DNA of 57,118 nucleotides, the filler included, from Basidiobolus ranarum (Eukaryota), in assembly GCA_040143965.1 (NCBI GenBank). It is 5 parts of 5 records of this genome, joined end to end, with 100 filler letters (N's around TTAATTAATTAA, not from the genome) between each part and the next. Parts side by side here need not be neighbours in the genome. Positions count along the whole stretch, not along the records: positions 1 to 11,383 come from JASJQH010007494.1; 4 more parts are not named here. One strand, 5' to 3'. The translations under genes and the position numbers were made by a program. This document shows positions 1 through 57,118 of this stretch, one piece after another (within the stretch, counting starts at the first letter, position 1; each line of letters begins with the position of its first letter). The notes below the pieces were generated by a model. That model was not told the DNA's origin. It saw only the letters and a program-made list of their open reading frames with translations, and searched no databases.

Positions 1-164
1 CCATCCAATTTGTCAGAAGAAGGAAAAGTTCCATAGATTTGAGAAGTAGACACTACACAGAGTGCAAGCTTGGGGCTCATAGCCTGTTAAAGTACTTGGG
101 AGCCTGTTGGAAGTGGTTTGGAGAATTAGAGGATTTGGTGGTTTTCACTTATTGAGTTGACATT

Positions 165-420
165 TTTAGTTTTGTCAAGATGTAAGCAAACTAACTTGCA
201 GAATGTGTTAAGGACGGTCCCAGGAACATGTGTGCAAAGTTTGGGGCTTCTAGCACAAGTTTGAAAAATCTATATATCTGAGCACTTCTAAGTAGGTAAA
301 AATACTCTAAGTAAATTCAGATTGAGAATAATTGATAATATCTTAGTGAATTATAAGATAACTAAGTACTAAGTTATGTATGACTATATAGGTGTTTAGG
401 CAAAGCTAATTTCAACATTG
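165..420 (+). repeat. Dispersed repeat family R1 (probable non-autonomous transposon fragment), copy 1
   Basis: Aligns by eye with 46005-46250 (+) and 11304-11383 (-). Shared core: ataactaa.tactaag.tat.tatgactatataggtgtttaggca..ctaatttcaa. Confidence 0.8.
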
Positions 421-630
421 TATACATTAAAAACAAGGTAGCAATCTCTTCAACATGTTGTAAGCTTGTTTATTGATATCACAAATACAATATGGCTCCA
501 CACAAGCCCTTCTAGAAGGAGATACCTGAAATCATGATTCTTTTAGTAGTTAAGTATAAATTGGCAATCAGAGCAACCAAAGCTGCTAACCACAAAAACT
601 TAACCGCACTCTCTTATCGCTACACTTCAA

Positions 631-1263
631 ATGGGACTGGTGTGGGTGTACAACTTGGTATCGGATCTTAGCATAATGCTATATATCACGCTCACAATGC
701 TAGGCTTTGGCGGTCAAGCAAACTTAAAAATGGTACCTATAATGATTGTCTTTATCCCACTTTATCTATGTATATTTGAGAAGGCTGTCAAATGTATCAA
801 AGGCGATGAAGGTTTGATGTTGCACAGGAAGAACATTCTTTGCGCTGTGTTCACGAGCGATATTGAATGGGGCATTAACAAAGTGAGATCATTACTATTA
901 GAATTGATCGCTATTGCATTCCTGGCGATCACAGCATATATTGGACATTACAAACCTAATGTACTTGTTTTGGTTGCGGTGTACCGACTATACTGTATTA
1001 GCAGTTATAAGCCTATAATACTCAACAAAGACAATCTCGAAAGGTTTGGTGATTTGGATATAACGCTTAAATTTACGGATTACTTTCGTTGCAGAAGTTT
1101 ATGCCGGCATCTAAAGCAAATCTGCGAGCTAGTTCCAGATGGCTCAATGATCACACAAGACCTAAAGGACGCATACCCAAACGTCAAGTTTTATCTTATT
1201 GAAAAGTATAGTGTGGCACAACTAAACCATCTCAAAGATATTATCTTTGAAGAAAATTTTTAA
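631..1263 (+). CDS. Hypothetical intronless 210-aa protein with several hydrophobic, TM-like segments
   Basis: ATG-initiated 633-bp ORF in AT-rich DNA with hydrophobic stretches in the N-terminal half. No family motif recognised. Confidence 0.4.
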   Translation: MGLVWVYNLVSDLSIMLYITLTMLGFGGQANLKMVPIMIVFIPLYLCIFEKAVKCIKGDEGLMLHRKNILCAVFTSDIEWGINKVRSLLLELIAIAFLAITAYIGHYKPNVLVLVAVYRLYCISSYKPIILNKDNLERFGDLDITLKFTDYFRCRSLCRHLKQICELVPDGSMITQDLKDAYPNVKFYLIEKYSVAQLNHLKDIIFEENF

Positions 1264-2351
1264 TTCTTAGGGTTAGCTACTTCCCCATACTCACACCTAA
1301 AGTTTTAGCTTATTCGCCAGAGACCGTCGTCACCGTTCTTCTAGTCCATTCACCAATTAAAATTAACTCACCCGGACTTGGTACACTTGAAGCAATGTAA
1401 GGGTACCGATAACAAATCCTCGTAGAACTGTTTACAATCTCTTAAGAGATATAAATGAGAATTCTTGGTACCCATCCTACCACTAATAGTCAATATCATC
1501 ACCAGATGCTGCCGATTTTTGTCTTATTCCGGTTAATGGTCTCTTTGCGTTAAGATGTAGCGGGAAGTACATACCTATGCATATGTGCTACTGCCAAAGA
1601 GTGTAGAAGTTACTTCGGTTTAAGCCGTAAATCAGCGGTTGGAGCATTGAAGAGAACTGGAAAGTAAACTGAAGAGCTTATGCAATCATATTTACGTCAC
1701 AGATGGAAGTGAACACCGTAGTTGGTGCATGTTATTGCTCAAGTAAAGTTATACTTTAGCCCACTTCATAGTGATACCACTGCTCATCTTATCATGACGA
1801 CGATGTGTTAATTGTTTAGTTCATAGGCATAGAGGTTACTCATGTCATCTACTATATGGAATAGCTATCCTTTGTAAATTGTGGAACTGTTATCCTTTTC
1901 AGATTTCAAATAGGTATCCGGATAAATTTCGGAAGTAATATTCAAGAGCAGCAATCTTCCATTCAGCAGTGCTTTTAGAGCAACAGATTCTCCCAATATA
2001 TGATGATAAACACTGAATTCGCTGGATTAACTCAGGCAACAAGGCTAAGTAGCATGCTTGCGTAACTTATTACTGAAGTATGGAATGATATTCTGCACTG
2101 GTTAGAGTAGTTTCATTTTTATCCTGTTACAGAAGAAACATAGCCTTATACAATATGGTTATCATAATGACAAATGGAATCAAGTGTTCAATTTTTGCCC
2201 AACAAGTTGTTCACTAAGAGACCAGAGCTCGCGGGCATTTGCTTCAAAATTTCGAAACACAAATCTGGGTTATGTTCAAGCATGAACTTGGAGTGACGGT
2301 CACTTTACTAGCCAACCAGCAATGATGGGAAAATGAGGCAGAATGTGAAAA

Positions 2352-2640
2352 TATAGAGCAGTGGGCACTTTTGTTTGTTGATTGTATGCATATAGACAGA
2401 ATGTCATTATTTTTGATTATTGATTATGTACCCACCACACTCTCATGCAAGCATTCATTCTTGCGCCTAAGCCACTAACCTTGCACCTTGTCACAAATGA
2501 ATCTGTCAAATCCACTATATTCAGATGAACTAAGCCACAACCTGAGCAAACATATGAGATAAGTGAACAAAGATATTGCAGATAAATTATGTAATTCATT
2601 GCTGTAACTTGTCAGTTTTTTTAAGAGTACAAGCTTGGAG
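2352..2640 (+). repeat. Dispersed ~290-bp repeat R2, copy 1
   Basis: Colinear with 22244-22545. Both copies start TATAGAGCAGTGGGCACTTTTGTTT and share e.g. cacactctcatg, gcattcattcttg and aattcattgctgtaact. Confidence 0.85.
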
Positions 2641-2649
2641 AATTCCATC

Positions 2650-3938
2650 ACCAGCCACTTGGATAAAAAAGCAGTATAGGGAACCATTATTGACCTCACA
2701 TCAGAGGCCATGACACCACAAGGAAAAAGTAAGTCAACGAAGTTTAGAGGTATGATGTACACAGATGGTGTAGGTGTGTCATGGAACCACAATACAAAGA
2801 AGAAGGGTGGCAGTGGTGGTGCAAAGCCAAAGTCTCTTGCTTCAGCAGAGGAGTTTCAGCATGTGGAAAAGTTGGGAAGAGAGGAGTTGAAGGTCAGGGT
2901 TGGCTAATGTGTGCTACTTGATCCTGGACGTCGCAACTTACTGTACTGTACGCACGAAGAAAGTACTGCTGAACACAAAATGGTTTACCGATATACAAGC
3001 AACCAAAAAGCAATTGAAACAAAATATAGAAAATTCAGGAAGCTCAGAGAGAACTTAAAAACAAACCAAGTCATCACAGCTGAGTGTTCTCTATCGCATT
3101 TGAAATCTTCAACTGCCAACAAAGACAAGTTTGCTAAGTATCTTCCAGAAAAAGCCAAAGTCACTTTGGTCATGAGAGCATGTTACTCAAATGAAGATCA
3201 CCCTGCAGGAGAAGACCGGCGTACCAGCGGTTTGTTACCTTTTAGAAAAATGAAGCTCTCAAGTTTCATTAGCCAACTACAATCAGACAAATGGCTTGTC
3301 AAGAATCTTCGAGAGAAGTTTGGTAAGGATACTATATTAATACTTGGTGACTGGTCAGCTGGAAATGAAAGTATCATGAGCCCAATAGAGGCGTCGGAAG
3401 GAGAAAAATGTTAGCCAAAGAAGGCTTCTAGCTACACTCCTTGACGAGTTTAAAATTTCAAGCCTACTGGTCAGAATGGTGAACTGGAAAAGTCTCAAAA
3501 AGTCCAAAATCCTAGATTATACAAAAGAGAAAAGTAACCTATTGTGTATCGTCACGGCCTTTTAAGGTAAATGCTTTTTATATGCAAGTAAAAAATTCAA
3601 ACCTAATTTCTGTTCAGGTGTAAAAACCAACAGTGTTTGAAGGTCGTGACCAATACTACTGAAGATTCTCCCCTTTGTCTTTGGCTGCTACTTTGAACTT
3701 TAGACATATCCTTTTTAACTTGCGCTCAAATGGGTAAACAACTGGGGAAAGACCAGAACGGTTTTGCCAGAACCTCTCTCCACCGGGTATAAAAGAAAGG
3801 ATATCTCGTCAGCTAGCAGCAGTCGACCAACTCAAAAAGCAAACAATCCTGTGTGGTTATTGCTACACTAAACATTCGATAGAGTAAGTTTCTTTTACCA
3901 TGTGTCTGAGCTTATCTCCAACTTTTTGCGATGGTCCC
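2650..3938 (+). mobile_element. Degenerate Fanzor1 (eukaryotic TnpB/OMEGA RuvC nuclease) element, 5'-truncated pseudogene
   Basis: Translation across frameshifts: ..FRGMMYTDGVGVS..VG*CVLLDPGRRNLLYC (RuvC-I DPG 2920-2928)..FRKMKLSSFI..LILGDWS (3346-3357)..KYHEP.RG.G.RKML.KEGF..LDEFK.SS (RuvC-II, 3443-3451)..NPR..HGLLR/intron 3567-3617/CKNQQC..LW(NRD missing)LAATLNFRHIL..ERPERF. In-frame stops at 2677, 2905, 3429 and 3535. Confidence 0.85.
3845..3938 (+). ncRNA. Candidate Fanzor omegaRNA scaffold and element 3' end
   Basis: Lies directly downstream of the Fanzor coding relic. Contains hairpins GTGTGGT-TATT-GCTACAC (3851-3868) and GTAAG-TTTCT-TTTAC (3884-3898), then ..AACTTTTTGCGATGGTCCC before an AT-rich flank. 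The boundary is inferred. Confidence 0.35.
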
Positions 3939-4420
3939 ATTGATTTTTTTAGTTCCTCTCATTTTAGATTAAAACACTGTATTTAGCCTTGAATGACGTA
4001 CCATTTGAGACTTGCTGGTTTTTATGCTACATCATAAATGAAAGGTTTATTCACAGTTGGATAGAAGAGAACAATGAGTAGCAACAACATCTAGGCACAG
4101 TGGTTAATTTGATGGTATCTTAATCGTCAAAGGTATATAATCAAAGGTAGGTAGATCATTTTAGTTAACAAGTAAAGACTCTACGTAAGCGTACGTTAAG
4201 TACACAAATTGAAAGAAGTGTAACAGAAAGATCAAAGAGAAAGAAGTATACAACAAAGTGAGTGGATAGAAAGAATCCACAGGAGAAAAAAAGTTTGGAT
4301 ATTACACAAAAGAGAGATGGTCCAAAGGAAAAATATGAATATACTTGGTTACATCTCATTTTTCATATGAACCGACTTTACAGAAGAATATACCGATAGA
4401 AGAGCAAGGCGGATAGTTTG

Positions 4421-5269
4421 TTAAACATGAGTGACAGAAACAATAGCACCTAATGAGGAATTTCTTCGTCTGTTCGAGGTAGTAAAACCGATGGCTTCTA
4501 CCTCTTCTTGAACTGGAGATAACTTTACGGGGTCCGAGCCACTTCTCAATCTAAAAGCTTTATTACGTCCAAAAGTCTGACTGACGCTGTCCAGCAGATC
4601 CTGCATACTTCCACGACGTACTTTTCTCCTTCCAGCATTTTCTGAAATAGTAGGCTTCGAAGGAAACTCTGATTCTAATGGTGAGAGTGGTGGAGAAACA
4701 TACTTATCACTATTATCAAGGATGGATTCTACCGAAGGGTTTTGTAGCAACCGAGCGATGTCGTGAAAATGCTTAGCTAGGGCAATAGATAAAGGAGTAC
4801 TACCATATTTATCAGGAATATCGGCAAATGCCCCATAGCTTAGCAAAAGCACAACTGTACGCATACAACCATTGGCACAAGCATAGTGTAAAGGCGTACT
4901 CCCATTTCCAGTAGTATTGATTCCTACTCCACAATCGGCTGACTCTCCGCTATAGCGACGAGAGAATCTATCAGGGGTGAGGATAAGTATAATTGACGTA
5001 AAGAAAATCTGCAATATCATTTACCTTCTAGCGTTGACATCAGCGCCTCTGTCAATTAGATATTTAACTACTGCAGGATTACCGCTACAACAAGCAGCGT
5101 GAATGGGGAGAACACCATTTACTACTGAATTTATGCTTTGACCGTGGTCCAAAGCAAATTTGACCAGACCTAAGTTACCACTAGCTGCGCCAGAGTGAAG
5201 GCCCAAATTGAGAAAAGGCCTAGTTTTCGGTTTGTTTGGTTTAAATACAGGTTTACTGAGTTTGTTCAT
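4421..5269 (-). CDS. Ankyrin-repeat protein (2 exons)
   Basis: Ankyrin motifs LHSGAASGNLGLVKFAL, PIHAACCSGNPAVVKYLIDRGADVN, TPLHYACANG and TPLSIA. A GT-AG intron at 5024-4968 joins the two ORFs in frame. Confidence 0.85.
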
Positions 5270-6528
5270 TTCAAAAGGTGTGAGCAATGGATATGTGAGG
5301 TATAAAAAAGAGATAAAGAGACGAGGAGAGGAGAGGCAAACAGATAGTTAAGAGGAAACGAATCAACACAAAAGGGAAGTCAAAAAAAGAGATTTGAATG
5401 GGATAGTTAATGAAATGATTCAATTAGGACTGCCATAAATTTCTTTTCCAAGTGGATGAACTCATTTTCCTACAAACTGGTTTTCGCTACCTAATATGTA
5501 TTTATCTAGCGGGCGGATAAGCTATATTTGTAAGATTAATCGACCGGAATCGATTAATCTTATTCTCAGACAGGTCTATAATTGAACTACAGCATCATGT
5601 GATGATCAAACAGAGCTATTTCTAGATACGAGCTTGGTATATTTAGTGACAGCTTAAAAAAGCATCAGCCCCATCAATTGATCATATCTCGACTCGGTCA
5701 AATCGACTAATGCGTAAACTTAAACACCTCTTTCCCAACGGAAATTCACTTGACCCCATTATAGACGCCAACTCCATTCTCGAAGATACTTTTTTCAGCG
5801 GCATTAACCATATTAATGTAATGGTGGACTGCAGAAGGCTATGTGACGCTTCTAAGAGTATTCAGTTAACTAGGAATTGTGCCTAATCTGATTGTGAGCA
5901 TTAAAGCAGTAAAGCGTGGCTAATTTCGTATTCATATTTTATTACAAATCGCTTTACCAGTCACCATTTACTACAGGCGGCTATCATTTGGATCAGGTTT
6001 TATTACTCAGCGAACAATTGGAAGCAAAGCAAGCGGGTAAAGCAATCGAGCAGTAATGTCCAATATTTGCGAGTAAAGTCTCGGTAAAAGCAATTGTATT
6101 ATCGACTTCGTCTCCGATTGTAGCCGTGATTAGATAAAGCTAAATTACAAGGTGAATAAATATCGAGAAGATCCCAAGTGACATGCTTTATTCGTTACAG
6201 TTTCACATGGTTTAGGGTTAGGGTAAACAACAACGCTAGATCAACATTGAGTGATGACGTTGAGCGGGGGGTAGGATATATGGATGGATATATGGATGAG
6301 CTCACCCATTTAAGTGGACATTCACAATGCGATCCAGTCACAAAGCGATTTCTCTGTCTGAGTGTGCCTTCCTGTCTTCACATGAAATTCATTTACCATT
6401 CTTTCGTCATTATTCTCCTCTTTTTTGGCTCCGGCAACTAGTATATATTTCCACTGGAGCCCCATTGAATTGTAGACAACAAATAACTCTAAGCCACTTT
6501 TATTTATATCTGCTATCTCCCCGCATCA

Positions 6529-7373
6529 ATGGACATTTCTGAAAGCCAAGGTAAAAGCACTATCCTTTAGACTCTGGTTGGAGGATATTCACACTCTATA
6601 ATTGTAGGTTACGATTCATCTGATTCTCTTAAAAAAGATCAACGGCCTTCCGCGCTGGACAAACATGTGGAATTCTTTGACCGAGACGGCGACGGTGTTA
6701 TAGCCCCTTGGGACACTTTCTTTGGTACAGTACATTTCAGTTCATTCCCTTTTTCGACTTGACGTTAACATGCTCGTAGCCATCAGATCTTTAGGCTCAA
6801 ATATCATTGTAACGGCTATAGCTACAATCGTGTTACATGTGCTGTTCAGCTGGGTCACCCAAGATGGTTGGCTTCCTAGTCCCTTCTTTTACATCTACGT
6901 AAAAAACATACGAAGAGGAAAATACGGCTCTGACTCGGGGGTTTATGACGAAGAAGGACGCCTTGCCAAAAATAAATTCGAAGAAATATTTCAAAAATTC
7001 GATACAGAAAAGAAAGGGGCACTTACACTTACTCAGTGCTACCACTGGACCGAATCCTCTCGTCGTATGCTCGATCCCGTTGGATGGTAAGTTTCTGTAA
7101 CATGCAGAGTATATCACTTGTAGAGATGGAAGTAACAGAGCTTTTGAAAATCCTAGGGCCATTGCCAAGATTAAGTTTGGACTGCTGTGGTTGATTGCTT
7201 CACGTAATGGCCTTGTCACTCGGGAAACTTTAGAAAGCATGTATGACGGTACATTGTTTGAAAAAATGGCTGCTGGTGACGCTAGACCAAGTTACGCTGA
7301 GATCACACGCAGTTACGGACCGCAGGAGTCTCAAGTTCGTCATAGAAATGGAGCCGCTCAGAACGATCAGTAA
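6529..7373 (+). CDS. Caleosin/peroxygenase family protein (4 exons)
   Basis: Exons 6529-6550, 6608-6724, 6780-7086, 7157-7373. Motifs LDKHVEFFDRDGDGVI (EF hand), hydrophobic segment plus WLPSPFF, GSDSGVYDEEGR, DPVGW and MYDGTLF. Confidence 0.9.
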
Positions 7374-7793
7374 ACCAGCAATACTTGGTCGTATCATGGT
7401 ATCTCATGTCCCCTCTTTATGTATCATTTATCTGACATCTCGCCATCCACACATTCATAACTATCTGAAATAAACCATACTCAACCCGCTGATTTCTTTA
7501 TTGTATTGATTAATTTGATGTTAAATCGACGTATATATATATATTAGGATTAAGTGCTAGTCACAAGACTGCAAAATACTTTTATCCATACCATGACATG
7601 GCATTGGTGGCGTAATTATTATTGGAAAGTTTCGAGGGATTTTACTAATTCTTCCAGTTTTCTATGATTATGATCGAGAAATCCATCATTAATCTTCATG
7701 ATATCATAGACCTCTACTATAACCTTTCATGTACATCTTTAACTCACCTTAGTATTTCTTTCTCTCTAACTTACCGGAACATAATAACAAATC

Positions 7794-8921
7794 ATGTCAG
7801 ACGGTTCGGAACTTTTTGATTCTTACGAGCAAGAATACTCCGTCTTGAGAGAGAGTCTCTTAAAAAAGCTTAGTTCCCAGATCCCTACTCTTACTGGAGG
7901 TATTTATCTCTTTATTTGAAAGAGGCTTTACTTTTTAGTTATTCCAATGCTGAGCAGTCTCCTATCTATATTTTCCATGTAATAGAGGAGAAAAAGTCCG
8001 TAATCAGAGCTGCCGAACGTGAGTTAGAAGAGGCAGATGAGATCGTAAGAAACCCTTGACCCATTTAACCGAGTCTAGTTCTTCCATGCTTATATATGTT
8101 CGCATTTAAGGTAGAACAGATGGAGATGGAGCTCTACAATCTTCCACAATCTTCACGTACACGCTTACAGGCCAACCTACGTACGTATAAAGCCGAGATG
8201 AATCAGTTTAAAAAAGATTTGGTAAGAGCGAAAGGACAAGATAGAAGATTGGTAAAACAAGAGTGATAATAATCCATTATATTACTATAGAGAAGTGCGG
8301 TTTCTAATTCTGGTGAAAGGGAAGAATTACTTGGTGATCATACTGTGTTGGATTTAGATTCAACTAGTATGGACCAACGAGCTCGACTTTTATCTGGAAC
8401 TGATAGATTACAGGATTCTTCACGTAAACTTCAAGATTCTCATCGTTTGGCTTTGGAAACGGGTAAAGTCTAAAGAAACAAAATTTGTTGGAATTCTTAA
8501 TATACACATACTTATCTCATTAAACCCTCCCCCGTCCCCCTATTTAGAATCACTTGGAGTGGGTATTTTGGGTGATCTTAGATCCCAAAGAGAGCAGATT
8601 CAGCATACTAGGGATACGGTAAATTCATCATGAACATTTCTTTAATCTAAAGAGATTACTCAAGTTTGTCCTTCCATTCTTGGAAATGATGATTTAGCTA
8701 TTTGAAGCAGATTCTTCGGTTGATCGTGCCACAAGAACACTTAAATCGATGGCTAGTAGGTAAGTGAACAACATTAAATTCAAGTCCAAAATTCATGCTT
8801 TTCTTTACTCATCTATTGAATACAAATTAGAATGATGACGAATAAATTAATTAGTGCAGCGATTATTTTGTTGTTGATAATGATCATCTGCTTCATTGTC
8901 TACATGAAATTCTTCCGTTAA
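7794..8921 (+). CDS. VTI1: Vesicle transport Qb-SNARE Vti1 (7 short exons, absent from the ORF track)
   Basis: Spliced translation MSDGSELFDSYEQEY..ELEEADEI/VEQMEMEL..DQRARLLSGTDRL..RLALET/ESLGVGILGDLRSQREQI..R/MMTNKLISAAIILLLIMIICFIVYMKFFR*. All introns are GT-AG and there is a C-terminal TM anchor. Confidence 0.92.
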
Positions 8922-9085
8922 TCAACTCTCGTATTCTCCCTAACCTGCTCGGCTCTTTCCTTAAAAGCATTCCTTTATGAGATTTTTATTATTTAATAAA
9001 GCGTCGCATTGCAATCCTGATATATTAGAGATGGTATTAGGGTTGGGATTAGGGTTAAGGCTGAAGAGTAAAAATAATATCTGGT

Positions 9086-10342
9086 TTATGAATGAATGAC
9101 GAAAGTATCACAATCATTCGATTGATCCAAGTAGTAAAAATTAAAGTTAGAGAGGGTGTTAGAGGGTAATTCCGGGACTTCGCAATAAGTTGGTAATTCA
9201 ATCTGTTCTGCAGAGATATCCAATAAATGTACTTTCAATTCTATCTCTGTCAAACTTTGAACCAGTTCTGCGGTATCTTTGTTGGCAATATTTTTATCAA
9301 AGAACATGTTAAATCCGTCCGTCCATTCTGAAAATTGTGTCTCTACTGGTGTGTAATATTCCGTCAATGTAATATCTGGCCCATACATCAACGAAAAGTT
9401 GTGAACATTACTCATCCCAGGGATTCCTCCAACCACCACAGTGGACGGTTTACGAATAAGTGAATTAGCTGCAGAGCCAGTGACGATACTCGTTACAAGA
9501 GATAAGTCGACTGAATGAAATTATAGAATAATTATCTTCGTATACCATAGCTCGTGGAGTTTAATACTATGAAAAATTTTACCTTTCTCTGGTAGCTGCT
9601 CTAGAGTTAGCTTGCCTGGCAAAATGTTACCAGACTCAGCATAGTGTAGATGTTTTCGGTTTGGGGAAAGTTTATAATAACGATACGTCGGTTTCCCTTT
9701 GGTTTTTATCGGAGTCGAATTAAACTAAGCTCCATTCAGAAGACAACTGATCCTCTTCTCTTTAACGAATTGGTAGCTCTCTTTGTATAAGCGTTCTCTC
9801 AAATTTCTAACCACAATGAAATATCCCAATGAGAAACGGGATCAATATTGAATCTGACCAAGTATCAAAAGGGCACGACGTTGGAAATCTTACCTTACTG
9901 CTAGTTTAGACAGAAAATCATCCTCCTGTTCCAACTCTTCGAGTTGTCGCTCTCTAACTACGTGATAAGGTACTTCCAACATAGATTGCTCAAATTGATA
10001 TAGGTAAATTTGCGGTTCATCTTTTAGTGTGAAGAAGATTTGTGATCTGATCAAAACCGAAACCTTCGCAAAATCGGTGAACGTAGCTTTCATCTCAGTC
10101 CACATACGAAAGAAAGCTTTCACCGTGATATCATGAACGTTATCAAATACTAACAGAAGAGGCTGAACCGCGGTTGTATCTTAAATGAAAACAAGTTTAT
10201 ATTATTCATAGCTTCGAGATTTCAACAACGTCGTAAGAAATACTTACAACTAACATTAATGTTCCAATAGTCGCATAATAGCTCTATTACCTCAATACAC
10301 ATCTTCGCGAAAGGACAGCAATGTTCAAAATGTCTGTTAGCT
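9086..10342 (-). pseudogene. ELMO/CED-12 family protein, C-terminal part (end of ELMO domain plus PH domain), 5'-truncated with an in-frame stop
   Basis: CPFAKMCIEVIELLCDYW/..AFFRMWTEMKAT..DFAKVS..RERQLEELEQEDD..R/NLRERLYKESYQFVKEKRISCLLNGA*F..YYKLSPNRKHLHY..LPEK. TAG at 9725-9727 sits where Trp is expected. Similarity stops at ~10342. Confidence 0.75.
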
Positions 10343-11303
10343 AAGAAGCCAAGTAAACGACCCTTTGAAACTTCTTGATAGGCATTTCTGTCCGGATCAA
10401 AAGAGTTGATTGCTTGTGTATAGACCTGTCTACATGAGTCATAAACTTACATCAAAGCCAACCATATGTCAATCTGAAGATAAGGTGTCGGTATGGAAGC
10501 AGCTTCCCATATGAAGTTTAGCATCTCACCCTGCTTTGGATAGTTGAAAGGATTGCTTCTTTTTTTCCTATTCAAATCCCTAATGAACAAGCATTGGAGC
10601 TCTGGGAAATGCTTGAGAATTTCTCCATCTGAGCTTGACTGCATTATACCCAACTTTAATTGCCTCTTCAAGCTCAGAGAATGCTTTGACCCCTCAGCCA
10701 ACTCTACCCAAGAAGCCTTCTTTTGCAGAAAGTACTAAGAGACATGCTAAGACAGGCTCAAATGATGAGATTGAAGGAATGATAACTACAATGAAGAAAT
10801 GCCTAGGTATCAAGCCTCCCTACACAAGAACTAAACTAGAAACTAGCCATAATGTCTGCCAAGATTACTGCAAGATATTCATAAGCAACCAATCAAACAA
10901 GGTAAATATATTTCATATTAGCTGAGATTTTGACTTTATTAGGAAAAATACTATTGAAATCACTGTCATTGCTTCATATGCTCATTTCTTTGTAACTCAA
11001 GTGCAAAAGTATCCCTTCTTGAAAATAATTACAAAGGTTGATCTCTCAAAATCAATGTATCCTGCAGCTTCTCCCCACATGGCAGATGAAATCAGAGCAG
11101 TGTTTGTTAAATAAATCCATGAAGTTTGTTTATATTTTGGTTATTTGTTTGTTGATAGTGTCTGCTATTTGTGGTTATAGAGCACATGACAATAAAACTA
11201 CCAGGAACTGTGATGATAGCATTACCGAGGCAATATAGAGTGATGATCATGCTTTCGGATGTTATAAGAAGAAGCATACCACAGAGCAATTTAATGGTTA
11301 TTA

Positions 11304-11383
11304 TTGTTGAAATTAGCATTGCCTAAACACCTATATAGTCATATATAGCTTAGTATTTAGTTATCCTATATTGGGCAAAGATA
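11304..11383 (-). repeat. Dispersed repeat R1, copy 2 (cut by contig end)
   Basis: The reverse complement reads ..ataactaaatactaagctatatatgactatataggtgtttaggcaatgctaatttcaac, matching 358-417. Confidence 0.8.
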
Positions 11384-11483
11384 NNNNNNNNNNNNNNNNN
11401 NNNNNNNNNNNNNNNNNNNNNNNNNNNTTAATTAATTAANNNNNNNNNNNNNNNNNNNNNNNNNNNNNNNNNNNNNNNNNNNN
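11384..11483. other. Artificial contig linker (N44-TTAATTAATTAA-N44)
   Basis: 100-bp N run with a central stop-codon palindrome, identical to the other three linkers. Confidence 0.98.
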
Positions 11484-13200
11484 CTGCATCTGTCAACTAC
11501 ATCCATAAATCTGCAATGCATTTGTACTCTCTGTGATACGTACCCATACCCAAGAATCATACCCAGAATCAAAAGTGGGAGGGGACTATTCATCAGCTAA
11601 TATCTGCTGCATGATTTAAATAATGCACCTAACTATATTTGGGATATAAGTTCTGAAGGAAACCCGAGGCATAGTACCCAATCTATACTAACAGGACTAT
11701 TTGTGCTCGCAAACTGGTACATTTTATTCTTTGTTACAACCGATAGGACTTATCCATCTATCATTTCTCTTTTTAAATGTTGCTAATATACATTGAATAG
11801 CATCACCCTAGCTCGCCCCCTCAAAAGACCTAAGGCAGTTTTGTTAAAGTTTCGGCATCTTGTATTTCTCTTCACTCGCAATTTGGTAGTCCTGGTTTGG
11901 GGAGCAAGGAGATCCCATTAATGATGCGAAGTTCTCCCCAATGGCATAATAGATGACATGTGCATTCTGATTGGAGTATTTGACTAGCACTCACATTATA
12001 ATATTGGAATTCCTGTTCTGTTAGTTTCAGTCAAGTACATGAGTGTTGGCACTCTGAACTCTGTGTTCAACCATAATATAGTGAATCTATCGGTTCAAGT
12101 ATCTACGCCAGCAATTGCCGTTACCTACGTGTATATGAGCCCATATTACATTATACATACAGGTTTATTTTAAACTTGCTATATACGCTCCCTCTCGATA
12201 CTTGATGAATCCAACCATACTTAATTTCAATTTTTCTTTTGGTGCCACAAGTATACCACTACTAATATGAATCTAAACTGCTGTATTTGTCACATATATG
12301 GAATAAGCATTGTTATGAAGCCAGAGAACATAGGTGATCAGAGAAGGCTTTATCCTTGAGGATGGAAACAGGAATATTAAGGCCAAACTGTAGAAACATT
12401 TCCCGGGTTTCGTCAGAAACCGGTGACCAGTAAAGAATTAGATAGCTAGAAAAACTATAACATACTTTAGGGGAGTGTATAGAAAGCTGTTCATTGGTAT
12501 TGGTATTACATGACTTCAGAATTTGGTGACAGTAGTGGCACTTTGTGTCATACTATATGGACTAGCATTATAATTCTAACAATTATCTATAAGGTGTACA
12601 TGTGATAGTCTGTTAATTATGGAGTCTCTGGCATGTTTGAGCCCAAGTTAAGAAGCCACAACAATCATGTAAACTGGATCTGGTTGCTTATGAAAGTAGC
12701 AATAGTATCATCAGTGTCTTTAAATCATTTGGACTGTCTCTATTATTTATCTCTTCAAACTTTGCACAGTTCTACATGGCCCCCAGGACTCTCCCGTTTT
12801 CATTTTCCTCGTATTTGTTCCTACTAGTAAAATCTGACAAAGTGTTTTACATGTCTCCTCGATACAAGATACAAGTCTTGACCTCTACCATAATTACAGA
12901 ATTTTCTAGACACAACTCAGAAACATATATAGATGTTGATTGTCATCGATTGCTCAGAGGAAATCCCCAATTTCTAACCTGCCTTGCACATTTTCATCAT
13001 GTCTCTGTTACGACCACCACAGGAGTTTCTTGTACTCATCAATCAGGCACAGTTGGAATGGCATTTTTGGCATTCAATAGGTACTACATTTGTGTGCGCA
13101 CTTGATTACTCCAACCCCAGTGCAACATCGCTATTTTCTGATATAGCTACACGAATCCAATCATAATCCTCTCTGCCATCACATTCAGTCACTTGAGGAT
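11484..13200 (-). mobile_element. Possible highly degraded LINE (APE endonuclease plus RT) relic
   Basis: Broken minus-strand frames give LNVM (~13175), VQET (~13030), LLPKPG (~11900), DAETLTKL (~11850) and IDWVLCLGFPSELISQI (~11660), in the order expected for APE then RT motifs. Many stops. Confidence 0.35.
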
Positions 13201-14941
13201 GTTTTAATGAGATTACACCTTGGAAGAGATGGGATGGATCATACTGGGCGGTGGAATCCGTACTGATTGCAAACAATGTAGTATATATTTATTTTTGGTC
13301 TTGAAGGTAGGGTCTGGGGCAGTCAGATGACATAATGTTTCAAGCGTGTGCTTGAATTGTCAGATCCGAGAGGCACTGTTGACTTGCTAAGCATGAGTGG
13401 GTGCAAGTGGGTGCAGGTAGGTGAGTGACAAGAAACTCAGGTTAGACAATATATGAGGATGAATTGGATCTTGGAATGGGTGTTGCATAGGTTACCACTT
13501 CCAGAATTGTGATCATGAGATCTGCGGAGATCATGGGCGATAGTCAGGCTTGGAGTTCCAAATGGCCCATATGTAATCGCTAGTATTTATTTGCCACACA
13601 TTTCAGCATGTGATGCAGCTCGGCTTCAAATCTAGCTTCCTTATGATGCGTCTCAGTGATTGGATCTTAAACTGCTGTACATTGTATCCAAAGCATGTAA
13701 TTCACAACCTTACAACCGAACCGGAGAGAAACGCTGGGTTGGTTTACTGTTGACGATGATTCTTGTAAACCAATGTCGTTCCGATATAATACGACTTCTC
13801 CTCTGTAGAGCCTCTCATACCGCAAGCACTTCACTCTTTCTGTCAGTACCTCATTCAAATACTTCGCGTTGGGCCTGTTTAGAAATGTTTATGGACGCCG
13901 CAAATGGCCTTTCACAGCGTATTTCTTGTATTCCGTTTTTGGAAGTATCTTTGTGACCTATATTAGAATACAATGTCTATTTGGTCAATGCCAAATGCCA
14001 CTCCTATCACCTCCAAGGTTCTTTTGCGATTTGGCTCGTGCATAGTTGGAGAGGCTTGGCGTCTTGGACATATTGGTGCTATCGTTATCACTTAGATAAG
14101 CATCAATCGCTCAATACACTAGATTGCCGATCAGCAAGGCAATCGTAGATACGAAGTAGAGCGCCATGGATCAACGTGCGCATGCGCTGATTCAACAATA
14201 ACTCCAAAAGCCCTAGACATGTTAAATGTTAAATATGCTAAATACACTGAAAAGGCGGAATACGCCGAACGGAACCTATATGAGACTCAATTCCTTTATT
14301 GGATTGTAGCCCTCGATCCCTAGCCCCTTAATCCCTACTTTTAGGCACGAACCTGGCTGGCAAGTTAAACCCTAGTCATCAATACCGGTCAATAAATGCT
14401 ACATATTGTATTATCAAGGCAATTACTCTCGATCACGAGTCGAAAGCAATTTCAGGATTAGGTCAAGTTACTTCTAAATCCATCAATACTCTGAGTTTGG
14501 CAAGAATTTCATGAATCCATCTTTTCAATATCCTGAATTTCTCTTCTTTCTCGCAACCCCTAGCTTTATCTTCATAACCCTAGATACGTGTTTTCCTTCA
14601 ACCCTTTGGAAAACATATCTTCAAACTTTCAGTTTAATATATTTATCCAGACTTGGTAGTGAGACTTATCCCTCGCTCTTTCCCTGGAGTTTTTATCTTT
14701 GCTTGAAAGACAAGCTTTCATGTTATAAATACCCTCCTTTATCAGAAGTTATCACTGAAACAATTCTCTTCTGAATCTTTGAGGGTATTGACTACCCAGA
14801 TTTACTTCGTTCAATTTTGCTAAATTTTTAGAACTATTGTTAGATTTCATCTATAATTTCCTCCCTTATCAACCAAATAGTATATATATAGCTGTTAACC
14901 TTCTACCTGAAACGAAATACAGTTTTGTTAAGGAATACACT

Positions 14942-16827
14942 ATGGGAGCTGTTTGTTGCAAGGAAGAAGAAATCGATTTTACCACTGAAGGTGCTTTAAT
15001 ATTTTTTGTTCCTTCCCATACACCTCTAAAAACTAACCTTAATTGTAACCGGGTACTTTCACTTTAGTGGAGTTATATCACTTCAATTTACTACGTTCAG
15101 TTGGAAAAGGAGCTTTTGGCAAGGTATTTGAAAATGATATCTACTTTCTATGTACTTTTTTCGCTAACACATCCTTAGGTTCGAATTGTTCAACATAAGC
15201 GCACTAAGCAATTATACGCTTTGAAATATATCAACAAACAACGATGTGTTCGCATGAGAGGGGTGGAGAATATTCTTCAAGAACGACGTCTGCTTGAAGA
15301 GATTAACTCCCCTTTGATATGTAATCTTCGATATGCTTTTCAAGATGACGAAAATATGTTTATGGTGTTAGACTTAATGCTCGGTGGAGACCTTAGATTC
15401 CATCTAGATCGTCAAGGGCCAATGAAGGAAGAGGTGGTTCGTTTTTATGTCGCTGAAATTGCTTTAGGCTTACGTTATCTTCATTCCAAGCAGATTGTTC
15501 ATAGGTATAGTAGAATTGAATCGAACCTTGTTCTGAAATAGAGACTAAAAGCATTACTCTAGGGATTTGAAGCCAGATAATATTCTATTGGATGAAAAAG
15601 GTATATTTAATGAGGTCCCTTGTTTCCATTGCATAAGTAACTAATCACTCTACCATCAAAGGTCATGCTCACTTAACAGACTTCAATATTGCCGTTCAAT
15701 ATAAAGATAAACCCCTCAAATCAGTTGCTGGTTCTTTGGCGTATATGGGTATATATGCAAGTTAACATTCAAAAACATGAATTTTATACTAATCTTATTA
15801 TTCTACGAACAGCACCAGAAGTCTTGAGTAAAAAAGGGTACTTTGGAACTGTTGACTGGTGGAGTTTAGGGGTAGTTGCTTACGAGCTGCTTTTTGCTCA
15901 GGTATTGTAAGATTCATCAATCCGTTGATGGTTCCCATAAACTTATTTATTATTATCAGCGACCATTCCGTGCCAAGACCAACGATGCGTTAACGGCGGC
16001 GATTATGAACGAAGATTTAGTTTTCCCTACTAATGCGAAGGATTCCGTCACTGAAGAAGCTATAGACGCAATTCGTGGAGTATATACATTTACTATAGAA
16101 AATGAATATATATATATTAGAGTATTGACTTGTTTGACGGTTATATAGTTATGCGAACGAGATATTCGAAAGCGCTTAGGTTGTGGTGATGATGGATTCG
16201 AGAGACTCCAGAAACATCCGTGGTTTAAGGAGATGGATTGGGAGAAACTCTTAACCAAAGAAGCTCAACCACCATTTGAACCAGATGTATGTAAAGATGA
16301 ACGATTCATATTTGATAGTTTATTCAATCCAATACTTACTGTTTCTCAAGTCCAAGCATGCCAACTTCGACGCTACCCACGAGCTAGAGGAGTTGCTACT
16401 AGAAGACAACCCTCTTAAAGCACGTAAACGAAAGGACCCCTCCAAACGTACCAAACCACTCCCTAAAGAAATGCAGGCGATGGAGGAACGCTTCTTAATG
16501 TACGACTATACTTATCCTAAAGTGCAGCAACGTGTACTTAACCATGAGCGCAGTTATATGGATTTGACCGCACCAGACAAAACTGCCTTGGATGCTTTAA
16601 AAACAGTAGATACTGGTACTTTCGGAACACTTTCGCAAATCAGTGAATACACCTTATCTACAGAGTTCAGTAATATTCCTATACCGGTAGCTGGAGCTAA
16701 CCACAACGCACCTTCAAACAGTGCTTACAATACCAAAATGTACCATGATGAGATGCAACTACTACCGATCCCCTCTGCCAACCAAGACTCTATACCACAA
16801 ACTGTGACAAACAATACTCCAGCATAA
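14942..16827 (+). CDS. AGC-group YANK/STK32-like Ser/Thr protein kinase (multi-exon)
   Basis: MGAVCC N-terminus (predicted myristoylation/palmitoylation), GKGAFGK/VRIVQ, YALKY, LMLGGDLRFHL, HR/DLKPDNILL, TDFNIA, APE and NFDATHELEELLLEDNPL. Introns are GT-AG. Confidence 0.92.
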
Positions 16828-17916
16828 CTCCCGAAAGACATTCTCGGAACGAGCAAGTACGATTTCTAGATTTTTAGCTATTCAGGAAGTTTCTTAAATT
16901 TATATCACCAGTTCATTAATTTATGTACGTTTCTTAACACCCCTCCCACCACTCATTAATGTTAAACATTTACATATAATGGAATACAGCCAATTCATAT
17001 ACTTTCAAAAGGTATGGAGGTGGTCACCCATATCCTCCTAACTATATCATTCTTACTCATGATTCTTGTCTTCTTATCCTGAAGATTTACTGAATTCTAA
17101 TTGGAAACGCCCTCCTCTGCTTCCACATTAGTGGATGTCATATGTCAAAATTAATCACACCTCTCTTGAAAACAACTCAACCATTTCCTTTTGGAATTTT
17201 TACTATCTACCTTGAATGTTCGAATGAGAAACCTTTATTTCGATTCATATTGATTCCGAAACATTCGGCTTCATTTCCCTCCCTTTATTTTCAATTAATT
17301 GGCTTTTGTATTCTTCATTGATCATGATCACTTAATAAAATCTCACTGTACATACTTGTACAAAAATCCCATATCAAAGAATGAGTTAGTTTACCACCAT
17401 CCAATGACAGAGTAAGTAAGAGAGGACAAGGAAAGAAATATTCCCTTACTTCATCGAAGAAACGTGACCCTCCCTGATAGATCAGTGATAGAAATCTTTT
17501 GAATTCGATGAAGTTTCATAATAACTCAATAAAGTAATTATTCTTTTCCCTTTCTCGGAGATTATTTCATACTTGGTTGGACGGATGCTAATGGTTACTA
17601 GATATTTGTTATTAAGAATTCATATAAATGAAAATCAATACTTTTCTTTTTTTTATATAACATTGAGGATAATTTTACAGAGATAAGCTTCATTGAAATT
17701 TATAGGTTCGGTATATGAGTGCGTGTGTGCGAGAGAGAGCGCTTTCTGACATATTATAATGACATAAAAAGACAATGCTTCATGTCTTATATATGCAAGA
17801 TGAGTCAAGAGAAGAGGAGCTATGATAGTTAGCTAAAATTCCCACTCTGTTGGAAGACAAATCGGGAGCCTATTCATTACTATTCCAAGGAGATTGATAC
17901 TGGGCTATAGTTCATT

Positions 17917-20900
17917 CTAACGCTTCTCCTTCACAAACATTTGTAGACATATAAACGATAGAACGATAAAAACGCAGAACATCACCGAGAGTTTCACCAC
18001 GTCAGGCCAATAATTCGCCGCGTTAAATCCAAACGTAGATAGAATCGTGGCCCCAGGGATATCAATTTGCAAGCCATACTTTTTCTCGGTTAATTGAAGA
18101 TATTTCATCTCGTTGACAAGCATGGCTTCAAATGCGTAATTGAAAAATGAAAGATCCTTTAGCCATTGCAGGTATAGTGGAATAGAATCCTTATTCAATA
18201 GTAATCCACCAAATAACATACTGAATAACATCATAAGGCTACTCAACAGATTGGCTACCGAGATTTCCTGGAATAGAATTCCTAGGAATAGTGAAATACT
18301 TGCAGCGGTCAAGTTGAATAGCACAAGTACCAACAAAAATCTCAGGAAATGCTCCAATCCAGGCGCTAAGCCAACCATGTTATATATAATCACTCCAAGT
18401 AAAATCGGTGGGATGACTCGCAGTGGAACAATATCAAACATAACCTTGGAAGCGAAATAAGTTATAGGGGAGTAATAGCCATTGGCACGTTCTCGTACAA
18501 ATAAGATTCTTTCGCTAGCGAATACCTGCAATGAAGTCAGGCATCCAAATCCAAACAAAGCACATACAAAGAAAAATACTCCCATACGATTTTGGAATCC
18601 AGCGATATCATTAGTAACTTGATAGAACAAGAGACCACATAACACGGCCAAAAAAACACTGATCACATAATGGGTTAACATAAGATACGGATTTCTGTAC
18701 AGGTTCTTAAACGTACGATCTGACAAAATCCGATATTGTGTATACCAGGAGGAACGTCGGTAAGTTCCAATAGTATGTATTGGTGCGCCATCAATTTGAT
18801 TCAACCCAGCCAGTCGCTCAATCTCATCTGTAACACTGTGTGCCAAAACACTACGCTTGTATTCTCTAACCAGCATCAATAGATGACTGGACATTCCTTG
18901 GATTACCTCGGCACCTCTGGAAGTAGTGGCGGAACTTTGACTACCACCAGTCCAGGGACTCACCTCAGTTTGCCAAGGATTATTGGCTTCAGGTGGCGTT
19001 GAAATAGAAGGCAGATCATCGAAGGGGTTGACGGAGGATGTACGACGAGGGGAGTATAAAGAATCTTCTTGCATAATACGAATAGAGCGTCTACGATTAC
19101 TGTGAGAGGCTTCTGCTTCATCCAAATGATTGGAATTAGATAATCCAGGAATGAGTTCTTCATCCTCGAAATCTTCTTCTGGAGGTTTCACTGCATGCTT
19201 GCTCAAGTCAACTATAAAATCAGCGATATTGAAACCAAGGGGACAAGGATGACCAATATTCTCAAAATGAGAACGGGCTTTAGAAGCCATACCAGAGTAA
19301 ATCATCCACCCATCAGCCAAGAGAACCAATTGATCAAATAGAGTGAAGATATTACTACGTGGTTGATGAATGGTAAATATCACTGTTCTGTTGTAATTAC
19401 GAGCCAGTGTGACTAAGCATTCGATAACATTATAAGCATTGTAAGCATCTAAGCCAGAGGTAGGCTCGTCAAGGAAAAGAATAGATGGAGATGTAACAAG
19501 TTCACATGCGATAGAGACGCGACGTTTTTCACCACCAGAAATACCACGCGAACCCGAATCTCCAATGAAACTATCCTTAATTCCCAAAATACCCAATTCA
19601 GACATAGTTTCATATACACGATTCTTTTTAGCTTCTGCTGACATTTCACGTGGGAGTCGTAATAGAGCAGAGTAAAGAATGGTTTCATAAACTGTTAATG
19701 TAGGCATTAGAGTATCTTCTTGGTCAACATAACCAACTACTCTCTTAAATTGTGAATCACTGACTATTCTTCCATTGACGAAGATATCCCCAGTGACTAG
19801 CCCAGATTTATTCTTGCGTGCGAGAATGTCCAAGAATGTTGTTTTACCAGCGCCTGCTCAACATTTATTGAATTTGATGTATAATAGATACCGTTTAGTT
19901 GAGCATATTTGCTGCTTGTGATAAATAAATAAACTCTACCAGAAGCGCCCATGATAGCCATCACTTGGCCAGGCTTTACAATACCGTGTACATTGTTTAA
20001 AACCTGCTTCTTTCCAACAACGTAATTAACTCCTCTAAACATCAAGGCTGTTGGTGTATGATTATCCATCAGTTTACCAGCTTCATCATCCGGATTGTAC
20101 TGGCCAAGAAGTAAATAATCCCTAGAATTATCTTTGTTCTTTCGGACAAGATATATTGCACCTAAATAACAATTATTAAACAAAAGTGACAAAGCAAATA
20201 TCTAATAATATCACATACCAGCACCAACTCCAAGAATAAAAATCAACACAGAAGCAATTGAAATGATCATAAGAGATGTGTTTTTAGGTTTTTCAGGTCT
20301 CTGTAAGAGTTTCGGGATAATTACTTGATCTAAGATGTAAAATAGATACAGTAGAGATGCCAACTTACAATATATCCAGGAACCTGAGTATAATGTAGGC
20401 ACTCTCCAGAGTGACAATTCAAAGTAATGTAAGAATCACCGAATACCGACAAGATCAAGTCGTTCATTGCAGGTTCTAGCAAATAGTACAGAATTCAACA
20501 CTATGTCTACAATTACGAGATTATGATTGCCTGGTGTACCCTCAAATTTACACCCATCCTCAGTGTTACATTTGAAGGATGCAGGTCCTTTTATCTCTTC
20601 CTCCAAAAATTCAGAAATATCTAAATAAAGTTATAGGGATTCAGTTGATGTATACTTTCTTTGATGTGGCTGTTATATACATACCGATGGACCCTTCTTT
20701 ACCACAAAGCATCTCATTAGTCATACACTTGCAACGAATATTAGAACATGTATAATACGTTGCATTTCCATTGTAACTACGATCTAAAAAAGTGAGACGT
20801 TTTGAATCAGTTATCAATGAAATGGCATCCTGTTACTATCATAGATGTTCACCTTCACGAAATTCGCAATGATCGAGGGTACAATAAAATGATTCGATTT

Positions 20901-21833
20901 GATCGATCCAAACTTGTTGACACAATTATTCCTTTTAGTTTAGGTACAACTAATATTTAGTTCATTTCCCTTACATTGGAAGCCGCAGGTCTTTTCATTG
21001 GCATTACAGTTGAAAGTAACCTGAGGTGGTTGATCAGGCAGCATATCAATGATCTTTTTGTCTAAACATAAAGAATTGTATAAGTCAGAAATCACGTAAA
21101 TAAGCAATAAAGATACATACTGGTCACATCACAAACTTGATAATTGTTGAACACAACTAATCCACCCTTATAACAGGTTCCATTTTGTCCGGTGGGTACG
21201 AGGGCATTACACGCAAGATCAGATTCACATACTAAAATTAATTGTCAACAGACAGATTTCAAGTGTATACTTTAAATAATATCATGGGAATACATACTAT
21301 TACAGTTGATACCACCCCAGCCATCAGAACATTGACATTCCTTTCCTTGTCGTATTTTGCGATCTTGGCCCTCGGCCAAAGAGTTGCAAACTACACAATT
21401 TATTGGTTAACCTCTTCATCAATATGGCTGTATTCAATGCTAAAGGTGTACCTGGTTTAGAACAATTATCCCCACCAAAGCCTTCAGGACAGTTACAACG
21501 TCCGTTGTATTCATTACAGTCGGAGAATTGTGTACAAGTGTCTGACGGTAGTATACAGTTAAAACAAGGTGGACATTGATCTTCGACTAGTTGAAAAGGG
21601 TTGCGATTCTGATTCGTTGTTTGAGGTTTCTTAAGGAGTTGCAAGGGTTCCATAGGAATGTGTGCAGTTTTGACTGGCTTACTTCTCACAGATTTGTTTA
21701 TACCACGAGAAACAGGGATAGGTGAAAGAAATAAGCTCTCTTCATCAGTGAGTTGAAGCTTACGCGCGGACGTAGCTGAAAAAAGCGATGCCCCTAGTAA
21801 TAATATGGAGGGAAAAAGTAACATAAAGCGCAT
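17917..21833 (-). CDS. ADP1: ABCG half-transporter with EGF-like Cys-rich extracellular N-terminus (Adp1 type)
   Basis: Signal peptide, [19 protein letters not shown], Walker A GASG/AGKT, signature [12 protein letters not shown], Walker [12 protein letters not shown] and a C-terminal ABC2 membrane domain. Many short introns in the 5' half. Confidence 0.93.
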
Positions 21834-22243
21834 CAATCAGAACCAAAAAGCTTGATATAAAGAGGCTTTAGAAACGTAACCAAACTTTATGTTGACTTGG
21901 ACTATATAAAAGAAAGTAGGTAGAATAAGGATGATCTTTGCAACTGATTAGACTCGTTTGAGATCGTAACTCAGTATTTGTGAACCCTAAACCTTATACA
22001 GTGTTTTACTCTAAAATTAAAATTAGACGATTCACCTTTTCTTCTGGGACGTGTACAACACAAAAAAAGGGATGATTTGCTCTTATTTTTGAGACAAAAC
22101 CCGGTTCTTTTTCAGACATTATTTGTCATCGTTTAATCAAAATAATCTGCTATCAGTGATGTATTTAAGAAAAAGTTATAATAAAAGAAATGGCGTCAGT
22201 TCGTTTTTCTCTTCCTTTTCTTTATAGAACCACCTCTAAAGAT

Positions 22244-22545
22244 TATAGAGCAGTGGGCACTTTTGTTTATTAATCATATGCATATAGACAGAACGTCGTC
22301 ATTTATAATCATTAATTATATACCCATCACACTCTCATGTTGGCATTCATTCTTGTGCCTAAGCTACCAATCTTGTACCTTAGGCACAAATGAATGAATC
22401 AGTCAAATCCACCAAATCCAGCTGAGCTAAGCCACTACCTAAGCAAACGTAATAAAATGACTATGAGATAAATGAACAAAACAATTGTAGACAAATTGTG
22501 CAATTCATTGCTGTAACTCGTCATGTTTTTTGAGAGTATATGCTT
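22244..22545 (+). repeat. Dispersed repeat R2, copy 2, between two copies of a ~60-bp host segment
   Basis: Homologous to 2352-2640. The exact 22-bp GAACCACCTCTAAAGATTATAG occurs at 22227-22248 and 22611-22632. Confidence 0.85.
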
Positions 22546-22828
22546 AACAAACCTTTCTATCTGTAAACTAAAAAAGAGGTCAATTTGCTGTTTCTCTTCT
22601 TCTCTTTATGGAACCACCTCTAAAGATTATAGCAGCCAAAAGCTCAATCGCTGGTATTGGGTGGAAACCACGGTACGTTCCGCTTCTCAAATCACTCGTG
22701 GCTAATGTTCATATCCCTGTAACGCACACGTTCACCTTTTTGAAGTACATTTTTATTCAAGAATTGGAAAATGACCCTGCCTTTGCCCTGGAAAATTTTT
22801 CCAACGTTGATTTTTACAGAGAAGTCTT

Positions 22829-22928
22829 NNNNNNNNNNNNNNNNNNNNNNNNNNNNNNNNNNNNNNNNNNNNTTAATTAATTAANNNNNNNNNNNNNNNN
22901 NNNNNNNNNNNNNNNNNNNNNNNNNNNN
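22829..22928. other. Artificial contig linker
   Basis: N44-TTAATTAATTAA-N44. Confidence 0.98.
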
Positions 22929-25900
22929 CGTGATTAGTGGTTGGGACACTTCCTGAACTGGCCACACTTCCATATCTAAGCTTTGAGCATAATCATCCAA
23001 CATGGAACTCCATTGCATGAAAGACATCGACTTGTAACCGCATTCTTTTCCTTGAAGCAGTTGCTCAAGATCTTCCCAAATAATTCGCCACGAGACGAGA
23101 TCAATGACAAAATGATGCACAGTCATGAACAGCAACTGCTTTCCATCATTAAGGTCGTACAGTGATATTTGGAAGAGAGGGCCTGAGAAAAGATTGAGAC
23201 TACGTTGGAGTTGATTGATATTCTCTTTGAGTCCATCGATTGATTCAACCTTGGTGTGATGAATCTTATATTGTACTTGTTCGATCGGCAGTATTTTGAT
23301 TTGCCATTGATCTCCAGAATAGGCAAAACGACTGCGAAGTAATTCATGATGTTGAAGTAAGGATGAAATAGCCATATTTAAACTTTGTGTAGCTATAGAA
23401 TCTCTCAGCTTGAGCAACCAGGACTGATTGAAGTGATGTATATTTGACTGGGGAGTATCTAAGAAATGCTTTAGAATCGGTGTGAGACGAACTTCACCTT
23501 GTGAGATATGATGCGATTCCACAAGCTTAACATTGATCGGAGTGATCACTGATGCTTGTGCCCGAATGGTGGGATTCTGCATGATCTGCTTCACAGAAAG
23601 TGAAAATCCATTTTGGCGACTTGAAGATGATACACGAATGGCTGAAATCGAATCACCACCTAGCTGATAGAATGAATCGTCGATGCTAATACTAGACGCG
23701 GTAATATTCAGAATCTGTGACCAGATGCCTTGAATCATTTGCTCAATTGAAGTTAAAGAAGAGTCTTGTTCATTCACACCGCCATTTTGGACACTTATGA
23801 CTGCCTCTAGACTCAAAGTCCCAAAGAAAGTAGAAAGCCTTTTGCGATCGATCTTCCCACTTGTGTTGATTGGGATTGAGCCAAGGGGAACCCATATATT
23901 TGGCACCATATATGATGGGAGTCGCTTTCTCACAAGGCTCTTCAGCTCTTTCATGTGTACTGTGGCGATTTCCGCACTTGATCCAGACAATACTTCCAAA
24001 GTTTGGTTGTCATCGATGAAATCAGAGAACGCCAAAAACGCAACTAGTGACTTCCGATTTGTAGATTGGTCAGTGATTAAAGGAAGTACACAAGCTCTTG
24101 TTACTTTTGAGTGACCATAAAGAGCATGCTCTATCTCATCCAACTCAATTCGCAAACCATTAAGTTTGATTTGGTTGTCCTTCCGGCCAATCAGTTCCAC
24201 TGATCCGTCAGAGTTGAAGCGAGCTAAGTCACCAGTGCGGTATAATCGCTCATTATCATCAAGAGGATTCAGCACGAACGCTTTCTCCGTAAGATCGGGA
24301 CGATTAAGATAGCCACGAGCAAGTTGAGGACCACTTACGCACAGTTCACCAACGACTCCTATAGGGACTGGGTGCATATCCAAACCTAAAATATGTATCT
24401 TGTTACTCCCAATTGGTTTCCCGATATTACTGCACGAGACTTCTTCATATAAGTTGTGGTTCACTAAAATTGCAATCGCCGCTTCTGTAGGACCATATAC
24501 ATTGCTCAACTCTACTGTAGAGGCCCATGCACTCAGTATGGAGGAGGTTAGCATTTCCCCTCCAATCATTAAGCATTTTACAGAAGGAACGTGTTCAGGC
24601 TGTATAGTGCCTGCAATAGTAGTTGTCAACATCATGAATGTCACATTCATCTGATTGATGCAATCTTCAAGTCGGGATAGTAGATTTTCCTTTTCGGCGA
24701 TTGCGATACAAGCGCCGACTGCAAGTGTTCCAAAGATCTCGATAACAGATACATCGAAGGTATAATTGGCGAATTGCAAAACCGAATCATCTAAGGTCGG
24801 GTTCCATACCTCTTTGTGAGCATATATTGAGCTTACCACTGCTGAATGCTCCATCAATACACCTTTAGGAGTACCTGTAGAGCCAGAGGTATAAAGGACG
24901 TAACATAAGTTTGATGGGGTGAGTCCACTTACTTCAGGGTTACTAATTAATTTTTGTTGGATGGGCTCATCATCAATATCGAGAAGAACCAAGAGTTGGT
25001 TAGCATATGGTACCTTGTACCGGTCTAGTGTCACTACCAACTGAGCTTTGGTCTCATCGAGGATAAAAAGGTTCCGTTCCACTGGATTGTTTGGATCAAG
25101 CGGAACATAGGCTCCACCAGCTTTGAGAACGGCGAGCATTGCGACTATCATGGATACCGACTTGTCGAGACACAAAGTTACCATCGACTCAGGACGGGCA
25201 CCAAGCTCGATCAAATGGTGAGCTAACTGATTAGCCCTTCTGTTAAGCTCACCGTAAGTGACAGATTCTGAAGTCTCAAACTGTACTGCTATATTGTCGG
25301 GGTGAAGAGCTGCGTGCTCCTCCACTGTATGATGAAGGCATGTTTCATTTCTTTTCATGTAGCCCAATGGACAACTGAAAGATTCACGTGCTTGATTCGA
25401 ATCAATATTAGGAATCTCACATTTTGCATCGTAAACGAGTTGTGTATCGCTCAAATCATTATTGAACTTCTCTCCTTTAGTGCTCGATGCCAATCTTGTT
25501 GCAAAGGATTTGATTAAGCTCTTTTCAGCAAATGACATCTCTGGAATAGCAGTTACTTTGGTGTCGTGGTCCGCCATGATAATAGCATCGATTATACAAT
25601 TCAACCGGTCCAAGATGCAATTCGCTATCTCATGCGTTATTGTCTCATTGGCATAGTCTAGTCGTAAATACAGTTCCTCTGTTTCAGTCCAAGCATTGAG
25701 GCCTATCTTATATTCGGTGGGTTCTCTGATGCTTTCTGCTTCGAAAGTTCTCGGATGATTGACATCATCTTTACTATCTGACGACTGAAAGTTAAGAATC
25801 GCGTCAAACTCTAGTGAATCGTTATTGGATCTCGACCAGTGCTTAATCTTTCGCAAACTACAAGTTTCATAGGGTATTCTATCTATTGTCTGCTGGTGAA

Positions 25901-28900
25901 GACTTTGTAGCCAGCCCACGATGGTGTTACCTTTACTGTATTGAATTCTGACCAGAGTAGTATTTATACAGGGCCCGATAACTAGCTCGATGTTCTTCAT
26001 AGGTATATTTCGACCATTCGTAAGAATCCCATAAATAATATCATCTTTTTCATAATAAGGTCGCAATACTAACCCCCAAGCCGCTTGCAAAATGGTAAGT
26101 AAAGTGATTCCAATTGTTTTTGAAAATTCTTTCAATTTTTTTGTCGGGATTCGACATTTTGATAAAAGCTGATAGTTCTTCACTAAAGTTCTATTCACGA
26201 CACCAAGTTTCGGGAATACACAGGGCTCTATAGCGGCTAGATACGATATCCAATAATCAGAACCGTCCTCACTATCAAATAGGTCATCATGTTTGTTACG
26301 GTATGAAATATAGTCCTTGTACGGTATCACTGCTGGCCTCGTAGAATTGTTATAAACTGCCTCCAAAAGAGTCATAGTGATTTTATCTGACCAGCCATCA
26401 TTGATTGCATGGTGGCGAGAAATGATCATTTGGGCCTTTTTCCCATATATTATACACAGGCGTATATTGGGTTTACCGAGCGGAAATCCTTTGGCCACAT
26501 CTTCTTCAAGATATTTTTTCAAAATGGCGTCATTGTCGCAGTTTTCAGCAGTTATAGATTCAAACACCAAATCGATATCCCGCAAGACAATTTGAAGATA
26601 AGCTTGAGTTGTAGTCGAGGTACTTGGATTGCTAATGAATACTGTTCTCAATATTGGAAGGTCGTGAATTACTATTTTCCAAGCGGAGATTAAGCCGTCA
26701 ATTTCCAGTCCAGCATCGGTAACATTGTATACATCTTGTACATGATAAAAAGCGGGCGACTGGATATTTCCAAGGATTAGGCCTTCTTGAATAGGCGAAC
26801 AAGGATATATATCCTCGATGTTCTGCACTAGATCAGGTCCGTATTGTAATGATATTTGATGCATAAACTCATCCAGCTCGTGAGTATTCAAAGCTAGAAG
26901 AGGAAGATCCGAAATGGTAAACTCTCTCTCCTTTTTGTTTGCACAAGTATAAATGGTCTCCATCATGTTCTTCTTCCACGATTCCGACCATTGGGTGATT
27001 TGGGCTGCTCGGTGAAGAGCTGAACTGTAGGATATTGAGGCGCACAACTTATTATTGTGCAGAGTAACTTCGACTTCTATAGCATTCATTCTTCTCCATT
27101 TTGGACCAATCATATTCAAATCAAATTTGTATTCATCTTCGACATCTTGAAACAAAGAATTGGTCTTCTCTAGATACTGAAATCTTCCGAAATAATTGAA
27201 GCCGACTTGCAAACTGTCATTGCAAAACTGAGCCGACTGTTTCTCATTCAAGTAACGAAGAAGTCCATAGTTAAGTCCACGAGCAGGAATACCTTTACGA
27301 ATGTCTTTCGTTCGTTTTAGTACATCGATCATGGAATCTTCTGGATTACTTTCAATAGTGATCGGGTATATGGAGGTGAACCAACCAACGGTTCGGGAAA
27401 TATCTAAGGAATCATCCCACGGTTCACGACCATGACCCTCGGTTGCAATCGAAAGCGAACTCGAGTTGAACGTAGTGCAATATGAGGAAGCCAGAGAAGA
27501 AAGCATGAAATCCACTGCCTCTGTTCTATAAACGTCGTTGCTTAGCCCAAAGATGAGCTTTGTGTATTCACTGTCTAATGTGAATGATGATGTGTGCACA
27601 GTCTCCATCGTATTTAGGTGTAGCAAGGATTCATCTACCTTGAAAGGAACCATTGGCACCTGTTTCGGCCAGTTCTCAATACTCAATGATTCAGCATGAT
27701 GTCTTAGCAGGTTACTCCAATTTCTGAACGATAATGTTTTGTGGGATAAGGATTGTCCTCTTAGTAATTTCTCTAGATCTTCCCAGATAATACGCCACGA
27801 AACCAAATCTATGATATAGTGATGGATGGTCATGAACATGAGCTGCTCACCAGATGGTAAATCATACAGAACAAAGGATGATACCGGCCCTGTCTCAATG
27901 TTAAGGCTGGTTTGTACCCGATGCACACTCGATCTCAACTCTTCTATACCTGAAGCATGCTGATGCTCAACCTCAAAGTTAGTGTCGTTACTAGATGCCA
28001 ACCATTGCCTCCAATGATTACCATCGTGGCAGAAACGAGTCCGTAGCATGTCATGGTGACATGTAAGCTCGGAAAGTGCTGCTTTCAATTTAGTGAGATG
28101 TATAGGAGACTGAACTTTCACTAACCACGATAAATGAAAATGATGGATATCTGACTGTTCGACTCCAAAAAACTGACATTGAATAGGAGTGAAAGGAATA
28201 TCACTTTCTTCATCTTCCACCAGCTTCTGTTTTTCTAATTCAATCGTGGTAAACTGGGCGTAATTTGCAAGTTGATGAATAGTCGGATGCTGAAGAATGC
28301 TTTGTACGGATACCTCGACCCCAACTTGACGGCATTGTGAAGATATTTGAATTGCTGAAATCGAATCGCCACCTAAATAATAGAAGGAATCGCCGGGCCC
28401 TATTCTAGATTTCGCAATATTAAGCACATCTCCCCAAACTTCCTGCAATAGCTCTTCCATTGGAGAAAGTAACACCTCTTGAGCCCCCTTCATCATCTGG
28501 ACGAGTTCACCACCGATTTCTTTACTATTATTTTCATGTAGTAATTCTAGCATTCGAAAGTCAGTTTTGCCGCTTGCATTGATTGGCATCTGTGACAGAG
28601 GGATCCATACAGTTGGTACCATATATTGAGGTAATCTATTTCGAACTAGTTCTTGAATATGAGTGATTTCGGCATCTATAATCGAAACTGGTTCATCTGA
28701 GGATATCATATGTGTCAAGGTGAAGAAAGCCACAAGAACATTCTTTTCCTTTGATGAACTGAAATTCTTCTTGAGCAACCTCACTGATGCTTGGAAAACC
28801 TGCGGAGAATGAAGTAACGCATGTTCTATCTCACCTATTTCGATCCTTAGTCCGTTCAGCTTGATTTGATTATCTTTACGCCCAAGAATAGTGATTGAGC

Positions 28901-30825
28901 CATCAGGATTAAATCTCCCTAAATCCCCGGTTCTGTATAAACGCTCTCCAATAGCAAATGGAGACTCAACGAAGACTTCTTCGGTAAGTTCAGGCCTGTT
29001 TAAATACCCGCGAGCAAGCTGCGGGCCTCCAATACAAAGCTCACCTACTGCTCCCGGTGGAAGCAACTCCAATCTGTCATTGAGAATAAACACTTTGTTG
29101 CGACCAATCGGCCTGCCAATATTAGTGCAAGATGTGTGTTGACTCAACGACTCCCTTATTATGGCATAAACAGTTGTTTCAGTTGGTCCATAGCCGTTAT
29201 GAAAAGTAACTTTACTAGTCCAAGAATCGCGAACGGAGTTTGTTAACATCTCACCTCCTTGTTGAAGCAGCCTAAGAGTAGGCACTTCGGTCGGATTTAA
29301 CAGACCTGCAACAGTGGTAGTTAATTGGGCGGCAGTAACCTTCATAAGGTTTGCCATCTTGGGCAAATTTGTGAGTAAGTTATTCTTGGAGGCTAAACAT
29401 ATGCGTGACCCTATAGTCAAATTCACAAATAAATCAAGAACGGATGCATCGAATGTATAGTTAGAGAACTGAAGAAAGCGGTCACTCTGCGTCAAATTAA
29501 GGATTTTTTGATGGGCAGCTACGTAGTTAACCACATTACGATGTTCCAACATAACTCCCTTGGGCTTTCCTGTTGTACCTGACGTGAAAATCAAGTAGCA
29601 AAGATTGGATGATTTCAATTGTGGAACCACTGGATTAATCTCCGATGTTTCGATGCATTTGAGCTCGCTTTGATCCATCATCACCAGCTGAATACTTGGA
29701 GACTCACTAAATACGCCTGCTAGGCTACTGGTTGTGATGCAAAAACGAGCAGCTGTATCTTTTAAAATATAAGAAATACGCTCTTTGGGGTATTCTGCAT
29801 CAAGTGGAACATACGCAGCACCAGCTTTCAGAACGGCCAAGATAGCAACAACCATATCAACTGATTTCTCAATACATAATGGTACCAACTCGTCAGGAAC
29901 TACACCCAGATGGATAAAATGATGAGCCAACTTGTTAGCTCGATTGTTTAACTCGGCATAAGTGACCCATTCTTTATCCTCAAACTGAAGAGCGATGTTG
30001 TCAGGAGTGGCTTCTACTTGTCTTTCTACAAGGTGGTGTATGCAGTAATCATCGAGCTCTCTGACGAAGTCAGCTTTTCCTTGCTGCCACTCAGTAAGCA
30101 ATAAGTTTTTTTCTTTTTCCGAAGTCCAATTCAATAGCTTCAAAGGACGATCAAGGTTATGTACTAGTATAGTGGCTATGTGAGCAAATTGATCAGAAAG
30201 AAGCTGCCCGTGTTCTAACTCAAGATAGCTGCTTGAGAAAGTGAACTGAGCATCGAGGCTATCTCCATTAAGCCATCCTTCTATGAAACTCACGAACTAT
30301 ATCAAATGGTTGGAAGGTAGGTTAGCTTATATACAAATACTGGCTTATGAGCAAATGTACCTCCAAGTTGAGTATGTCTAGCGATGTCTCTTGATCGCTA
30401 TATGCAACATAAGTATTAAACGAGTTATTATCGGATAAATAGGTAGCACTGCTAGAGCTAATGCTTCCCGCTTTTGCTAGCTCCTTTATCCAATCAGCAA
30501 CAAGTAAATTCTCAGTTCTTTCATCGTAGATTGACTGAAGCACCTCGAAATCCTTCACAGTCAACTGGGAATGCGGCTCGAGAAGGTCATTGGCTCCAAA
30601 CGTGATTTCGGAATGCTTTGTATATAGATTAAGTAGAATTATCCAAACGGCATGAAGGAGACTCTTTTCCAGACCAAGCAGCTCTTTCAAAGTAGAATGG
30701 CGGTAGATTCGGTCCATTGATACGATGTTTGCCTTCCTAACACGGAATATATCGCTCTCCCCACCCTTCTTTCTTTCACCGTTAATTAAGCGTGGCAATT
30801 GGCAAGCAAAATGTGAAGTATTCAT
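22929..30825 (-). CDS. Multimodular non-ribosomal peptide synthetase, 3'-truncated by contig end: partial C - A1 - T1 - E1 - C - A2 - T2 - E2...
   Basis: Exon 1 30825-30361, GT-AG intron 30360-30297, then >7.3 kb open. A-domain cores YLIFTSGTTGKPKG / YVLYTSGSTGTPKG, YGPTE, YRTGD; T domains LGGDSI (x2); E domains HHYIIDLVSW with EGHGRE and RTVGWFT, and HHFVIDLVSW; C domain DIYPCSPIQEG..HHAINDGWS. Confidence 0.96.
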
Positions 30826-32267
30826 CTTGGTATAGTTATTGTTGAGCCTATCGATCTTATATATATACATATAATCGGATATCAGATAGTCGTAATAATA
30901 AGGCAAGAGTAGAGAGCACGAAGTAGTAGTTACTGGTCACAATATGCTCAATTGAAATCAGGATGCCAGTTATATCTATTTCAAGTTGGGAATTGCCAGC
31001 GACATACTGGACAATGCCTCATTTGACTTTGTACTGTACGCCTGCCTTTATAGTAAGTACAGCCTTGGCCAGGTGGATTTGTACAGGAGTTCATGAGTAC
31101 GATTATATATCAATATACATAGTGAGTACATTCTGTAACGAGATCTGTCATGAGCGTATTACTAGGATGTAGTAGATTCTTACACCAGTGCTATGGGAAC
31201 GCAATGCCATGGGAACACAAAACGTAGATATAGGTCGGGATAGAGCATACGATCTTCATGTTGTTATTGTACCTAGCCAACTTCTACAAATGTAAATTCA
31301 GAAGTGGAATTTTGTGAATTAGTTATTGGTTTGCATCATATTCTGAACAACGTGAGCACCGATAATTATTACCATTAATTTATACATTCATTTTTGGTCA
31401 AATTAATTCCTTGTATGGAGGTAGGTTGCACTAACGTATGGCGACGCAAAACCACTTTGACTATAACGATCTATTTCTTGTTCTCCTGCTCTCCACGAAT
31501 ACGTTCATGGTGTGCATTTTACTTCACAATCGTCGGAATTTTTCAAAACATTGCCATGCCTTATTTGTGTATGTTACTGAATTGGATTATGTACAATGTG
31601 AGATGTGCTTGGTCAAGTATATTTGCAGTTGGCTTAGAGCATATACAACTCTGCCAGAGGATGTGACTTAAGATGGGACTCGTATCATCGACAGTTTGCG
31701 AGGTAAATATCATTGGATGTGGCATCAATTATCATTGCTTAGTATGCAATACTAATTCAAAGCTGAATTTCCCAAAATACTCTCATCTGAGAAATTAATT
31801 GGATTATCGCATGCGAAACGTGAGTTAAGCTGTGGGATTGCGATTTTCGATAGCAACCCATTCCCACAATCTCCAGAATAAGGAAGTAATATAGAGCATC
31901 GAATACTAGAAAATCATTTTAATGGAAATATATTGATCAATTTGCGATGCATTAAAAAAATTCTTCATCAAGTCGGTTTGGTAAACGTACCTGACTTTAC
32001 AGTGGTAGCCTTGGTGGATTTGGTAGGAGTAGAGGCCTTTGGTGTAACTACATCGTTGACATTACCGGTAATCTTCACACAAATATATGCCTCCAAACCC
32101 AGGAGTAGTAACTTGCCTACGAAGGTTAGAAACCATCATCAAAATATACTTACCCCAGTTTCTAATAGCCAGTACTGCCTTTTATGTTGGAATGTATTTT
32201 GGCCGACTGAGATGAAGCTGAACTAACTCTATATTTCACAGAGCATAAGGGCAAGAGCCAGCAGGGA

Positions 32268-32297
32268 AGAGTAAGAGTAAGAGTAAGAGCAAGAGCA
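32268..32297 (+). repeat. Hexanucleotide microsatellite (AAGAGT/AAGAGC)5
   Basis: aagagt aagagt aagagt aagagc aagagc. Confidence 0.9.
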
Positions 32298-32665
32298 GAA
32301 AGCCTTGTTGTGTAAGATCAGTTAGAAAATAAAGATTGAATCGTTTCCGATAGATTGGTACAGGTGATAATACCACTATATGGGAGTTTCCGACTTGGCT
32401 GAGGAATGATCTAGAGTTAGATTTTCTTAACATTAAGCAATCTTCCACACTACATTAGCCCACCTGAATTTAGGATTCACGCGATCTAAAGGTTTGGCAA
32501 GTGTAACCATTCAGACCATCTTAACCCCAGCCCTATGCTTTAAATGCTAAATACTTTCATGACCAAGTAATTTTGCCTTATTAAATATGCTATTTATACA
32601 ATGCATCCTTGAGAGAGTTTTAGTTACCAAATACCTGACTTAACGTAGTTCTTTCTGACTCCTCA

Positions 32666-33046
32666 TCAACAATCTAGCCAAATCAACAATCTAGCCAAAT
32701 TGGTATTCATGTGCACACGATCCCAGCTATATCTATGTGTGATCCGTATCTGTGTTTGCACACGATCCCAGCTATATCTATCTGTGATCCAAATCTGTGT
32801 TTGCACACGATTCATATCTATGAATCTGTTGGTGACTCGCACAAGATTTTGAGGTTCAAGCTCCCCTGCAATAGGGTAGTTACACTGTACATTACCTGCC
32901 ATAGGGTAGTTACACCGAACATTAATTTGATGAGAAGTGACTTTGTTACTCAAGCTTGGGTCAGGCTGCTTTGACAATTGTGATTCCATTTTAGGAATTT
33001 GATTGTACCTGTTTGATTCACCTGTTTGCTTGTACCTATTTGATTC
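32666..33046. repeat. Cluster of short tandem duplications (17-bp x2, 45-bp x2.5, 30-bp x2, 27-bp x2)
   Basis: tgcacacgat starts at 32712, 32757 and 32802. cctgc.atagggtagttacac at 32865 and 32895. ttgtacct.tttgattc at 33003 and 33030. tcaacaatctagccaaa x2 from 32666. Confidence 0.9.
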
Positions 33047-34265
33047 TGTTGTGGGATGTAATTTACAACAACTGACAGTATTGACTGCTGAGTGGTTGAT
33101 ACATATATATATGTCCACTGTAGATATATACATGCAAATCGTGGTGATGCAGACTGGAGCCTGGTGCGACTAATCAATTTATTAATTTCATTAGTCATCC
33201 ACCAAATATCTTTACTTAGTAAGATATGGGAAGCAAATAGTATTAGGCACATGTACACAATCTTGCTGGCAAATATTTGTTTGTAGTTTCCATACAAACC
33301 AGAGTGGATTGACCCACTTGGTTTCTATCTTGAAGTAATGGATAAGCTGTAAATGAGGTGTTAGATGAAATTGTTTGTTTTTGATTGGAAATATAGGTTA
33401 TGAATGGAAAGTAATAGTTAATACAGGTGTGTAAAGAAAACAGATGGACTGATATACATTATAGTAATGGCTCCGGCCTACAAGTACAGTAAGGGTTGGT
33501 ATAATGTATATGGTAATTGAATGTATTTTGCATTAAATATATATATGCTGGTAAGAGTTTAACTTAAGAATAGTAATACTGACATACAAAAGTATCACCA
33601 AAACAGTGCATGAATAACAAGGGGGATGAGAAGCACCAGAAGTTGCAATATTTATTTATCATTTTAAACAATGCCAATAAATAAATAAGCCAAGCTGGAA
33701 TATAAAATTCAAAGATGAATTCTGGATGTTGATAGAGCTAAGTAGGGTATAGATGTTCTGGTAAGGGTAAGGATCAAAAGAGGGTGTCTAGGGGACACAG
33801 TCCCCCCGGTATAAAAAGAAAACAGGGGATATGGGAGATGCAATCCACCATGTACAACCTTCTGTCACAGTGTACTCAAATTACTAGAATATGGGAAGAA
33901 TTTGGCTTGCCAAAATTTTCCAAAGCTTAGAGATTTGACCTTTGACACATCTGAGGAAGAGACACTGTTCCCAACATTATAACACAGCCTTTTCTGACTT
34001 TTGTAATTTTATGAATTATGCAAAATTTCCGAGATATTTGATATTTTCTGATTCTTTGTTAATTTTAAGTTTGAATTGATTGGGAAAATGCCTGAAAACA
34101 TCAAGATATCTTCATATTTTAGCAGGACTCCCATCAATATCCACTCATCTAGGTGTTTATTCAAATGCAAAGACTGGAAGTATTGGATTTGTATATATTC
34201 AAGTGGAATTTGAAAAGATTTCTGCCTGATAAGTATTGGCAACATTGGGAGTTGTTTGTGGATAT

Positions 34266-34365
34266 NNNNNNNNNNNNNNNNNNNNNNNNNNNNNNNNNNN
34301 NNNNNNNNNTTAATTAATTAANNNNNNNNNNNNNNNNNNNNNNNNNNNNNNNNNNNNNNNNNNNN
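34266..34365. other. Artificial contig linker
   Basis: N44-TTAATTAATTAA-N44. Confidence 0.98.
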
Positions 34366-34454
34366 TAGGATCTCCAAGAAAATGTCCTTCAGTCTATGGT
34401 GTCCACAAGCTCCAGGTGCTACCATCTAGTCCCAACGTTATGTGTATATTTTAG
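34366..34454 (+). CDS. Secreted 4-Cys array family, subtype B, C-terminal fragment (cut by contig start)
   Basis: Translates ..SPRKCPSVYGVHKLQVLPSSPNVMCIF*, near-identical to the ends of 36738-37175 and 40255-40692, and is followed by the same 3' flank. Confidence 0.85.
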
Positions 34455-35583
34455 CTTGTCTTTGGATACACATAGAAGAACAAAGATTATTAGAACGTCG
34501 ACCTGCTATACTTCGTATCTTAGATAGATAAACCTTACTCTATCTCAATAAAAGATATGTTTTACATGGAGCAACTCTTCATTGTGGGTTTGAAGATATT
34601 TGAAAATGTTGATCACCATCTTCTGCTATTGGATAACATCAAATTATGAGGATTAAGTTTTTGTGGTTGAAGAATGTCTTTCAATAGCTTTAGGTATCTT
34701 TTTAAGTATCACAGCTATTTTGCTATTTATTATCACCGATACACGGGAATCGAAGATAGCATTATGTTCTGTAGTGATTGACCTGAACTATACTTATTGT
34801 CAATCACAACCGTAACTAAATATGGCAATGTTTCCAACTAATTACTTGTGGTGGAATTGGGGCGGCCACATGGGAATACTGTTAGCCTGTTTGAGCTAAT
34901 TATATTCACAAGTGTAATTCCATTATTGATATACTGTACCGGTCTTTATATCCAAGAATGTAACATTTGTTTTTCTTTTTCAATGAGTGAGGCTGAATGG
35001 CAGGTATCTTGTTAAATTTTCTCAATATTAAACGATATAAAGTTGATCTGCTATATAAATAAGCAATTCCAGTGTAATGAACTATTTTAGGCACTTATCT
35101 ATGTGTTGTTGATTACCCAGAGCATTCAGTATTCATGTATTGAGATGGTCTAAAAAGCAATGCCTTATATTAAAAATAATACAAGATGGAGGCTCCATTA
35201 TTAGCACTCGGTATCCAATTTCAAAACCTAATCGGTGTATAAAAAAGAGATCGATTTAGCTAATCCACCTTCAAGAATTACTCAGTGTCATATTTCAAAT
35301 AGAAAATATGTTGAAGCACAAGTAGTGGGGAATGGGGTTTCTGATATTTTTTCAATATAGATCACAACCTGTATTGACTAGCCGATGGCTTATTTATCAA
35401 GCATCTTGACTCCAGCTAGGCCTATGTCTACTCAGTCAGAGTGCAGTATGCGTTCCATTGAGTCTGAGGTGCCTCCCGACTTGTAAGCAAATATGGTACA
35501 AAAGCGCTTCTAACTGCATACTATGGTGTTATTCAAAGTTGCTATATTTTGGCATTACTCGTTTGTTCCATATCGCTATCAAA

Positions 35584-36018
35584 ATGATTGCTTCTGCTTT
35601 GCTTACTCTCACAATGCTTAGTCTGGGTTTTGCAGCACCACCTCCCAGTATCTGCACCACTAATGTGGATATCAATGGTCCTAATGCGATTCATGCTGGA
35701 TGTACTATAAAGCTACAGTTTTGTATCCCCTCTCCGATACTTAACACTGTAAGTAGCCTCCATGTGAAGTTATACCAAGCTGGTTCTCACCGTGGTGTTG
35801 TAGTGCATCAAGTAAACTCTGTAGACCTACAAAGCCAGCAAGGAGGTATCGAAATCTTGTTCCCAATCACTACCCGATTCATAGGAAATGACACCTTGAT
35901 TGTTACTGATACTCTGAACAGTGGTAAAATAAAACGCCCAGCCGGCTGCCCATCAGTTTATGCAGTACACAAGGTCAAGGTGCTACCATCAAGTTCTGAT
36001 GTTATGTGTATCATTTAA
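35584..36018 (+). CDS. Small secreted Cys-containing protein, array subtype A (A1), 144 aa
   Basis: Signal peptide MIASALLTLTMLSLGFA; family pattern C.TNV.I.GPN.IH.GC..KLQF..FPIT.RFIG..CPSVY..HK..VLPSS..MC. Intronless. True start taken as ATG 35584. Confidence 0.85.
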   Translation: MIASALLTLTMLSLGFAAPPPSICTTNVDINGPNAIHAGCTIKLQFCIPSPILNTVSSLHVKLYQAGSHRGVVVHQVNSVDLQSQQGGIEILFPITTRFIGNDTLIVTDTLNSGKIKRPAGCPSVYAVHKVKVLPSSSDVMCII

Positions 36019-36737
36019 TCGCTCCATTCATATAATTTCATAAATATCCACCACACGCTTTAGAAATATTATCTTATCAGATTACAGTAGTATACTTCAA
36101 AATAGCATATACAAATAAACTCGGCTTATTCCAGGGATAATTTGCGTATTAGAGCTATTGTTAGGAGTTTAAGAGAATACCATGTTCATCAGATACCTTG
36201 TTATTTGCTCAAGAAAGGCATATAACCAGCCTCAGCATCTTCCATGTAATTGGAGAGATAGCAAAATAAACTATAGTACTTACTCAGATTGGGAATATTC
36301 AGGGCTACACACCTATGGTTACCCCCCCCCCATATGTAAAATCTCGAATACTAGTCTATTCAGCATCAGCAAGTTATTCAATATGTAATCCTCAAGCCAA
36401 TTACTAGTTATGACCCAGTGAGGCAAATAATTTCTGATGTAAGACAAAAAGTGTCTGTATAATGGGGTGTTGGAGCTTTAATGAGTCCTTTGGCAAGAAA
36501 ATACATATGTATCCCACTTACGAATAAAATATTACCCTCATATATAACCTGCTTTCACTAAAATAGCATGTAATATGACTCATATTAGAGCTTCTGGAGC
36601 CAAGTGTAGATTCTTATATAAAAGCGATGAAAACATCTCACCATAACCGCATCATTAATTGATACATAGTAGTATTACTTATTATCATTTTTTTCGCAAC
36701 CTTCTTTCAATCAAAAACCTCAAGATATACAGGCAAA

Positions 36738-37175
36738 ATGTTCGCTTCTACTCTGATTTCATTCGCACTGCTTGGCTTGGGACTTTCAGCACCGCTTCCT
36801 AACAACTGTGCCACTAATGTGGAGATTAATGGTCCCAATGTGATACATACTGGATGTAGTATGAAGTTACAATTCCATATTCCATCTCAAGGAGTTAGTA
36901 CCAGTACTGGTGTGAAGGTAGAGCTATATCCTGCTGGATCTCGCCGTGGGACTGTGGTGTATCAAGTAGATAGTGTAGATATTCAAAGTCATAACGGACC
37001 TATTGAATTACTGTTCCCAATCACCAGTCGATTCATAGGCAATAATACCCTGATTCTCACTGAAAATCCGTCGAAGAATGATAGGGTCAGATCCGCAAGA
37101 AAATGTCCTTCAGTTTATGGAGCTCACAAGCTGCAGGTACTTCCATCCAGTTCCAACGTTATGTGTATGTTTTAG
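36738..37175 (+). CDS. Small secreted Cys-containing protein, array subtype B (B1), 145 aa
   Basis: Signal peptide MFASTLISFALLGLGLSA, same 4-Cys pattern, TATAAAAG at 36617. Confidence 0.88.
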   Translation: MFASTLISFALLGLGLSAPLPNNCATNVEINGPNVIHTGCSMKLQFHIPSQGVSTSTGVKVELYPAGSRRGTVVYQVDSVDIQSHNGPIELLFPITSRFIGNNTLILTENPSKNDRVRSARKCPSVYGAHKLQVLPSSSNVMCMF

Positions 37176-38884
37176 CTTGTCTTTAGATACACATAGAAGA
37201 ACAGCGATTATTAGAACATCGACCTGTTATATTTCATATCTTAGATAAAGAAAATCCTTATGTTATTACAATAAAAGATATGTTTTTCATGGAGTAACTC
37301 ATCTTCATAGGTTTGGAGATGATTGACAGTGTGGATTACCAACTTATGTTATCGGATAACATCAAATTATGACGATTAGGTTTTTGTGGTTGAAGAATGC
37401 CTTTCAATGGCAATGGAGCGCATTTCTAAGTATCAATTCAGAGCCACTTAAAATTTGGCAGCAATTTCGCTAGTTTTAAGAACTGATATATGGAAATCAA
37501 AAACAGTCATATGTTCGATAGTGATCGCCAATTAGTGATTAACCCTGAATTAAATAGATGTTGTCTGAGGTTATGTGAAGCCATAAACTTATTGCCGATC
37601 ATAACCTTAGCTATATTTGGTAATGTTTCAGACTGATTACTTGCCGTGGAATTGGGGCAGCCACATGGGAATGTTGATAACATGTTTGAGCTAATTATGT
37701 TTATAAGTGGAATTATATTATTGATATGCTGTACCGGTCGGTATCTAAAATGACTATTTCATTGATTTCGCACCTCGTCCATGAGCCTCATTCCTTCAGG
37801 GTCCAAACCTGGACTATGCCAAGTTCTCTATCCCAGGTGATGGCAAAGCAAAGTTAGAAAGGATAACGGTGGTAGGTGCTGCTAAATTCATGTTAACTTC
37901 GTAAATATACTAATGGCAGTTAAAAAAGGCCAGCTATTGTGGTGAGTTGCTGTTATTACTCCTGAGTACAGAAAGTAAGCTCTAATATAATGTCTAATGG
38001 TTGCTTGTCTCACAAATCCGGTAACCATGATGTAACAAGAAAAACGTATCTTTCTATGGCATCGTGACGTTGAAAACCCGAGGACTATACTCATTGGCCC
38101 TTTTGATTCGAGGTAATCAGAAACTTGGTGATGATGAGAATGCAGTGAGCAAATGTTAACACCATTATACACGAATTTATTAAAATTTAAGGCTCAGCTG
38201 TAAAATGACACTTTCTCAGCCATGGAAGGAGTTAGATTTTCATTTTTAATTGTAACCAGTCATAGTATCCATGGAAGCATCAACTCCCCATTATCTTTAC
38301 TTGACTACCTTCCATCGGAGATCGATTGCCTCACTAAGTCATAACCGGTACATCCAATTCTATCAAAAAACGAGTTAGTGACAAATCTACTAGTGTTATT
38401 CATCAGAGGTATAATAACTTCACTGATAAATCCCGAGCATTGGTAATGGAACCACAGCCGCAGCAAAGCAAGATTTGTTCTATGTGCAGGGATGTTCGAT
38501 TAGTAGCCTCACTCTCAGTTATAGTAATGATATACTCTTATACCAGGTTAGGGAGATATTCATTGAGATATGCCTATAATTCCTGACATTGCTGAACGTC
38601 ATGATGGATAAAAGCAACATAAATTTAGATTAGTTTCGAAATGTCGTGAAGTAACACTACTCCCTCTAAAGAATTATCAGGCCCAATGAGACATGAAACC
38701 TCCAATAGAACGCAAACCAGAAAATGGGGATTTCGAATTTCGATGACTTTCTCGACGTAATAATACCTACCACACTTACAAATAAGCGATATTCTAGAAT
38801 CAACTTCAATCCCAATCATGCCGTTTCCCTTAATATAGGACGTGCCATGCTTCCAGATGAGCCACCCGAGGTAAGTGCTTGAAG

Positions 38885-38892
38885 TATAAAAG
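38885..38892 (+). promoter_or_regulatory. TATA box (TATAAAAG), representative of a motif conserved upstream of the array genes
   Basis: TATAAAAG(C/T)G lies 76-122 bp before the ATG at 36617, 38885, 40133, 43132 and 45366. The variant TACAAAAG is at 35497. Confidence 0.65.
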
Positions 38893-38960
38893 TGCTCACA
38901 ATTTCTGGGTGTAGCTTCATCATTACGTTCTCTACTCTTCCACTTCAAGATATATTCAAT

Positions 38961-39395
38961 ATGCTTGCCTCTACTCTGATTTCACTTGCCCTGCTCGGCG
39001 TGGGACTTTCAGCACCGCTTCCTAATAATTGTGCCACTAATGTGGAAATCAAAGGACCCAACGTGATCCACGCCGGATGTACTATCAAGTTACAGTTCCG
39101 TATTCCCTCTCGTGAAGTTAGTACCGTTAATGGCTTGAAGGTGGAATTGTATTCTGCTGATTCTCGCCGTGGGGTTTTGGTGCATCAGGTAAATACCGTT
39201 GATATTCAAAGTCAGAAAGGTGCTATGGAAATACTATTCCCGATCACTAGTCGATTCATTGGTAGCAACACTTTGACCCTTACTGACATTCTGAAAAATG
39301 GTAAGACAAGCCACCCAGCCGGATGTCCATCAGTTTATGGGGTACATAAAGTCAAAGTACTACCATCAAGCTCTGATATTATGTGCATGGTTTAG
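38961..39395 (+). CDS. Small secreted Cys-containing protein, array subtype C (C1), 144 aa
   Basis: Signal peptide MLASTLISLALLGVGLSA, same 4-Cys pattern, TATAAAAG at 38885. Confidence 0.88.
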   Translation: MLASTLISLALLGVGLSAPLPNNCATNVEIKGPNVIHAGCTIKLQFRIPSREVSTVNGLKVELYSADSRRGVLVHQVNTVDIQSQKGAMEILFPITSRFIGSNTLTLTDILKNGKTSHPAGCPSVYGVHKVKVLPSSSDIMCMV

Positions 39396-40254
39396 CTGAA
39401 TTCTTGATTTTACTCAATCGATGGTAAATGCGTGTATAAAAAATATCTCCATCTTTCCATATCATATTGGTATCAACAAAACGTATACAAATAAACATGA
39501 TCCTTACTAGAAATTGCTTTAGGTTGTGTGTCATTTAATCTCTTCGTTCAAATAATTCCACAAATAGCCACCACGCACTTTGGAACTAATGTCTTGTTAG
39601 ACTATAGTGGTATATATTAAATAAGTATATACATATAAACACATCTTATTTCACGGATAATCTCAGAGTAGAATTATTGTTAGAAATTTGATAGAACACT
39701 GTATTCATCAAATTCCAACCTATTACGATGACTACATAGGGACATTTATCTAGTCACAATACTTTCTATGTAATTGAAGAAATAAGAAAATGAAAAGTAA
39801 CACTTATTCAGATTAAGAATATACATGGCTACGTTTTATCTATGGCTACTTCATAAGCAAATTCTCGAGCACTAGTCCATACAGCATCAGAAAGTTGTTA
39901 ACTATGTAATTCTCAAGCCAATTATTAGTTATGACCCAGTGAGGCACATAGTTTCAGATGGAAGATAGAAAGAATCTGTATAATGGGGTTTTGGAGTTTC
40001 CATAAGTTCTTTATCAGAAAGCTACACATGTATCCCACTCACTAATGAAATATTACACTTATACTCGACCGGTTTTCAACAAAATAGAATGAATCACATC
40101 AGAGCTTCCGGAGCGAAATGAAATTATTCTGATATAAAAGTGATGAAAGGCCCTAACAGTAACTGCATCATTAGTTGATGCATAGTAGCATTACTTACTA
40201 TTAGTTTCCTTCGCAATCCTCTTTCAATCAAGCACTTCAAGATATACACGCCAA

Positions 40255-40692
40255 ATGTTTGCTTCTACTCTGATTTCATTTGCACTGCTTGGCCTGGGAC
40301 TTTCAGCACCACTTCCTAACAACTGTGCCACTAATGTAGAGATCAATGGACCCAATGTGATACATGCTAGATGTAGTATGAAGTTACAATTCCGTATTCC
40401 AACTCAAGCGGTTAGTACTAGTACTGGTGTGAAGGTGGAGTTGTATCCTGCTGGTTCTCGCCGTGGGATTGTGGTGTATCAAGTAAATAGTGTAGATATT
40501 CAAAGTCAGAAAGGTGCTGTTGAATTACTGATCCCAATCACCAGTCGATTCATAGGCAATGACACTTTGATTCTCACCGAGAATTCTTCGAATAATGACC
40601 AGGTTAGATCTCCAAGAAAATGTCCTTCAGTTCATGGAGTTCACAAGCTGCTGGTACTACCATCCAGTCCCAACATTATGTGTATTTTTTAG
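40255..40692 (+). CDS. Small secreted Cys-containing protein, array subtype B (B2), 145 aa
   Basis: Paralog of B1 with duplicated upstream and downstream flanks. TATAAAAG at 40133. Confidence 0.88.
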   Translation: MFASTLISFALLGLGLSAPLPNNCATNVEINGPNVIHARCSMKLQFRIPTQAVSTSTGVKVELYPAGSRRGIVVYQVNSVDIQSQKGAVELLIPITSRFIGNDTLILTENSSNNDQVRSPRKCPSVHGVHKLLVLPSSPNIMCIF

Positions 40693-43207
40693 CTTGTCTT
40701 TATATACCCATAGAGAAACAGTGATTATTAGAGCATTTGCCTATTATGCTTCATATCTTAGACAAAATAATCTGTACGCTTTCAATAAAAGATGTTTTAC
40801 ATGGAGTTACCCTTAGTGCCGATCATAACCTTAACTAAATACGGCAATGTTTCAGACTAATTACTTGGCGTGGAATTGGGGCAGCCACATGGGAATATAG
40901 ATAGTCTGTTTGGGGAATCATATTCACAAGCATAATTCCATTATTGATATACTGTACCGGCTTTTATATCCAAGAATGTAACATTTGTATTTCTTTTTGT
41001 ATTAGCGAGGCTGAGTAACAGGCATCATTTGAAATTCTACTCAATGTTAAACAATGTAAGGTTTAATCGAAGTTTTTCTCATAAATCCGGTAACCAAGAA
41101 AAACATATCTTTCGATGACTCCGCGACGTTGAAAAACCGAGTATATTCATTAGCCCTTTTGACTTGGGGTAACAAGAAACTTTGCAAAATGTAAAAACTC
41201 ATGCAGTATTCGCATTAGCGCACCTGACTGAGTTGAAAAAAACTGAATGACTGGGTCTAGCGAAATATATATATATATATATAGGAATGTGTCTCTACGC
41301 TATCACTACTACGGTATTTTCAGACGTAAATTTCAGTAAACGTTTTTCTTGACTCTCTTTCTTCATCAATTTTCAAGAAATCAGAGTAGAAACAAACATC
41401 TTTTAAATCTGGATTTGTTTGAGTTGCATATGATTAGGAAAGAATCCATAATTGAACAATACTATGGTATATCAACTTTTGATGAGAATGCAGTCAGCAA
41501 ATGTTAACACTATTATACGCGAATTTATCAAGGTTCAAGGTTTGCCTATAAATGGCACTGTTTATTCCATGAAAGGAGTTACAGTTTCATATGTAACTGT
41601 AACTAGTCAAAGTACCAACTCTCCATTATTCTTACTCGACTACCTTCTATGGGAGATCAATTGCCTCACTAGGTCACAGCTGGTACATATCCTATGAAAA
41701 GCGAGTTTGTGACAAATCTACTAGTGTTATTTATCAGAGGTATAATAACTTCATAGATAAATCCCGAGCCTGGGTATTCATGTAGATTTGAACTAGTATT
41801 ATTTGTCTCGCATGCATATAGAGTTATAGTGGTATTACAGACAAATCCCGGGCCTGGGTATTCATATAGATCTGTGTTATATTCTACCTGTACCGTTGTG
41901 AGTAAAAAAGAAATTATTTTAATGGCGATTTGGAATGAATATTGGCCAATGTCAAGATAGAGCAACTTTATATATTTGATGCGGGATCTGAGTCAGGGAA
42001 CGCTGAAATTGCGGTTGTACACATACTTCACACTGACTGTTTAGAAGTAGGCTGAGTTAGAACTACAATACTGGATGAATAAGCCATCAGTTGTTTAATA
42101 TCGGTTGCGCTTTAGTGAAGAAATATTGGAACCCCGAAGCCCCACTACTTGGGCTTCTGAATCTAATTACTAAGCTGAAATAGTGCTGAGTAATTCTGGA
42201 AGGTCAAATTATTAACTACTAACAGGCTGATCTAAGTACAAACAAAGTAATCCACACCTATAGATTAGGCAGTTTGCTTGCTGATCATGAATCATGAAAA
42301 TAGTCATTTGCCTACCTAAAGCATCGGGATGAGTACAAAGTATTGATCATAGAATCACAGCCGCCATAAAATATTTGGCATGGTTAATTACCATCTGAAA
42401 AAATGGCTTTTTCAAATCTAGTGAAGATCAGTACGGTTGCAAATATATCGCGCATGATGCACTAACCAATAACAAATACTGGAACTTTTGATTAAATCGA
42501 GTTAGTCTAAGAAGCCAACATTTGCATTCGAAATAATCTTGGCGATACTATAGCTAATCTGCTTTCAGAGTCATATCGCTTTGGTAATTAACATCAGATT
42601 GAAAACATGAAATACAGGTAGTAGGAAATAGGGAATGGGGGATCTGAGGTTTCTTCAATATAGGCCACAACCAGTATTGACTAGTTGGTGGGTTATTCAC
42701 TGAGCATGCTTATAGTTCTTGATATTGCTGAGCATAGCCATGGATAAAAGCAACATAAATTTAGATGAGTTTCGAAACGTCGTGAAGTATGACAAATTTA
42801 TATCCAGAGTTATTTGTACCAGCAGTTACCAATAGAAACATAATAATTATGTTTGTATTTCAAACTCATATACTAATCCATTTGTCTCCAACAAGTTATT
42901 TATTACAGTAGTCCTAATACAAAATGTACCAACGAGACACGTAACCTCCAACAGAACGGAAGCCAGAAAATGGGGATTTCGAATTTCAATACCTTTCTCT
43001 ACATACTGAGTACCTACCACACTTACAAATAAGCGATATTCTAGAACCAACTTCAATCCCAATCATGCCGCTTCCCTTAATATAGGACGTGCCATGCTTC
43101 CAGATGAGCCACCCGAGGTAAGTGCTTGAGGTATAAAAGTGCTCACAATTTCTGTGTGAAGCTTCATCATTACGTTCTCTACTCTTGCACTTCAAGATAT
43201 ATTCAAT

Positions 43208-43642
43208 ATGCTTGCCTCTACTCTGATTTCACTTGCCCTGCTCGGCGTGGGACTTTCAGCACCGCTTCCTAATAATTGTGCCACTAATATGGAAATCAAA
43301 GGACCCAACGTGATCCACGCCGGATGTACTATCAAGTTACAGTTCCGTATTCCCTCTCATGAAGTTAGCACCGTTAATGGCTTGAAAGTGGAGCTGTATC
43401 CTGTGGGTTCTCGCCGTGGGGTTTTAGTGCATCAAGTAGATACTGTAGATATTCAAAGTCAGAAAGGTGCTATGGAAATACTATTCCCGATCACTAGTCG
43501 ATTCATTGGTAACGACACCTTGATCCTTACTAATGCCCTAAAAAACAAGAAGAATAGTCACCCTGCCGGATGTCCATCAGTTTATGGACAACACAAGGTC
43601 AAAGTGGTGCCATCAAGCCCTGATATCATGTGCATAGTTTAG
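43208..43642 (+). CDS. Small secreted Cys-containing protein, array subtype C (C2), 144 aa
   Basis: Paralog of C1 with a near-identical ~250-bp upstream region. TATAAAAG at 43132. Confidence 0.88.
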   Translation: MLASTLISLALLGVGLSAPLPNNCATNMEIKGPNVIHAGCTIKLQFRIPSHEVSTVNGLKVELYPVGSRRGVLVHQVDTVDIQSQKGAMEILFPITSRFIGNDTLILTNALKNKKNSHPAGCPSVYGQHKVKVVPSSPDIMCIV

Positions 43643-44278
43643 CTTATTTCTTAATTATTCGCAACGAATAGGAATGCACGTATTAGAGAGATCTACGTTT
43701 TCCTAGATCATATCGGTATTAATAAGACTCATACAATTAAACACAATGCTTGAAATAAATAATTCTAAAGTACCATTATTTGGGGAAATATTGTTATAAA
43801 TAAAATAAAAAAATATCTATATCAAGAATACCCAGAACCCGGATTTATTTATGATATCAATCCTAGCTGTATTACATATACTTACCTCTAGTCCATTTAA
43901 CATCGACAGGTTATTTCATATATCCGCCCCAAGATATACTTACGTATTCATGGCACTTTGAAGTAACCAATCCTCAATGGAATTCAAATAAGGATACTGG
44001 GAAATGGATGCTTTTACATGCTCTTTAAATTACTACAATGATATATTAGAAATATTCCAAATGCAATTTCAACTCGGTTGATCCTGTTTTCCGTAACATG
44101 AAATTGATCATGTATGTAGCTAAGCTTCTTGAGGCATTCCAACCCTAGTAGATATATGTATAGGAGTGCTCACATTTGCAAGCTGTATCCTCATCCTAAG
44201 CTGAAGTATTACCTCATTAATCAATTTCCAATTTTTTCGAGTGTATTTCACTTAAACACTTTGAGATATATATTCGAG

Positions 44279-44341
44279 ATGCTTGCTTCTACTCTGATTG
44301 CACTTGTACTCCTAGGCATAGGACTACCAGCATATTCCTGA
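44279..44341 (+). pseudogene. Signal-peptide-only relic of the array family
   Basis: MLASTLIALVLLGIGLPAYS*, preceded by a C-like leader (gtataggagtgctcaca..gagatatatattcgagATG). The mature-protein coding region is missing. Confidence 0.7.
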
Positions 44342-45453
44342 TTTTTACGACTGCTCGATAAAAGCATATAATCATCCTCAACGTCTTAAGCATAATTGGG
44401 CAAATAAGAAAATGAAAAGTAACACTTGCTCAAATTAGGAATATTCAGGGCCACGTTTCATCTATGGCTATTCCATACGCAAAATCTCGAATACTAGTCT
44501 ATCCGGTATCATCAAGTTATTGAATATGGACTCCTCATGCCAATTACTAGCTATGACCCAGCGAGGTAAATAGTTTCAGATGGAGGACAAAAAGAGTCCT
44601 TATAATGGGGTGTAGGAGATTCCATGAGTTCTTGGACCGGCAAAATACACTTACCTAACCCTCTTGAACTGTACTTATTGCCGATCATAACCTTAACTAA
44701 ATACGGCAATGTTTCAGACTAATTACTTGGCGTGGAATTGGGGCAGCCACATGGGAACACTGTTAGCCTGTTTGAGCTAATTATATTCACAAGCGTAACT
44801 CCATTATTGATATACTGTACCAGTCTTTATATCCAAGAATGTAACATTTGTTTTCTCTTTCGATGAGCGAGGCCGAATGACAGATCTCTTTTTAAATTTT
44901 CTCAATATTAAATGGCATCAAGTTGACCTGCCACATAAGTAACCAATTTCAGTGCACTGAACTATCTTAGGCACTTATTTACATGTTGTGGATTACTGAG
45001 AGCATTTAGTCTACATGAATAGGAATAATCTAAAAGGAGGAGCTTTGTGTTAGAAATAATCCGAGATGGATACTCCATTAGTAATACTCAGCACCCCATT
45101 CCAAAAATCACTCGATGGATAATGAAAGAGCGCTTTAGCTGATCCACATCCTAGAATTACTCAGTGCCATCTCAGTTTAGTAATTAACTCGAAATAGAAG
45201 ACACAATAAAGTACAAGTAATGAGGAATGAGAGTTCTGATATTTCTTCAAAATAAGCCACAACCAGTATTGACTAACTGATGGTTTATTCATCAGGTATC
45301 TTAGCTCTAGCTAGGCTTGTGCTTACTGAGTCTGAGTGAAGCATGTGTCCCATAAATAAATCTAGTATAAAAGCGCTTCTAACTGCGTACTGGTGGTGTT
45401 ATTCGAAGTTCTTATATTTTGGCATTACTCGTTTGTGCCATATCGCTGTCAAA

Positions 45454-45694
45454 ATGATTGCTTCAGCTTTGCTTACTCTCACAATGCTTAGTCTGGGTTT
45501 TGCAGCACCACCTCCCAGAATCTGCACCACTAATGTGGATATCAATGGTCCTAATGCGATTCATGCTGGATGTTCTATAAAGTTACAGTTTTGTATCCCC
45601 TCTCCGATACTTAACACTGTAAGTAGCCTCCATGTGAAGTTATACCAAGCTGGTTCTCACCGTGGTGTTGTAGTGCATCAAGTAAACTCTGTAG
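45454..45694 (+). CDS. Small secreted Cys-containing protein, array subtype A (A2), cut by contig end
   Basis: Nearly identical to A1 over 241 bp (about 4 substitutions seen). TATAAAAG at 45366. Confidence 0.85.
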
Positions 45695-45794
45695 NNNNNN
45701 NNNNNNNNNNNNNNNNNNNNNNNNNNNNNNNNNNNNNNTTAATTAATTAANNNNNNNNNNNNNNNNNNNNNNNNNNNNNNNNNNNNNNNNNNNN
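45695..45794. other. Artificial contig linker
   Basis: N44-TTAATTAATTAA-N44. Confidence 0.98.
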
Positions 45795-46004
45795 GTCACT
45801 CCCAAATGGATTAAAATCGTGATGGTTTTCCTATAATAACAATCCTCAAATTTCTGTTATGGATATATTAGAGTAAATATCATCAAAATTGATCATGCCA
45901 GAGGATGTTGCATAGTGCCAAATTGTCCTGCATTGATTTTAGATTAGTTTATCGAATATGATCTAAACAGCACAATCTGGCACTATCATAGGGAACAAGT
46001 GTTT

Positions 46005-46250
46005 TAGTCAAGTTGTAAATAAACTAACATGTAGAATGTGTTGAGGAAGGTTCCGGAAATATGCATGCAGAGTTTGGTGCTTCTAGCTCAAGTATCAAAG
46101 ATCTACATATCTGAGAGCTTCTAAGTTGGTGAAAATATTCCAAGTAAATTCCCATTGGGAATAAAGGATAATATCTTAGTGAAATATGAGATACCCAAGT
46201 ACTGAACTAAATATAACTATATAGGTGTTTAGGCATGTTAATTTCAATGC
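46005..46250 (+). repeat. Dispersed repeat R1, copy 3
   Basis: Colinear with 165-420 (aaactaac..agaatgtgtt..gtttgg.gcttctagc.caagt..gataatatcttagtgaa..ctatataggtgtttaggca). Confidence 0.8.
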
Positions 46251-47246
46251 TCTGATCATGCTGTTGCCTTCAGTCTTGATAGTTTTGTTGTGGGTAAACA
46301 TCCAATGGGCAAATCCTATTGGCAGTAATTTAGCTATATTTAAATCTTGCAACAGCTGAGCACATAAATAGTATATACTTTGTAGTGCTCTGACTAATAT
46401 CTGGTTCAAAATCCCCTGCAATATCAACAGCTTTCTACAGCCCTGATGGATGAGTTTCACCTACTTTGCAGCAGAGTAAGTATGGAGGGTCATATAGTTA
46501 AAGGGTACTAAGTACTAACATCCAAGGTTGTGTAACTTATCCCTTATCCATAAAACTTGTCTGAATATCTATTCAGTTTATCATTGTTGTTAAATAGTCA
46601 CCTGCTCTTATCCAGTAACTCTACCTTCAGACTTATCACATGACTAAGCTTATCCTATTGATCATATCTTATGACTAACCACATGAGCAATATCCAATCA
46701 GTGCTAACCTCTGAGGCATCTGTCTAGACACAAGTCAATAGAAGTCACAAGATTCATAACCAATGATCTTTCACTGCCAAGACTACAGCTGATACCCAAC
46801 TCATATATCAATCAATCTATCTGTCCAATCACATTATTTTTTATCAGAATTAGTCTTCTTTTATATTGGCACTGATTAATTCACTTTGCTATCACAAGCA
46901 GTTTAAATCAAGTTAAATTAACCTTTTAGTTTAGTGTGTGTCTTAACAAATAAAGGCATATCATCTCCAAAGTGGGTAGTCACACACAACATGGTCAGAA
47001 CAAAATGGTTTTATAATTGAAGGTTTAAGAGTTCGGAAAGGTTGTAGGATGAAATGTTATCTGAATTATCTATACATGAGTATTAGGGGTGGCTTAGGGG
47101 GAAGGTTTAAGTGGAATGTTGGTTTATCATTTCATCGGATTCACAAAGTAATGATGGGGGTGTTTGCCATATGCAAAGAATTAAAGACAACATACTAATA
47201 ATAAACTGATGGCATAGGCGGTTAGTGTAACAAAACTGGAGGTGCT

Positions 47247-49600
47247 TTAACGAGAGTCCGGCTCCCCAGTATCTTCTTCATCTTCAGCTAAAAGTTCACG
47301 TGCTTGCTCCACAAGTTTTAGCAATTCTGAAGATGGACATGTTTGTTGGATAAATGGATGCTAATGATTGAAAAGGTTAACCACCTAAACGTACTATGAA
47401 TATCAATCGAGTGTTAATTACCTGTAGAAGCTCGATGGCGGTTGGTCTCTGGTCAGGATTGAGATGGGTGCATTGCTTTAAGAAGTCCTTGAACGAATCC
47501 GACCATTCGGCCTCTTCCTTGAATTGAGGTGAACCGTGGGTAGCAATTAAAAACAAAGCCTAAATACAGATTACGTAAGACGCATGTAGTGGTGTAGATC
47601 AATCCTATAGTAAAGTTACCCGAAGTGGAGGATACTCAATGTATGGTGGTGCCCCCTGAGCCATCTCGATTGCTACAATTCCTAAGCTCCAAATATCAAC
47701 CTTGGTGGTGTACGCTAGTCCTTTCACAACTTCAGGAGCCATCCAATAAGGTGTACCAATGACCGACTTTCTAGTGGGATGAGCTTCATCAAATTGGGTA
47801 GAATGTCCGAAATCAGCTAGATTGATTGGGAATTAATGGTTAGTATTGCAACCACTTTCACAGGTAAATCCAGGCATCTCACCAATTTTAATGACACCTT
47901 CCGAGTTGATAAGGATATTGTCGCTTCGGATATCACGATGAGCTCGGTCTAATTGGTGAAGATGAGCCAACCCGGCGAGGACATCACGACATATCACAGC
48001 GATGTGAGTTTCGCTCAAGCGGATGTCAGGATAGCAAGAAATAATATCGGCTATCGATCCCACATCCATATATTCCATGACAATCTGAGGGTGGACATGT
48101 TTGTTAGTTAAAATGGCTGACTTACATGTGACATTAACTAATAGACCTACCCAAAGTGATCCGCTCTGTGCATAGCATCCGTAGTATTCCACCACGTTGG
48201 GGTGGGAACTCATTTTCATCATTAAGATCTCGTTACGAATTGAAGACAACTTATTCGTCATTTCTTCGGGGATAATTTTAATCGCCACCTTGATAAACAA
48301 TGTCAGTATCAAGCTACGAAATCTTCCCTGACCATTGTACTTACCATTTTACCAGTGGTTCCTTTCTGAGCCACAAACATATCTCCAGATTCACCCTCGG
48401 CAAACTTTTGTAAATCCACATAGATTTGGCTGGGATCACCAAGATTAACAAGTTCCGCTATATATGAATTTTCAATCAGTCTCAAAGTTTGAAAACAAGT
48501 CCATGCTATTGCTTTTTACTTACCCAAGTCATAAGTATTTACCAACTGAGCCGCTGCCGCATCGGCTTCAGAGGCTTCGATACGACTACCAACAAATACG
48601 GGGGTTGAAGATTTAGGAGATAGGTTATGTTGGGATTTCCATCGACCTCCAGATGTTTGTGATTTAATGGATTGTCGTAAAGATTTAAAAGATTGTGAAG
48701 GAAGTTCTGGTGAGCTGCATTCATCATCCATTGGTAAGAACGTCCCACGTTTAAGATACGATTGCTCCCGATGAGCTTCCATGATTTTTTCTACCGCACC
48801 TGGATGAGCCTGAACATCATCCTCGGTTATCCCAGATTCATTCAGTAAGATCACCCATTCAGTCGGCAGGCCCTAAAAATACAGATTAGTATAATATTCG
48901 TAGTTAAAGCTTCACATTTAAAGAATCATTTACCTCCCCCTGGTTGTTGGCATCAATATGCAGTTTGTGCTTCACATTAAACGGGTGACTGATTAATCCA
49001 AGTTCTAGAAGATAAAAAGTCAATCACTTACAATCGACATGCATATTCCTAAAATTCCAAATCATACCTATAGGAGTTTTATTTACAGAGTTTTGCTGGT
49101 GGTGATTTTGCTGTAATAGGTGCTGAGGCAGTGGCGGAACTAATGAAGGATGTATGTATTTAGTGTTCAGCAAGTCATCGCTAGGTATAGTTTTATGCCA
49201 AACATCAGGAACGCCCTTTAAAGTAGTAAACTGGTAAGTCAACCGATGATAAGAAGTAAACTTTTCTCAATAAATAAAAATAACATACCATAAATTTTCC
49301 ACTTTCTGGATTAAACTCCATATGAACCCCATGTTCAATATCCGTTGGTCGTCCAATGGTTTGAATTACACCAGTAGGAAATAGTGCCTTTCGTGCTTTG
49401 TTAAGTTGGTTTTTAGACCGACTAAAATGTCGAGATAAAGATGGTCCGTCCCCTCTATCTCCTGAGCTAGAACCAGTTCGGTTTAACATCGTATCACTAT
49501 GACTCAAGTTCCGATAATGGGAACCAAACTCTTGGCGCTTCCCGTACGACCGCTTGGAGCGGTCGCGTTCATTATCGTGAACTGAACAAGCCGACCCCAC
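47247..49600 (-). CDS. PAK/STE20-family kinase with two CRIB (PBD) motifs, multi-exon, start codon uncertain (ATG 49489 or an upstream exon)
   Basis: CRIB1 IGRPTDIEHGVHMEF..GVPDVW; CRIB2 ISHPFNVKHKLHI..GLPTEW; kinase motifs AEGESG, VAIK, HRDIRSDNIL, DFG, GTPYWMAPE, DIWSLGI. Stop at 47247-47249. Confidence 0.88.
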
Positions 49601-52600
49601 TTTGACTGATGGTTAAACAAAAGAGGGAAGTGTGAAGAATAATTAATCGCAAGAGTTCCCCAGTTGAAAAAACTGTTGGCAATCTTGCTAAAGGTTACAG
49701 GTAACAAACTCAAAAAGGTTTGTCAAAAGAGAATCCGGGTAAAAAATATTCAAGTACCCAGGTAGTCTACTGATTTTTAGCGTTTTCGTTCAAGTATCTA
49801 TGAACAAAAAGTATATAAATAGTGTACGGAATTATTATCTCTACTAAGAAGCCACTAAAGAACTCTTGTAACGGAAGAGAATGGATACCAATACTAAGCT
49901 GTAGATCAGTAAATTCTCAAATAAAAGAAATCTATACCAAATCAAACTATTGCCAAGGCAATTTGTAAAGGTTGTTTGTTACGTAAACCTTTATGGTTAG
50001 CTAATGGAACGTAACTATAAAGAAGGGGTAAGAAAAAAATACTGTCAAGGGAAGTAGTTTGAGTATAGTAAGTAGGGAAGAAAGGGGCGCAAATCGGTTT
50101 AACTGGAAAATAGAAATATACAAATGAAATGAATTCACTGAGATTTTCAGGAAAAGTAGATAAATAGCAATCGATATTCTACCAAATAAAATGATGCGAG
50201 AGTAAAAAAAGGAACATCTCGATGATATCCTGCAATGATATTAGAATGTTCCCACAAAGAAAAGTAGAATGCGATCCGATCCATATATTGTTACCGTGAC
50301 CAGAATCAGTCACTGATTGGATAAAGATTCCGCCTTCTATATATAAATGCGGATCAATCTGATACAGGTGAACCTCATTTGTTGATCATATCTGACTCTC
50401 CTTGTACCTATTCAAAGCTTTGGTTTGCACAAGACTCGAAGATAATAAGGAAATGTGAATCCATAGCACTACAATGTATGATTTCAATTCAATTATCTAC
50501 AATGTAAATTTCTCAGTGCTTGAAACAGAGCGAAATGACCATATTACTGAAATTACCTTAATTTAATATGTGATGTATAACAAACTAATGAGTTTAACGC
50601 TAGCAAACAGAATCTTTTCCTAAATAAAGTTCAGTATACATAGATAAAGGGGTTTTTTTGCTTCAAACAAGAATATTGAACTTTTAAGGTTTGCGAAGGT
50701 CCCTTATAATGTCGGGATTTTACTTTATCGGTATACTGTAATTATTTTTAATGCTTTAACTCCAAAAAGGAGGAATTTGGATTGAAATGAATTGAATGCG
50801 TGTCAACTCATTCATCCTTTTTAGAATAGTCCGAGGTTTTCAAAGTCTCCACAACTTTCCCAAAACAGTATTCTCCAAAGCTGAGATACATTTCAACCCC
50901 TGAACGAACAGTAGTGTTCTCAATCTTTTCCATATTGAGACTTTATAAAAAGTTACTAGAGAATTTTCAGAAAATAATAGGCGAAAAGCACACTAACGTT
51001 AAACCTGTAGAGCGCTTGACTCCAGCAAAAACGGTAGAAATAAGTGCGGCATCTACAGCGTAGTGAAAAAGACGGCCTGACATTTTACAAAAGGTTATAA
51101 AAAATTGCAAGAGGAATTTTAGGCTTATATAGGGTTAGTGAGGTAGATATATAACAATCCGCTAAATAGAGATAATCATGCATAATTTTATATATTATTT
51201 ACTGATACGTGTGATTTTACCAGTGAAAAAGTATATGTTATATTACATTAGTAGTTCGAAAGCAGAGTAGTGCTTTTGGTCTCTTGATCCTGTAATAGAT
51301 GTGTCAGTATTTGTATCAGATATGTTTAAATTCTCGTTATCACAACCTGGTGAAATGCGAGACTATTATGTTACAAGATGTACAAGGGAGCAATGTTCAT
51401 CACGTAGATCTCTACAAGCTATCAGAACACAACTTAGTTATGGTTTTGTATATATTGGTAATCATCGTAGCGAGCACAAAAGTTTCAACTGTAGACTTAA
51501 ACAATTAAGCCTCACTTTATACAAGACTAAGATACGTATAAGTTTGTGTAGAAAGTGGATCATGGTTAATGTAACAAATACTTTTATAATGACTTTACAA
51601 ATAAAAGGATATATAATATAGTGTAGGTTACTGTTTCAATGTTCACTGATTTTATTTGGAAGTGGTTAGGAAAGCTAGAAGCGGTGTTTGAAGTAGTTGA
51701 GGCTCTTGAAATATATGAAATACACTCTATTGATCTGTTTGTTTAAAAATATATTCCAATTTATTCGGCAAGTAGTGTGTATAAAATATGGGAATTTTGT
51801 TCATGTTTAATCATTATAGCTGTGAAGCCATTGGCGATGAAGAAAATGGAATCTATTGAGTTAATTTGTGATGAGGGTCTTTCGAACTCATGGAGCCCCA
51901 ACATCTCATCATATATTCTTTTACAATTTTAGGAGATTAGTTACTATACGCTTTAAGTATGCGTAAATTATACAAGAAACTCTAATTTTTCAACGAGGCC
52001 CCAGAGCATTTCCCAGATTCTGGTCCATCTTTCCACGCTGAGGCTGCGGTATCCTAAAGTGCTCATGACTGAACATAACCTGCTGCTGTTCTGGAACATC
52101 TGCTTTACCGCACTTGTTTAAGTAATGTGGCCTAACCTTTTTAGAGCGTTAGTCATGTGACTGAGGCACTAAGCAAGGTAAAAACAGCTCAAGTCGTTCA
52201 ACAAAGTAATCTTCAACTGGTTTATACAGCTATCAGTTTACCATAGCTTTAATTATTGTGGTTTTAACTCGTAGATTTCGTTTTATTAATTACATTTGGT
52301 TACCCCGCTCACATAATTGGTACTATCAGCTCGGAAGAGATCTAGAGCTGCTTCGTCTGTTTTAACGAAGTAGCTTAAAAGATTATCCATCCTTAGGGGC
52401 TTATGGTTTGCTCTCTGTTTATTCGTTAGATTTTTGGTACTATTATTATGATAATGCCTGTTAGCCATCTACACACGTTTTGAGAGTTATTTCCATATTT
52501 TCTCTGTCTCTTGGCTTACACACACACACATTATCTTGTCTTTGGCTTCTCTTTCTCTTCCTTTCGAAATTTCGCAACATGGAGTAATTTCATTCACAAT

Positions 52601-53376
52601 GTGACCAGCCCTAAATGGGTAATCGATGTTGGTGTTTAAAGTTTCGCTTATATATAGCGATCACTTGATTGGTGGGTGCGATTCGCCTAGACTCAGTGAA
52701 TAATATTTGTAATCAAGTCCGTTTATGTATTAACCAAACAAGCCATAGGGCAAGTTTTTAACCAACAAATAAGTACAATAGCTGATTCTTTAGGAAATGC
52801 TTTGTCGACACAATAGTTACGTTTCTCTATGTCATGTCCAAGGTGACAGACTTAGGGCTAGGGTAAGCTCTAGTTAGACACCGAGGCAACCCATGCTAGT
52901 TCTCATTGCTTTGTTAATATCCGCACTAAGCCCAGAGTCGAATGTTTTCCGGAAATATGAGGGGCACCATGAGTCGAGACCGTACGGTTTTAGAGCTCAT
53001 CATTTGACTGGACTTTTGTTGATCGACAAACCAAATCACTAGCAATTCGAATTTGAGAAGTGATCGATTTTTTTCATTGCCCCTATTATAGATGTCGATT
53101 GTACGATTTTACTATATTCCGAGTAAAGTAACCTTTTTTGGTCTATAGATATCCAAAAGTGGTAATAAATAAATAAGGATCATCTTTTGCCGTGTTTTGG
53201 ATGATATCAGGACGATTTAATACATGGATATTGGTTACCAAGGAATGTGATCAAATTCATTTATAAGGGCTACCTCTCTCTCAGTCACATCATCAGTTAG
53301 AAATTAATATTCCTCTCAAGTCATATTTCCGCCTCCTACTCTGTCTCTAATTGCCGTGCTATAGAATTTACTTATC

Positions 53377-56300
53377 ATGGCCCCGAATACTGAAGTACTT
53401 ACCGCAACTCCTGCTCAGCAAACTATCGTAGTTGTTGGGCTCGGAATGGTCGCCGTTTCCTTCATTGAAAAAGTTCTCAGCTATGATACCGCTCATATGT
53501 ACACCATCAAGGTCTTTGGTGATGAACCCGAGGGTATGTCTAGGTTTATTAATCCCAAAATCACATGCCAATGATACTAATTTCTCATAACAGTTGCTTA
53601 TAATCGTGTCGGTTTGACTCAATACTTCGCTCATCGCGACCCCAACAAACAGTTGATGAAGCCCCGTGAGTGGTACACCGAAAATAATGTTGAAGTCCAC
53701 TTGGGCGACCTTGTTGAAGAGATCGATACTGTCGGTCAGCGTATTCGTGCCAACAAGAGTGGATGGGTTAATTACGATATCTGTGTCATTGCCACTGGTT
53801 CGTCTGCTGCAGTTCCCCCAGGTGTCCCCCCTATGGATAGCGTGGGTGGTATCTTCGTTTACCGTACTCTAGAAGATCTTGAAAAGATCATCGCTTGGAC
53901 CAACCGTGAAAACGTAAAGCGTGCTACTATTGTTGGTGGTGGTCTCCTCGGTCTTGAAGCTGCTAAGGCTGCTAAGGATCTCGGTCTCGAAACTACTGTA
54001 TACGAACGTACTGACCGCCTTATGATGCGCCAATTGGATGGTGAAGCATCCCGCCTTTTGGAAGCTGAAATTGCCAAACTCGGTCTTACCTCAATTGTGG
54101 GTGATTGCCCGATGGGTCTGGATCAATCGGATGATGATCTAGATGCCACAAGAAAGAAGATCTGCGGTTTCACCACTGCTGCTGGTCTCAAAGTCGAGAC
54201 TGATATGCTCATTTACTCTATCGGTATTCGTCCTCGTGATCAATTGGCTCGTGAATCTAACGGTGCCATTCAGCTCGGTGAACGTGGTGGTATCATGGTA
54301 GATAATCAACTTCGTACCTCCGCTGAAAACGTCTACGCTATTGGAGAGTGCGCTAACTACAAAGGCATGTGCTACGGTTTGGTCGCCCCTTGCTACGATA
54401 CTGCTGAAGCTGTTGCTCGCAATCTCACCACCCGTCTTCATGAACCCGAAGCCGATAAGGCTACTTTCAAGGGCTCTGATATGTCAACCAAATTAAAGTT
54501 GATGGGTGTAAATGTAGCTTCTTTCGGTAACCCTTTCCCTGATGAGGCTACTCATCAAGCCCTTGTTTACCGCGATCCTTTCTCTGGCGTTTACAAGAAG
54601 TATCAATTCACCAAGGACGGAAAGCGCTTGGTTGGTGGTATGATGGTTGGTGATACCAAGGACTACACCAAGGTTCTTTCCATGAGTCGCTCCTCCAAGA
54701 ATTTGGATTGCGATCCCTCTGAGCTTATTTTGGGTACTCAAACTGAAGCTGGTGGCAATGGTACTGATTCGTTACCTGATGATGCTCAAATTTGTTCTTG
54801 CTTAAATGTCACTAAGGGTGAAATTCGTAAGGCCATCAAAGAGAAGAACTGTACTAGTGTCGATCAAGTAAAGGTTTGCACCAAAGCCGGTACTGGTTGT
54901 GGTGGTTGTGTTCCTCAAGTGACTGAAATCTTCGAATCCGAAATGAAATCTATGGGTAAAACTGTTAGCAATAGTTTATGCTCCCATTTCAAATACAGCC
55001 GTGCCGAACTTTACACTATCTGTAAAGTTAAGGGATTGAAAACTTTCAAAGATATCGCTCGTGAAGCCTCCACTAATCCCGCTACCGCTGGTTGTGAAAT
55101 TTGTAAGCCTGCCGCTGCTTCAATCTTGTCTTCCTTGTGGAATGAGCATATTTTGTCCGCTGACCTTGCTTCTCTTCAAGAAACAAACGATCGTTATCTC
55201 GCTAATATTCAACGTGGTGGTCTCTACTCTGTTGTACCCCGTATGCCCGGTGGTGAAGTCACCCCCGAAGGTTTAAGTGCGATTGCCGAGGTGACCAAGG
55301 AGTACAATTTGTACAACAAGATTACAGGTGCTCAGCGTTTCGATTTGTTCGGTGCCAGAAAGGAAGATTTGCCCAAAATTTGGGAGAAACTTGTCGATGC
55401 AGGCTTTGAAAGGTAAATAACTTTAATATTAGAAATTGTTGAATAGAATTAGATACTTACGGCCCTTTCCTTTCTAAAGTGGTCACGCATACGGTAAATC
55501 TCTTCGTAATGTCAAGTCTTGTGTTGGTTCCACCTGGTGTCGATATGGTCAACAAGATTCTGTTGGCTTCGCTAAGAGGGTAATGAATGATTTGTACTTG
55601 GAAAGAAAAGTACAGTAACTAACCTACCCATTTTTTACTTTAGCTTGAAAACAGATATAGAGGTATTCGTTCCCCTCATAAGCTCAAGGGTGGTGTCTCT
55701 GGCTGTATTCGTGAATGCGCCGAAGCTCAGGGCAAGGATTTCGGTCTGATTGCTACCGATAAGGGTTACAACGTGTACGTTGCAGGTAACGGCGGTACCA
55801 AGCCCAGACACGCCGATTTGTTGGTTGCCGAAGTATCAGAGGAAGATGCTACCAAATACATCGATCGTTATTTGATGTATTATGTCATGACTGCTGATAG
55901 ACTTCAACGTACTGCCAGATGGATGGAGAAATTGCCCGGAGGTGTTAAATATCTTCGTAAGGTAATTATGGACGATCATCTTGGTATCTGTGCTGAGTTA
56001 GATAAGCAGATGGAGAGCTTAGTCGATACCTTCCAATGTGAATGGCGCACTGTCGTCAAGAACCCAGAATTGAGAAAACAATTCGAGGAGTTTGTCAATA
56101 CTAAGGAAAGTGGTGGTCCTCTCATCGAAATGATCAATCAGCCTCCCCGCCCTGCTGACTGGCCCAAGGTAGTTCCTGCTCTTCCTTCTTTGAAGAAGAA
56201 GGTTACCTCCATGGAATGGATGAACGTCGGTTCCACCGAATTGTATCCTCTGGATCAGGGTAAGGTCGTGCTTATTGGTAATACCCAGATTGCTGTCTTC

Positions 56301-56708
56301 CATACTAGTGACGACAAGTGGTATGCTACCCAGAACATGTGCCCTGTCAAGCGCGATCTTGTATTATCCGGAGGTATCCTTGGTTTCCGTAGCACCGAGA
56401 ATGGAGACGAGAGCTACATCTGCTGTCCTATCCACAAGGTATATATCTTTATTATAATCCTCTTCACTTGTATTTCTGATTTGCTAATCCCGTGATTATA
56501 GAAAAGCTTTGATCTCAAAACTGGTAACTGCCTCAGCGATGACAACCTCCACATTGAATCATTCAACGTTAAGGTCGAGGAAGGACAAGTCCACCTTGAA
56601 TTACCTCCCGTCGAAATCCTTAACAAAGTTCTATCGACAAAGAAGATTATGATTAAGCAATCTATGAATGCTAAACGTGCCAGCACCGAAATGGACATGG
56701 ATTGGTAA
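53377..56708 (+). CDS. niiA: NAD(P)H-dependent siroheme nitrite reductase (NirB-NirD-type fusion, fungal niiA type), 5 exons
   Basis: FAD motif VVVGLGMV, AYNRVGL, NAD motif IVGGGLLGLEAA, BFD-like Fe-S motifs CSC..GTGCGGC and C.H..GCEICKP, siroheme/4Fe-4S motifs CVGSTWC and SGCIREC, C-terminal Rieske-like domain. Introns 53534-53593, 55413-55479, 55580-55643, 56439-56500. Confidence 0.95.
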
Positions 56709-56966
56709 ACATACTATCCTGGCTCAATGTTATATCAATTATACCTTAGAGATTAGATTTCATGATATTTTAAATAGTTACTGCGTTCATCCAAATAGAT
56801 GCATAATAGTCAATATTTGTATAAAATAAAAAGTAAAAAATTACTCAATGACTTGGTATGGATCAATAAGAGAAATTCGTTTTTATTACCAGGTGAGTCC
56901 GATATTTCGACAGGACGTAAATATAATATAATTGAATGGAACGCATGCCAGTAACCACACGAGAGG

Positions 56967-57116
56967 CTAATGAAGTCCTTTCTTTTCGGCTTCAGCTGCC
57001 TGTAACGCAGCATCTCTGTCCTCTTTATAGGTATACTTGGTGGCCAAGAAGCAGAACACAGCGTTGGCGACAAGGCCAATACCACAGTAGAGGAAGTATT
57101 TGGGAGGTCCTTGCAC
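56967..57116 (-). CDS. C-terminal fragment of a membrane transporter, probably POT/PTR (SLC15/NPF) family, cut by window end
   Basis: A frame not in the ORF track gives VQGPPKYFLYCGIGLVANAVFCFLATKYTYKEDRDAALQAAEAEKKGLH*: a last TM helix followed by a YTYK motif resembling POT transporter C-termini. Confidence 0.5.
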   Translation of the reverse strand: MQGPPKYFLYCGIGLVANAVFCFLATKYTYKEDRDAALQAAEAEKKGLH

Positions 57117-57118
57117 TG

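Follow-up and report, generated by a model that had tools for sequence, protein, structure and literature searches.

A probable dead, 5'-truncated Fanzor1 copy in the remains of a short DNA transposon from a Basidiobolus ranarum assembly

Background

Fanzor1 proteins are eukaryotic TnpB-like, omega-RNA-guided RuvC endonucleases. The Rhizopus families of this group ("ROr") were catalogued in 2013 by Bao and Jurka, who described a conserved G500/E536 pair and the motif D..[TS][TS]..C4..RD in Fanzor1 (PMC3627910). According to Jiang et al. 2023, Gly or Pro replaces the RuvC-II Glu, and an alternative Glu lies ~45 residues away (PMC10530073). For PpFz1 from Parasitella parasitica, a member from the Mucorales, the TAM (5'-ATN), an omega-RNA of 75 nt and cryo-EM structures have been described, as has cleavage with these components (PDB 9cf0-9cf3; Xu et al. 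2024, PMC11423790). As for the elements that carry such genes, Fanzor1-only elements with Mariner terminal inverted repeats (TIRs) and TA duplications are on record; those of the PUl-4 type combine TA-flanked inverted repeats with a Fanzor1 ORF and contain no transposase (PMC3627910).

Results

The window, that is, the whole stretch of DNA analysed here (57,118 nt, filler included), consists of five small contigs from a Basidiobolus ranarum assembly joined by spacers; all features described below are on the plus strand. Judging from sequence comparison, positions 2635..3871 very probably represent a dead, 5'-truncated Fanzor1 copy that sits within what is left of a short non-autonomous DNA transposon. 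The pseudogene comprises the C-terminal ~60% of the protein (the end of the WED domain, RuvC, the TNB zinc finger and the C-terminal tail), and its reading passes through frames 1, 3, 2, 1, 3 and 2. A phmmer search of PDB started with the longest open piece (168 aa) identifies PpFz1 (E 1.6e-26) and Spizellomyces SpuFz1 (E 1.7e-12), both experimentally verified Fanzor1 proteins, and the third-best match has an E value of only 0.92. A tblastn search of the window with the Rhizopus arrhizus protein P0002 yields a best E value of 5e-114 and a colinear match over several frames, with aa 175-505 at 2635-3663 (the best-scoring segment), aa 413-549 at 3351-3782 and aa 548-577 at 3770-3853; P0002, an intact Rhizopus relative, itself matches PpFz1 (E 1.6e-140). 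The Pfam scan of seven reading-frame fragments of the relic gave nothing relevant (PX at E 0.09 only), and that of five whole relatives gave a sub-threshold TNB match (PF07282) in four and nothing better, so the family call rests on pairwise and PDB homology. The precomputed family listed for the relatives is PF26935. In the search for relatives, 22 of 629 candidates matched at E<=1e-3, 21 of them with fungal names and one (JGI) unnamed; the exhaustive search of representatives found 767 proteins at E<=1e-3, including 220 at E<=1e-10. Many of the database relatives are fragments themselves.

The closest full-length relatives of the relic are the Rhizopus copies P0002-P0006, hypothetical proteins of R. 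arrhizus/delemar (62-66% protein identity), and L001, a near-intact Rhizopus-like metagenome element (1-nt frame break within a T run) that is ~81% identical to the relic at the DNA level over the ORF (635/782 positions, counted by hand over eight of the first nine alignment blocks). PpFz1 belongs to the same family and shares DPGRRDLLYC, LPFRKMK, LGNWSA, DEFRTSS, HGLLRCKN..C and LWNRD with the other intact relatives; however, its RuvC-I and RuvC-II parts are separated by an insertion of ~105 residues, corresponding by position to the published FRI domain, where the relic and P0002 have ~10 residues. Moreover, PpFz1 is active; in the window copy, the N-terminal third is missing, as are one CxxC and the RuvC-III Asp. 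SpuFz1 from Spizellomyces punctatus (PDB 8gkh; E 3e-50 against P0002) has the same RuvC/TNB layout but is a much more distant relative of the relic, a chytrid protein with another TAM and another omega-RNA length (PMC11423790).

The initial annotation recognized this region as a fossil Fanzor1, citing eight ordered motifs spread over several frames, and all of these are found on the plus strand in the order given, which is far beyond chance. Frame 1 contains TDGVGVS (2761-2781), DPGRRNLLYC (2920-2949), FRKMKLS (3241-3261) and LILGDWS (3337-3357); these are followed by EPNRGVGRRKMLAKEGF in frame 3 (3378-3428), DEFKIS in frame 2 (3443-3460), HGLLR in frame 1 (3553-3567), which continues across a GT..AG intron into CKNQQC, the retained second Cys pair of the zinc finger (3619-3636), and AATLN in frame 3 (3684-3698). 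The proposed Fanzor1 arrangement of the RuvC residues likewise agrees with the homology to PpFz1 and SpuFz1 and with published descriptions (PMC3627910, PMC10530073). The RuvC-I catalytic Asp codon (D of LLDPGRR, 2920..2922) is intact; it aligns with DPGRRD of PpFz1 and DPNKRD of SpuFz1, in a column that is almost invariant among the relatives. According to the alignment of relatives and the literature, the Gly codon at 3346..3348 (LILGDWS) occupies the canonical RuvC-II position, and the alternative, or "rearranged", catalytic Glu codon (LLDEF, 3446..3448) is present but now in frame 2; the two are ~34 residues apart in intact relatives and lie in separate frames in the relic. The zinc finger of the type [TS][TS]-x-x-C4 is incomplete, with the first CxxC deleted, TSS changed to ISS and CKNQQC kept, and the RuvC-III Arg-Asp (NRD) codons are gone through a 13-nt deletion; both features have been lost by decay. 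The verdict of a fossil, dead Fanzor1 copy is correct; the homology is to experimentally characterized Fanzor1 proteins.

Alignment of the window DNA with L001 reveals four nonsense substitutions, five frameshifting and five in-frame indels and the loss of the stop codon, with one further stop inside an insertion; "at least four stops" understated the damage. In order along the copy, premature stops replace a Trp codon of the relatives (TAG, 2677..2679) and a Lys codon just upstream of the RuvC-I motif (TAA, 2905..2907). Beyond RuvC-II, a 1-nt deletion at 3367..3368 shifts frame 1 to 3, a Gln codon has become TAG (3429-3431), and a second 1-nt deletion at 3436|3437 shifts frame 3 to 2. A 7-nt deletion at 3466..3467 returns the reading to frame 1 and takes out the first CxxC of the zinc finger (compare CPSC in P0002), the second Cys codon of which is altered beside the deletion as well; next comes a TAA in place of a Tyr codon (3535..3537). 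The described loss of the NRD codons at a TTGG overlap (3681-3684) proved exact: 13 nt are missing relative to L001 at this junction, together with the RuvC-III N-R-D-(M) codons (compare LWNRDMAATLNF in P0002), the frame changes from 1 to 3, and the DNA alignment places the deletion between two TGG triplets. The remaining lesions are a 12-nt insertion at 3731..3742 with a TAA stop at 3735-3737, losses of 7 nt at 3767|3768 (which shifts frame 3 to 2) and of 6 nt at 3806|3807, and alteration of the original stop at 3854-3856; a new stop lies at 3869-3871. At the other end, ~290 N-terminal codons are absent, and no continuous frame with an N-terminal WED/REC part exists. With codons 1 to ~290 missing, four nonsense substitutions and five frameshifts, the relic is a pseudogene of the Fanzor1 family and no functional member; it cannot cleave, as deletions have removed its N-terminal part, the first CxxC and the RuvC-III Asp and its frame is broken.

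The limits initially assigned, 2650-3790, are too narrow: the coding relic spans 2635-3871 and the element extends to 3979. The initial annotation also overlooked that the copy is truncated at its 5' end, that it contains an intron, that it has lost the first CxxC and that a transposon end follows. New here are the 51-nt GT..AG intron between HGLLR and CKNQQC (3567..3617), the right TIR ending at 3979 and followed by TA, and the beginning of another copy (22608), cut off by a contig end. The intron occupies the same site as a 59-nt intron of L001 and is identical to it at 44/51 aligned positions (hand count).

Immediately upstream of the pseudogene is a leader repeat, here denoted X (2357..2636; repeat families D15 and D19), fused straight to Fanzor1 codon ~291. 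An internal deletion joined this leader segment to the coding part and removed the N-terminal WED/REC region. Repeat X recurs in the second copy (22249..22545) with 83-85% identity, and the window contains exactly two occurrences of its initial 17-mer (0.08 expected). It is found in none of 80 metagenome loci; the relic and L001 agree in the position of the intron and in the core of the terminal repeat but have unlike leaders, the similarity of L001 to X being a ~16-nt match ~95 nt upstream of the ATG. X does not appear to be a TIR-bounded element itself: no inverted copy of its start that could serve as a terminus was found.

Copy 2 begins with TA and a left TIR (CAGTGTTTTACTCTAAAATTAA, 21997..22020). 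It contains a diverged duplicate of the leader end and the first nine codons, with ATA for ATG, to the left of X (22190..22248; the partner is at 22572-22634), then X, and then the ATG and the first 73 Fanzor1 codons in an open frame (22608..22828), where the contig ends and the spacer (22829-22928) begins. These 73 codons show 74% identity to aa 1-73 of the relative P0007 (tblastn, E 5e-29) and match PpFz1 in PDB with E 1.9e-8. Nesting of one copy into another may account for the ~57-nt duplicate of the ORF start, of which ORF only 220 nt precede the contig end. Altogether, four copies were seen in the genome: the two in the window and the annotated B. ranarum fragments P0024 and P0039. Three of the four (copy 1, P0024 and P0039) are broken or fragmentary, and only 73 codons of the fourth are visible. 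Of the four relatives compared, two (P0007 and P0008) have no C-terminal part and the other two (P0024 and P0039) are fragments.

On the right, copy 1 ends with a 3' non-coding tail and terminal inverted repeat (3872..3979; core CTCATTTTAGATTAAAACAC at 3958-3977, end ...CACTG at 3979), followed by TA (3980..3981), a putative target-site duplication. The 20-nt core has no mismatches to the right end of L001 (chance expectation in the window, 0.03), and its reverse complement matches the left ends of L001 and copy 2 with two and three mismatches, respectively. In L001, the one complete element available (1/1), TIRs of ~46 nt are flanked by TA on both sides, as expected of a target-site duplication of a Tc1/mariner-like transposon; TA also follows the right end of copy 1 (3980-3981) and precedes the left end of copy 2 (21997-21998), and the reading of TA in the right flank of a further copy, L005, is ambiguous by one base. 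L001 and L005 are the same element in different flanks; therefore, this element has been mobile. Of the inverted repeats of copy 1, only the right one is recognizable. Alignment to copy 2 and L001 offers at best a heavily degraded candidate for the left end at 2149..2170, namely, TA at 2149-2150 followed by CAATATGG; it has the 9-mer CCTTATACA in common with the left flank and terminus of copy 2 (21992-22000), and the ~200 nt that follow are ~54% identical to copy 2 (hand count). This is weak similarity with no convincing TIR, and the 20-nt pattern has no match there within three mismatches.

These features suggest that the carrier is a short non-autonomous Tc1/mariner-like transposon with ~46-nt, TA-flanked TIRs starting with CAGTG; the presumptive Tc1/mariner membership is drawn solely from the TA and the CAGTG terminus. 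In its TA-flanked inverted repeats, Fanzor1 ORF and lack of a transposase, L001 resembles the PUl-4-type elements (PMC3627910). ROr-4, the one Rhizopus family for which the text of that paper gives the ends, is MuDR-like with 9-bp duplications and does not fit the L001 ends. No transposase family was detected in ten of the 13 window ORFs of at least 170 aa (all except a nonribosomal peptide synthetase (NRPS) ORF and two near-duplicate ORFs) or in two shorter ones (9089-9520 and 6704-7087), and no related autonomous element with a DDE transposase was found among the window ORFs scanned or inside the 2.86-kb element of L001.

Discussion

The host appears to be a B. ranarum-like fungus whose genome contains several decayed copies: the third contig bears an NRPS ORF that agrees with a B. 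ranarum protein at every one of 700 aa (100% identity), and the two closest Fanzor fragments, P0024 and P0039, carry the B. ranarum label. Rhizopus belongs to Mucoromycota and Basidiobolus to Basidiobolomycota, that is, to separate phyla. A neutrally evolving pseudogene has kept ~81% DNA identity to a Rhizopus-like element, along with 44/51 intron positions and 20/20 of the TIR core, which suggests horizontal transfer. Over a 160-residue stretch, identity to R. arrhizus is 74% for P0024, 72% for the window copy and 67% for P0039, compared with 63-67% for R. microsporus and 50-64% for other Mucorales genera over the same residues, so that the two closest Basidiobolus copies (72-74%) are nearer to R. 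arrhizus than its congener or the other genera are. We consider the odds roughly even that a Fanzor1-carrying, TA-flanked, transposase-less element passed horizontally between the Rhizopus lineage and Basidiobolus, was amplified there and then decayed.

The cross-phylum similarity would be trivial if the pseudogene, although real, came from a contaminating, unsequenced fungus of the Mucorales. Apart from B. ranarum P0024 and P0039, all organism-named close relatives are indeed from Mucorales, which account for 20/22 of the search matches and for 3/5 and 8/10 of the clusters looked up, and other Basidiobolus species do not appear among the close relatives; in addition, the contigs are small, and the first one offers little to place it, its ankyrin ORF matching generic ankyrin proteins only and its caleosin exon matching EF-hand clusters with no recorded taxa. 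However, contigs of small size are typical of this assembly and also carry Basidiobolus-type NRPS paralogues, and another repeat (D12) is common to the first and fifth contigs. Decayed copies occur on at least four separate contigs of the assembly (window copies 1 and 2, P0024 and P0039), and these copies are only 62-74% identical at the protein level to any named Mucorales sequence; therefore, no known contaminant fits. We regard contamination as improbable and retain the assignment to a Basidiobolus-like host.

In a live element, by analogy with the characterized systems, the nuclease would bind a short RNA transcribed from the right end, the adjoining flank would serve as the guide, and DNA would be cut beside a short motif via the D/E/D RuvC site; the tail at 3872-3979 is where the omega-RNA scaffold would lie. 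The remnant could have been exapted, for instance if its retained right end supplied an intact paralogue with a guide-like RNA in trans or if it took on a regulatory role, and the contrast between the fully conserved right-end core (20/20 identical to the Rhizopus-like element) and the coding part (~80%) is in line with this idea. Nevertheless, a 20-nt identity is weak evidence for exaptation, and the right end carries neither a structural signal nor an Rfam family: the scan of 1800-5000 gave no match, and the folds of the last 100 nt (window, L001 and L005) are no better than those of shuffled sequences (z +0.5 to +1.1). With no intact paralogue among the copies seen either, exaptation is very improbable. 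Least credible is a live, intron-rich Fanzor1 gene in which introns or errors of the assembly mimic frameshifts, a reading that the data already largely refute. In its favour, Fanzor genes can contain introns (PMC10530073), one genuine intron is present here (3567-3617) and the assembly is in ~11-kb contig fragments. Against it, the frame changes are 1-, 7- and 13-nt gaps within coding DNA that is otherwise colinear and ~80% identical, where no additional sequence could be an intron; each of the four in-frame stops is the substitution of a single codon, the codons of the catalytic NRD and of the first CxxC are gone from the DNA, and ~290 N-terminal codons are missing.

The initial suggestion that intact copies from this genome would be new programmable nucleases went too far on both counts: none of the four copies seen is intact, and the Rhizopus families were catalogued in 2013 and PpFz1 has been characterized.

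Conclusions

The copy itself is an ordinary member of a known family, and the locus alone adds little: wherever Fanzor1 has been active, decayed copies can be expected. It does provide a fully worked case of the death of a Fanzor1 copy, by internal deletion between the leader and the ORF, microhomology-flanked loss of catalytic codons and nonsense substitutions. In addition, the locus links a Mucorales-type Fanzor1 lineage to a putative TA-flanked, CAGTG-ended carrier, the definition of which helps to show where the guide RNA and the TAM of this lineage should be sought. Basidiobolus and Fanzor are not mentioned together in the literature searched (a scope that leaves out supplements and ~1.7 million further articles), and the horizontal spread of such nucleases has so far been raised in general terms only in the relevant passages of two reports (PMC10432273, PMC11423790). 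If the host assignment holds, the Fanzor1 family would extend to another fungal phylum, and the locus would represent a concrete case of the transposon-borne horizontal spread of an RNA-guided nuclease.

A decayed Fanzor1 gene on the first contig

The window contains four identical spacers (44 N, TTAATTAATTAA, 44 N; 11384–11483, 22829–22928, 34266–34365 and 45695–45794) that divide it into five pieces of 11,324–11,383 nt; it is not a single chromosome stretch, and features are not to be read across the spacers. The pieces are read as complete small contigs from an assembly labelled B. ranarum, and the first of them (1–11383) carries the Fanzor1 relic (copy 1, 2635–3871). The motifs listed in the initial annotation are all present in the stated order on the plus strand: TDGVGVS (2761–2781), DPGRRNLLYC (2920–2949), FRKMKLS (3241–3261) and LILGDWS (3337–3357) in frame 1, EPNRGVGRRKMLAKEGF (3378–3428) in frame 3, DEFKIS (3443–3460) in frame 2, HGLLR (3553–3567) in frame 1, with CKNQQC at 3619–3636, and AATLN (3684–3698) in frame 3.

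A search of all PDB entries started with the longest open piece (2908–3411, 168 aa) identifies the Fanzor1 proteins of Parasitella parasitica (PpFz1, E 1.6e-26) and Spizellomyces punctatus (SpuFz1, E 1.7e-12), the next match having an E value of 0.92, in agreement with the proposed Fanzor1 identity. Among 629 longer candidates, a version of this stretch in which X replaces one stop (P0001) matches 22 proteins at E<=1e-3, namely 20 from Mucorales, one from JGI and one from Coemansia; the top match is a Rhizopus arrhizus protein (66% identity, E 2e-93). In an exhaustive representative search, 767 proteins pass the E<=1e-3 threshold, and 220 pass E<=1e-10. With the R. arrhizus Fanzor1 protein P0002 as the query, tblastn aligns residues 175–505 with 2635–3663 (E 5e-114), 413–549 with 3351–3782 and 548–577 with 3770–3853, in three colinear segments spread over three frames. 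Judged by sequence similarity, the Fanzor1 observation is real and beyond chance, and copy 1 is a relic of a Mucorales-type Fanzor1 gene.

The reference element and its carrier

In a scan of metagenome contigs, 320 pattern matches included 86 confirmed relatives, from which 80 loci were retained. The protein encoded by the Rhizopus-like locus L001 (4,815 nt) hardly differs from P0002; the gene extends from the ATG at 2220 to the stop at 4359–4361, with a 59-nt intron separating HGLLR from CKNQQC. This copy is intact except for a frame break inside a T run near 2428 (about 2425–2432, codons ~70 to ~75), which reflects either genuine damage to the gene or an assembly error in a homopolymer; the start of the P0002 gene model lies downstream of this point. 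The inverted repeats of L001, about 46 nt long and both TA-flanked, start with TAGTGTTTTAATCTAAAAT at 1723 on the left and end with ...ATTTTAGATTAAAACACTA at 4579 on the right. Another Rhizopus-like locus, L005, contains the right half of this element with a different flank, so the element has moved. No transposase was found inside the L001 element, and no transposase family was detected in the window among 10 of the 13 ORFs of at least 170 aa and two shorter ORFs that were scanned. By the termini of one complete element, the carrier resembles the Fanzor1-only Mariner-type elements of Bao and Jurka, the likeness consisting of TA flanks, inverted repeats and the lack of a transposase.

A tyrosine-recombinase-like ORF in L001 and reverse-transcriptase zinc-binding-like remnants in both L001 and L005 account for the further features at L001 1–906 (plus strand) and 1484–1729 (minus strand) and at L005 773–1210 (plus strand). 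The recombinase-like ORF is located upstream of the left repeat of L001, outside the element, and matches Phage_integrase with an E value of 6e-4, below the cut-off. The reverse-transcriptase-like remnant adjoins the element in both loci, in different arrangements; the surroundings into which the Rhizopus-like Fanzor element has inserted are thus themselves made up of other repeats.

Lesions and catalytic relics

According to PMC10530073, Fanzor1 is an omega-RNA-guided DNA endonuclease whose RuvC site consists of a RuvC-I Asp, a RuvC-III Asp and, in place of the canonical RuvC-II Glu, an alternative Glu; PMC3627910 (Bao and Jurka) gives the motif D..[TS][TS]..C4..RD, together with an additional Gly and Glu that are conserved. 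In copy 1, the RuvC-I Asp codon is at 2920–2922, the Gly in the canonical RuvC-II place at 3346–3348, and the alternative Glu codon, now in a different frame, at 3446–3448, all on the plus strand.

Lesions were called from a DNA alignment of 2635–3981 with L001, in which the ORF relic is about 81% identical (635 of 782 aligned positions, a hand count over eight of the first nine 100-column blocks, with block 201–300 left out). All lie on the plus strand. The four nonsense substitutions are TAG at 2677–2679 (Trp in relatives), TAA at 2905–2907 (Lys), TAG at 3429–3431 (Gln) and TAA at 3535–3537 (Tyr). The five frameshifting indels are 1-nt deletions at 3367/3368 and 3436/3437, a 7-nt deletion at 3466/3467 that took the first Cys pair of the zinc finger, a 13-nt deletion between two TGG triplets (3681–3684) that took the N-R-D-(M) codons, and a 7-nt deletion at 3767/3768. 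The five in-frame indels are deletions of 9 nt (2780/2781), 12 nt (3653/3654) and 6 nt (3806/3807), a 3-nt insertion near 2845 and a 12-nt insertion containing TAA (3731–3742). The original stop is lost at 3854–3856, and a new one is found at 3869–3871. The initial annotation, which had reported motifs spread over several frames with at least four stops and loss of the NRD codons at a TTGG overlap, is borne out, the last of these exactly. A 51-nt GT..AG intron (3567–3617) interrupts the same codon as the L001 intron and, an 8-nt gap aside, is identical to it at 44 of 51 positions (86%).

Copy 1 has thus lost to decay the complete zinc finger, RuvC-III and the continuous frame of a functional member. 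It was rightly considered dead, and is so regardless of transcription, because it is missing the N-terminal part for RNA/DNA recognition as well as a catalytic Asp and one of the zinc-binding pairs.

Truncation and element ends

The protein homology of copy 1 has a sharp left limit at 2635, where residue 175 of P0002 and residue 291 of a longer JGI protein, P0007, align. Directly to the left is a leader repeat, X (2357–2636), that recurs in the second contig (22249–22545) with 83–85% identity; its first 17 nt occur at only two places in the window, versus 0.08 expected. In copy 2, X lies upstream of an ATG (22608) followed by 73 codons, which match the N-termini of P0007 (74%, E 5e-29) and PpFz1 (E 1.9e-8), and then by the contig end; the apparent gap here is not sequence missing within a locus. 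Given that X precedes an ATG and 73 codons in copy 2, the most fitting account of copy 1 is an internal deletion, which would have joined the leader to codon ~291, taking the remaining leader and about 290 codons.

At the right end of copy 1, the 20-mer CTCATTTTAGATTAAAACAC (3958–3977) is identical to the L001 right end, and the terminus, ...CACTG at 3979, is followed by TA. Copy 2 has a matching left end, TA followed by CAGTGTTTTACTCTAAAATTAA (21997–22020), with 3 mismatches. No left repeat is recognisable in copy 1; the best candidate, TA (2149–2150) followed by CAATATGG, shares CCTTATACA with the copy 2 terminus, and the ~200 nt after it are only about 54% alike to copy 2 by hand count. X is absent from L001, except for a ~16-nt match about 95 nt before the ATG. 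On either side of X, copy 2 has a diverged ~57-nt direct duplicate of the leader end and first nine codons (22190–22248, with ATA for ATG, and 22572–22634), possibly through nested insertion or partial duplication.

Neighbouring features

An ABC transporter exon (ABC_tran and ABC2_membrane, E 1e-45; 17917–19857, minus strand) is located ~2 kb from the left end of copy 2. An NRPS frame without introns (22929–30296, minus strand) spans more than 2,450 residues and contains condensation, adenylation and carrier domains according to a precomputed Pfam list. Over the 700 aa used as the query, it is 100% identical to a protein of Basidiobolus ranarum, and its identity to five paralogues from the same species is 46–68%; the remaining listed matches (31–39%) have mostly bacterial names, and two are from Mortierellaceae. 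This pattern is what would be expected of a secondary-metabolite gene family of bacterial type that has expanded in the host fungus. The fourth contig (34366–45694) consists of tandemly arranged, diverged members of one gene family, with repeat families D1, D3, D8 and D9 in five or six copies each, spaced 1.1–3 kb apart; each unit has an ORF of ~170–200 aa with the signal-peptide-like start MFASTLISFALLGLGLSA, and Pfam identified no family for two members. Two adjoining long frames (53581–56495, plus strand) contain assimilatory NAD(P)H nitrite reductase domains (Pyr_redox_2, BFD-like 2Fe-2S, NIR_SIR, Rieske).

Comparison with characterised Fanzor1 proteins

The closest characterised enzyme is PpFz1, which, according to PMC11423790, cuts beside a 5'-ATN motif and has a 75-nt RNA with 7-bp and 4-bp stems. 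The RuvC-I and RuvC-II parts of PpFz1 are separated by an insertion of ~105 residues, whereas copy 1 and P0002 have ~10 residues there; a similar insertion is present in two relatives, P0038 and P0043. The copy 1 lineage presumably shared the mechanism of its relatives, and its guide RNA would be made from the final tens of nucleotides up to 3979 and continue into the flank. Rfam matched no family for this putative right-end RNA, and right-end folds are no better than those of shuffled sequence.

Host range and possible horizontal transfer

In the representative search, two fragments named for B. ranarum rank as the closest proteins: P0024 (195 aa), with 76% identity to the window peptide and 73% to P0002, and P0039 (158 aa), which has an internal deletion and is frame-shifted. 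The remaining close relatives with an organism in the source are all from Mucorales. Over the same 160 residues, identities to R. arrhizus, which are pairwise and not a tree, are 91% for R. delemar, 74% for P0024, 72% for the window copy, 71% for the JGI protein, 67% for P0039, 67% and 63% for R. microsporus, 64% for Helicostylum, 56% for Thamnidium, 54% for Gilbertella, 50% for Cokeromyces, 47% for the insertion-bearing P0038 and P0043, and 40% for Coemansia. The Basidiobolus copies fall within the Rhizopus range, with the caveat for pairwise identities that several paralogous Fanzor families occur per genome (PMC3627910); Basidiobolus and Rhizopus belong to different phyla.

The Rhizopus-range identity, the ~81% DNA identity of a relic that evolves neutrally, 86% intron identity and the identical terminal core point to possible horizontal transfer of the element across phyla. 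Less probably, the relic may come from a contaminating, unsequenced Mucorales fungus, as no gene of the first contig could be placed taxonomically. One repeat is present at both ends of this contig (170–402 and 11305–11383, inverted, 87%) and in the fifth contig (46003–46235, 82%), and the recurrence of this repeat (entries D12, I7 and I12) suggests that dispersed repeats of a single genome form the contig ends.

Rhizopus, Mucor and Phycomyces have been on record as Fanzor1 hosts since 2013 (PMC3627910), the structure and biochemistry of a Mucorales Fanzor1 have been characterised (PMC11423790), and a dead copy is ordinary. The literature searched, apart from supplementary host tables, did not mention Basidiobolus and Fanzor together, and Basidiobolus was also absent from the top 10 of 120 papers found by a broader search. 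Only two aspects merit follow-up, a possible transfer between phyla and a definition of the carrier with its TA flanks.
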